The notes beneath the pieces are model-generated. The model searched no databases. It saw only the letters and a program-made list of their open reading frames with translations, and was not told the DNA's origin. Made by a program: the position numbers and the translations under genes. Below, one piece after another: positions 1-64,000 of a stretch of DNA of 64,000 bases. Positions within the stretch are counted from its first letter, which is position 1, and each line of letters opens with the position of its first letter. Origin of the DNA: Leucoraja erinacea (taxonomy: Eukaryota); NCBI RefSeq assembly GCF_028641065.1, contig NW_026576077.1, forward strand, positions 62,001 to 126,000, in the 5' to 3' direction.

Positions 1-818
1 TGTGGGAAAAAAAATGTTTTTCTCATCTCGGTCCTAAAAGATTTCCCCCTTATCCTTAAACTGTGTGTGTGACCCCTTGTTCTGGACTTCCCCAACATCG
101 GGAACAATCTTCCTGTCCAACCCCTTAAGAATTTTGTAAGTTTCTATAAGATCCCCCCTCAATCTTCTAAATTCTAGCGAGTACAAGCCGAGTCTATCCA
201 GTTTTTCTTCATATGAAAGTCCTGACATCCCAGGAATCAGACTGGTGAACCTTCTCTGTACTCCCTCTATGGCAATAATGTCTTTCCTCAGATTTACACC
301 AAAGGTAGACACAAAATGCTGGAGTAACTCAGCGGGACAGGCAGCGTCTCTAGAGAGGACGTTTCAAGTCTGTAGAATGATCCCGACCCAAAACTCCACG
401 CATTCCTTCTGTCCACAGATGCTGCCTGTCCCACTGAGTTACTCCAGCACTCTGTGCCTGTCTACCCGTCCACACTATTTCTGTTATCCCACTTTCTCAT
501 CTATTGGCAGCAAACTAGGGGCAATTTACAGAGGGGAAATTCACCTACAAGCCTGCACGTCTTTTTGGATAAGTGGGGGAAAACCGGAGCAATGTCCTGC
601 GGTCACATGGAGAAGGTGACATCTCTGTCCAGGCGCCGGGAGTTGAACCCATGTCTCTGGCGTTGAAACAGCAGCTCCACCCGCTGCGCCACCACGCCGG
701 CCTAACACGTGTATATGGGACATAGAAATGGATAGATGCAGGTGATAGAGGCGACAGATGGTGTATGGGGGGGGGAGAGAGAAACACACAACAGAGGAAT
801 TGGTCTCAGCTCCCCAGA

Positions 819-969
819 GTGAAATGTCCCTTCAACTCGAACCCCTTTGATCAGCGACACCTTTGCCCACTTCAATGCAAAGCCCTGTGAATGGGGGGAG
901 TGAGAGAGAGTGTGGGCTGTTGATGTCTGTAGCTCTCCCATGCCGACACCTCTGTGTGTGCAAGTGTGC
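819..969. promoter_or_regulatory. Duplicated unique module, copy 1 (TCF/LEF + T-box + RBPJ-like motifs); candidate enhancer
   Basis: Closely similar to 6808-6954; CCTTTGATC at 844-852, GACACCT at 856-862 and again near 945, TCTCCCATG near 934. Confidence 0.4.
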
Positions 970-1839
970 CGGGTCCCTGTGACGTGATTCCACCTTATCA
1001 CTGTACTTGTAAACATGTACATACTGTCCGCTGACTGGGTCGAACGCGACAAAAACAAGCGGTTCATTATACCTCGGTACACGTGGCTATACACTAAACT
1101 GTTCTTGTGTGGGAAGGAACTGCAGATGCTGGTTTAAATCGAAGGTAGACACAAAATGCTGGAGTAACTCAGGCAGCGTCTCCAGAGGGAATGGACGGCT
1201 GGCGTTTCGGGTGGAGACCATTCATGTTATTCCCTTCATCATGTATCTGTGTGGGGTGTACAGCGTTTGTTCTGTGTGTACGCGGTGCCTGAGTGTACCC
1301 TGGTTTAGAGAGGAGGAATCTGACAGATAATATTCTTGCTATTGAGGGAGTGCAGCGTAGGTTCGCCAGGTTAATTCCCGGGATAGCGGGACTGTCATAT
1401 GCTGAAAGAATGGATCTACTGGGGCACTGGAGTTTAGAAGGATGAGAGGATATCTTATAGAAACATGTAACAATTCTTAATGGATTGGACAGGCTAGAGG
1501 CAGGAAACATGTTCCCGATGTTGGGGGAGTCCAGAACCAGGGGTCACACACAGTTTCAGAATAAGGGGTCAGCCATTTAGGACTGAGATGAGGAAAAACG
1601 TTTCCACCCAGAGAGTTGTGAATCTGTGGAATTCTTTGCCACAGAAGGCGGTGGAGGCCAATTCACTGGATGTTTTCAAGAGAGAGTTAGATTTAGCTCT
1701 TGAGGCTAACGGAATCAAGGGATATGGGGAGAAAGCAGGAACGGGGAACTAATTGTGGATGATCAGCCGTGGTCATATTGAATGGCGCTGCCGGCTGGAA
1801 GGGCCGAATGGCCTCCTCCTGCACCTATTGTTTATGTTT

Positions 1840-2232
1840 AGAAACATAGAAACATAGAAATTAGGTGCAGGAGTAGAGGCCATTCGGCCCTTCGAGCCTG
1901 CACCGCCATTCAATATGATCATGGCTGATCATCCAACTCAGTATCCCGTACCTGCCTTCTCTCCATACCCCCTGATCCCCTTAGCCACAAGGGCCACATC
2001 TAACTCCCTCTTAAATATAGCCAATGAACTGTGGCCTCAACTACCCTCTGTGGCAGAGAGTTCCAGAGATTCACCACTCTCTGTGTGAAAAAAGTTCTTC
2101 TCATCTCGGTTTTAAAGGATTTCCCCTTTATCCTTAAACTGTGACCCCTTGTTCTGGACTTCCCCAACATCGGGAACAATCTTCCTGCATCTAGCCTGTA
2201 CAACCCCTTAAGAATTTTGTAAGTTTCTATAA
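1840..2232 (-). mobile_element. CR1-clade (HER1-like) LINE 3' fragment
   Basis: Encodes LIETYKILKGL..RTRGHSLRI..FFTQRVVNLWNSLP (CR1 ORF2 C-terminus); (CATAGAAA)n tail. One of >20 such fragments in the window. Confidence 0.9.
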
Positions 2233-3088
2233 GGTGTGATCTCCCATTTTGTCGAGGGTTGGGGGTGGGGGTGGGGAGGGAGAGATCTGCGGGTGAGAAG
2301 ATGCTCATGTCTACACCTTTGTGTTAAACAGCAGGCTCGGTGGGGGGTTAATGTGGACCCTTTGGCTCTGACAGTAGAGGCCGGCGGCCCCTTCAAAGGC
2401 ACAAGTTGCCACCTACTCGCTACTTTCCAGTTCCCAACCTTTCAAAGAGTCTGTGCAGCAGGATCATAAACGCCTATCCTCAGGGGGCTGGGATGGGGAA
2501 GAATGTCTTCTCTCAGGTGGTTCTTAAAGACATTACAACTCTTTGCTGTTTACAGCCCAGGCTGCAGAACCTCGCTGGCTGTTTTCAAGCTGAGAAGTTT
2601 TTTTAAAATCCGTGTTGGGAGGAACTGCAAGTGCTGGTTTAAACCGAATGTAGACACACCATGCTGGAGTAACTCAGCGGGAACGGCAGGCAGCATCTGT
2701 GGAGAGAAGGAATGGGCGACACAGAGCTAGGGGTCACACAGTTTAAGGATAAGGGGGAAATCTTTTAGGACCGAGATGAGAAAATCTTGTTTTCACACAC
2801 AGAGAGTGACGAATCTCTGGAACTCTCTGCCACAGAAGGTAGTTGAGGCCACAGTTCATTGGCTATATTTAAGAGGGAGTTAGATGTGGCTAAAGGGATC
2901 AGGTGGTATGGAGAGAAGGCAGGGATGGGATACTGAGTTGGATGATCAGCCATGATCATATTGAATGGCGAATGGTGCAGGCTCGAAGGGCCGAATGGCC
3001 TCTACTCCTGCACCTATTGTCTATGTCTCAGGTCGAGGCCCTTCTTCAGATTAATAGTGTGGGATTAATATTCTACAAAATCACCATT

Positions 3089-3615
3089 CTCTCCACAGAT
3101 GCTGCCTGACCCGCTGAGTTACTCCAGCACTCTGTGAAACGTCACCTATCCATGTTCTCCACAGATGCTGCCTGACCCGCTGAGTTACTCCAGCACTCTG
3201 TGAAACGTCACCTATCCATGTTCTCCACAGATGCTGCCTGACCCGCTAGAGTTACTCCAGCACTCTGTGAAACGTCACCTATCCATGTTCTCCACAGATG
3301 CTGCCTGACCCACTGAGTTACTCCAGCACTCTGTGAAACGCCACCTATCCATTTTCTCCACAGATGCTGCCTGACCCGCTGAGTTACTCCAGCACTCTGT
3401 GAAACATCACCTATCCATGTTCTCCACAGATGCTGCCTGACCCGCTGAGTTACTCCAGCACTCTGTGAAACGTCACCTATCCATGTTCTCCACAGATGCT
3501 GCCTGACCCCGCTGAGTTACTCCAGCACTCTGTGAAACGTCACCTATCCATGTTCTCCACAGATGCTGCCTGACCCGCTGAGTTACTCCAGCACTCTGTG
3601 AAACGTCACCTATCC
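3089..3615 (+). repeat. 66-bp tandem minisatellite (~8 copies)
   Basis: Unit GATGCTGCCTGACCCGCTGAGTTACTCCAGCACTCTGTGAAACGTCACCTATCCATGTTCTCCACA, head-to-tail with no spacers. Confidence 0.95.
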
Positions 3616-3929
3616 CGTGAGACACAGAGAGGGAGAGAGTTGGTCAAATTAGTTCAATTTGACGACGTGCGTGTGAATGTGTGAAACATTCTTTTAACTC
3701 TGAACTCTTTGATCAGGCCCCTGATTGAGGTGGAGTGAGGAAAACTGGTGCTTGAAGCTTTCCCGTGCTGACACCTTCATCTGGTCGACACAGAGTCAGT
3801 GTTGCCACGCTGTATCTCTAAAGCTGAAGCATGTGTCGGAAAGAACTGCAGATGCTGGTTTAAACCGAAGATAGACGCAAAATGCTTGAGTAACTCGCAG
3901 GACAGGTAGATTCTCTGGAGAGAAGGAAA

Positions 3930-4740
3930 TAGGTGCAGGAGTAGAGGCCATTCAGCCCTTCGAGCCTGCACCATTCGCCATTCAATATGATCATGGCTGA
4001 TCATCCAACTCAGTATCCTGTATCTGCCTTCTCTCCAAACCCCCTGACCCATTTAGCCACATCTAACTCCCTCTTAAATATAGCCAATTAACTGTGTGGC
4101 CTCAACTACCTTCTGTGGCAGAGAATTACACAGATTCACCACTCTCTGTGTGAAAAAAAAATGTTTTTCTCATCTCGGTCCTAAAAGATTTCCCCCTTAT
4201 CCTTAAACTGTGTGGCCCCTTGTTCTGGACTTCCCCAACATCGGGAACAATCTTCCTGCATCTAGCCTGTCCAACCCCTTAAGAATTTTGTAAGTTTCTA
4301 TAAGATCCCCCCTCAATCTTCTAAATTCTAGCGAGTATAAACCAAGTCTATCCAGTCTTTCTTCATATGGAAGTCCTGACATCCCGGGAATCAGTCTGGT
4401 GAACCTTCTCTGTAATCCCTCTATGGAAAGAATGTCTTTCCTCAGATTAGGAGACCAAAACTGCAGTAGAACCTCTCTGCTCCTACACTCAAATCCTTTT
4501 GCTATGAATGCTAATATACCATTTGCTTTCTTCACTGCCTGCTGCACCTGCATGCCTACTTTCAATAACTGGTGTACCATGACACCCAGGTCTCGTTGCA
4601 TCTCCCCTTTTCCTAATCGGCCACCATTCAGATAATAGTCTACTTTCCTGTTTTTGCCACCAAAGTGGAGAACCTCACATTTATCCACATTATACTGCCG
4701 AATGGCCTCCTCCTGCACCTATTTTCTATGTTTCTATGAT
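3930..4740 (-). mobile_element. CR1-clade LINE fragment (RT C-terminal region)
   Basis: ORF 4203..4718: YNVDKCEVLHFG..QRDLGVMVH..VKKANGILAFI..QRRFTRLIPG..RRLRGDLIETYKI. Confidence 0.9.
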
Positions 4741-6104
4741 TCTATCTATCTCTCCCTCCTAACCCCATTCTCCTGCCTTCTCCCCATAACCTCTGACACC
4801 CGCACTAATCAAGAATCTATCTATCTCGGCCTTAAAAATATCCACTGACTTGTGGCCTCCACGGCCGCCTGTGGCAACGAATCCCACAGATTCACCACCC
4901 TCTGGCTAAAGAAATTCCTCCTCATCTCCTCCCTGAACGTAGAACACAGCCCTGTATAGCACAGGAACAGGCCCTTCGGCCCACGGTGTCTGTACTGAAC
5001 ATAACGCCAAGTTAAACTGATCCCATCTGCCTGTACATGGTCCATATCCCTCCATCCCCTGCCTATCTAAATGGCCTCTTAATCGCCATAGGGAGGAACC
5101 GCAGATGCTGGTTTACACTGAATATCCACACAACATTCTGGAGTAAATGCGGGAAACACAGGTTCAGGGTGAAGGGGAAAAGATTTAACGGGAATCTGAG
5201 GGATAACTTTTTCACACAGAGGGTGGTGGGTGCATGGAACGAGCTGCCAGAGGAGGTAGTTGAGGCTGGGACCATCCCAACGTTTAACAAACAGTTAGAC
5301 AGGTACATGGATAGGACAGGTTTGGAGGGATATGGGCCAAGCGCAGGTGGGACTAGTGTAGATGTGGGACAGTATGGGTAAGTTGGGCCGAAGGGCCTGT
5401 TTGCACGCTGTACCTGCATGCCTACTTTCGATACTACTCGATGGCTGTAATTCAGGGGGACAGGCAGAGAGAAGGAGAGAAGGAATGGGAGACATTACAC
5501 CTTTCTTCAGGCTGATGTGTCGCTGTAAGTAAGAAAGCGTTTGGGGTGAATGTGACAATTACAACACTTGACTGTGACACGTCGTGGACTTGGTGAAAGG
5601 GCCAGCGGGGAGTGAGAGGCGTGTGTGAAACACGGGTCGGACCGGCGAGGCGTGTGTCGCCCACGAGTTCTCATCTCCCTGCTCATCGCGCCTTGCTGAC
5701 CTTCAAAGGAACCGCCACACACGTCCCAACCACTAACCCCGTGGAGATGGCCTCTCATCCAGCAGCCTCCCGACCCCGCAAAACTCATGCAGTTATTACA
5801 GAAACAAGGAACTGCAGAAAGACACAGAGTGCTGGAATAACTCAGGCAGCATAGAAACATAGACAATAGGTGCAGGAGTAGAGGCCATTCGGCCCTTCGA
5901 GCCGGCACCATTCGCCATTCAATATGATCATGACTGATCATCCAACTCAGTATCCTGTACCTGCCTTCTCTCCATACCCCCTGATCCCTTTAGCCACATC
6001 TAACTCCCTCTTAAATATAGCATCTGTGGAGAACATGGATAGATGACGTTTGTAGTCGAGACCCTTCTTCTGAAATTATTCATTTGAGTGAATGAAGTAG
6101 GTGA

Positions 6105-6660
6105 CTCGCTGAGTTACTCCAGCACTCTGTGAAACGTCACCTATCCATGTTCTCCACAGATGCTGCCTGATCCACTGAGTTACTCCAGCAGCACTCTGCG
6201 ATACGTCACCTATCCATGTTCTCCACAGATGCTGCCTGACCCGCTGAGTTACTCCAGCACTCTGTGAAACGTCACCTATCCATGTTCTCCACAGATGCTG
6301 CCTGACCCACTGAGTTACTCCAGCACTCTGTGAAACATCACCTATCCACGTTCTCCACAGATGCTGCCTGACCTGCTGAGTTACTCCAGCACTCTGTGAA
6401 ACGTCACCTATCCATGTTCTCCACAGATGCTGCCTGACCCGCTGAGTTACTCCAGCACTCTGTGAAACGTCACCTATCCATGTTTCTCCACAGATGCTGC
6501 CTGTCCCGCTGTGTTACTCCCGCACTCTGTGAAACGTCCCCTATCCATGTTCTCCACAGATGCTGCCTGCCCCACTGAGTTACTCCAGTACTCTGTGAAA
6601 CGTCACCTATCCATGTTCTCCACAGATGCTGCCTGACCCGCTGAGTTACTCCAGCACTCT
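6105..6660 (+). repeat. 66-bp tandem minisatellite (~8 copies)
   Basis: Same unit as 3089-3615. Confidence 0.95.
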
Positions 6661-6807
6661 GTCTATTTTTCGGTTTAAACCAGCATCTGCAGTTCCTTCT
6701 AAAACACTGCCCATGGTTTTAGTTGAGACATACAGCGTGGGTGTGAAGAGGTGAAGGAATGTGTTCACACATAGGCTGGGAAAGGGTGGTCTCCAAGGCC
6801 TATCTGT

Positions 6808-6954
6808 GTGAAATGTCCCTTCAACTCGAACCCCTTTGATCTGCAACACCTTGCCCACTTCAATGCAAGGCCCTGTGGATGGGGGAATGAGAGAGAGTGT
6901 GGGCTATTAATATCTGTAACTCTCCCATGCCGACACCTCTGTGTGCAAGTGTGC
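6808..6954. promoter_or_regulatory. Duplicated unique module, copy 2; candidate enhancer
   Basis: Paralogous to 819-969; CCTTTGATC at 6833-6841, AACACCT and GACACCT, followed by CTGGGAA. Confidence 0.4.
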
Positions 6955-9649
6955 TGGGAACCAGTCCCTGCAAGGTTCAAGCCCAGGATTCCTCGACATC
7001 ACTTGTTATATCAGTTCACACAGTGTGGAATTGATGGATTTGTGCCAATTCTGCAATTGACACGAACATAGGTCCAACTGGTGCTGGTTTAAGATACAAA
7101 AAGCTGGAGTGACTCAGCGGGACAGGCAGTGTCTCTGGAGAGAAGGAATGGGAGCTGAGAACGGTCCAGACATAAAACCTCACCCATTCCTTCTCTCCAG
7201 AGATGCTGCCTGGCCCGCTCAGTTACTCCAGCATTTTGTGTCTATCTTCGGTTTAAACCAGCATCTGCAGTTCCTTCCTACACATTTCACCACCTCTCTT
7301 AAGGTGTATATACATCCCGCCATCCCGGGAATTAACCTGGTGAACCTACGCTGGGCTCCCTCAATAGCAAGAATGTCCTTCCTCAAATTAGGGGACCAAA
7401 ACTGCACACAATACTCCAGGTGTGGCTTCACCAGGGCCATGTACAACTGCAGAAGGACCTCTTTCCTCCTATACTCAACTCCTCTTGTGATAAACATAGA
7501 CAGAGAAACATAGAAAAATAGGTGCAGGAGTAGAGGCCATTCGGCCCTTCGAGCCTACACCGCCATTCAATATGATCATGGCTGATCATCCAACTCAGTA
7601 TCCCATCCCTGCCTTCTCTCCATACCCCCTGATCCCTTTAGCCACAATGACCACATCTAACTCCCTCTTAAATATAGCCAATGAACTGTGTGGCCTCAAC
7701 TACCTTCTGTGGCAGAGAATTCCACAGATTCACCACTCTCTGTGTGGAAAATGTTTTTCTCATCTCGGTCCTAAAGGATTTCCCCCTTATCCTTAAACTG
7801 TGTGGCCCCTTGTCCTGGACTTCCCCAACATGCCATTCGCTTTCTTCACTACCTGCTGGACCTGCATGCTTACTTTCATGACTGAACAATGACCCCCAGA
7901 TCCCGTTTACTTTCATTGACTGGTCAGACCAGCATTTTGTGTCTATCTTCGGTTTAAACCAGCATCTGCAGTTGCTTCTTACACAAATGAATGAACGATA
8001 TAGAATAACATTTAGTGTTGTGTGCCTCCATGTCTCCAATGGCAGCTTGTTCCATAAACCTTTGGTATAATACTGTTTGGTAATACATCTTTGATCCCCC
8101 TGTTCTTGATTCCCCGACTCTGGGGGTAATAAACGGTGCCATGATTCATTTATACACCTCTACAAGATCACCCCTCATCCTCCTGCACTCCACTGAATAT
8201 AGTCCCAGCCTGCCCAAACCTCTCCCTGTAGCTCAGGCCCCTCGAGTCCTGGCAACATCCTGGTGAACATTCTCTGCACCCTTTCCAGCTTAACAGCCCA
8301 ACATGCCCACGCTGGCCAACATGTCCCATCTACACTAGTCCCACCTGCCTGTGTTTGGTCCATATTAACATGTCATAGAAACATAGAAACATAGAAATCA
8401 GGTGCAGGAGTAGGCCATTCGGCCCTTCGAGCCTGCACCGCCATTCAATATGATCATGGCTGATCATCCAACTCAGTATCCGTACCTGCCTTCTCTCCAT
8501 ACCCCCTGATCCCTTTAGCCACAAGGGCCACATCTAACTCCCTCTTAAATATAGCCAATGAACTGGCCTCGACTACCCTCTGTGGCAGAGAATTCCAGAG
8601 ATTCACCACTCTCTGTGTGAAAAAAGTTCTTCTCATCTCGGTTTTAAAGGATTTCCCCTTTATCCTTAAGCTCCTACCCATGTACCTGTCTATCTGTTTC
8701 TTAAACATTGGGATAGCCCCCAGCCTCAACTACCACCTCTGGCAGCTCGTTCCATACACCCACCACCCACTGTGTGAAAAAGTTACCCCTCGGATTCCTA
8801 TTAAATATTTTCCCCTTCACCTTGAACACTTTGTCCTCTGGTCCTCGATTCCCCTACAAGAGACTCTGTGCATCTGACCGATCTATTCCTCTCATGATTT
8901 TGTACACAAGATCTACAATTAGTTTGCTTTCATTTATTATTGTCCCGTGTACTGAGGTACAGTGAAACGCTTTTGTATTTGAGCTATCCAGTCAGCGGAT
9001 AGACTGTACATGATTACAATCGAGCCGTCCACAGTGTACAGAAATATACATAGCGTGCAATATAATTATCCAGCGATGCTGTCTGACTCACTACGTTACC
9101 CCAACTTGATGTGTCTATCTTAGTGACTGATATATGATGAAAGAATGGGTCGACTGGGCTTGTATTCACCGGAATTCAGAAGGATGAGAGGCAATCTTAT
9201 AGAAACATATAACATTCCTAAAGGATTGGACACGCTAGATGCAGGAAACATGTTCCCCAATGTTGGGGGAGTCCAGAACTAGGGGTCACACACACAGTTT
9301 AAGAATAAGGGGTCGGCCATTTAGGACTGAGATGAGGAAAAACGTTTTCACCCAGAGAGTTGTGAATGTGTGGAATTCTCTGCCACAGAAGGCAGTGGAG
9401 GCCGATTCGCTGGATGTTTTCAAGAGAGAGTTAGATTTAGCTCTTTGGGCTAACGGAATCAAGGGATATGGGGAGAAAGCAGGAACGGGGAACTGATTGT
9501 GGATGATCAGCCCTTATCATAGTGAATGGCGGTGCTGGCTGGACGGGCCGAATGGCCTCCTCCCACACCTATTGTCTATGTCTCTGTGTGAGTCCCTACC
9601 TCGCCCAGCGCTCAGATTCGGGATAAAGGGGCAGCATTGTCATGTATGG

Positions 9650-10105
9650 TATATGAAGAAAGACTGGATAGACTTGGTTTATACTCTCTAGAATTTAGAA
9701 GATTGAGAGGGGATCTTATAGAAACTTACAAAATTCTTAAGGGGTTGGACAGGCTAGATGCAGGAAGATTGTTCCCGATGTTAGGGAAGTCCAGGGCAAG
9801 GGGTCACAGCTTAAGGATAAGGGGGAAATCCTTTAAAACCGAGATGAGAAGAACTTTTTTCACACAGAGAGTGGTGAATCTCTGGAACTCTCTGCCACAG
9901 AGGGTAGTTGAGGCCAGTTCATTGGCTATATTTAAGAGGGAGTTAGATGTGGCCCTTGTGGCTAAGGGGATCAGGGGGTATGGAGAGAGGCAGGTACGGG
10001 ATACTGAGTTGGATGATCAGCCATTATCATATTGAATGGCGGTGCAGGCTCGAAGGGCCGAATGGCCTCTACTCCTGCACCTAATTTCTATGTTTCTATG
10101 TTTCT
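9650..10105 (+). mobile_element. CR1-clade LINE 3' fragment
   Basis: ORF 9637..10035 YEERLDRLGLYSLEFRRLRGDLIETYKI...; (TTTCTATG)n tail. Confidence 0.9.
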
Positions 10106-10109
10106 ATGG

Positions 10110-10290
10110 AGGAGAAACTCTCACGGGAAACAAGGAGGAACGTGTCCAAGTGCAGACACATGCTACCTGAGATGAGGTGATACTTTTCACAGCTCGGTGG
10201 GAAAAGGCCGGAGCAAAAGTCCCCGACACCTTGAGAGAGATGATCAAAGCTGCCCCGACCCCATGTGTGACTCGGCCCCGGTATAAGACC
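10110..10290 (+). promoter_or_regulatory. Proximal promoter of the HES7-like gene
   Basis: T-box-like AGGTGATA at 10175-10182 and GACACCT at 10225-10231, RBPJ GTGGGAA at 10197-10203, TCF/LEF ATCAAAG at 10243-10249, TATA-like TATAAGA at 10282-10288. Confidence 0.6.
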
Positions 10291-10351
10291 AGCCCCGGCC
10301 CCGCTCTCCTGCGCATTGTAACTCCGTGTTTCATCTAGTGAGGACCTAGCG

Positions 10352-10705
10352 AGGACCACTCGACTCCGCGCTGGGGACCACTCCACTCCGCGCTGGGACC
10401 ACTCGACTCCGCGCTGACACCACTCGACTCCGCGCTGGGATCACTCGACTCCGCGCTGACACCACTCCACTCCGCGCTGGGATCACTCGACTCCGCGCTG
10501 GGACCACTGGACTCCGCGCTGGGACCACTCGACTCCGCGGTGGGACCACTCGACTCCGCGCTGACACCACTCAACTCCGCGCTGACACCACTCAACTCCG
10601 CGCTGAGACCACTCCACTCCGCGCTGGGACCACTCCACTCCGCGCTGGGACCACCCGACTCCGTGCTGGGACCACCCAACTCCGCGCTGGGACCACTGGA
10701 CTCCA
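10352..10705 (+). repeat. 21-bp CpG-rich tandem repeat (~17 copies) in the predicted 5'UTR of the HES7-like gene
   Basis: Unit GGACCACTCGACTCCGCGCTG, lying between the TATA box and the ATG. Confidence 0.9.
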
Positions 10706-10725
10706 CCGGCACCCACTGCTCGGCT

Positions 10726-10770
10726 ATGAAGATGGCGGCAGAATCCAGTGACTTCAAGGAGGTTAAAAAG
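10726..10770 (+). CDS. hes7: HES7-like bHLH repressor, coding exon 1 (MKMAAESSDFKEVKK)
   Basis: ATG, 15 codons, donor AAG|gtaatt in phase 0; short K-ending first exon as in HES7 (MVTRDRAENRDGPK|). Confidence 0.6.
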
Positions 10771-12068
10771 GTAATTTGAGTTTTATAATCCATCAGCAGG
10801 CGGATTGTTGGAGGCAACACGAAAGGCTGGAGTAACTCAGCGGGTCAGGCTGCACAGAAACATGGGCAACAGGTGTAGGAGTAGAGGCCATTCAGCCCTT
10901 CGAGCCAGCACCGCCATTCAATGTAATCATGGCTGATCATCCCCAATCAGTACCCCGTTCCTGCCTTCTCCCCATATCCCCCGATTCCGCTATTTGTAAG
11001 AGCCCTGTCTAGCTCCGTCTCGAAAGTATCCAGAGAACCGGCCTCCGAGGCAGAGAATTCCACAGACTCACCACTCTCTGTGAGAAAAAGTGTTTCCTCG
11101 TCTCCGTTCCAAATGGCTTACCCCTTATTCTTAAACTGTGTGTGTGTGTGTGTGGCCCCTGGTTCTGGACTCCCCCAACATCGGGAACACGTTTCCTGCC
11201 TCTAGCGTGTCCAAACCCTTAACAATCTCATATATGTTTCAATGAGATGCCCTCTCATCCTTCTAAACTCCACAGAGTGTACAAGCCCACAGCCGCTCCA
11301 TTCTCTCAGCATATGACAGTCCCGCCATCCCGGGAATTAACCTGGTGGACCTACGCTGGGCTCCCTCAACAGCAAGAATGTCCTTCCTCAAATTAGGGGA
11401 CCAAAACTGCACACAATACTCCAGGTGTGGTCTCACTAGGGCCCTGTACACCTGCACACAATACTCCAGGTGTGGTCTCACTAGGGCCCTGTACTACAGA
11501 GAGTGGTGCACCTGTATCTGCCACAGAGCCACACAGGCACTCACCAATGTGTTCTCACAGGGCTGCCTGTATCACATCCTGAATTACTCATGGCCTCTAC
11601 TCCTGCACTCCAGGTGTGGTCTTTCTAGGGCTGTTTTGTACGGCGAGCACTGAATCAAAATTAAGCGGGAGGTGTTTTGCAGGCGCGGAGCTGGCGGTTC
11701 TTCATGGAGCGGCAGATGCTGCGCCTGATTCCCCTGAATTACTCCCAGCGGGCACCCTCTCCCTTTTCTTGGGATGTGCAAAGCCCATCTCCCCCCTTTT
11801 CCCTCCGAGGCGGCAATTAGAAAGCGGGCGGCTGCATCGCCGGCANNNNNNNNNNNNNNNNNNNNNNNNNNNNNNNNNNNNNNNNNNNNNNNNNNNNNNN
11901 NNNNNNNNNNNNNNNNNNNNNNNNNNNNNNNNNNNNNNNNNNNNNNNNNNNNNNNNNNNNNNNNNNNNNNNNNNNNNNNNTCGTGTACCCGGACCCAGGT
12001 CACGGCTCTGCATATCTATTTTACTGCCCCCAAGTGCAGGAAAAAACCCTCTCGTTGTCTTTCTGCAG

Positions 12069-12170
12069 TTACTCAAACCTCTGGTGAAGGGGAGAAACGA
12101 CTATGGGCGCGACCGGATGAACCGCAGTTTGAATCAACTGAAATCCTTCCTGTTCTCTCACACACGCGGA
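12069..12170 (+). CDS. hes7: HES7-like exon 2 (basic region/helix 1), locally corrupted
   Basis: Acceptor ctttctgcag| then LLKPLV(KGRNDYG)RDRMNRSLNQLKSFLFSHTR vs HES7 [30 protein letters not shown]; small insertions disrupt EKRR; donor not clear. Confidence 0.65.
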
Positions 12171-13899
12171 TGCCCCTGATTCATTAAACATAACCCCGAC
12201 AGGTGGAACCGAGTCACAACTCTCCCCCCCAGAATTAAAGGGCCCTTTTAGAAAGGGAGATGAGGAGAATTTCCCTGTGGAACCCCACACAGACCTGTCT
12301 CCACAAGTCAGTGGATATCCCCCTCTCAAAGTCCTCCCCCAAACTGCCTCCTCGCTCCCTAGATGCCTCACCCTCTCACTTTTTGTCCCCCCCCTGTCCC
12401 AGGGTTATGGGGAGAAGGCAGGAGAATGGGATCTGGGGCTTGAATCTGCCATGCTTGCAGAGTGACCGATGGGCCGATGGCCTCTCCTGAACTTGTGGAC
12501 CAGAGACAGCCCTTCAGCCCAAAGTTGCTGAGCGTGATGGCCCTACCATCAGTCACGTCCTATCCCCATTCCCTCCTCCAATAGGTGCAGGAGTAGAGGC
12601 CTTGCCCTTCGAGCCTGCACCGCCATTGTCTCTCTGAAGCTGATCATCCAACTCAGTATCCCGTACCTGCCACATCTAACTCCCTCTTAAATATAGCTGT
12701 GTGGCCTCAACTACCTCCTGTGGCAGAGAATTCCACAGATTCACCACCTCCGTGTGGAAAAATGTTTTTCTCTCTCGGTCCTAAAAGACTTCCCCTCCTT
12801 GAACTGTGGCCCCTTGTTCCTCCCCAACATCGGGAACAATCTTCCTGCATCTCCTCCCTCCTCTCTCCCCCCCCCCCATCCCCTCTCTCAATCTCCTCTC
12901 CTCCCCCATCCTCCTCCTCCCCTCTCTCCCCATCCTCTCTCCCTCTCCCCCCTCTCCCCCCCTCTCCTGAACCTCTCTGCACTCCCCTCTCCTGCAATAA
13001 TCTCCCCCTCTCTCCAGGTTGTGGTCTCACCAAGACCCTGTACAACTGCCCCTCCCTGCTCTCCTAACCCCCCCTTCACTGCTGCTGCACCTGCAAATGC
13101 CTACCTTCAAATGACTGGTGTCCCTTACACCCAGTCTCCCCGCCTCCCCTTTTCCCAATCGGCCACCATTTAGATAATAGTCTGTCTTTCCCGTTTTTTT
13201 GCAAACCAAAATGGATAACCTCCATTTATCCACATTACTACTGCTCTGACTGTCCACTCCCCAGCCTATCCCAGTCACCTCCTAGCATCCTCCTCCCCAC
13301 TCCCCACTGCCCCCCCTCTTAGGGTCATCCGCAAACTTGGAGATATTCCCTTCAATTCCCTCATCCAGATCATTAATATATATTTTAAATAGCTGGGGTC
13401 CCAGCACTGACCTTGCGGTACCCCACTCCTCCCCCCTCTCCTAACTCAAATCCTTTTGCTATGAAGTGCTGTTTTCATGTGCTTGTCTAAAACCTCCTAA
13501 ACACCACTATATATCAGCCTCCACCACCAGCCACCCTCTGTGTACCTGCCCCCCACTCCCCGTCCTTTAATACTGAGGCTGTGCCCTCTAATCCTGGACT
13601 CTCCACACCCATTGTATCTACAGCACAGATGCTGCCTGATCTGCTGGACTGGTGCTCCCTCTGCTGCCCATCACTGGCACTGCGCTACGCTGCTCTCAAC
13701 AATAAGATGTTATTAGAATGAAATAACATCCACACTCCCCATCCAGGGCATCAAGGCAAGAATTAAAGGACTTTCCTTTAGGAAGAGATCCATCTTCTCC
13801 GATTCTCTGAATCTGTCACATTATTTGCCACAGACGGCTGTGGAGCCACCCGTGGATTATTTAAGGAGAGATAGATAGATTCTTGAGTTTCCGGGGTGT

Positions 13900-13944
13900 A
13901 AAATGGAGAAAGCCGAGTTAGATGGGGAGATGACCGTCCAGATT
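13900..13944 (+). CDS. hes7: HES7-like exon 3 remnant (helix 2)
   Basis: Reads KMEKAELDGEMTVQI, matching the HES-family KLEKA(D/E)ILEMTV motif; embedded in chimeric low-quality sequence. Confidence 0.45.
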
Positions 13945-13991
13945 TGGCGGAGGAATGCGCCGAATGGCCCGACCCCCACCTTATAACACAG

Positions 13992-14123
13992 CGTGACAGG
14001 CAGCATCTCTGTAGAAGGAATGGGTGACGTTTTGGGTCGAGACCCTTCTTCAGACTGAACTGAAGAAGGGTCTTGACCTGAAACGTCACCCATTCCTTCT
14101 CTCCAGATATGCTGCCTGTCACA
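13992..14123. mobile_element. Palindromic Penelope-terminus-derived element with hammerhead-like cores
   Basis: Long inverted repeat GGCAGCATCTCT..GGGTGACGTTT..GACCCTTCTTCAG / CTGAAGAAGGGTC..GAAACGTCACCC..GCTGCC. Confidence 0.55.
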
Positions 14124-15881
14124 GAGTGATACAGTGTGGAAACAGGCCCTTCGGCCCAACTTGGCCACACCACCCAACATGTCCCAGATACACTAGTCCC
14201 ACCTGCCCGCATATGGCCCATATCCCTCCAAACCTGTCCTATCCATGTACCTGTCTAACTGTTTCTTAAACAATGGGACAATCCCAGCCTCAACTACCTC
14301 CTCTGGCAGCTTGTTCCATACACCCACCACCCTCTGTGTATAAAAGTCACCCCTCAGATTCCTATTAAATCTTTTCCCCTTCACCTTGAACCTGTGTCCT
14401 CTGGTCCTCGATTCCCCTACTCTGGGCAAGAGACTCTGTGCATCTACCTGATCTATTCCTCTCATGATTTTTATACACCTCTGCAAGATGCCTCCTCATC
14501 CTCCTGCGCTCCATGGAATAAAGTCCCAACCTCTCCCTATAGATCACACCACCTAGTCCTGGCAACATCCTCGTGAATCTTCTCTGCACCCTTTCCAGCT
14601 TGTAACATGGTGCCCAGAATGCGGCCTCAACGCCTTGTACAACTGCAACATGACCCCTGCTGAAGGACATGTTGGTCAACGTTGTTAGGGAAGTCCAGGA
14701 CAAGGGGTCACAGCTTAAGGATAAGGGGGAAATCCTTTAAAAACCGAGATGAGAAGAAACTTTTTCACACAGAGAGTGGTGAATCTCTGGAACTCTCTGC
14801 CACAGAGGGTAGTTGAGGCCAGTTCATTTGGCTATATTTAAGAGGGAGTTAGATGTGGCCCTTGTGGCTAAGGGGATCAGGGGGTATGGAGAGAAGGCAG
14901 GTACGGGATACTGAGTTGGATGATCAGCCATGATCACATTGAATGGCGGTGCAGGCTCGAAGGGCCGAATGGCCTCTACTCCTGCACATAATTTCAATGT
15001 TTCTAACGTGGGCAAGACCAGAAGATGCAGGGACAGAGAAGGGCCGAAGGGCCTGTTTCCATGCTGTAATTATGCTCCGATATTTTTTTTTAAAGCATTG
15101 CACAAAAAAAATGAGAGAATGTTGGCAATTGTGGTAAAAAGTCTCATTAGAATTTGTGTTATGATTGTGTTTATAGTTTGTTTGGTTGTTTTGTTGTTTG
15201 TCTTTTGCACAAAAGTCCGCGAGCATTGCCACTTTCATTTCACTGCACATCTCGTATGTGTATGTGACAAATAAACTTGACTTGACTTGACTTAGAAGTT
15301 TTTTTTGTCCCGCCTGAGTGTTTTAAAACACAAAAAAAAACTCTTCATAAACAGTCCGGCCGTGATGTTTAAAGCTGTTTATTGCGGACAAATGCAGTTT
15401 TTTTTTGCCATTTCACACCCCAAAAACTTGCAGTGAGCGCTTTAGTTCAATGGCTGAAGGGTTAGGGTTGTTCGCTGTGATAGATATTGATTCCCAGACA
15501 TGCAGCGGGTAAAATGCAACGAGTGAGGCCGGTCTCCGTGTTGCATAAATCTGTCTGCATGAAATAAACAGCGAGGAGTTCCTCTCTGAAGGGTTAGGGT
15601 TGTTCGCTGTGATAGATATTCGCAGTTCCCCGACCCGCCTCTTGATTCCCAGACATGCAGCGGGTGAAATGCAACGAGTAAGACCGGTCTCTGTGCTGCA
15701 AGACTCTGTCTGCATGGAATAAACAGCGAGGAGTGGGTCTCTGTGCTGCAAGACTCTGTCTGCATGGAATAAACAGCGAGGAGTGGGTCTCTGTGCTGTA
15801 TAACTCTGTCGGCATGAAGTTCCTCTCTTGCAGCTGTCGAAGCGATGACTGTGATCGGCTGCTCCGACCTACACTTTCATC

Positions 15882-15963
15882 GGTAGCGTGGCCGAGCGGT
15901 CTAAGGCGCTGGATTTAGGCTCCAGTCTCTTCGGAGGCGTGGGTTCGAATCCCACCGCTGCCA
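15882..15963 (+). tRNA. tRNA-Leu(TAG)
   Basis: GGTAGCGTGGCCGAGCGGTCTAAGGCGCTGGATTTAGGCTCCAGTCTCTTCGGAGGCGTGGGTTCGAATCCCACCGCTGCCA: intact cloverleaf, A and B boxes, long variable arm, TTTT terminator at 15972-15975. Confidence 0.98.
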
Positions 15964-16354
15964 GCGGGATCTTTTCTCCAGTTTTAATCTAATTGTTTGT
16001 GCGTTGTAACGTTTTAAGCAAAAGTTATGAAATCCTAAAGTCAGGACAGGGCCGTGACCGCCATTAGTCGGCAAAAGTTCTATCGCAAGTGAGATCAGGT
16101 AGACACACACCTGGAACTGCAGATTCATGTTGGTTTTAAAAAAAGATACAAAGTGCTGGAGTAACTCAGCGGGTCAGGCAGCATGTCTGGAGGCCATAGA
16201 TAGGTGACGTTTCGGGTCGAGACCCTGATTTCTGTTATTTGCACTTTAACTATATAACCATATAACAATTACAGCACGGAAACAGGCCATCTCGGCCCTT
16301 CTAGTCCGTGCCGAACACATATTCTCCCCTAGTCCCATATACCTGCGCTCAGAC

Positions 16355-17110
16355 CATAACATAGAAACATAGAAATTAGGTGCAGGAGTAGAGGCCATTC
16401 GGCCCTTCGAGCCTGCACCGCCATTCAATATGATCATGGCTGATCATCCAACTCAGTATCCCGTACCTGCCTTCTCTCCATACCCCCTGATCCCTTTAGC
16501 CACAAGGGCCACATCTAACTCCCTCTTAAATATAGCCAATGAACTGGCCTCAACTACCCTCTGTGGCAGAGAGTTCCAGAGATTCACCACTCTGTGTGAA
16601 AAAAAGTTCTTCTCATCTCGGTTTTAAAGGATTTCCCCCTTATCCTTAAGCTGTGACCCCTTGTCCTGGACTTCCCCAACATCGGGAACAATCTTCCTGC
16701 ATCTAGCCTGTCCAACCCCTTAAGAATTTTGTAAGTTTCTATAAGATCCCCTCTCAATCTCCTAAATTCTAGAGAGTATAAACCAAGTCTATGCAGTGTT
16801 TCTTCATAAGACAGTCCCGACATCCCAGGAATCAGTCTGGTGAACCTTCTCTGCACTCCCTCTATGGCAATAATGTCCTTCCTCAGATTAGGAGACCAAA
16901 ACTGTATGCAATACTCCAGGTGTGGTTTCACCAAGACCCTGTACAACTGCAGTAGAACCTCCCTGCTCCTACACTCAAATCCTTTTGTAATGAATGCTAA
17001 CACACCATTCGCTTTCTTCACTGCCTGCTGCACCTGCATGCTTACCTTCAATGACTGGTGTACCATGACACCCAGGTCTCGCTGCATCTCCCCCTTTCCC
17101 AATCGGCCAT
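16355..17110 (-). mobile_element. CR1-clade LINE 3' fragment
   Basis: ORF 16584..17102 QRDLGVMVH..LYRVLVKPHLEYCIQFWSP.. Confidence 0.9.
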
Positions 17111-17283
17111 CAACCCAGGTCTCCGGCGATGTGAGGCAGCAGCTCTACCCGCTGCTCCACACAGATCAAGGGCGGGCCTGTTGTTCCTGAACGGTTTACT
17201 AATCAAAATCATAATCTGAACATCAATTCTTCCTCCTGCCAGTCTGACCCAGTCACAAGAGACATCCTTGGCTTCAACAAACT

Positions 17284-17289
17284 TTTATT
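17284..17289 (-). terminator. Candidate polyadenylation signal of homeobox gene B
   Basis: AATAAA on the minus strand ~600 nt after the stop codon at 17885. Confidence 0.45.
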
Positions 17290-17884
17290 TCAATATTCGA
17301 TGCAGGAACAACAAAAAAAACACACACATGTTGTTAAAGGAAACACGAGGTGCAGATTGGTGCATGGACTGGCTGTGAAACTGTCCTCAAAGTCCACTCT
17401 CCCTCCCCCCCCCCCCCCCCCCCCAACCCAACCCAACCCAACCCAACCCACCCACCCACACACTGCACTAAAATATCACAAGAGCCTTGGGCACCAATTG
17501 TCAAATAGAAACATACAAAAACAGTCCGGGATTTGCTGTGGAAACAATCTCCACTTAAATGCAAACACGTCAATAATCATCTTAAAAAAATATTAAAACC
17601 ATTCTTGGTAAAACTTTCTATTGAGCGGGGATGAGAAAGGAGAGAGGGGCTGGGGGGGGGGTGGGCAAAAGGTGCAGAGAAATGAGAGAGAGTATGAGGG
17701 GAATGTTATATTACTGAATTACATTTCTTCACCACTAGACCAGTCTCACCCAACTAAATATTATAAAAACAAACCGTAGTAAAGATGGACGCAGAGTGCT
17801 GGAGTAACTCAGTGAGGATCAGAAAGTTCTCCACAGATGCTGCCTGACCCACTGAGTTACTCCGGCACTCTGTGTCTGTCAGTC

Positions 17885-18487
17885 TCAGCCCACTAAGCTG
17901 TGACTACAGGACTGTGTGTAGGCAGGTGATTCCGCATCGTAGGTGTCCAGCAGTGGAGTGATCATCATGTACCCCGAGCAGTGACCCGACTGCAGGGAGC
18001 TCCAGCCGTTCTGGTAGATGTGAATGTCCTGAGTGGTCCTGGTCCCCACTCTGACCCTCACCTCCGGGAGGGACGAGAGCTCAGCTTGTGTCAATGAGTA
18101 GGTGGGCGACAGAGGTGGGTTCTGGAGCTGCTCCATGTAAGAGGGGGCGGGGGCATCCCCCGGGACCACCCGGCCCATCCCACACCTGGGGTCTGTGAAT
18201 GGTGGAGGTGGCGTCTCTGGAACCACCAGGTGCTCCTGGCAGAAGCCGCCCAGGTGAGTGTCCAGGTGGTTCTCTGACGGTGAGGTCTGGAAGTGGAAGC
18301 AGGAACCGGCAGGGTGGGTCTCCAGATTTCCCTGGACGGAGGGGGGCTGTAGTAGCTCGGAGAACGGCTGCTCCATCAGTGATCTCTGTCCCATCATCTC
18401 CTCACTGCACAGAGCAGAGCTGTGTTCATGGCCATGGATGTGGCACTTCACCAGGTCTGGCATCAGTCCCTGATCCAGAGAGAGAGG
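17885..18487 (-). CDS. NANOG-like homeobox gene B, terminal exon 4 (PLSLDQGLMPDL...SHSLVG*)
   Basis: Acceptor ttttccttgcag|, phase 0, 603 nt open to TGA; S/P/Q-rich C-terminus. Confidence 0.7.
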   Translation of the reverse strand, partial: PLSLDQGLMPDLVKCHIHGHEHSSALCSEEMMGQRSLMEQPFSELLQPPSVQGNLETHPAGSCFHFQTSPSENHLDTHLGGFCQEHLVVPETPPPPFTDPRCGMGRVVPGDAPAPSYMEQLQNPPLSPTYSLTQAELSSLPEVRVRVGTRTTQDIHIYQNGWSSLQSGHCSGYMMITPLLDTYDAESPAYTQSCSHSLVG

Positions 18488-18513
18488 CTGCAAGGAAAAG
18501 CCCAGCGTTACTG

Positions 18514-19285
18514 TGCTGCAGGTACAACCGCTCACACCTGTGGTGCAGGTACAACCGTGCACACTTGTGGTGCAGGTACAACCGCACACACCTGTGGTGC
18601 AGGTACAACCGCACACACCTGTGGTGCAGGTACAACCGCACACACCTGTGGTGCAGGTACAACCGCTCACACCTGTGGTGCAGGTACAACCGTGCACACT
18701 TGTGGTGCAAAAACAACCGCACACACCTGTGGTGCAGGTACAACCGCTCACACCTGTGGTGCAGGTACAACCGCACACACCTGTGGTGCAAGAACAGCCG
18801 CTCACACCTGTGGTGCAGGTACAACCGCACACACCTGTGGTGCAGGTACAACCGCTCACACCTGTGGTGCAGGTACAACCGTGCACACCTGTGGTGCAGG
18901 TACAACCGTGCACACTTGTGGTGCAGGTACAACCGCTCACACCTGTGGTGCAGGTACAGCCGCTCACACCTGTGGTGCAGGTACAACCGCTCACACCTGT
19001 GGTGCAGGTACAACCGCTCACACCTGTGGTGCAGATACAACCGCACACACCTGTGGTGCAGGTACAACCGCTCACACCTGTGGTGCAGGTACAACCGCAC
19101 ACACCTGTGGTGCAAAAACAACCGCTCACACCTGTGGTGCAGGTACAACCGCTCACACCTGTGGTGCAGGTACAACCGCTCACACCTGTGGTGCAGGTAT
19201 AACCGCACACACCTGTAGTGTAAAAACAACCACACACACCTGTGGTACAGGTACAACCGCTCACACCTGAGGTGCAGGTACAGTC
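18514..19285. repeat. 27-bp intronic minisatellite (~28 copies)
   Basis: Unit GTGGTGCAGGTACAACCGCTCACACCT; lies between the exon 3 donor (19346) and exon 4 acceptor (18488) of gene B. Confidence 0.95.
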
Positions 19286-19346
19286 GCGCACGGGGGGGAG
19301 GGGGAGGGGGGGGCAGAGCAGAGGGTGCAGGGGAGCGGTCAAGTAC

Positions 19347-19439
19347 CTGGCCGGAGAAGGGGCTGATGTCCGGTTCAGGCCAGCCCAGTGGGTGCTGGCG
19401 TTTCAGCTTCATCCTTCGATTCTGATACCATGTCTTGAC
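19347..19439 (-). CDS. Homeobox gene B exon 3 (VKTWYQNRRMKLKRQHPLGWPEPDISPFSGQ)
   Basis: gatttcag|GTC AAG ACA TGG TAT CAG AAT CGA AGG ATG AAG ... CAG|gtactt; 93 nt; homeodomain helix 3. Confidence 0.85.
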
Positions 19440-20699
19440 CTGAAATCAACATGAAGTGAACATTAAAAATTGCTTCCCCCCCCCCCAACACTGCCCCCTC
19501 CCCCCACAGCCCCTTACAACACACACATATATATATATACACACACACCTCCCCNNNNNNNNNNNNNNNNNNNNNNNNNNNNNNNNNNNNNNNNNNNNNN
19601 NNNNNNNNNNNNNNNNNNNNNNNNNNNNNNNNNNNNNNNNNNNNNNNNNNNNNNNNNNNNNNNNNNNNNNNNNNNNNNNNNNNNNNNNNNNNNNNNNNNN
19701 NNNNNNNNNNNNNNNNNNNNNNNNNNNNNNNNNNNNNNNNNNNNNNNNNNNNNNNNNNNNNNNNNNNNNNNNNNNNNNNNNNNNNNNNNNNNNNNNNNNN
19801 NNNNNNNNNNNNNNNNNNNNNNNNNNNNNNNNNNNNNNNNNNNNNNNNNNNNNNNNNNNNNNNNNNNNNNNNNNNNNNNNNNNNNNNNNNNNNNNNNNNN
19901 NNNNNNNNNNNNNNNNNNNNNNNNNNNCCCCTACAACACAACACACACACACACAGCCCCCCCCCACACACACATATATATATACACACACACACCTCCC
20001 CACATACACACACACCAGCCCCTACAACACACGCACACACANNNNNNNNNNNNNNNNNNNNNNNNNNNNNNNNNNNNNNNNNNNNNNNNNNNNNNNNNNN
20101 NNNNNNNNNNNNNNNNNNNNNNNNNNNNNNNNNNNNNNNNNNNNNNNNNNNNNNNNNNNNNNNNNNNNNNNNNNNNNNNNNNNNNNNNNNNNNNNNNNNN
20201 NNACATACACACACACAGTCCCCGTGTGAGAGGAGGAAGGAGAGAGAAAGAGGGGGGGGGGGGGGGGGTAGAGAGGGGGGGGGGAGAGAGGGGGGTGATA
20301 GAGGGGAGCAGAGTTACCCCCCCCCCACACACGTTATATATATACACACAGCCCCCGGGTGAGAGGAGGAAGGGGGGGTGGGGGGTATGTAAGAGGGGGG
20401 GGGTAGAGGGGGTAATAGAGGGGAGCAGAGTTACCCCCCCACACACACACCCTCCCCACACACACACAGCCCCCCACACACACAGCCCCCCACACAGTCC
20501 CCGGGTGAGAGGAGGAAGGGGGGGGGGGGGGTAGTAGAGGGGGGGGGGGGGAAGAGGGGGTGATAGAGGGGAGCAGAGTTACCCCCCCCACACACACACA
20601 TCCCCCCCGGGTGAGAGGGGGTAGAGAGAGAGGGGGGGGGGGGGGGGGTAGAGGGGTAATAGAGGGGAGCAGAGTTACCCCCCCCACACAACCACACAC

Positions 20700-20861
20700 C
20701 TGTTTTACAGTCGAGGCCCAGTGAGGCTGCGAGCTCCGCCCGTTCCCCGGGACTAAGGTATCGCTGCTGCCGGAACCGCTGCATCAGTTGCCGCTTCTGC
20801 TCCAGGCTGAAGACGGTCCGCCTGCGGCCACTCGGCCCGGCCCCTCGCTGCTGTCCCGCAC
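20700..20861 (-). CDS. Homeobox gene B exon 2 (..GRRRTVFSLEQKRQLMQRFRQQRYLSPGERAELAASLGLDCK[Q])
   Basis: Acceptor gggttcag|, homeodomain helices 1-2, donor cag|gtgtgt; one extra A (TGTAAAACAG) relative to the expected K43-Q44 end. Confidence 0.8.
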
Positions 20862-21674
20862 CTGAACCCACAGAGGCAACAGCGTCAGTCACACAGACCC
20901 TTCCGCCCCTCCGCCCGCGTCCTAGCCCACCCCGAGCCGGGCTAGGTTGAAAAACCGAGATTCTGCTGATGTATAGGATGTCGGTCAGGATGTCAACTCC
21001 AAGCCCCTCTCCTCACCCTCTCCCCCCTCTCCCTCCTCTCCCCCCCCCCCTCCTCCCCCCCCTCTCCTCTCCTCTCCCTCTCTCCCTCTCCTCCTCTCCC
21101 TCTCCTCTCTCCTCCTCCCTCCTCTCCCCCCCCCTCCTCTCCNNNNNNNNNNNNNNNNNNNNNNNNNNNNNNNNNNNNNNNNNNNNNNNNNNNNNNNNNN
21201 NNNNNNNNNNNNNNNNNNNNNNNNNNNNNNNNNNNNNNNNNNNNNNNNNNNNNNNNNNNNNNNNNNNNNNNNNNNNNNNNNNNNNNNNNNNNNNNNNNNN
21301 NNNNNNNNNNNNNNNNNNNNNNNNNNNNNNNNNNNNNNNNNNNNNNNNNNNNNNCCCCCTCTCTCCCCCTCTCCTCCCCTCCTCCCNNNNNNNNNNNNNN
21401 NNNNNNNNNNNNNNNNNNNNNNNNNNNNNNNNNNNNNNNNNNNNNNNNNNNNNNNNNNNNNNNNNNNNNNNNNNNNNNNNNNNNNNNNNNNNNNNNNNNN
21501 NNNNNNNNNNNNNNNNNNNNNNNNNNNNNNNNNNNNNNNNNNNNNNNNNNNNNNNNNNNNNNNNNNNNNNCCCCCCCCTCCTCTCCCTCCCCGCCCCGCG
21601 AGTTCCCGTGTTCAGCCGCCTAGAGTCGGCGCTTGACCGGGACTGGGGCCGGAGAGTCGCCGCTTCACACTGAC

Positions 21675-21887
21675 CGTGGCTCGAGTCCAGGTGCAGGTTG
21701 TCCCCGGGGCGGTGGTGGGGGGAGGGTGAGGGGTGGTGAGGGGGTGGGGGTGAGGGTGAGGGTTGGTGGGGAGGGGTGAGGGTGGGTGGGGAGGGGGTTG
21801 AGGAGGGGGTGAGGGTGGGTGCGGGGTCGGGCTGTTGTCCAGGTGTGCCGGGGACGGCAGCAGGTATTCCAGGTAAACCTCGTCCAT
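21675..21887 (-). CDS. Homeobox gene B probable exon 1 (MDEVYLEYLLPSP.. Pro/His-rich)
   Basis: Kozak gccaATGG ~40 nt downstream of a TATA box; donor cacg|gtcagt; phase off by 1 nt within a C-rich tract. Confidence 0.55.
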
Positions 21888-21928
21888 TGGCAGCGGGAGA
21901 CGATGAACCTGCTGCCCCGAGGCTGCGA

Positions 21929-21936
21929 CTTTTATA
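21929..21936 (-). promoter_or_regulatory. TATA box of homeobox gene B
   Basis: GGGTATAAAAG on the minus strand, upstream of the ATG at 21887. Confidence 0.6.
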
Positions 21937-22339
21937 CCCGGAGTGGGACTTGATAACGAGGTGTGAGACTGGGGGAGTCACTGAGTGACACAGCGTGGAA
22001 ACAGGCCCTTCGGCCCAACTGGCCCTTCCCTGCCCAACAATGTCCCAGCTACACTAGTCCCACCTGCTCATGTTTGGCCCATATCCCTCCACACATGTGT
22101 TTAAGAGGGAACTGCAGATGCTGGAGAATCGAAGGTTACACAAAAAAAAAAGCTGGAGAAACTCAGCGGGTGCAGCAGCATCTATGGAGCGAAGGAAATA
22201 TTTCCTTCGCTCCATAGATGCTGCTGCACCCGCTGAGTTTCTTCAGCTTTTTTTTGTGTAACCTCCCTCCACACCTGTCCTATCCATGTACCTGTCTAAC
22301 TGTTTCTTAAACATTGGGATAGTCCCAGTCTCAACTACC

Positions 22340-23335
22340 TCCTCTGGCAGGGAGGTTCTACTGCAGTTGTACAGGGTCTTGGTGAGACCACACCCGGAGT
22401 ATTGCGTACAGTTTTGGTCTCCTAATCTGAGGAAAGACATTCTTGCCATAGAGGATTTGAGTCTAGGAGCAGGGAGGTTCTACTGCAGTTGTACAGGGTC
22501 TTGGTGAGACCACACCTGGAGTATTGCGTACAGCTTTGGTCTCCTAATCTGAGGAAAGACATTCTTGCCATAGAGGATTTGAGTCTAGGAGCAGGGAGGT
22601 TCTACTGCAGTTGTACAGGGTCTTGGTGAGACCACACCTGGAGTATTGCGTACAGTTTTGGTCTCCTAATATGAGGAAAGACATTCTTGCCATAGAGGAT
22701 TTGGGTCTAGGAGCAGGGAGGTTCTACTGCAGTTGTACAGGGTCTTGGTGAGACCACACCTGGAGTATTGCGTACAGTTTTGGTCTCCTAATCTGAGGAA
22801 AGACATTCTTGCCATAGAGGGAGTACAGAGACGGTTCACCAGACTGATTCCTGGGATGTCAGGACTTTCTTATGAAGAAAGACTGGATAGACTCGGCTTG
22901 TACTCGCTAGAATTTAGGAGATTGAGGGGGGATCTTATAGAAACTTACAAAATTCTTAAGGGGTTGGACAGGCTAGATGCAGGAAGATTGTTCCTGATGT
23001 TGGGGAAGTCCAGGACAAGGGGTCACAGTTTAAGGATAAGGGGGAAATCTTTTAGGACCCGAGATGAGAAAAACATTTTTTTTTCACACAGAGAGTGGCG
23101 AATCTCTGGAACTCTCTGCCACAGAAGGTAGTTGAGGCCACACAGTTCATTGGCTATATTTAAGAGGGAGTTAGATGTGGCCCTTGTGGCTAAAGGGATC
23201 AGGGGGTATGGAGAGAAGGCAGGTATGGGATACTGAGTTGGATGATCAGCCATGATCATATTGAATGGCGAATGGTGCAGGCTCGAAGGGCCGAATGGGC
23301 TCTACTCCTGCACCTATTGTCTATGTTTCTATGTT
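22340..23335 (+). mobile_element. CR1-clade LINE fragment with internal 122-bp tandem multiplication
   Basis: Segment encoding [35 protein letters not shown] is repeated 4x before the normal 3' end. Confidence 0.85.
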
Positions 23336-24479
23336 CTGTGTGAAAAACTTGCCCCTCAGATTCCTATCAAATCTTTTCCCCTTCACCTTGAACCTCTATG
23401 CCTCTGTGGACCATGTAATAGAAGAAGAATGAGGCCATTCGGCCCATCATGTCTATTCCACCATTCAATCATGGCTGATCTGTCTGTCCTTCAACTTCAT
23501 TCTCCTGCCTTCTCCCCATAGCCTTTGACACGGTACACTCCCACAGTATCTGAGCTTACTTTCTCTCCCCCTCCCCCCTCCCCTTCTCCCTCTCCCTCTC
23601 TCCCTGCCTTCTCACTCTTGATGGAGTGGATGTGGAGAGGATGTTTCCACTAGTGGGAGAGTCTAGGACCAGAGGGCACAGCCTCACAATTAAAGGACGT
23701 TCCTTTAGGAAGGAGATGAGGAGGAATTTCTTTAGTCAGAGGGTGGTGAATCTGTGGGATTCTTTACCACAGATGGCTGTGGAGGCCACAAGTCAGTGGT
23801 ATATTTAAGGCAGAGATAGATAGATTCTTGATTAGTGCGGGTGTCAGGGGTTATGGGGAGAAGGCAGGAGAATGGGGTTAGGAGGGAGAGATAGATCAGC
23901 CCTGATTGAATGGCAGGGTAGATGGGCTGAATGGCCTAATTCTACTCCTATACCTCATGAACTCAGCGGGACAGGCAGCATCTCTGTAGAGAAGGAATGG
24001 GTCGAGGCCTGTCTTCAGACTCGACATATTCTTGTGCTTCTGCAAGTAAGAATGTTACCGTTCTGTAAGGGGTTGGACAGGCTAGATGCAGGAAGATTGT
24101 TCCCGATGTTGGGGAAGTCCAGGACAAGGGGTCACAGCTTAAGGATAAGGGGGAAATCCTTTAAAACCGAGATGAGAAGAACTTTTTTCACACAGAGAGT
24201 GGTGAATCTCTGGAACTCTCTGTCACAGAGGGTAGTTGAGGCCAGTTCATTGGCTATATTTAAGAGGGAGTTAGATGTGGCCCTTGTGGCTAAAGGGATC
24301 AGGGGGTATGGAGAGAAGGCAGGTACAGGATACTGAGTTGGATGATCAGCCATGATCATATTGAATGGCGGTGCAGGCTCGAAGGGCCGAATGGCCTCTA
24401 CTCCTGCACCTAATTTCTATGTTTCTATGTAATGGGACATTGACAATGAAACACAGTCGACTCTTGAAAAGCCCGCAGG

Positions 24480-24960
24480 TTTATTGACGTTATCAGCAAG
24501 TGATGTACAAAATCAGCGACTACTTTGAGCGCAGGCAGCTGTATGAGACACATCCACATCCCAGCAATCCAGTTGTTGCCTTCCTCCGAGGAGCATATTC
24601 TCCGGTGCGAGGGGAACATTCTCCACTGCCTGGCCTGCAGCAATGGGACCAGGATCTCTCTTCATCCACGCTCTCCACAGATCAGCTTCTTGACAGAAGA
24701 TGTTCTGGTTTCTGGAAGGAGTTTCTTCCCAGAGGCAATTCGGACTGTAAACGCCTATCTCACCAGGGACTAACTCTACTGAACGTTTTTCCTTCCATTA
24801 TTTATTATGTAAAAGAATATGTGTGTTATGATTGTGTTTATAATTTGTTTGGTTGTTTTGTTGTTTGTCTTTTGCACAAAAGTCCACGAGCATTGCCACT
24901 TTCATTTCACTGCACATCTCGTATGTGTATGTGACAAATAAACTTGACTTGACTTGACTT
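24480..24960 (+). mobile_element. Rex1/Babar-like LINE 3' fragment
   Basis: ..RSFFPEAIRTVN.. then AATAAA-(CTTGA)n tail; related copies at 39778-40230 (-) and a tail at ~15150-15293. Confidence 0.65.
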
Positions 24961-25705
24961 TCCTACAAATGGCGTTGAGAACTAGAGTTGCAAGGACATG
25001 TACACAGAGAGTTGTGAGTCTGTGGAATCCTCTGCCTCAGAGGGCGGTGGAGGCCGGTTCTCTGGATACTTTCAAGAGAGAGCTAGATCTCTTGGGATAG
25101 CGGAGTTAAGGGTTATGGAGTGAAAGCAGGAACGGGGATAATCAGCCATGATCACATTGAATGGCGGTGCAGGCTCGAAGGGCCGAATGGCCTCTACTCC
25201 TGCACCTATTGTCTATTGACTAGATGGTGTGAGCTACAGGGAGAGGTTGAGGTAGGCTGGGTCTCTATTCCTTGGAGCGCAGGAGGATGAGGGGAGATCT
25301 TATAGAGGTGTATAAAATCATGAGAGGAATAGATCGGGCAGAGTCTCTTGCCCAGAGTAGGGGAATCGAGGACCAGAGGACATGGGTTTAAGGGGAAGGG
25401 GAGAAGATTTAATAGGAATCTGAGGGGTAACTTTTCCACACAGAGGGTGGTGGGTGTATGGAACGAGCTGCCAGAGGAGGTAGTTGAGGCTGGGACTATC
25501 CCAACGTTTAAGAAACAGTTAGACAGGTACGTGGATGGGACAGGTTTGGAGGGATATGGACCAAGCGCAGGCAGGTGGGACTAGTGTGGGCAAGTTGGGC
25601 TGAAGGGCCTGTTTCCACACTGTATCACTCTGTGACGGAATCATATTGGGGGGGGTGGTGCAATCATTGCTCAACTACAGAATGTGTCGCTCTCTCCGGC
25701 CCTCT

Positions 25706-26404
25706 CTAGGAGAAACCCCTCCCCTCACACTGACCCCCAGCTGCCTGGTACCTCAGGAGTACGCTGCTCTGAGCCTCAGGCTGGGGCCCAGGGTGGAGGT
25801 GCCCTGTCACAGTGGCTCCAGGGTGGAGCCCGTTCCCGGAAGCTCCAGTGTGGAGATACCCAAACTGGGAAGCTTCGTGGTGGAGCCCAGCTCCGTAGTG
25901 GGGCCCAGTGCCTGGGGCTCTGTGCTGGAGCCCAGCTCCGTGCTGGAGCCCAGTGCCTGGGGCTCTGTGCTGGAGCCCATTGCCTGACGCTCGAGGGTGG
26001 AGATGCCCAGACTGGAGACTTCCATGGTGGAGGAGCCCAGCTCCGTGGTGGAGACCAGGCTGGGGAGCTCCATGGTAGAGCCCAGTACCAGAGGCTCCAG
26101 GATGGAGATGTCCAGACTGGGGAAAGGCTCGTGGCCTGAGGAACTGCTGGTCTGGGCTGCTGGACGTCACTGACTGTGGCCCCAGCTCAGGCTCGGGCTG
26201 GGAGGACAGGGCGATAGAGAACTTGACCGATCGGTTGGTGTATTGCAGGGCGCTCTTGATGAGGGTGGACTGCAGGCTGCCCATGGCTGGACACATGGAC
26301 TCGGGACACGGCCAGGCCTGGGCAGCTGATGGGCAGTGTTTGGGCAGCGGGTGGAACTGATGCTGCATATATTCTGACAGATTCCTGAAGGCCAAATGGT
26401 TACC
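25706..26404 (-). CDS. NANOG-like homeobox gene A, terminal exon 5 (GNHLAFRNL...GRGFS*)
   Basis: Acceptor gtgtttgcag|, phase 0, 699 nt open; contains GLHHGA-type His/Gly repeats. Confidence 0.75.
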   Translation of the reverse strand, partial: GNHLAFRNLSEYMQHQFHPLPKHCPSAAQAWPCPESMCPAMGSLQSTLIKSALQYTNRSVKFSIALSSQPEPELGPQSVTSSSPDQQFLRPRAFPQSGHLHPGASGTGLYHGAPQPGLHHGAGLLHHGSLQSGHLHPRASGNGLQHRAPGTGLQHGAGLQHRAPGTGPHYGAGLHHEASQFGYLHTGASGNGLHPGATVTGHLHPGPQPEAQSSVLLRYQAAGGQCEGRGFS

Positions 26405-27769
26405 CTGCAAACACACAAGAAGTTTCTGTAAGTCCAACACTAGACACACACACACACACACACCATAACTGTGGAGATGGTCAACAAGGCTAATCTTCAC
26501 CACATGTGCTGTCTATGTGGAGTTTGCACGATCTCCCTGTGAACACGTGGTTTTCCCCCCACACTCCAATGATGGTCTCCTAATCTGAGGAAAGACATTC
26601 TTGCCGTAGAGGATTTGAGTCTAGGAGCAGGGAGGTTGACAATGTCTCGTGAAGAATGTTCTATCCACAGATGGAGTATTTGGTCTCCTAATCTGAGGAA
26701 GGACATTCTTGCCATAGAGGGAGTACAGAGAAGGTTCACCAGACTGATTCCTGGGATGTCAGGACTTTCATATGAAGAAAGACTGGATAGACTCGGCTTG
26801 TACACGCTAGAATTTAGAAGATTGAGGGGGGATCTTATAGAAACTTACAAAGTTCTTAAGGGGTTGGACAGGCTAGATGCAGGAAGATTGTTCCCGATGT
26901 TGGGGAAGTCCAGTACAAGGGGCCACACACAGTTTAAGGATAAGGGGGAAATCTTTTAGGACCGAGATGAGAAAAACATTCTTCACACAGAAAGTGGTGA
27001 ATCTCTGGAATTCTCTGCCACAGAAGGTAGTTGAGGCCAGGCTATATTTAAGAGGGAGTTAGATGTGGCCCTTGTGGCTAAAGGGATCAGGGGGTATGGA
27101 GAGAAGGCAGGGATGGGATACTGAATTGGATGATCAGCCATGATGATATTGAATGGCGAATGGTGCAGGCTCGAAGGGCCGAATGGCCTCTACTCCTGCA
27201 CCAGTTGTCTATGTTTCTATGTTTGCAGGTTAATTGGCTTCTGTAAATTGTCCCCAGGTGTGTAGGACAGAACTAGTGTACAGGGATCGCTGGTCAGCAT
27301 GGACTCAGTGGGCTGAAGGGCCTGTTTTCACGTTGTATCTCTAAACTAACACATACGCTGGAGATTCAGAACGGGCTTATTCACAGATGACAGAGGGTGG
27401 TAGTGGAAGGACAAAATCCAGGGTGGACATCAGTGACCAGTGGAGAGAGAGAGGGAATGCCGGGGTTATTTGAATTTAGAGAAATCACTTTTCACACCAC
27501 TGTGTTGGAAGCTGATATACGAGATGCCTTTCCTCCAAATTCATAGCAGCCAATTCATCTACTAACCCGCAAGTCTTTGGAGTGTGGGAGGAAACTGGAG
27601 CACCCGGAGAAAACCCACACAGGTCACGGGGAGAGCATGCAAACTCTGCACAGACAGCACCCGAGGTCAGGATCGAACCTGGGTCTTTGGCGCTGTGAGG
27701 CAGCAGCTCTACCCTGTACATTGTTGATGGAGAGACCCATCCCAGCCGAGCCCAGGTACCCACACTCAC

Positions 27770-27871
27770 CTGAGTTGAGTCCGGCCGCAGGTAGCTGACC
27801 ACTGTGCTGTCGGTCGGGTCCTTCACGATCCGCTTGACCTTCATGCGTCGATTTTGGAACCAAGTCTTCAC
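27770..27871 (-). CDS. Homeobox gene A exon 4 (VKTWFQNRRMKVKRIVKDPTDSTVVSYLRPDSTQ)
   Basis: ttcctttcag|GTG AAG ACT TGG TTC CAA AAT ... CAG|gtgagt; 102 nt, phase 0/0. Confidence 0.9.
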
Positions 27872-29479
27872 CTGAAAGGAATAAATCCAGTTCATTATCA
27901 CCGTAGGTCTTTAAATTGCATTATATATAGGCACAGAAAGCTGGAGTAACTCAGCGGCACAGGCAGCATCTCTGGAGAGAAGGGATGGGTGAAGCTTCGG
28001 GTCAGGACCCTTCTTCAGGATCAACACCAAACGTCACTAGAATTTAGAAGATCTTATAGAAACAGTTTTGGTCTCCTAATCTGAGGAAAGACATTCTTGC
28101 CATAGAGGATTTGAGTCTAGGAGCAGGGAGGTTCTACTGCAGTTGTACAGGGTCTTGGTGAGACCACACCTGGAGTATTGCGTACAGTTTTGGTCTCCTA
28201 ATCTGAGAAAAGACATTATTGCCATAGAGGGAGTACAGAGAAGGTTCACCAGACTGATTCCTGGGATGTCAGGACTTTCATATGAAGAAAGACTGGATAG
28301 ACTCGGCTTGTACTCGCTAGAATTTAGAAGATTGAGGGGGGATCTTATAGAAACTTACAAAATTCTTAAGGGGTTGGACAGGCTAGATGCAGGAAGATTG
28401 TTCCCGATGTTGGGGAAGTCCAGAACAAGGGGCCACACACACAGTTTAAGGATAAGGGGGAAATCTTTTAGGACCGAGATGAGAAAAACATTTTTCACAC
28501 ACAGAGAGTGGTGAATCTGTGGAACTCTCTGCCACAGAAGGTAGTTGAGGCCACACAGTTCGTTGGCTATATTTAAGAGGGAGTTAGATGTGGCCCTTGT
28601 GGCTAAAGGGATCAGGGGGTATGGAGAGAAGGCAGGGATGGGATACTGAGTTGGATGATCAGCCATGATCATATTGAATGGTGGTGCAGGCTCGAAGGGC
28701 CGAATGGCCTCTACTCCTGCACCTATTTTCTATGTATCTATCAGCCATGATCATATTGAATGGCGGTGCAGGCTCGAAGGGCCGAATGGCCTCTACTCCT
28801 GCACCTATTTTCTATGTTTCTATCAGCCATGATGATATTGAATGGTGGTGCAAGCTCGAAGGGCTGAATGGCCTCTACTCCTGCACCTATTTTCTATGTT
28901 TCTATCAGCCATGATCATATTGAATGGTGGTGCAAGCTCGAAGGGCCGAATGGCCTCTACTCCTGCACCTATTTTCTATGTTTCTAACTCTCTTGACTTG
29001 ACTAGTGTTGGTCCACATGAGCAGGTAGGGTCAGCATGAGCAAGTTGGGCCGAAGGGCCTGTCTATATGCTGCATGACTGATAACTAGTATGGCTGGGTG
29101 ACTACAAGAATGTTCCCGGGGCTGCAGTTTGTGGCTGATTAGCAAAACAAAGAGCTCAGCGGTCGGTCCCAGTGGGTCTGGCAGGGCAGAGGTGTAAGCA
29201 TGGACAAGGGGGCCTGGGGTGAGACACTGTCCACAGTTGCAGTTCGCAGACTATTCACACGTCCTCAAGGTGGGCTGCATAACAAAGGATTCTGCAGGTA
29301 CAAGCAGCCAGGTACAGATTCCAAGGCCAGGCACAACAATGCTCAGAAATGCAACACCTCCAAGGTGTGAGATCACCCTGGGCAGCTGGAACTGCCTGTG
29401 TCACCGGAACAGGGTCGTTAGAGCACTCTAGCGCTCTGGAGTTTGATAGTGTTACCCCAACATGCACCCCAAAAATACA

Positions 29480-29950
29480 CAGAGTGCTGGGAGCAACTCA
29501 GTGGGTCAGCAGCATCTGTGGAGAACATGGATAGGTGACGTTTCACAGAGTGCTGGAGTAACTCAGCGGGTCAGGCAGCATCTGTGGAGAACATGGATAG
29601 GTGACGTTTCACAGAGTGCTGGAGTAACTCAGCGAGTCAGGCAGCATCTATGGAGCTAAGGAAATAGGCAACGTTTCAGGCCGAAACCCGTAAGGGTTTC
29701 GGCCCGAAACGTTGCCTATTTCCAGAAGGATTTCGGCCCGAAACATTGCCTATTTCCTTAGCTCCATAGATGCTGCTGCACCATAACTGAGTGGGTCAGG
29801 CAGCATCTGTGGAGAACATGGATAGGTGACGTTTCACAGAGTGCTGGAGTAACTCAGCGGGTGGGTCAGGCAGCATCTGTGGAGAACATGGATAGGTGAC
29901 GTTTCACAGAGTGCTGGAGTAACTCAGCGGGTCAGGCAGCATCTCTGATG
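29480..29950 (-). repeat. 66-bp minisatellite (inverted) with a nested palindromic element
   Basis: Reverse complement of the 3089-3615 unit; inverted repeat at ~29635-29780. Confidence 0.85.
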
Positions 29951-31854
29951 AACATGGAGTAACTCATAGAAACATAGAACATAGCAAATAGGTGCAGGAT
30001 TAGAGGCCATTCGGCCCTTCGAGCCTGCACCGCCATTCAATATGATCATGGCTGATCATCCAACTCAGTATCCTGTACCTGCCTTCTCTCCATACCCACT
30101 GATCCCTTTAGACACAAGGGCCACATCCAACACCCTCTTAAATATAGCCAATGAACTGTGGCCTCAACTACCTTCTGTGGCAGAGAGTTCCACAGATTCA
30201 CCACTCTCTCTGTGAAAAATGTTTTTCTCATCTCGGTCCTAAAGGATTCCCCCTTATCCTTAAACTGTGACCCCTTGTTCTGGACTTCCCCAACATCGGG
30301 AACAATCTTCCTGCATCTAGCCTGTCCAACCCCTTAAGAATTTTGTAAGTTTCTATAAGATCCCCCCTCAACCTTCTAAATTCCAGCGAGTACAAGCCGA
30401 GTCTATCCAGTCTTTCTTCATATGAAAGTCCTGACATCCCAGGAATCAGTCTGGTGAACCTTCTCTGTACTCCCTCTATGGCAATAATGTCTTTCCTCAG
30501 ATTAGGAGACCAAAACTGTACGCAATACTCCAGGTGTGGTCTCACCAAGACCCTGTACAACTGCAGTAGAACCTCCCTGCTCCTAGACTCAAATCCTCTA
30601 TGGCAAGAATGTCTTTCCTCAGATTAGGAGACCAAAACTGTACGCAATACTCCTAACCCCATTCTCCTGCCTTCTCCCCATAACCCCAGACACCCGTACT
30701 AATCAAGAATCTATCTATGCCTGCTTTAAAAACATCCACTGGTGTGGCCTCTGCAAATAATTCCACAGATTCACCACCATCTTGAGTAAAGAAATTTCTC
30801 CTCATCTCCTTCCGAAAAGAATATCCTTTAATTCTGAGGTTGTGACCTCTGGTCCTAGACTCTCCCATTAGTGGAAACATCCTCTCCACATCCACTCTAT
30901 CCAACCCTTCCACTATTTGCTACGTTTCAATGAGGTCCCCGCTCATTCTTCTAAACTCCAGCGAGTACAGGCCCAGTGCCGACAAACGCTCATCGTATGT
31001 TAACCCAGTATCCCTAAACTAAACTAAGATAGACTTTAGATTGTGTGGAAACAGGCCCTTCTGCCCACCGAGTCCATGCCGACCATCGATCACCCCGTAC
31101 ACTCACACTATCCTACACACACTGCGGACAATTCACACTTTACAGAAACCTGTACGTCTTTGGAGTGTGGGAGGAAACTGGATCATCCGGGGAAAAACCC
31201 ACGCAGGTCACAGGGAGACCGTGCAAACTCCACACAGACAGCTCCCGTAATCAGGATCGAACCTGGGTCTGTGATGTTGTGAGGCAGCAGCTCTACCCGC
31301 TGCACCACCGTGCCACCCGAGATATTAGTTTTTAGTTTAACCATATAACAATTACAGCACGGAAACAGGCCATCTCGGCCCTACAAGTCCGTGCCGAACA
31401 ACTTTTTCCCTTTGTCCCACCTGCCTGCACTCATACCATAACCCTCCATTCCCTTCTCATCCATATGCCTATCCAATTTATTTTTAAATGATACCAACGA
31501 ACCTGCCTCCACCACTTCCACTGGAAGCTCATTCCACACCGCCACCACTCTCTGAGTAAAGAAGTTCCCCCTCATGTTACCCCTAAACTTCTGTCCCTTA
31601 ATTCTGAAGTCATGTCCTCTTGTTTGAATCTTCCCTATTCTCAAAGGGAAAAGCTTGTCCACGTCAACTCTGTCTATCCCTCTCATCATTTTAAAGACCT
31701 CTATCAAGTCCCCCTTAACCTTCTGCGCTCCAGAGAATAAAGACCTAACTTGTTCAACCTTTCTCTTAGTTTAGTTTAGTTTATTGTCACGTGTATCAAG
31801 GAGGGAAGATAATGATGAAGATATGTGGCCCCAACAGCCTATGTGTGAGTAGCA

Positions 31855-34800
31855 GCCCCCCCCCCCCCGACCTCCTTCACCCCCCCACCTCCACCTTCCC
31901 CCCCCCCACCTTCACCCCCCCACCTCCCCTCCCCCACCTTCACCTCCACCTTCACCTTCACTCCCCCACCCCCCACCCACCCCCCCACCTCAGATTCAGA
32001 TTCAGATTCAATTTTAATTGTCATTGTCAGTGTACCGTACAGCGACAAGCGAACCACACCTCCACCTTCACCTTCACCCCCCCCACCTCCACCTCCCCCT
32101 TCACCCCCCCACCTCCACTCCCACCCCACCTTCACCCCCCCACCTCCACCTTCACCCCCCCACCTCAGATTCAGATTCAATTTTAATTGTCATTGTCAGT
32201 GTACAGTAGAGACAAGCGAACCACACCTCCACCTTCACCTTCACCCCCCCACCTCCACCCCCCACCTCCACCTCCACCCCCCCCCCACCCTCCACCCCCC
32301 ACCTCCACCCCCCCACCTCCACCTCCACCCCCCCCCCCCACCTCCACCTTCACCCCCCCCCACCCCACCCACCCCCCCCACCTCCACCTTCACCCCCCCC
32401 CCTTCCACCTCCCCTTCTCCCCCCCCACCTCCACCCCCCCACCCACCCCCACCACCCCCACCTTCACCTTCCCCCCCCCACCCCCACCTCCACCTCCACC
32501 CCCCCCACCTCCACCCCCCCACCTCCACCTTCACTCCACCTCCACCTTCACCTCCCCCCCCCACCTCCACCTCCACCTTCCACCCCCACCTCCACCTCCA
32601 CACCCACCCCCCACCCTCCACCCCCACCTCCACCTTCACCCCCCCACCTCCACCTTCACCCCCACCCCCACCTTCCACCATTCACCCCCCCCTCCCACCT
32701 CCACCTTCACCCCCCCACCTCCACCCACACCTCCACCTCACCCCCCCCACCCCCCCCCCCCAGAGGGAACCCCACCCCCCACTCCACAACCACCTTCCCC
32801 CCCCACCCCACCTCCACCCCCCCACCTCACCCCTCAACCCCCACCTCCACCTTCACCCCCACCCCACCTCCACCTTCACCCCCCACCTCCACCGTCCACC
32901 TTCACCCACCCCCCTCCACCTCCCCCCCACCACCACCCACCCTCCCCCCCCCCACCTCCACCTCCACCCCCCACCCCCCTTCACCCCCCCCACCTCCACC
33001 CCCCACCTCCACCCCACCTCCCCTTCCCCCCCCCACCTCCACCCACCCCCCCCACCCCCACCCTCCCCCCTCCACCTTCCCCCCCCCCACCTCCACCTTC
33101 ACCCCCCTCCCCTCCACCCCCACCCCCCACCCCACCTCACCCCCCCACCCCCCCTCCCACCCCCTCCACCTCCACCCCCCCCCCCACCCACCCCCCCCCC
33201 TCCACCCCTCCCACCTCCACCCCCCCCCACCCCCACCTCCCCCCCCCCACCCCCACCTTCCCCCCCTCAACCCCCCCCTCCACCTCCACACCCCCACCTC
33301 CACCTCCACACCCCCCCCCCCCCCCCCCTCACCCCCCTCACCCCCCTCTCCCCCCTCCACCCCCCCCCCCCACCCCACCTCCACCCCCCCCCACCTCCAC
33401 CCCCCCCTCCCCCCCCCACCCCACCCCCCCACCCCCCACCCCACCTTCCCCCCCCACCCCCCCCTCCACCTCCACCCCCCCCCCCACCTCCACCTCCACC
33501 CCCCCACCTCCACCTCCACCTCCCCCACCCCACCCCCACCTCCACCTCCACCCCACCCACCTCCCTTCACCTTCCACCCCCCACCTCCCCTCCACTCCAC
33601 CCTCCACCTCCACCCTCCACNNNNNNNNNNNNNNNNNNNNNNNNNNNNNNNNNNNNNNNNNNNNNNNNNNNNNNNNNNNNNNNNNNNNNNNNNNNNNNNN
33701 NNNNNNNNNNNNNNNNNNNNNNNNNNNNNNNNNNNNNNNNNNNNNNNNNNNNNNNNNNNNNNNNNNNNNNNNNNNNNNNNNNNNNNNNNNNNNNNNNNNN
33801 NNNNNNNNNNNNNNNNNCCCCCCACCTCCACCTTCACCTCCCCCCCACCCCCTCCACCTCCACCTCACACCCCCACTCCCCCCCCACCCCCACCTCCACC
33901 TCCACCCCCCCCCCTCCACACCTCACCCCCCCCCCCCCACCTCCCACCCCACCACCTCCACCTTCACCCCCTCCACCCCCCACCTCCACCTTCACCCCCA
34001 CCCTCCACCTCACCCACCCCCCCCACCCCCCCCCCACTCAAACCCCTCTTCCCCCCCCCCACCTCCACCCCCACCCCCTCCCCCCCCCCCACCCACCCAC
34101 CCCCCCCCCTACCCCCCCCTCCCCCCACCCCCCCCCCCCCCCCCCCACCCCCCCCCCCCTCCACCCCCACCCCACCTCCACCTCCACCTCCACACCCCCC
34201 CCCCCCACCTTCACCCCCCACCTTCACCCCCCCCACCTCCACCTCCACCTTCACCCCCCCCACCTCCACCGTTCCCCCCCCCCACCTCCACCTTCACCCC
34301 CCCACCTCCCCCTCCACCTCCACCTCCACCTTCACCCCCCACCTTCCACCCCCCCACCCCCACCCCCACCTTCACCCCCCCCCCACCTCCACCTCCACCC
34401 CCCCCCACCTCCACCTTCACCCCCCACCACCACCTCCACCTCCACCCCCCCACCTCCACACCTTCACCCCCACCTTCACCCCCCCCCCCCACCCTCCACC
34501 TCACCCCCCCCCCCTCCACCTCCACCCCCCCCACCTCCCTTCACCCCCCCACCTCCACCTTCACCCCCCCACCTCCACCTCCACCTTCACCCCCCCACCC
34601 TCCACCTCCACCTCCACCCCCCCACCTCCACCTTCACCCCCCCACCTCCACCTCCACCTTCACCCCCCCCACCTCCACCTCCACCTTCACCTTCACCTGT
34701 CACCTCCACCTCCACCTCCACCTTCACCCCCCCCCACCTCCACCTTCACCCCCCCCCCCCCACCTCCACCTCCACCTTCACCTTCACCTTCACCTCCACC

Positions 34801-34920
34801 TCCACCTTCACTCCCCCACTCCCACCTTCACCCCCCCCCCCCACCTCCACCTCCACCTTCCCACCCCCCACCTCCACCTTCACCCCCCACCTCCACCTTC
34901 ACCACCACCACCTCCCCCTA
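31855..34920. repeat. ~3-kb C-rich low-complexity array (CCACCT/CCACCTT/poly-C) in intron 3 of gene A
   Basis: Direct reading; includes an N gap; source of the spurious 913-aa poly-Pro ORF. Confidence 0.95.
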
Positions 34921-34921
34921 C

Positions 34922-35196
34922 CTGTTGACTGCTCATCCCCAGCACATGTCCCAGCTCCTGCCGCTCGGATGCGGAGACGTAACGCTGCAGGTGGAAGCGT
35001 TGCTGCAGGACTCGCAGCTGGTCGCCGCTGAAGGTGGTGCGCCCCTTGGTCCTCTTCGACACCGTCTGCTGCTGCTGCTGCTGCTGCCCCGTGTTGGAGC
35101 CGTTCTCCTTGGCCGCGTCCACCCAGGATTCCGGCCTCGCCCCGAGCCAACGCAAACCGTTCCAGGAGTCGGCTCCCGACACCAAGTTGTGGGCGT
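34922..35196 (-). CDS. Homeobox gene A exon 3 (..Q7 TVSKRTKGRTTFSGDQLRVLQQRFHLQRYVSASERQELGHVLGMSSQQ)
   Basis: cacctgcag|AC ... CAG|gtaggg; 275 nt, phase 1 to 0; homeodomain residues 1-44. Confidence 0.9.
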
Positions 35197-36121
35197 CTGC
35201 AGGTGACAAGATACAGTGGGTAACGGCACACACAACACACAACGGGCAGAGCTGCTGCCTACAGCGCCAGAGACCCTGGTTCCATCCTGACTACGGGTAC
35301 TGTCTGTTGGGGAAGTCCAGAACAAGGGGCCACACACAGTTTTAGTATGTCTATTAGGACCGAGATGAGAATTTTTTTCCCCCACACATAGAGTGGTGAA
35401 TCTGTGGAATTCTCTGCCACAGAAGGTAGTTGAGGCCATATTTAAGAGGGATCTTATAGAAACTTACAAAATTCTTAAGGGGTTGGACAGGCTAGATGCA
35501 GGAAGATTGTTCCCGATGTTGGGGAAGTCCAGAACTAGGGGTCACAGTTTAAAGATAAGAGGGAAGTCTTTTAGGACCGAGATGAGAAAAAAAAAATTTA
35601 CACAGAGAGTGGTGAATCTGTGGAATTCTCTGCCACAGAAGGTAGTTGAGGTCATATTTAAGAGGGAGTTAGATGTGGCCCTTGTGGCTAAAGGTATCAG
35701 GGGTATGGAGAGAAGGCAGGTACAGGATACTGAGTTGGATGATCAGCCATGATCATATTGAATGGCGAATGGTGCAGGCTCGAAGGGCCGAATGGCCTCT
35801 AATCCTGCACCTATTTTCTATGCTTGATTATAGTCTGATTTCCATACATTAAATTTATATTCAATACATATATTTAAGAGGGAGTTAGATGTGGCCCTTG
35901 TGGCTAAAGGGGTCAGGGGGTATGGAGAGAAGGCAGGGATGGGATACTGAGTTGGATGATCAGCCATGATCATATTGAATGGTGGTGCAGGCTCGAAGGG
36001 CCGAATGGGTTAGTGTAGATGGGGGCATGTTGGCCAGTGTGGGTAAGTTGGGCCTGTTTCCGCACTGTATCACTACAAGCTCCTTTCTAAGGGATTCCCG
36101 CTGTGCCCGATCCACACTTAC

Positions 36122-36256
36122 TGTCTTCATGCTGAGAACACGAGGCTATGGTGCCATCCTCAGTCTGGTCGGCCTCAGCTACGACAGGCTCACGGGACGA
36201 TGGCTTCGGGTACGACTCAGGCCAGCAGTCCATGGTGTTGCCCAGCATGGAGGTGT
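36122..36256 (-). CDS. Homeobox gene A exon 2 (DTSMLGNTMDCWPESYPK...QHED)
   Basis: ttttcctctccctggcag| ... A|gtaagt; 135 nt, phase 1/1, joins exons 1 and 3 in frame. Confidence 0.75.
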
Positions 36257-38241
36257 CTGCCAGGGAGAGGAAAAACAATCACGTCACAACCCCCATACTG
36301 CCTCTTAGTCTCTTCAACCTCAGAGGCTGGGCGGAGGGAGATTAGATAGAAGTAAATAAAATGAGAGGCATTGAAAGGGTAGAGAGTCACAACCTTTTAT
36401 CCCCAGGGTGGCCATGTCCAACACTGTCCGACGTCTAAGAAATTATTTAAGAAGGAACTGCAGATGCTGGAAAATCAAATGTACACAAAAATGCTGGAGA
36501 AACTCAGCAGGTGCAGCAGCATCTATGGAGCGAAGGAAGTAGGCTCCCTTCTATGGCTAGTGTAGACTTCCATCGCTCCATAGATGCTGCTGCATCTGCT
36601 GAGTTTCTCCAGCATTATTGTATACCTGACGTCTAAGAAATGGTTAGACAGGTACATGGATGGGGCAGGTGTGGAGGGATATGGGCCAAACCCGGGCAAG
36701 TGGGACTAGTGTAGCTGGGACATGTTGGCCGGTGTGGGCAAGTTGGGCTGAAGGGCCTGTTTCCACACTGTATCACTCTATGACTAGAGGGCACAGCTAT
36801 AAGGTGAGAGAGGGAGATTTAATAAGATCCCTAACCCAGTAGCAGAATTAGGCCATTAAACCCAGTGAGTCTACTCTGCCAATGAATTGTGGCTGATCAA
36901 TCTCACATAGAAACATAGACAATAGGTGCAGGAGTAGAGGCCATTCGGCCCTTCGAGCCTGCACCATTCGCCATTCAATATGATCATGGCTGATCATCCA
37001 ACTCAGTATCCCGTACCTGCCTTCTCTCCATACCCCCTGATCCCCTTGGCCACAAGGCCCACATCTAACTCCCTCTTAAATATAGCCAATGAACTGTGGC
37101 CTCAACTACCCTCTGTGGCAGAGAGTTCCAGAGATTCACCACTCTCTGTGTGAAAAAAGTTCTTCTCATCTCAGTTTTAAAGGATTTCCCCCTTATCCTT
37201 AAGCTGTGACCCCTTGTCCTGGACTTCCCCAACATTGGGAGCAATCTTCCTGCATCTAGCCTGTCCAACCCCTTAAGAATTTTGTAAGTTTCTATAAGAT
37301 CCCCTCTCAGTCTCCTAAATTCTAGAGAGTATAAACCAAGTCTATCCAGTCTTTCTTCATAAAACAGTCCTGACATCCCAAGAATCAGTCTGGTGAACCT
37401 TCTCTGCACTCCCTCTATGGCAATAATGTCCTTCTTCAGATTAGGAGACCAAAACTGAATGCAATACAGGTGTGGTCTCACCAAGACCCTGTACAACTGC
37501 AGTAGAACCTCCCTGCTCCTATACTCAAATCCTTTTGCGATTTCACCATCCTAACCCCATCATCTGGACACCTCCCTATAACCTTTGACACCTGTACTAA
37601 TCAAAAATTATTAATATATAATCATTAATATTGATTAATCACTGCCCAGAGTAGGGGAATCGAGGACCAGAGGACATAGGTTTAAGGTGAGGGGGGAAAA
37701 GATTTAATAGGAATCTGAGGGGTAACTTTTCCACACAGAGCACGGTGGGTGTATGGAACGAGCTGCCGGAGGAGGTAGTTGAGGCTGGGACTATCCCAAC
37801 GTTTAAGAAACAGTTGGACAGGTACATGGATAGGACAGGAGTAGAGAGATATGGGCAAAGCGCAGGCAGGTGGGACTAGTGTAGCTGGGACATGTTGGCC
37901 GGCATGGGCAAGTTGGGCCGAAGGGCCTGTTTCCACACTGTATCAGTCTATGATAGGCGACACAAAGTCTTGAACAGACCAAAGCCACATGGTGAGTGAC
38001 CCTATGATCATTTAGATATGGAGAGAGACCCCACAAAGTGCTGGAGTAACTCAGCGGGTCAGGCAGCATCTCTGGAGAACTTGGAGGTCACCTATTCAAT
38101 TTTCTCCACACATTCTGCCTGTCCCGCTGAGTTACTCCAGCACATTGTGTCTATTCTCGGTGTAACGCAGCACCTGCAGTTCCTATACGTATTCCAACCT
38201 CAGTCGCTGGACAGATCCATCTAATCTCAGGTGAACCTTAC

Positions 38242-38431
38242 CTGCCGACCAAGCCTCGCTGTCTGCAGGTTGCCCCGGGCCGCGCCGCTCCTCGCCGGGT
38301 AGCGGATGGGGAGGGAAGGGGCAGAGAGCTCGCTCTGCCCCCTCGACCTGTCCCTGCGGGAAATAGAGGTCCTCCCTTCGGGGACTGAGTCCCGCCGTCT
38401 CGGTCTGCAAGTCTAGGAATCGCTGCGCCAT
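38242..38431 (-). CDS. Homeobox gene A exon 1 (MAQRFLDLQTETAG...SEAWSA)
   Basis: agcATGG start, 190 nt, donor G|gtaagg in phase 1; the five exons sum to 1401 nt (466 aa + stop). Confidence 0.75.
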
Positions 38432-40379
38432 GCTGGGACCTCCGTGCAGTCTAGTCCTGGCTTACTCACTCACTCACACAGCGCGCCTCGAACCAGCAAC
38501 CGGGCTGAGAAATAGGCGTTAATAGGCGCTATTGCAATGGAAATTTGCCACCTGACCCCTCCACCCCCACCCTGAGCCCAATCAGAAACTCACACCAATG
38601 CCAACAAAAGGCCGAATGGGAAATTAGCAACTTAAATTTCCAGCGCGTTAAATTCAGAAATTCATAAGTGATAGGAGCAGGATCAGGCCGTTCGGCCCAG
38701 TTGTACAGGGTCTTGGTGAGACCACACCTGGAGTATTGCGTACAGTTTTGGTCTCCAAATCTGAGGAAGGACATTATTGCCATAGAGGGAGTGCAGAGAC
38801 GGTTCACCAGACTGATTCCTGGGATGTCAGGACTGTCTTATGAAGAAAGACTGGATAGACTTGGTTTATACTCTCTAGAATTTAGAAGATTGAGAGGGGA
38901 TCTTATAGAAACTTACAAAATTCTTAAGGGGTTGGACAGGCTAGATGCAGGTAGATTGTTCCCGATGTTAGGGAAGTCCAGGACAAGGGGTCACAGCTTA
39001 AGGATAATGGGGAAATCCTTTAAAACCGAGATGAGAAGAACTTTTTTCACGCAGAGAGTGGTGAATCTCTGGAACTCTGCCACAGAGGGTAGTTGAGGCC
39101 AGTTCATTGGCTATATTTAAGAGGGAGTTAGATGCGGCCCTTGTGGCTAAGGGGATCAGGGGGTATGGAGAGAAGGCAGGTACGGGATACTGAGTTGGAT
39201 GATCAGCCATGATCATATTGAATGGCGGTGCAGGCTCGAAGGGCCGAATGGCCTACTCCTGCACCTAATTTCTATGTTTCTATGTTTCTATCAAGTCTAC
39301 TTCGCCATTCAATCATGGCTGGTCTATCTCTCCCTCCTAACTCTCCTGCCTTCTCCCCATAACCCCTGACACCCGCACTAATCAAAAATCTATCTATCTC
39401 TGCCTTAAAAATACCCAATGACTTGTGGCCTCCACAGCCGTCTGTGTGGCAATGAATTCCACAGATTCACCACCCTCTGGCTAAATAAATTCCTCCTCAT
39501 CTCCATCCCAAAGGAACGTCCTTTTATTCTGAGGCTGTGCCCTCTGGTCCTAGACTCTCCCACCAGTGCAAACATCCTCTCCACATCCACTCCATCCAGG
39601 CCTTTCACTGTTCTGTACGTTTCAATGAGGTCCCCTCCTCATTCTTCTAAACTCCAGCGAGTACAGGCCCAATGCCGACAGATGCTCATCATAGGTTAAC
39701 CCACTCATTCCTGGGATCACTGTCGTAAACCTCCTCTGGACCCTCCCCAGGGCCAGCACATACAGGAGGTGCTTGAAGTCAAGTCAAGTCAAGTCAAGTT
39801 TATTTGTCACATACACATACGAGATGTGCAGTGAAATGAAAGTGGCAATGCTCGCGGACTTTTGTGCAAAAGACAAACAACAAAACAACCAAACAAATTA
39901 TAAACACAATCATAACACACATAATCTTTTACATAATAAATAATGGAAGGAAAAACGTTCAGTAGAGTTAGTCCCTGGTGAGAAAGGCGTTTACAGTCCG
40001 AATTGCCTCTGGGAAGAAACTCCTTCTCAACCTCTCCGTTCTCACCGCATGGCAACGGACCGTAGCAGCTGGAACAGTCCGTTGTAGGGGTGGAAGGGGT
40101 CTCTCATGATTTTATTTGCTCTGGAGTTGCACCTCCTGTTGTATAGTTCCTGCAGGGGGGTGAGTGAAGTTCCCATAGTGCGTTTGTTCGGCCGAACGCA
40201 CTACTCTCTGCAGAGCCTTCTTGTCTTTGGCAGAGCAATTCCTACACCACCAGAGCCAGGCACAATCCATTCCTACAACCAATATTCTACATAGGGGACA
40301 AACTCCAAAGAAGCAGCGCCGGACCAGAGGATCGAACCCGCGACAACGCCACCGCCAGGTTGGGGGTAGAGGGGCCGAA

Positions 40380-41400
40380 TGGCTTGGGCCGTGACAGACG
40401 TGAGGCGGGGCGGGGCGGGGCGGGGTGACTGCAGCGGAGGGGCGGGACGAATAGTGACGTCAGAGCAGGAGGTGGGCCAGGGTGCAGGGGGCGGGGCGAT
40501 ATGGGTGACGTGAGGGGGCGGGGCGATATGGGTGACGTGAGGGGGGCGGGGCGGATATGGGTGAGCGGGTGACGGCGGTGCGGGAGTAGGGGGCGGGGTG
40601 TTGATGACGCAGGGGGGGTGTAGGAGAAGGGCGGAGCTGGGGATTGACGCTGGGAGGGGCGATGCGCGGGGAGTGGCGACGCGAGGGGAAGGGGCGGAGC
40701 TGGGATGATTGACGCGAGGGGAGGGGCGGAGCTGGGTTGATTGACGCGGGGGGAGGGGGAGAGGCGTGACGCGGGGGGAGGGGCGATGCGCGGGGAGCGG
40801 CGACGCGAGTTGGAGGGGCGGAGCTCGGATGATTGACGCGAGGGGAGGGGCGGAGCTGGGTTGATTGATTGACGCGGGGTGAGGGGCGGAGCTGGGATGA
40901 ATGACGCGAGGGGAGGGGCGACGCGGGGGGGAGGGGCGGGGCTGGGTTAATTGACGCGGGGGAAGGGGGGAGAGGCGTGACGCGGGGGGAGGGGCGGAGC
41001 TGGGATGATTGACGCCGGGGGGAGGGGGCGACGCGAGGTGATTGACGGGCGGGGGCGGGGCGACGCGGGGGCAGAGGCGACGCGGGGGGAGGGGCGGAGC
41101 TGGGATGATTGACGCGAGGGGAGGGGGAGTGGCGTGACGCGGGGGGAGGGGCGGGCTGGGGGCGGGGGGGCGACGCGAGGGGAGGGGGAGTGGCGACGCT
41201 GGTGATTGACGGGCGGGGAAGGCGCCGCCATTTTCCACTGTCATGGAGTCGGGCGGACGACAGTGAGCGGGGCTTCGTCTCCCACCCTGAGTCTCCCAGC
41301 TTGTCGGTGAGTCTGGCCGCCCCCCCTCGCCGCCGCCTGCAGCTCAGCTCATCTCACACCCGGCGCTGAGGAGCGGGGCACCACCGGGCGGGTGGAGGAG
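40380..41400 (+). promoter_or_regulatory. CpG-island promoter built from tandem GC-box/TGACG repeats, plus first non-coding exon of the RNF167-like gene
   Basis: Repeated GGGGCGGAGC and TGATTGACGCG, TGACGTCA near 40454, YY1 motif GCCGCCATTTT at 41224-41234, donor g|gtgagt at 41307. Confidence 0.75.
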
Positions 41401-41414
41401 GAGGAGGAGGGGGC

Positions 41415-41790
41415 GGGAGTGTGGACAGTTGGTCAGTGAGTGGGTCAGTGGGCCTCAGGGAGGGTGAGGGTCTGGGTCTGTGCTGGGGGAGTGTGGACAC
41501 TTGGACAGTGGGTCAGTGAGTGGGTCAGTGGGCCTCAGGGTGAGGGTCTGGGTCAGTGCTGGGGGAGTGTGGTCAGTTGGTCAGTCAGTGAGTGGGCCTC
41601 AGGGTGAGGGTCTGGGTCTGTGCTGGGGGAGTGTGGACAGTTGGTCAGTGAGTGGGTCAGTGGGGCCTCAGGGTGAGGGTGAGGGTCTGGGCTCTGTGCT
41701 GGCGGGAGTGTGGTCAGTTGGACAGTGGGTCAGTCAGTGAGTGGGCCTCAGGGTGAGGGTCTGGGTCAGTGCTGGGGGGAGTGTGGGTCG
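41415..41790. repeat. Degenerate ~65-75-bp G-rich tandem repeat
   Basis: Unit ~GGGAGTGTGGACAGTTGGTCAGTGAGTGGGTCAGTGGGCCTCAGGGTGAGGGTCTGGGTCTGTGCT, ~5 copies. Confidence 0.85.
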
Positions 41791-43013
41791 TGGGCATCAA
41801 TCCTGGGCCACACGGGGGTGACGGGGAGATCTGTGTGTGGTGAGTGTTATTCCTAGTGAGCTGGAGAAGGGGCCACTGGGGTGATGAGAGGAGGGGGTCG
41901 AATGTAGGGCAGGTGAGGCTGACACGAGTGGGGGTGGAGGCATGGGAGACTGAATGAGGCGGTGGTCCGGGTGGTTGAGGGATGTAAGTCGTGTGAGGTG
42001 GGGTGTGGGGCAGTGTGGTTGGGGGGGTACATGGGTGGCATGTGGTGGATTGCTGTGTGGGTGAGATGGGGGGGTGGGGGCAGTGTGGTTGTGGGGTGCT
42101 GTCGGGGTGTGGGGGCAGTGTGGTTTGGGGGGGTACATGTGGTGGCATGTGGGGGGGGGTGCTGTCTGGGTGTGGTAGGGTGTGGGGGCAATGTGGTTTG
42201 GGGGGTACATGTGGTGGCATGTGGGGGGGGGTGCTGTCTGGGTGAGGTGGGGTGTTGGTGAGGTGGGGTGTCGGGCAGTGTGATCGGGGGGTACATGGGG
42301 TGGAGTGTGCATATGGTGAGAGGTGGCAGTGAGACTCCTCTTGTGTCCTCTGGGTGAGGTTGGGGTGGGGACCGGGTAGCTTGTACTGAGTGGAGTGGAA
42401 TTGCAGCAAGGAGCTTCGGGTCATGGTGTGGGTGGTTTGGTTGTTGTGCTGGAGAGCAGTGGTAAAGTTGTGTAAACATGCTGGATAAAGGTGATGAAGA
42501 GGACACAAGGCAGGTGTTGACATACAGGTGTCCATGTTGACCAAGATGCCCCTTCTAGGTTAGTCACACATGCCCACATTTGTCCCATGTCCCTCAACCT
42601 TTCCAACCTGCAAACCTATCCAGATGTCTTTTAAATGTTGTTATAGTATCTGCCTCAAATGCCTTGTCTGGCAGCTCGTTCCGTACCACCCTTTGTGAAG
42701 AAAATAAGTTCCTATTCAAACATCCCCCCCTCTTTAAAGTGATGTTGTCCTGATTCTTGATTCCCCTACCCTGGGTAAAAGGCTGTGCATTCTGATTGGG
42801 GATGATCAGCCATGATCACATTGAATGGCGGTGCTGGCTCGAAGGGCCGAATGGCCTACTCCTGCACCTATTGTGTATTCTATTCCCCTCATGAATTTAT
42901 GAGTCTTCTCGGTGTCAGGCAGTAAATGAAGAGGCTGCTTCAGTGCAAATGGCTTGGTTATTCACAGTGTATATCAATGAGTTAGGTGAGTGAATGAGGA
43001 GTGAGAAATGCTT

Positions 43014-43049
<36 letters not shown>

Positions 43050-46000
43050 CTCCCTGTGACGTGAACACTAATCTGCTATTCTATTTCTTCCTGACTAAGG
43101 GAGGCTTCTGGTGTAATCCCAGCAAAGTGATTGTTCCATTTTTATTTCTGAGCTTTGCCCATCTTGCCTCTCCTACCTGCTGGTTATTATTGGTGATAGC
43201 TTCCTTGTTCAACAATGCAACATCACCTCTTTTACCTACCCCTCCCTTATGCCTGAAACCTCCACTCTGGAATCTTGGGCTACCAGTCTTGCTCACATTT
43301 CAATTGTGCTTCAATGATTGCAACAATATTGTATTCCTATGTGCTGAACACAAACCAAAGTTCATCTGGCCTGGCTTCCAGGTAGGGTTGCTGTAAAATG
43401 GAGGCAACCTAGCCTTCCAGTTCCCAAGTATATTTTTAAAATGACATACCTTTAGAATGGATATGAGGAGGAATTTATTTAGCCAGAGGGTGGTGAATCC
43501 ATTGAATTCATTGCCACAGGTGGCAGTGGAGGCCAAGTTATTGGGTATATTGGGTGATGAAGGGGCAATGGGGATTTAGTGGTGTGTTTATTGCCATGGG
43601 TATCTCGTGCTCTGGACCGAGTTTATATGAGAACTTCTTTGCCTCAGAAGGCTGTGGCGGTCAAGTCAGTGAATATATTTAAGGCAGAGATAGATTCTTG
43701 GTCAGTATGAGTGTCGGGTTATGGGGAGAAGGCAAGAGAATCAGGTTAGGAGGGAGAGATAGATCAGCCATGATTAGACTTGATGGGCTGAATGGCTTAA
43801 TTCTGCTCCTATCACTTATGATCTTATGAGAAGTACTTGTGATACATTGTGAGCCCTTCCCTGACTAGGCGCTATAACCTTGTGATGTGACATGGCTTCT
43901 AATTTCTTTTGGAATGGTTCTAAAGTGGCAAAATGTTATTTAGAAATACATTTGCTCATTTGAGAATCAGATGAAAGGTAAATTTGCTTCTTACCTCCTC
44001 CTCCTCTCTAGGCTGTTGCAATCTTTGGTCAGGTGTGCTCTCGCCTACCTCACTGTAACACTGTTTGACAGCAAGGAGGTCAATGCATATGTGTGCAAGC
44101 AGCTCGGGGTATCTGACTGGACATTCACCTGCTATTAGTTTATGTACAAGGAGTGCGTGCAGTGACTATTTAACTCCTAACTCTGATCTATCGACCTTGC
44201 TTTATTAAACCTCAAGCAAATCCACTTGCACAGCCTACAGGCTGTTTAATGAAAGCCGTGCCAGTGTTTATTCACCTGAGCTCATAGTAATCCCTCAGGC
44301 TCTGTTTCCATTGATGGAGGATCAGGCAGCATCTGTGAAGCGAATAGCAGAGACGTTTCAGGTTGGAACCTGTCTTCTGACTGGAGAACTGATGTCCACA
44401 TGTACTTTATTGGGGTCTTTGATAAAGTCATGCACGGTCGGGTGGTCTGTAGTGTTGGGTCACATCGGAACCAGGGAGAGCTTGCCAAAGTTGGTTTGGT
44501 GGTAGACATCGAAGGATGGAGTTGGAGGCTTGTGTCCCATGAGGTGTTCCCTGGGGGTGTCCCAGGGGGTCAGTGTCCCCTGGGTTGGTGCCAGGTCCCT
44601 TTGTGTTTGTCCGAATGTTAACGATTTGGATGAGAATATAGGTGGCATGTTTATTAATATTGTGGATGCCACCTAAATCGGTGTTAATGTTGACTGTGAA
44701 GATGGTAGTCTAAGGTTACGAAGAGATGAATGAAGGGGTTGGACAGGCTAGATGCAGGAAGATTGTTCCCGATGTTAGGGAAGTCCAGGACAAGGGGTCA
44801 CAGCTTAAGGATAAAGGGGAAATCCTTTAAAACCGAGATGAGAAGAACTTTTTTCACGCAGAGAGTGGTGAATCTCTGGAACTCTCTGCCACAGAGGGTA
44901 GTTGAGGCCACTTCATTGGCTATATTTAAGAGGGAGTTAGATGTGGCTAAGGGGATCAGGGGGTATGGAGAGAAGGCAGGTACGGGATACTGAGTTGGAT
45001 GATCAGCCATGATCATATTGAATGGCGGTGCAGGCTCGAAGGGCCGAATGGCCTACTCCTGCACCTAATTTCTATGTTTCTATGTTTCTAAGAGATGAAT
45101 GAATGAATAAGTTTATTGGCAAAGTATTCTCATACAAGGAATCTAGATCTACTTGGTAAGCGGGCAAAGGCAGATTTAACTGGACAAGAGCAGTGTCATG
45201 CATTTCGGGAGGTGAAACCAAGTGATTTGACTGGAGTTAGACATAAAAAGCTGGATTACCTCAGTAGGACAGGCAGCATCTCAGGAGAGAAGGAACGGGT
45301 GACGTTTAGGTGCGAGACCCGAAACGTCACCCATTCCTTCTCTCCCGAGATGCTGCCTGTCCCGCTGAGTTACTCCAGCATTTTGTGTCTATCTTCGGCT
45401 TAAACCAGCATCTGCAGTTCCTTCCGACACATGATTTTACTGGAGTATTGCGTGTAGTATTGGTCATACTACGATAGGAATGATGTGATTAACTGGATGT
45501 GCTGAAAAGATGCAGAGTGAAACAGGGCTACATAGGAGTACAAGTACATTGTTTCCTGAAGTTTACAAAGATGGCAGAGGATCTCAGTGAAACGTACCGA
45601 ATAATGAAAGGCCTGGTCAGAGTGGATGTGGAGAGGGTGTTTCCACAAAGGACAGTCTAGGAACAGAGGGCACAGCCTCTGAATAAAACAACGGACCTTT
45701 AGAATGGGGATGAGGAGGAATCTAGCACGAGGTGGTGAATCTGGAATCCATTGCCACAGGCAGCGGTGGAGGCCAAGTCATTGGGTATTTTTAAAGCAGA
45801 CTTTGAAAAGTTGTTTATTGGTTACAGCGAGGAAACAGGAGAATGGGGGGAAAATCCATCAGCCAGGATCGACTTGCTGGACTGAATGCCCTAGTTCTGC
45901 TCGTATGTGTGATGGAAAATGACCATATCGTTGGCTAGGCTGGTGAAGAACATAGATGGCATGCTAGCCTTTATCTATCACGTCATTGAGTGCAAGTGTT

Positions 46001-46069
46001 AGGGCATGATGTAAGGTCGTACAAGATGTCGATGTGAGTATTGTGTCCGTCCAGGTGAAACAAAGGGTC

Positions 46070-46490
46070 ACGGACACCTCCTCTAACTTCATTACAGCAT
46101 CCGCAGTTCCCCCACGTGGCCTCCTGTACGTCGGCGACACTAAGTGTAGAATCTAACTTTATCTACAGCATCCACTGTTCCCCACGGTCACCTCCTCTAA
46201 CTTCATTACAGCAGCATCCGCAGTTCCCCATGTGGCCTCCTGTACATCGGCGACACCAAGCGTAGGCTCTGCAACCGTTTCACCAATACTTGCGCTCGGT
46301 CCGCCAACACCTGTTGAATCTCCCGGTTGCTTAATATTTTAACGGCCCTTCCCATACCCACACTGACCTCTCTGTTCTGGGCCTCCTCCATTGCCTGACT
46401 GAGACCACACACAAACTGGAGGCACAGCACCTCATATTCTGCTTAGGTAGCTTACTATCCAATGATCAGTGAATTCTCTCAATTTGGATA
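46070..46490 (+). mobile_element. Penelope-like element, decayed GIY-YIG endonuclease region
   Basis: Reads IRSSPCGLLYIGDTKRRLCNRF.., then HTHTDLSVLGLLH..KLEAQHLIFCLGSL; 5' part locally duplicated. Confidence 0.75.
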
Positions 46491-48229
46491 ACTAACATAC
46501 AAGCACCCCACCCCCCCTTCCCTTTGCCCCTATGGTATAATACCCATTTCCACGACGTTTCACTAAAGTAAAAACAAACTTATGTCACGGCTTCTGGGCT
46601 TGGTGATCACTTGGAGAGTGGCCTTTGCCGTAACAGAACAGTTAGCTTGTTTGTACCAAGTTGCAGGGGACGGGAGTTATATATATATATATAAATGTGA
46701 TGTGACGGGTTGCAGCCCCTCTGATGCCTCCTCGGGTTCAGAACGCAGGTCAGGACTCACTCTCCTGATCTGTCCGATTCACAATGCAGAGAGAGGTAGG
46801 AGAGAGAGAGAGACAATGAATGAGGCACCTCCTTGTTGTTGCTTTGCTCCGTCCGGGCCTGGCTAAGGTGGCTATTCACACATCCAGGCAGGAGAGTGGA
46901 GAATATTTTCCAGCTAACTGCCCACTCACTTGCCGAGGTTATGTTTGTGCAGGGGTTTCCATGGAGATGGCGTGAGTGTACTGGCTTGCTGGAGGACATC
47001 TGTGACTGCTGGACATTTCAGGGGTTGCACTGCATCCCAAATGGGCACTGCCATTTTAACAACAATTATTAAAACACCGGATAGTGCTAAAGTGACGCTT
47101 TGTTTCAAAGTTTAGTTTAGTTACATCGTGGAAATAGGACTGAAGATAAATATGATGCTTGAACCATGATCACATTGAATGGCAGTGCTGGCTCGAAGGG
47201 CCGAGTGGCACCTATTGTCTATTGTAACTCAGCAGCATCTCTGAATAGAAGGAATAGGTGACATTTCTGGTCAAGACTCTTATTTCAGAACTTTCTGAAA
47301 TAGGATCTTTGTCCCAGCAATGACCCGTACATGCGTTCTACCCGACACACCAGGGACAATTTGGAGGCCAGTTAACCTACAAGCATACTCGTCTTTGGAA
47401 TATGGGAGGAAGCCATTGTGGTCACAGGGAGAACGTGCAAACTCCGTACAGACAGCACCCGTAGTCAGCAGTCTCTGGAGCGCCGCTGTGCCGGCCCAAA
47501 TCTGTAGATGAAGCACAAATGTTTGTCTCAGAGGTGAGGGAGCAATCCTTTCAGCCATGACTGAGACTTGCAACACCCAGCAGAGCACAGAATAGAACAT
47601 GCATCACTGGAACAGGCCCTTTTGGTCTGCTTCATCACAGTACCCACTGTGCCTATCCATGCTAATCCCACTAGGGACAATTTACAATTTACACAAGCCA
47701 ATTAACCTACAAACCTGCATGAGTTTGGAGTGTGGGAGGAAACTGGAGCACCTGGGGAAAACCCATGCAGGTGGCGGGGAGAACGTGCAAACTCCGTACA
47801 GACAGCACCCATAGTCAGGATCGAACCCGGATCATTGTAAAGAGAAGGCATAAAGAGCAGTGACGCTTAATTCAATGCAAAGTGTACTTTATAAATCTTT
47901 ACTAGCAGTGATTGCAAGCAAATAATAAATCATGAAAACACATCGACTAATGAAACACTTAATAAAATCAAAAGTTCAGTGAATCCTTGTTTTGACGGAC
48001 ATCTAACAGGTTCCATTTAACGGAATGCTGCTCAGACAGACAGACCGACCGACTACAAAACTTCCTTGACCGCTTCAAGGCGGCTCTCGCCGGCAGTGTC
48101 TGCCAGCACTCCGGCCACATGCGGGCTGTGACCATCAACTCGGCCGATCCTGGCTCCTCCCCTGGCTGCCAGCAGGCCAGGCCGGTCAACTCACCTGGAT
48201 TCCTGGCCCAGTCTGAAGAATTGTCTCGA

Positions 48230-48745
48230 CCTGAAACATCACCTATCCATGTTCTCCACAGATGCTGCCTGACCCGCTGAGTTACTCCAGCACTCTGTGA
48301 AACGTCACCTATCCATGTTCTCCACAGATGCTACCTGACCTGCTGATTTTCTCCAGCACTCTGTGAAACGTCACCTATCCATGTTCTCCACAGATGCTGC
48401 CTGACCTGCTGATTTTCTCCAGCACTCTGTGAAACGTCACCTATCCATGTTCTCCACAGATGCTGCCTGACCCGCTGAGTTACTCCAGCACTCTGTGAAA
48501 CGTCACCTATCCATGTTCTCCACAGATGCTGCCTGACCCGCTGAGTTACTCCAGCACTCTGTGAAACGTCACCTATCCATGTTCCCCACAGATGCTGCCT
48601 GACCTGCTGATTTTCTCCAGCACTCTGTGAAACGTCACCTATCCATGTTCTCCACAGATGCTGCCTGACCCGCTGATTTTCTCCAGCACTCTGTGAAACG
48701 TCACCTATCCATGTTCTCCACAGATGCTGCCTGACCCGCTGAGGT
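48230..48745 (+). repeat. 66-bp tandem minisatellite (~7-8 copies)
   Basis: Same unit as 3089-3615; directly preceded by CTGAAGA..GACCTGAAACATC. Confidence 0.95.
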
Positions 48746-51700
48746 GGGATCAGTTCAGTTCGTGGTGTTTGGCACAAACATTGTGGACCGAAGGGCCTGT
48801 TCCTGTGCTGCACAAGTTAAAGCTTGTGATCTATCGGGGAGATGTTTCGTCAGATTGCCACCAAACATTCAGTGTGTGTGTTTACGCTCTGGATGAATAA
48901 CGCCTCTTTAATCCCCTGTAGCATTGAGATTTTGCATTGTTCATTCACTGGCGTTTGGTTTTAAAAGCGCGTGACCCTGTTAAAACATGAGAATAAGTAG
49001 GAAGGATTCAGAGAAGGAAAGTGTTTAGTCATTTGACTGCCATACCTAATGATGCAAAGCCAGGAGTCCACCATTAAACTGAGTGTCATGTGTTTGCTTA
49101 ACCTTGCATCTGAAAGTCTGAAGAGGCAAACTTGCTTTTGGCTGCTGACTGGATTATGTAGTGTGTTTGTCTTTGCTTCAGTGAAGCAAGCATAACAGGT
49201 CTGCCCAAAGCTGTGACATCTTTAACCAGAGCTCTGCATGAAGCGTCTTAGGAAATATGGAAGAAAGCTCCTGAGCAAGTCGTCATAGAGTCAAACATGC
49301 TAGCGTAGCACTAGAAAATGTTTGGGCCATTCATATCCATGGGACAGTACGGCACAACAACAGGCCCTTTGGCCCACAATGTCCGTGCCGAACACAATGT
49401 CATCTGCCTGCTCGTGGTCCATATCACGGCCTCATCTACTTCCTGTGGCAGCTCGTTCCATAAGCCCACCACCCTCATTTGGACTCCGCAGTTGCAGCAT
49501 GGGACCCGTACACAAATACAAAACATTTCTTCCATCGAACGTGTCCACAGACAGACAGACAGGCAGCTCGATTTGTTACTAACACCTATGAGAGAGAAGC
49601 GAGTGTCACCAAACTTCTGAATTCTCTGGTCGGAGTGGAAGGAACCCTCTCCAAGACACACACACACACGTGAAGCTCACCGTTTGACCTTAACGTTTTT
49701 ACAAAATGTTAAATGGTCAGCTCGACATAGACTACAAGACCTACACCAAACCCAAACCAATTAGGAGCAGACGAGGGCATTCGATCCAATTTGTGATCCC
49801 AGCTACAAAGACAGATGTGTACAGCAATTCGTTCTTCCCCCGCACACACAATTAAAGCACGGAATAATCTCCACCCAACTATAGTTACCCAACCAGATGC
49901 AACTACATTTAAAGTAGCTCTTTCTTCCCAATAACCCTTTCTGGCTTAAGCCCTCCCTTCACCACCTCCACAGTTTAAATTCCATTTGGAATATTTTGGA
50001 GGACCAAGAATCCAAGAACCCTCTGTGAGAAAAGGTTGCCTTCTCATGATAAGCCGATGCCCTCTAGTTCTTCATTTCCTTACCCTGTGAAAGACACTGT
50101 CTGTTTCCCCACGTGATTGTATACTCCTCCACAATTATCACCTGCTCGGCCATCTATGCTCCACAGAATAACAATCCATCTTGCCCAACCTTTCCCTTGT
50201 GTCCTGGCCTGGTCACGGGTTTTATGTTTTCCCACTTTCTCAGCCCCCCTCCCCTCCCCCACGCATCCGAGGCAATTTACAGAGGGACAACCAACCTCAA
50301 ACCTGCACGTCTTTGGGATGTGGGAGGAAACGGGACCACTCGGAGTCACAGGGAGAACGTGCAAACTCCACACAGACAGCACCTGAGGTCAGGATTGAAC
50401 CCGAATTTCTGCCGCTGTGAGGCAGCAGCTCAACCCGCTGCGCACCTTTTGCTGCTCATGTTTGTGTAAACCACCGTTCAGCACTTTGAGTCTAAATACC
50501 ACCCCCCACCCCTCTCCTACGTCCCTGTTCCTCTTTGGAGTGTGAGGGGGAACCGGAGCTCCCAGAGAAAACCCACGCAGGTCACGGGGAAAACGTACAA
50601 ACTCCACACAGACAGCACCCGTAGTCGGGAAGCAACCCGGGTGTCTGGCGCTGTAAGGCAGCAACTCTACTGTGCCACCAAATCCTTGATTTGTAATTCG
50701 TTTCTCTTTGAATCTTGAGATTTTATTCTTCCCCAGTGTGTGAGGACAGTGTTCATTTTACTCTCTCAACTGCAAGTAATGATAAAGAACCCACGTACCT
50801 TTGTAACTTGTCATTTGTAAGGTGTGCTCACCTTGACTTTGCTTTGCCTTTGACTACTTGCTACACCTGGTGAAGAAAGCCTGTCGACAGGCTCATTGTG
50901 AAAACATAATGGGGTCAGCAGCTGGAGACCAGCTCGCTGGTGTTGCTTACAACAAGTATGGTGAACTGGATCATTTGATGATTTGGTTGCCCCATTCGAT
51001 GTCCCCACCCCCGCCCAGCTGCCGTTGATCAGACCCATGTGGTGAGAAGATTGACATGTATGTCTGTGTGAGCATTATTGCAACTTTACCTAATAATTGC
51101 AGGTATGCATTGCACAACTACTTTATGTAGCTGGTATGCTTTGGGAGGGAGAGGGGGAAGGAGAGGATTGCTGGCACATGCAGCGGCCACAGTAGACAGG
51201 ACTGTTCCCTACTTTGGGTCTTTGACGGCAACAACGCATGGCCACACTTGTGTGCTGCCTGGGTTGTCGGAAAAAAAAGGAATCTCACTGTAACTAGCTC
51301 TGTGGCAACTAATTAGCATAGAATAAGGGGGAGGCCATTTAGAACTGAGATGAGGAAAAACTTTTTCACACAGAGTTGTGGAATTCTCTGCCTCAGGAGG
51401 CAGTGGAGGCCGATTCAGTGGATGCATTCAAATGAGTTAGATTTAACTTGGGGCTAATGGAATCAAGGGATATGGGGAGAAGGCAGGAACGGGGTACTGA
51501 TAGGACTCGAAGGGCTGAGTGGCCTACTCCTGTACCGAATGTATATGTATCTATGTGTCTATCATTCATTCAAAAGAGAGAATTAGATGTTCCCCAGATC
51601 ATGGCAGTATCATTTGTAGATTTTGTTGATCTAAGAATCGTGGATGGAATACAGTTTCCGTAACACCTCAATGTGTGAGAAACTACATTGGCACAGGAAC

Positions 51701-52561
51701 ATAAAGATATTTGCAAGCTCCATGCCTGAATTGTGTAAACTCCACAGTGGATAGAAGTGAGGCAGCAATGTGGAGATCAGATCAGGAGATCTGAAGAAGG
51801 ATCTCCACCCGAAACGTCACCTATTCCTTCGCTCCGTAGATGCTACCTCACCTGCTGAGTTTCTCCAGCATTTTTGTCCACCTTGGAGATCAGGACTTGG
51901 TGGGAATAACTTGGTGGAAATATTGTCTCACAGAACACAGAATGGGATCTAAGAGTGAGGGTATATAGTTTGCTGACAGTGGTCACAGGGACATAATTAG
52001 CTTGTTGCCAATAAATCCAATCGAGAAATAAGTAATGGTTAATGTGTAGAGCGTTAATATAAAGAGTGCATCATCTCCACACCCTGTAGTAATGTCGATT
52101 CCATCTGTACTTCACCTCGAGAAAAATCCTCTGTTTCTGTTTTTTTTTCAAGAATTTGATCCTAATCTATTGATTCATTGCTATTCAGCTAAAATCTGAA
52201 ATTTTATCTACACATCCAGTTTTATTTTTGCCTAAACATTTTCAGTAACTTTATATTAGTTGGAGACTCTCAGCACTTCCCGAATAGGACGACTAGCGTA
52301 AAGTCGCACTTGCGTTGACAATTCTTTAAGCCCACTGTTTTATTTCCGTGGCGTGACTGTCCGGTCGGGTAGACTCTAACTCTCGAAGCCAATCTCTGGC
52401 TCGTATCTATTTTCTTCAGTTCCTCTTGCTCACAACCAGTCTTCCGTTCCACTTCTATGGAACTAATTCTTATTCAGTAATCTCTCTCTCCAGCCCAATC
52501 TTCTATCACTCGTCTACCTCCTGTCTGTAAGATCGCTTTCAACTAGATGTAGAAGATTGGT

Positions 52562-52870
52562 GGTCACGGTGGCGCAGCGGTAGAGTTGCTGCCTCACAGC
52601 GAATGCAACGCCAGAATCCGGGTTCCACCCCAACTACGGGTGCTGTCTGTAAGGAGTTTGTACCTTCTCCCCATGACCTGCGTGGGTTTTCTCCGAGATC
52701 TTTGGTTTCCTCCCACGCTCCAAAGAAGTACTGGTGTGTAGGTAAATTGGTTTGGTAAATGTAAGAACTGTCCCTAGAGTGTGTGTATAGGACAGTGTTA
52801 ATATGCTGGGGTTGCTGGTCGGCCTGGACCCAGTGGTCGAAGGGCCTGTTTCCACGCTCTATCTCTAAAA
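52562..52870 (+). mobile_element. HE1/V-SINE-like SINE, near full length
   Basis: tRNA-like head GGTGGCGCAGCGGTAGAG..GGGTTC, core TGCTGTCTGT..GGAGTTTG..CGTGGGTTTTCTCC..TTTCCTCCCAC, LINE-shared tail GAAGGGCCTGTTTCC; further copies at ~31045-31315(-), 50270-50680(-), 54845-55130, 60515-60780. Confidence 0.85.
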
Positions 52871-54629
52871 CAAAACAAAAAATCACATTCTACCCAAGCA
52901 CAACGGGAGTGCAAAGAGAAAAATACCAGAGTTAGCAGCGTAATGTCAAGTCAGTGTGGCAAGGGTCTTAAAGCAGGGGCTAAGTTAGAAATGAATAATA
53001 AATGGCAAGGTCCCAACTAACATTTCGTTTGTCTTCATAGCAGCAGGCACATTAACAAAACCAGGTGACCAAAAAACTTTTGTAAAAATAAGTGAGGATC
53101 TTGAAACAGTAAATGAGGAACAATGGGACTTTTGGAGTGTCACATGCACCATGGTGGAAGCACAGAGCCATGACGTAGGCAGTCACAAGAAGATAATGCA
53201 AACATTATACCACCGCTTGAACATTCCACACAGCTTTGTTCAACACACCAGTCACTGGAAAAAACCTGATTACACTGTCTGCAGATTTATTTCAATATCA
53301 CTAGGATTGGGAATTGGAGCTGAGAAATGTTTGTATTAACTCGAGATGTTTCTTTTGGAACTGATAAGGCTTAATTAATTTGTCTTCTTGCGTATGGCGT
53401 GCACAGCCTAAAGTTGTAGGTCAACTGTTCTATTTGATCTTTTGTTTGTGCACGTGGGGTTATCTGCATTAGTTGAAGCTGGGCGGACAATGAAGGTTGC
53501 AATCTCCCACCCCAATCCAATTGCGAAAGGCTGGGGAAGTCAGCAAAGGCAATTGTCAAACGAAAGGTGGTTGATCAATCAAATCAATCAATCAATCAAC
53601 CTTTATTGTCATCTTGCAAGCAACAGTTGTACAGTGCAAAATGAAAAGACGTTTCCCAGTGAATAGCGGAGCATCGCACATGAAATTTAAAAACACTTCA
53701 CACATAATAACACTAAAAACAATCCAGTCCCTGATGGAACAGAATAAATAGTTAAAAGCAGGTAAAAAACACAATGTTAAAATACAGTAAACCAATCATA
53801 AAAAATGTCCGGGGCCGCTGATTTGAGTGGCCAGTGCCAGTTATTAAAGTGTCCGTGCCAGCCGCAGAGTCAAGTCAAGTGACTGTGAGTGCAGAGTGAC
53901 TGTTTAGCAGCCTCACAGCCTGTGGTAGGAAGCTGTTTAGCAGCCTCGTAGTCCGGGCTTTGATGCTTCGATATCTCTTGCCTGATGGCAGGAGATCCAG
54001 GTGTGTGTGGAGGGGGTGCAGTTTGTCCTTGGCAATTCTGATGAAGCGTAGCTCGATATTATTCAACAAGCTATGACGCAAGAACTGATATGAAATTTCA
54101 ATGTGAAATCTCAAAAGGCATGTACACTTGAAACAGGAAAGACTGGATGGCCGTGGGGAAGAGCAGTGGGCTAGCAAGTTGTTGTGGGTGCTGAAGAATC
54201 TTTGGGGAAGACAATAGACAGAGTTTGGAAAGACTTTCTGATAATGTGCATCACCTGAAGTTCATGTTCATTAGTGATAACAGCAGAATGAGGCTTCAGC
54301 CCATCAAGTCTACTCCACCATTCAATCATGGCTGATCTATCTCTCCCCCCCAACCCCATTCTCCTGCCTTCCCCCCTAACCTCCGACACCCATATGAATC
54401 AAGAATCTATCTATCTCTGCCTTGACTTGGCCTCCACAGCCACCTGGGGCAAAGAATCCCACAGATTTACAACCCAAGGGAGAGGAAAGCAATGAGTTGT
54501 TTGTGAGGTGGCGCTGGGATTTTTCAGGTTGTGGTTAAAGGGTGTCGAGAGGCTTGGCAGACTTGCTCTATTGATGTTTACACATTTTAAAATAGTGTTC
54601 ACTGATCTCATGACCCTTTTCTCCATCAG

Positions 54630-54704
54630 TTCTGGTCATGAGCCTGATCTCTGGTGTGAAGGACAACTCTGACCGTCTCTGTACTCCAGCGACTGCACTC
54701 TAAG
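54630..54704 (+). other. Probable 5'UTR exon of the RNF167-like gene, carrying a uORF
   Basis: cttttctccatcag| ... AAG|gtaagt; ATG at 54638 runs to TAA at 54701-54703. Confidence 0.5.
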
Positions 54705-55399
54705 GTAAGTGGTCATTGGTGCGATGCGATGGCAGTGAGGTCCTACACGGCTGTGGGGAGGTCGGTCCAGTGGTGGAAGAGTCTAGGACCAGAGGGCACA
54801 GCCTACCAATAAGAGGACGTGCGTGCCTTTAGATCGGGGAGGATCAGTGGTGCAATGGTAGAGTTGTTGCCTCACAGAGCCAGAGACTCAGGTTCCATCC
54901 TGACTACGAGTGCTGTCTGTGTGGAGTTTGCACGTTCTCACTGTGGCCACGAGGGTTTTCATTCCTCCCACACTCCAAAGACGTGCAGGTTTGTGCGTTA
55001 ATTGGCTTTGGTAAAATTGTAAATTGTCCCCAGTGTGTGTAGGATGGTGCTAGTGTACGGGGTGATCACAGGTCAGCGCGGACTCGGTGGGCCGAAGGGC
55101 CTGTTTCCGTGCTGTATCTCTAAAGTCTAATGAAAAGATAGGATAGAGTGCAGACCAATGGTGAGTGGAGCAGCACGAGAGGACAAAGTGGGATTAATCA
55201 AATCAGTCCTGCAGTCCAGGGACCCACGGTCAAGGGGGTGCAGCCCTGGGGCCTGCACTCAAGGAACCCGCGGTCCAGATTAAACTCCATCTGCCATTTC
55301 TCTGCCCATTTCTTCAACTGAATTAGATCCTGCTGTGTTTTCTGACAGATTTCCTCACTGCCTGCAACTCCTCTGATTTAGGTGTCGTCAGCAAACTTG

Positions 55400-55625
55400 T
55401 GCCCCTGTCCCACTTAGGAAACCTGAACGGAAACCTCTGGAGACTTTGCGCCCCACCCAAGGTTTCCGTGCGTTTCCCGGAGGTTGCAGGTGGTTGCCGG
55501 AGGTTGCAGGTAGTGGAAGCAGGTAGGGAGACTGACAAAAACCTCCAGGAACCGCACGGAAACCTTGGGTGGGGCGCAAGATCTCCAGAGGTTTCCGTTC
55601 AGGTTTCCTAAGTGGGACAGGGACA
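55400..55625. mobile_element. MITE-like palindromic element
   Basis: ~75-bp near-perfect terminal inverted repeats TGCCCCTGTCCCACTTAGGAAACC.. / ..GGTTTCCTAAGTGGGACAGGGACA. Confidence 0.75.
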
Positions 55626-55649
55626 TTATTTACTCACCAACCATTTGGC

Positions 55650-56230
55650 TCACCAGCGTCTCTTCTTCCTGAGGAGACTGAAGAAGGTCCATCTGTCTCC
55701 TCAGATCCTGGTGAACTTCTACCGCTGCACCATCGAGAGCATCCTTACCAACTGCATCACAGTACGGTACGGCAACTGCTCTGTCTCCGACCGGAAGGCA
55801 TTGCAGAGGGTGATGAAAATTGCCCAACGCATCACCGGTTCCTCACTCCCCTCCATTGAGTCTGTCCAAAGCAAGCGTTGTCTGCGGAGGGCGCTCAGCA
55901 TCGCCAAGGTCTGCTCTCACCCCACCCAGGGTTTACCCTCCTCCCATCCGGGAGGCGCTACAGGTCTCTCCGGTGCCGGACCAGCAGGTCCAGGAACAGC
56001 TTCTTCCCTGCGGCTGTCACTCTACTCAACAACGTACCTCGGTGACTGCCAATCCCCCCCCCCCCCCGACACTCCTCCCACAGGAAAAACACTATGACTG
56101 TATGCATGTAAATAGATTTATTTATTGAAATCATATTCTATGTCACTCTTCCAGGGAGATGCTAACTGCATTTCGTTGTCTCTGTACTGTACACTGACAA
56201 TGACAATTAAAGTTGAATCTGAATCTGATT
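55650..56230 (+). mobile_element. Rex1/Babar-like LINE 3' fragment
   Basis: QRLFFLRRLKK..LVNFYRCTIESILTNCITV.YGN..RKALQRV; (TGAATC)n tail. Confidence 0.8.
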
Positions 56231-56331
56231 TATTGTTTATCGATATTGGTGGAGGTGGGAAGGATCTGTTCAGCATTGACCACTCAGCCGTTTGTGTTGC
56301 AGGATTGTTGTGCTGGACCTTCTGCCTCAAG

Positions 56332-56430
56332 ATGCCTGCAGGCGTGTACTATTCCATGCCCTACTGTGCAATCTTCATCCTGCCAATCCTCATCATGGAT
56401 GTTCCAGCTCTGGAGGGCTATGTGTACGCG
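56332..56430 (+). CDS. rnf167: RNF167-like PA-TM-RING E3 ligase, coding exon 1 (signal peptide MPAGVYYSMPYCAIFILPILIMDVPALEGYVYA)
   Basis: Acceptor at 56302, aagATGc start, hydrophobic leader, donor gtaagt in phase 0. Confidence 0.75.
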
Positions 56431-57919
56431 GTAAGTCTGGCAACACCCATCTATCCCTCGGATTAATGTTGAATTCACTGAGCTTTTAGTACAATTGGTG
56501 CTAGTTGCTTACATTTCATTGGCTATATTTAAGAGGGAGTTAGAATTGGCTATATTTAAGAGGGAGTTAAATGTGGCCCATGTGGCTAAAGAGATCAGGG
56601 GGTATGGAGAGAAGGCAGGTACAGGATACTGAGTTGGATGATCAGCCATGATCATATTGAATGGCGAATGGTGCAGGCTCGAAGGGCCGAATGGCCTCCT
56701 CCTGCACTATTGTCTATTGTCTATTGATTGGCCTTTGTGAATTGCCCTAGTGGGTAGATGAGAATGTGATAATTTACCATCACCAGTGGGGTGACAACAT
56801 CTGGAGCCTGGATTGTCTCGGCGCACAGGGAGAACAAAGAGGGAAGAGACAGAGACTTTAAGATTTTGCCTTCCATCACAGTGAGGAGGTGTTTGGTGAA
56901 CTCACTGTGGTGGATGTTAAATTTGTGTTGATTGTGTGTTTTTGTCATTTTTTATTACATGTATAGAAGTTGGGATGTAATGTTAAAATTGTACAAGGCA
57001 TTGGTGAGGCCAATTCTGGAGTATGGTGTACAATTTTGGTCGCCCAATTATATGAAGGATGTCAACAAAATAGAGAGAGTACAGAGGAGATTTACTAGAA
57101 TGTTGCCTGGGTTTCAGCAACTAAGTTACAGAGAAAGGTTGAACAAGTTAGGGCTTTATTCTTTGGAGCGCAGAAGGTTAAGGGGGGATTTGATAGAGGT
57201 CTTTAAAATGATGAGAGGGATAGACAGAGTTGACAAGGGTAAGCTTTTCCCACTGTGAGTAGGGAAGATTCAAACAAGGGGACATGACTTGAGAATTAAG
57301 GGACAGAAGTTTAGGGGTAACATGAGGGGGAACTTCTTTACTCAGAGAGTGGTAGCTGTGTGGAATGAGCTTCCAGTGAAGGTGGTGGAGGCAGGTTTGT
57401 TTTTATCATTTAAAAATAAATTTGATAGTTATATGGACGGGAAAGGTATGGAGGGTTATGGTCTGAACGCAGGTATATGGGACTAGGGGAGAATACGTGT
57501 TCGGCACGGACTAGAAGGGTCGAGATGGCCTGTTTCCGTGCTGTAATTGTTATATGGTTATATGTATGACTGCAGGGAAACAAAATTTTGTTCAGACCGA
57601 AAGGTCTGAATGACAAATAAATTCAGTTCAATTCTGGGTGATTCAATGAATGGGTGATCGATGGTCAGAGTGGACTCGGTGAGGTGGAAAGGAACATTTC
57701 CACGCTGTATCTCTGTATGTCACCTGTCCATGTTCTCCAGAGATGGCCTCATTCTGCTCCTGTTAGACACTGACCGTAGCCTCTTTGTGCGAGTGTGGAT
57801 CACCACAGTGGGGCTGTGTTGTGATGTTTGCTGCCCTGGTGAGTTGCATCACTCGGCACTAACAGCAGCGGTGGCAACATGTTAAAGGTTGGCAATAATG
57901 GATGTATTTGTTCCCACAG

Positions 57920-58006
57920 TACACTAACAGCACGCCCAACACCACCATGATCTTCGAAGACCTGCCATCAATGTTTGGCTACCAATTGCAAAGGGATGGA
58001 TTACCG
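57920..58006 (+). CDS. rnf167: RNF167-like exon (YTNSTPNTTMIFEDLPSMFGYQLQRDGLP)
   Basis: F.DLP..FG..L...GL motif of RNF13/RNF167; canonical ag/gt, 87 nt. Confidence 0.85.
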
Positions 58007-58721
58007 GTAGGTTTATTCCTTTACCTGAAGACGGGAAAGCAGAGAATGCGTTTGGAGAATGCCTTCCACTATCTGATGGCATTCCCAAAAACGTCGTTTG
58101 TAGGTTAATTGGCTTGTTATACATGTAAAATTGTCCCCAGTGTGTGTGTAGTCTAGTGTCAATGTGCATGGCTCGCTGGTCAGTGCGGACTCAGTGGGCC
58201 ATGCTGTATCCCTAAACAAAATTAAAATGAAGAGTGTTGACATCACTGGATCTGCACTCGCTGGAGTTTAGAAGGATGAGAGGGGAGACTGAAACGTACA
58301 GAGGAATGAAAGGCCTGGATAGAGTGGATGTGGAGAGGATGTTTCCACTGGTGGGAGAGTCTAGGACCAGAGGTCACAGTCTCAGAATTAAAGGCCGCTC
58401 TTTTAGAAAGGAGGTGAGGACGAATTTCTTTAGTCAGAGGGTGGTGAATCTGTGGAACTCATTGCCACAGAGGGGTGTGGAGGCCAAGTCAATGGATATT
58501 TTTTAAAGCAGAGGTAGACAAATTCTTGATTGGAACGGGTGTCAATGTTTATGGGGAGAAGGCAGGAGAATGGGATTAGCAGGTGGAGATCAGCCATGAT
58601 TATTGAATGGTACAGTAGGCTAGATGGGCCGAATGGCCTAATCCTATAACCCGTGAACTTGTGAAGAGGCAATAACTGTTTCCCATTGGAAGTTAATGTT
58701 GATTTATTTGAACCCCTCTAG

Positions 58722-58844
58722 GGTTACTTGGTGTTTGCAAAGCCAGAGAATGCGTGTGTGCCCATCGCTCCGCCTCCCTCAAACACCAGCCTGATGGACT
58801 TCATCGTTGTGATTCGTCGATATGGATGCAACTTTGATGTCAAG
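58722..58844 (+). CDS. rnf167: RNF167-like exon, PA domain ([34 protein letters not shown])
   Basis: P.NAC.PI.PPP and RR..CNFD.K motifs; 123 nt. Confidence 0.9.
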
Positions 58845-60361
58845 GTAGGTCATAAGTGTTATTGGATGAGAATTAGGCCATTCGGCCCTTCAACTGTACT
58901 CTGCCAATCAATCATTGAATCGTATTGAAACATATAAAATTGTTAAGGGCTTGGAGGCAGGAATTATGTTCCCGATGTTGGGGTAGNNNNNNNNNNNNNN
59001 NNNNNNNNNNNNNNNNNNNNNNNNNNNNNNNNNNNNNNNNNNNNNNNNNNNNNNNNNNNNNNNNNNNNNNNNNNNNNNNNNNNNNNNNNNNNNNNNNNNN
59101 NNNNNNNNNNNNNNNNNNNNNNNNNNNNNNNNNNNNNNNNNNNNNNNNNNNNNNNNNNNNNNNNNNNNNNNNNNNNNNNNNNNNNNNNNNNNNNNNCATT
59201 TAGAACGGAGACGAGGAAACACTTTTTCTCACAGAGAGTTGTGAGTCTGTGGAATTCTCTGCCTCAGAGGGCGGTGGAGGCCGGTTCTCTGGATACTTTC
59301 AAGAGAGAGCTAGATAGGGCTCTTAAAGATAGCGGAGTCAGGGGATATGGGGAGTGGGCAGGAACGGGGTACTGATTGGGGATGATCAGCCACGATCACA
59401 TTGGATGGCAGTGCTGGAATGAGGGGCCGAATGGCCTCTACTCCTGCACCTATTGTCTATTGTCTAATCATTGCTGATCTATCTCTCCCTCCTAACCCCA
59501 TTCTCCTGCCTTCTTCTCATAACCCCTGGCACCCGTACTGATCAAGAATCTATCTTTTCAAGAAGGAACTGCAGATGCTGGAAAATCGAAGGTGGACAAA
59601 AGTGCTGGAGAAACTCAGTGGGTGCAGCAGCATCTATGGAGCGAAGGAAATAGGCAACGTTTCGGGCCGAAACCCTTCTTCAGAAGAAGGAAAAGGGTTT
59701 GGGGCCCGAAACGTTGCCTATTTCCTTCGCTCCATAGATGCTGCTGCACCCGCTGAGTTTCTCCAGCATCTTTGTGTACCTAAGAATCTATCTATCTCTG
59801 CCTTAAAAATATCCACTGACTTGTGGCCCGTCTGTGGCAAAGAATTCCATGTAACGCATGTGCTAGAAAATCGAGGGGGAGGGAGAGGGAGTGAGGGAGG
59901 GGGAGAGAGAGAGGGAAGGAGAGGGAGGGGNNNNNNNNNNNNNNNNNNNNNNNNNNNNNNNNNNNNNNNNNNNNNNNNNNNNNNNNNNNNNNNNNNNNNN
60001 NNNNNNNNNNNNNNNNNNNNNNNNNNNNNNNNNNNNNNNNNNNNNNNNNNNNNNNNNNNNNNNNNNNNNNNNNNNNNNNNNNNNNNNNNNNNNNNNNNNN
60101 NNNNNNNNNNNNNNNNNNNNNNNNNNNNNNNNNNNNNNNNNNNNNNNNNNNNNNNNNNNNNNNNNNNNNNNNNNNNNNNNNNNNNNNNNNNNNNNNNNNN
60201 NNNNNNNNNNNNNNNNGAGGGAGGGGGAGGGAAGGAGAGGGAGGGAGAGGGAGGAGGAGGTGATCGCTGGTCGGCACGGACTCGGTGGGCTGAAGGGCCT
60301 ATTTCCGCGCTGTATCTCTAGTGTGTAAAGTCTGAGCTATGGCGTTGGATGTCTGTTGCAG

Positions 60362-60449
60362 GTTCTGCAGGCGCAGCTGGCCGGCTACAAGGCTGCAATC
60401 GTGCACAACGTCGACTCGGACCAACTGCTCAGCATGCGCTGGAGTAACG
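60362..60449 (+). CDS. rnf167: RNF167-like exon, PA domain (VLQAQLAGYKAAIVHNVDSDQLLSMRWSN)
   Basis: AQ.AGY.AA.VHNV motif; M-x-W is RNF167-type rather than RNF13-type; 88 nt. Confidence 0.9.
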
Positions 60450-62187
60450 GTAGGTTTCAGCTCCGCGCCGCCCGTGGCGCATGCCGCCGCCGTCACTAGG
60501 GTCACGTCTGTGCACGGTGGTGCAGCGGGTAGAACCGCTTACTCACAGAGCCAGAGACCCGGGTTCAATCCCGGTGTTGTCAGTGCAGAGTCTCCACCTT
60601 CCCCCTGTGACTGCGTGGGTTTCCTCCGGGTGCTCTGGTTTCCTCCCACATCCCAAAGACGTGAGGGTTTGTAGGGTAATTGGCCCTCTGTAAACTGCCC
60701 CTGGTGTGTAGGGAGTGGATGACACAAAACTAGTGTCTGCGTGGACTCGGGCCTGTAAGGCAGCAACTCCACTGTGCCGCCCTGAATCCAAAGCTACAAG
60801 GCCCGGTTGTTGGGTGGGAGGAGGAAGATTTAAAAGGGATATGAGGGGGGGTAATCTCTCCTCACAGGGGCTGGTGGAATGAGAGTTAGATGTAGGTACA
60901 ATGACAGATTTAAACCACCCTCGGACAGGTGCATGGATAGGATTAGTATGGAGGCAATGTGCCATTTCTATTTGTCTGTGTCAGGAGCTGGGTGCTGCCT
61001 TGCACCTGTAAGCTGATGCTGTTTGCAACCGTTTCAGTTACTGAGGCCTGAAAACATAACAAGCAGAGGTCAGGCAGCATCTGTGGAGAACATGGACAGG
61101 TGATGTTTCAACAGAAGAAGGGTCTCAACTGAAAACGTTACCTCTCCATGTTCTCCAGAGTCGCTGTCTGACCCTCTGAGTTACTCCAGCACTAATTTTA
61201 GTGGTGTCAGTGGAGGATTGGGCAGCATACTGGCGCAGCGGGTAGAGTTACTGCCTCACAGCGCCCGAGACCCGGGTTTGATCGGGACTACGGGTGCTGA
61301 CTGTACGGAGTTTGTTCGTTCTCCCCGTGACCTGTGTGGAAACATAGAAACATAGAAATTAGGTGCAGGAGTAGGCCATTCGGCCCTTCGAGCCTGCACC
61401 GCCATTCAATATGATCATGGCTGATCATCCAACTCAGTATCCCGTACCTGCCTTCTCTCCATACCCCCTGATCCCCTTAGCCACAAGGGCCACATCTAAC
61501 TCCCTCTTAAATATAGCCAATGAACTGGCCTCAACTACCCTCTGTGGCAGAGAGTTCCAGAGATTCACCACTCTCTGTGTGAAAAAAGTTCTTCTCATCT
61601 CGGTTTTTTTAAAGGATTTTCCCCTTATCCTTAAGCTGTGACCCCTTGTCCTGGACTTCCCTAACATCGGGAACAATCTTCCTGCATCTAGCCTGTCCAA
61701 CCCCTTAAGAATTTTGTAAGTTTCTATAAGATCCCCTCTCAATCTTCTAAATTCTAGAGAGTATAAAAACCAAGTCTATCCAGTCTTTCTTCATAAGACA
61801 GTCCTGACATCCCAGGAATCAGTCTGGTGAACCGTCTCTGCACTCCCTCTATGGCAATAATGTCCTTCCTCAGATTTGGAGACCAAAACTGTACGCAATA
61901 CTCCAGGTGTGGTCTCACCAAGACCCTGTACAACTGCAGTAGAACCTCTCTGCTCCTATACTCAGTGGAGTTTCTCCGAGACTTTGGTTTCCTCCCACAC
62001 TTCAAAGATGTGCAGGTTTGTAGGTTAATTGGCTTTGGTGTAAGTGCCTAGTGTGTGTAGGATAGTGTTAGTGTGTGGGGATCGCCAGTCGGTGCTGACT
62101 CGGTGGGCCGAAGGGCCTGTTTCCGCGATGTATCTCTAAACTAAACTTTTAAAAATCGGTTGCTGATTTTGGTTTTAATTTTTGCAG

Positions 62188-62278
62188 ACGAAATCAGACG
62201 TCAGATCACAATCCCGTCCGTGTTCATAGGGACCCATGCCTCCCAGTTAATGAAGTCTCTGTTCACTTATGATAAGGG
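62188..62278 (+). CDS. rnf167: RNF167-like exon (DEIRRQITIPSVFIGTHASQLMKSLFTYDKG); gene continues beyond the window
   Basis: EI..QI.IPSVFIG as in RNF167; donor either at 62279 (gtgtaa) or 62281 (gtaagc). Confidence 0.85.
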
Positions 62279-62304
62279 GTGTAAGCGGGTAATGTGTTCT
62301 TCAT

Positions 62305-64000
62305 CCCCGTCCCGGCCCAGAGTGTCCCCGTCCCGTGTAACACGTGCCGGCCCAGAGTCCCGTCCCGGCCTCTCCCGTCCCCGTCCCGAGTCCCCGTCCC
62401 ATCAGAGTCCCCCCGGCCCCGTGAGTCCCATGTCCCCGTCCCCGGCCCCGTCCCACATTCCCGTCAGTACCCGTCCCCGTCACTGCCCAGAGTCCCCGTC
62501 CTTGTTCCCTATGCAACTGTCCCCAGTCCCCGTCCCGGAGTCCCCGTCCCCCTCCCCGGCCTATAGTACCCCATAAACGGCCCAGAGTCCCCGTCCCCGT
62601 CCCCCCGTGACCTGCGTGGGTTTTCTCCCCAGATCTCCCGGTTTCCTCCCACACTCCCCGTCCCCGTCCCCGTCCCGTGTGCGGGTTTGTCCCCCCCGGT
62701 TAAACAGAGTCCCCGTAAACCGGCCCAGAGTGCCCCTAGTGTGTAGGAGTAGTCCCTAGTGTCCCCCGGAGCCATGATCCCTGGTCGGCCACAGAGTCAG
62801 GGGCCGTCCCCGGCCTGTTTCCCGTCCCGGCCCAGAGTCTAAAGTCTATGTCATTGTGAGTCCCCATGCCAAGTCCCCGTCCCAGTGCCCCCGTCCTGAT
62901 CCCCTTCCCGGTCCCCGTCCGGCCAGAGTCCCCGTCCTGGCCCAGAGTCCCCCCCGTCCCCGTCCCGTCACGTCCAGAGTCCCCGTCCCGGCCCAGTCCC
63001 CCCGTCCCGTCCAGTCCCCGGCCCAGAGTCCCAGTCCCGTCCCAGAGTCCCCGTCCCGGCCCAGAGTCCCCGTCCCCGTCCCGTCCCCCAGTCCCCGTCC
63101 CCGTCCCCGTCCCCGTCCCGGGCCCAGAGTCCCCGTCCCGTCCCCGCCCCCCGTCCCCGTCCCCGTCCCCGTCCCCGTCCCCGTCCCCGTCCCGGCCCGG
63201 CCCAGAGTCCCCGTCCCCGTCCCCGTCCCCGTCCCGGCCCAGTGTCCCCGTCCCGGCCCAGAGTCCCCGTCCCCGTCCCCGTCCCCGTCCCGTCCCCAGA
63301 GTCCCCCGTCCCCGTCCCCGTCCCGTCCCAGAGTCCCCGTCCCCGTCCCCGTCCCGTCCCCGTCCCCCAGAGTCCCCGTCCCCGTCCCCGTCCCGGCCCA
63401 GAGTCCCCGTCCCCGTCCCCGTCCCGGCCCGTCCCCCCCGGCCCAGAGTCCCCGTCCCCGTCCCGTCCCCGTCCCGGCCCCAGTCCCCGTCCCCAGAGTC
63501 CCAGTCCCCGTCCCGGCCCAGAGTCCCCGTCCCGGCCCAGAGTCCCCGTCCCGTCCCCCGGTCCAGAGTCCCCGTCCCGGCCCAGAGTCCCCGTCCCCGT
63601 CCCCGTCCCGGCCCAGAGAGTCCCGTCCCCGTCCCAGGCCCAGAGTCCCCGTCCCCGTCCGGCCCAGAGTCCCCCGTCCCCGTCCCGGCCCAGAGTCCCC
63701 GTCCCGGCCCAGAGTCCCCGTCCCCGTCCCCGTCCCCGTCCCGGCCCAGAGTCCCGTCCCGTCCCAGTCCCCGTCCCGGCCAGAGTCCCCGTCCCCCCGT
63801 CCCCCGTCCCCGTCCCCGTCCCCGGCCCAGAGTCCCCGTCCCCGTCCCCGTCCCCGTCCCCGGCCCAGTGTCCCCGTCCCGGCCCAGAGTCCCCGTCCCC
63901 GTCCCCCCAGAGTCCCCGTCCCCCCGTCCCCGTCCCCGTCCCAGCCCAGAGTCCCCGTCCCCGTCCCCAGAGTCCCCGTCCCCCCAGCCCAGAGTCCCCG
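62305..64000. repeat. (GTCCCC)n / GGCCCAGA GC-rich satellite
   Basis: Direct reading; 62585-62850 is interleaved with SINE-like sequence. Confidence 0.9.

Follow-up and report, generated by a model that had tools for sequence, protein, structure and literature searches.

Our analysis indicates that the little skate, Leucoraja erinacea, carries a tandem pair of NANOG-family homeobox genes, of which one (gene B) is likely the orthologue of NANOG and the other (gene A) stems from a tandem duplication that predates the split of sharks and rays; we give this reading a probability of about 0.6. The window, a stretch of 64,000 nucleotides from a gap-rich scaffold of 234 kb, contains the two genes head-to-tail on the minus strand with 4 kb between them. 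Exon maps, splice sites and tblastn matches of orthologues confirm the proposal of the first-pass annotation that both are real, spliced homeobox genes of the NKL class. The homeodomain pieces quoted there for A and B were found in the sequence as given, with fitting splice sites, and both genes have the layout described: a phase-0 intron between homeodomain residues 44 and 45, a short exon next (102 nt in gene A, 93 nt in gene B) and a long terminal exon, the latter identified by tblastn with orthologues. Counted exon by exon, the two homeodomains are identical at 20/39 (positions 5 to 43) and 12/14 (positions 45 to 58) residues, that is, at 32/53; counting Q44 as present in gene B gives the 33/54 claimed before. 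On the exon maps, the five N gaps all lie within introns, namely introns 1 and 2 of gene B and intron 3 of gene A, and none comes closer than 100 nt to an exon. The lengths of the introns, as well as the position of a 940-nt piece with exon 2 of gene B, depend on the scaffolding.

Gene A is intact, with five exons and 466 codons, and is divided in RefSeq into two "uncharacterized" models (P0001 and P0081). Exon 1 (38242 to 38431, minus strand) starts with an ATG at 38431 and comprises 63 codons plus 1 nt up to the donor CGGCAG/gtaagg; residues 1 to 62 of the A-type proteins of Hypanus, Mobula, and Pristis match it in tblastn, and its translation lies within P0001. Four coding exons had been assumed for this gene, but there is an additional one at 36256 to 36122 on the minus strand (exon 2; 135 nt, with phase 1 on both sides), as indicated by its splice sites, its translation within P0001, and a weak tblastn match to the A-type proteins of Hypanus and Pristis. 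Exon 3 (34922 to 35196, minus strand) encodes a polyglutamine stretch and homeodomain residues 1 to 44, with the phase-0 donor CAACAG/gtaggg at 34922 after Q44. It matches the Pristis A-type protein in tblastn (2.6e-27), and the homeodomain exon (34922 to 35197) is 100% identical to XP_055522015.1 of L. erinacea. Exon 4 (27770 to 27871, minus strand; 102 nt), flanked by an ag acceptor and a gtgagt donor, encodes homeodomain residues 45 to 60 plus 18 residues, lies within P0081, and has tblastn matches to orthologues. Exon 5 (25706 to 26404, minus strand), with 232 codons and the stop, matches Pristis A-type (tblastn, 9.1e-25) and carries the conserved motif QST.IKSALQYTN.SV.FS as well as a His/Gly-rich repeat.

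The model of gene B has four exons. Exon 1 (21671 to 21887, minus strand) begins with an ATG at 21887, which a TATAAAA box precedes by about 45 nt, and contains a Pro-rich stretch; its donor, A/gtgtga (phase 1), was picked by phase alone and is putative. The N-terminus MDEVYLEYL is similar to the start of the B-type proteins of Carcharodon and Heptranchias. Exon 2 (20700 to 20861, minus strand) encodes homeodomain residues 1 to 43 and a broken codon 44, and its tblastn identity to the B-type protein is 71% for Chiloscyllium and 67% for Pristis. Exon 3 (19347 to 19439, minus strand; 93 nt) encodes homeodomain residues 45 to 60 plus 15 residues and is recovered by tblastn with orthologues. Exon 4 (17885 to 18487, minus strand) runs for 200 codons plus the stop without interruption and matches the B-type proteins of Hypanus (tblastn, 4.6e-22) and Scyliorhinus canicula (1.4e-19), its divergence being comparable to that of other species pairs. 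The long open reading frames at 18.4 to 19.4 kb were rejected as coding sequence; they are produced by a 27-nt minisatellite of 28.6 copies (18511 to 19282) in intron 3, for which the orthologues have no matching protein segment.

Exon 2 of gene B is 162 nt long where 161 would be in frame. It ends in GAC TGT AAA ACA G/gt, one base beyond phase 0, and the surplus base lies in a run of four A (20703 to 20706, minus strand) where the frame needs three. The B-type orthologues read CKQ/VKTW at this junction in 7/7 cases, and the glutamine that the first-pass annotation had supplied in brackets at residue 44 conceals the fact that the skate exon has one base too many there. Since the other three exons, including the 200-codon last one, are open and conserved, we consider an assembly indel more likely than a true loss. 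Less probably, gene B is a genuine pseudogene in this species; a one-base insertion would then cut the protein off ahead of helix 3, and gene A would be the only functional one. Consistent with this, the assembly has four A where three are required, the canonical donor CAG/gtgtgt gives phase 1 against a phase-0 acceptor, and no B-type protein of Leucoraja is among the 31 matches to a B-type query, while those of 7 other species are. However, exons 1, 3, and 4 are open, and the last exon resembles its shark counterparts (49 to 64 identical residues of about 181) as much as that of Hypanus does (56 to 76 of about 200), with the same end point. Furthermore, the frame would be regained, at the cost of one extra residue, with a weak donor that lies 2 nt downstream.

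Protein searches returned A-type proteins from 10 elasmobranch species (L. erinacea, both Scyliorhinus, Chiloscyllium punctatum, Pristiophorus, Rhincodon, Stegostoma, Pristis, Mobula, and Hypanus) and B-type proteins from 7 species as well as a B-type fragment of Chiloscyllium plagiosum; no holocephalan relative was among the matches to the A- and B-type queries. In all five species in which both types were found, these lie on one large sequence, as judged by contigs of equal size. The RefSeq names of the orthologues are inconsistent (Dlx4a-, Hox-B4-, GBX-1-, vent1-, bagpipe-, ceh-31-, and NANOG-like). Because each type is found in sharks and in batoids, the duplication is old, as had been proposed from the low A-B identity.

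Residue counts, taken from our own alignment and from a set of NANOG residues that is not a curated definition, connect both genes with NANOG, gene B more closely than gene A. The loss of E17, put forward earlier as a NANOG-like trait, holds well: all 21 rows of A, B, and NANOG lack E17, and 34/35 outgroup rows have it. B-type proteins have K43 (7/7), P28 (6/7), and Q60 (7/7), as do all six NANOG rows, and these residues occur in only 1/35, 1/35, and 3/35 of the other rows. B-type thus has the whole set (no E17; P28, K43, Q60; T47, Q50, M54), and since K43, P28, and Q60 are held in common with NANOG, it is probably the NANOG counterpart. Of this set, A-type, an old divergent paralogue, has T47/Q50/M54 and lacks E17, but carries A28, Q43, and L60 at the remaining positions. 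Its mean identity to NANOG (31.3/60) is no higher than that to BSX (32.2), and its identity to the NK2/3/4 and BSX rows equals or exceeds that to NANOG. The best single-domain solved structure for one B-type and one A-type protein was human NANOG (65.3 and 61.3 bits), followed by BarH-like (63.2 and 52.9 bits); for the first 44 homeodomain residues of gene B only, the best match was DLX5, with NANOG low in the ranking. In the protein atlas, B-type has NANOG clusters among its closest neighbours, and A-type is close to clusters of VAX2 and ved rather than NANOG.

A maximum-likelihood tree of 56 homeodomains and 60 columns, in which shark and ray orthologues represent the skate genes (whose exons were not joined), unites A (8 rows), B (7), and bony-vertebrate NANOG (6) in one clade with support of 98/97, and VENTX-like/ved, BSX, and BARX/BARH sequences fall outside it. 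With the outgroups that the searches returned, which comprise no tetrapod (human or Xenopus) VENTX, vertebrate BSX or BARX, or cyclostome sequences, and with only 6 NANOG rows, approximately unbiased (AU) tests did not reject a grouping of A+B with VENTX-like (p = 0.165), BARX/BARH (p = 0.142), or BSX (p = 0.0925), although the constrained trees are 12.8 to 14.4 lnL units below the best one. The NANOG-like assignment made before is therefore upheld by the best tree, but the AU tests leave the alternatives standing; for gene A alone, raw identity and the atlas do not single out NANOG. A constraint that makes A+B a single clade sister to NANOG gave a tree 4.7 lnL units above that of the free search (p-AU = 0.68). 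The tree is unable to separate an orthologue that moved from a sister copy with reciprocal loss.

The latter had been the initial proposal: the pair would be an ohnologue of NANOG, its sister from a whole-genome duplication. Cartilaginous fishes would have retained this copy at a 17p13-type site and lost the 12p13-type one, and bony vertebrates would have lost the 17p13-type copy. The human regions 12p13 and 17p13 are paralogous, and if the neighbours of the skate genes were true 17p13 orthologues, a chance translocation to this place would be unlikely. The pair is flanked on one side by a HES-like bHLH piece and a tRNA-Leu(TAG) and on the other by RNF13/167-like exons, and neither SLC2A3-AICDA nor TM9SF1-IPO4 was seen in the open reading frame lists of the 64-kb window, which were inspected without a search by name. 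The tRNA-Leu(TAG) is where the first-pass annotation had it, at 15882 to 15963 (plus strand), 1.9 kb downstream of gene B; in Pristis, a tRNA-Leu adjoins the B-type gene too, and the B-type model of that species ends in 36 residues that are this tRNA read on the opposite strand, so that this linkage, at least, is no skate misassembly. The two protein-coding neighbours are less certain. What had been called HES7 is a HES-like fragment of 36 residues (basic region and helix 1; 12069 to 12176, plus strand) beside an N gap, with no WRPW or helix-2 motif at 9 to 16 kb and no match to Pfam HLH. What had been called RNF167 consists of three exons of a PA-domain E3 ligase of the RNF13/RNF167 type (58722 to 62280, plus strand; about 58722 to 58844, 60362 to 60449, and 62188 to 62280), which fit RNF13 as well and whose PA domain has a Pfam E value of 0.043, below the cut-off.

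Even though the tree permits an A+B clade sister to NANOG, we regard the ohnologue proposal as unlikely. The orthology of the neighbours depends on the bHLH piece and the PA domain just described, on a gap-rich scaffold, the residues shared by B and NANOG fit simple orthology equally, and no lineage is known that has both copies. PMC3894937 places NANOG at TM9SF1-IPO4 in actinopterygians and at SLC2A3-AICDA in sarcopterygians, and NANOG has relocated at least once already within bony fishes; since its site already differs between these groups, a third location alone is weak evidence. The derivation of NANOG from a tandem VENTX duplicate, as given in PMC7190326, would imply a different ancestral site. 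An origin of NANOG before the jawed vertebrates is not new, having been published in the same source with elephant-shark NANOG as a query. It is more improbable still that A and B are no NANOG genes but a separate, fast-evolving elasmobranch NKL family (VENTX/ved-, BSX-, or BARX-derived) pulled to NANOG by shared residue loss on long branches, for although the AU tests, the raw identities and atlas neighbours of A-type, Y49 of B-type (as in BARX/BARH), and the varying RefSeq names would suit it, the 98/97 clade and the lnL deficits, the E17 and G27 of VENTX-like rows (neither in A or B), the residues K43, P28, and Q60 common to B and NANOG, and the NANOG-like short exon after the homeodomain argue against it.

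In the reading that we favour, gene B belongs to a lineage present in sharks and batoids, and its homeodomain is the closest elasmobranch counterpart of bony-vertebrate NANOG. Gene A belongs to a second elasmobranch-wide lineage, set apart by a more divergent homeodomain, one more exon upstream, and a conserved C-terminal motif not shared with gene B. Both presumably act as sequence-specific transcription factors by way of a Q50 homeodomain of the standard kind, whose helix 3 resembles that of NANOG (T47, Q50, N51, M54), and by analogy, they may be expressed in the early embryo or the germ line.

Of the known families, bony-vertebrate NANOG (Alligator sinensis NANOG-like, Pitta, and Esox lucius with esociform relatives) is the one that shares the homeodomain clade with A and B, which likewise lack E17 and have T47, Q50, and M54, with P28, K43, and Q60 in B-type in addition. 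NANOG also has the 44/45 intron with a short exon behind it, like A and B. In contrast to known NANOG genes, the skate pair is beside neither SLC2A3-AICDA nor TM9SF1-IPO4, B-type has Y49 and C42, and A-type differs by A28, S42, Q43, and L60 as well as by a fifth exon and a C-terminal motif of its own. The C-terminal Trp-repeat region is a feature of mammalian NANOG and, to our knowledge, is not universal among non-mammalian NANOG proteins; the skate pair has no Trp repeat, and the last exon of gene A has the His/Gly-rich repeat, gene B none. Tandem duplicates are frequent in the NANOG family, according to PMC3894937. The VENTX/vox/vent/ved genes, which form the VENTX-NANOG family of PMC7190326, are also of the NKL class and share T47/Q50/M54 with A and B, and when an A-type protein was searched, teleost ved proteins were among the best non-elasmobranch matches, with a coverage of about 40%. 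However, VENTX-like rows have E17 and the G27 of the Y25-L26-G27 motif, whereas A and B lack E17 and have S/T27, and these rows lie outside the A+B+NANOG clade. BSX, BARX, and BARHL show comparable raw identity, BarH-like structures are the next-best solved matches, and Y49 of B-type occurs in BARX/BARH as well, but these families fall outside the clade in the best tree and retain E17 and an acidic position 42.

Our data show two old, linked homeobox lineages in sharks and rays, represented here by neighbouring minus-strand genes (gene A and gene B), whose orthologues we refer to as A-type and B-type. The ORF list and direct reading returned both halves of the two homeodomains on the minus strand exactly as the first-pass annotation had quoted them. 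The exon maps were drawn from tblastn matches of the window to orthologues from sharks and rays, combined with splice-site reading. Gene A has five coding exons (38431-38242, 36256-36122, 35196-34922, 27871-27770, and 26404-25706) that add up, exon by exon, to 466 codons; all are open and all junctions are in phase. In an exhaustive protein search, its homeodomain exon was matched at 100% by an "uncharacterized protein" of Leucoraja erinacea, XP_055522015.1. Closer inspection revealed that RefSeq divides the gene at a 7-kb intron: XP_055522015.1 comprises exons 1 to 3 plus a false tail, and XP_055522014.1 comprises a false start plus exons 4 and 5. The intact gene (25706-38431) is thus listed under a pair of "uncharacterized" loci, LOC129716162 and LOC129716161. 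Besides an N gap, the intron at the split point contains roughly 3 kb of low-complexity sequence with a strong G/C skew (as low as -0.96, at a GC of 0.61-0.66; 32-35 kb). The scaffold is small and gap-rich; all five N gaps lie within introns and none touches an exon, and intron sizes as well as the position of the 940-nt island that carries exon 2 of gene B depend on the scaffolding.

Gene B has four exons, located by tblastn and splice sites (21887-21671, 20861-20700, 19439-19347, and 18487-17885, minus strand). The donor of exon 1 was placed by phase alone, with A followed by gtgtga (phase 1) preferred to ACG followed by gtcagt (phase 0). The homeodomain exon ends in GAC TGT AAA ACA G before the donor gt and is thereby one base too long for the phase-0 acceptor that follows. 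Since all B-type orthologues (7/7) read CKQ before and VKTW after this junction, one of the four consecutive A at 20703-20706 is surplus. This base reflects either an indel in the assembly or a true frameshift, and both are compatible with the absence of a Leucoraja B-type protein among the 31 hits to a B-type query. The remaining exons are open. The last one, of 200 codons, found nothing in a word-index protein search; by tblastn, it matched Hypanus (4.6e-22) with the stop at the same position, and its divergence from the sharks is no greater than that of Hypanus. The last intron contains a 27-nt minisatellite (18511-19282; 28.6 copies, 90% match). As the repeat unit is divisible by three, the array is open in several frames and yields spurious ORFs of 229 to 485 aa on both strands.

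A-type proteins were found in the skate, both Scyliorhinus species, Chiloscyllium, Pristiophorus, Rhincodon, Stegostoma, Pristis, Mobula, and Hypanus, and B-type proteins in Pristis, Chiloscyllium, Hypanus, Heptranchias, both Scyliorhinus species, and Carcharodon; protein searches returned no holocephalan relative. Because both types occur in sharks as well as in batoids, the A/B duplication is older than the shark-batoid split. Their RefSeq names are discordant (Dlx4a-, Hox-B4-, GBX-1-, Hox-A3a-, vent1-, bagpipe-, antennapedia-, DLX-5-, ceh-31-, and NANOG-like). In each of the five species in which both were found (5/5), the two types lie on equally long sequences, which indicates linkage, not adjacency; RefSeq accession distance was given up as a proxy for adjacency, with differences from 24 to 2453. 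Chiloscyllium punctatum has two equal-length RefSeq entries for each type, all on the same 93.8-Mb sequence, and these pairs could represent isoforms or an additional local duplication.

To which family do the two lineages belong? In a maximum-likelihood tree of 56 homeodomains (60 columns), the A-type (8), B-type (7), and NANOG (6; alligator, Pitta, Esox, Umbra, Dallia, and one further teleost) sequences formed one clade with a support of 98/97. Teleost ved, two VENTX-like proteins, BSX, BARX/BARH, HMX, TLX, and NK families fell outside it; the outgroups were those returned by the searches and included no VENTX from tetrapods, no BSX or BARX from vertebrates, and nothing from cyclostomes. E17 is found in 34 of the 35 outgroup rows but is missing from all 21 A-type, B-type, and NANOG rows, and K43, P28, and Q60 are common to B-type and NANOG only. 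The best single-domain match among solved structures was human NANOG for both types, with a narrow margin for the B-type; single-exon queries gave no discrimination there. The possible orders within the clade were not separated: B-type plus NANOG received 97/24, A-type plus B-type was not rejected and had a slightly higher likelihood (p-AU 0.68), and A-type plus NANOG reached 0.545. The name "NANOG-like" given in the first-pass annotation is supported, with limits. For the A-type, raw identity does not single out NANOG (31.3 versus 32.2 to BSX), and the protein atlas shows NANOG clusters near the B-type but not near the A-type. AU tests did not reject grouping of A-type and B-type with VENTX-like (0.165), BARX/BARH (0.142), or BSX (0.0925) sequences, although these trees were 12.8 to 14.4 lnL units worse. 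The idea that gene A is the elasmobranch ved, prompted by teleost ved hits, was dropped after the tree and the residue counts. Judged by their homeodomains, the B-type is the probable counterpart of NANOG, and we read the A-type as a divergent old paralogue.

The first-pass annotation had gone further and suggested that the pair may be the surviving genome-duplication sister of NANOG, not its orthologue, in a 17p13-type paralogous region beside HES7. We consider this unlikely but keep it at about one chance in five, because a chance landing in a region paralogous to NANOG's own is improbable if the neighbours prove to be true 17p13 orthologues. The tRNA-Leu(TAG) was confirmed, and in the sawfish, too, the B-type gene has it close by on its downstream side, since the last 36 residues (267-302) of the Pristis pectinata B-type model XP_051900735.1 are an antisense translation of the same tRNA (94% match to 15875-15982); this terminal exon is a RefSeq model error. 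"HES7" corresponds to a single 36-residue HES-like bHLH piece (11900-12180), which starts right after an N gap, carries four additional residues in its basic region, and had no Pfam hit; neither further HES exons in 9-16 kb nor a WRPW motif were found. "RNF167" corresponds to three PA-domain exons of a type that does not separate RNF167 from RNF13 (Pfam PA, E 0.043; no match of the PA exon in the PDB). The long low-complexity ORFs at 40273-42544 and 62300-64000, rich in Pro and Ser, lie in tracts of high GC (0.67-0.71) and probably represent simple repeats rather than genes. The sister relationship cannot be tested by a tree, the identities of the two protein-coding neighbours are tentative, and NANOG has moved before: PMC3894937 locates it at TM9SF1-IPO4 in actinopterygians and at SLC2A3-AICDA in sarcopterygians. 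If it were nevertheless true, NANOG would have been on the ancestral chromosome before the vertebrate genome duplications, and cartilaginous and bony lineages would have kept opposite copies. In a variant, the A/B tandem duplication may predate the cartilaginous-bony fish split, and the A-type would belong to the NANOG family but have disappeared from bony vertebrates.

The origin of NANOG, a core factor of pluripotency, is debated. A survey from 2014 did not identify a clear NANOG in chondrichthyans and described tandem duplicates as frequent in NANOG (PMC3894937), whereas a 2020 study that searched with NANOG of the elephant shark dated the family back to the vertebrate ancestor (PMC7190326). 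An origin before jawed vertebrates has thus already been claimed in print. Literature searches found no main-text account of two elasmobranch lineages, of shark or skate NANOG paralogues, or of their synteny or HES7-side location; one may be present in the supplements of PMC7190326 (fig. S1, table S1) or PMC3894937 (Files S1, S2). What is added here are two ancient, linked NANOG-family lineages in sharks and rays, which can now be annotated consistently, and a third genomic setting for the family. Should chromosome-level synteny identify the HES7-side location as a 12p13 paralogue, this would bear on whether NANOG originated beside VENTX or elsewhere. For now, the advance lies at the level of annotation.

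The A-type and B-type also offer two natural proteins for testing how much of NANOG function is ancestral. The last exon of gene A contains a coding repeat (25780-26130; TRF periods of 18, 27, 45, and 105). The encoded segment is rich in Gly and His, with His or an aromatic residue recurring at intervals of 7 to 9 residues, and the Pristiophorus A-type orthologue has a repeat of its own, HLHQGPSRLE, in the same place. Mammalian NANOG has a Trp repeat, of which the repeat of gene A is reminiscent but to which it is not homologous.
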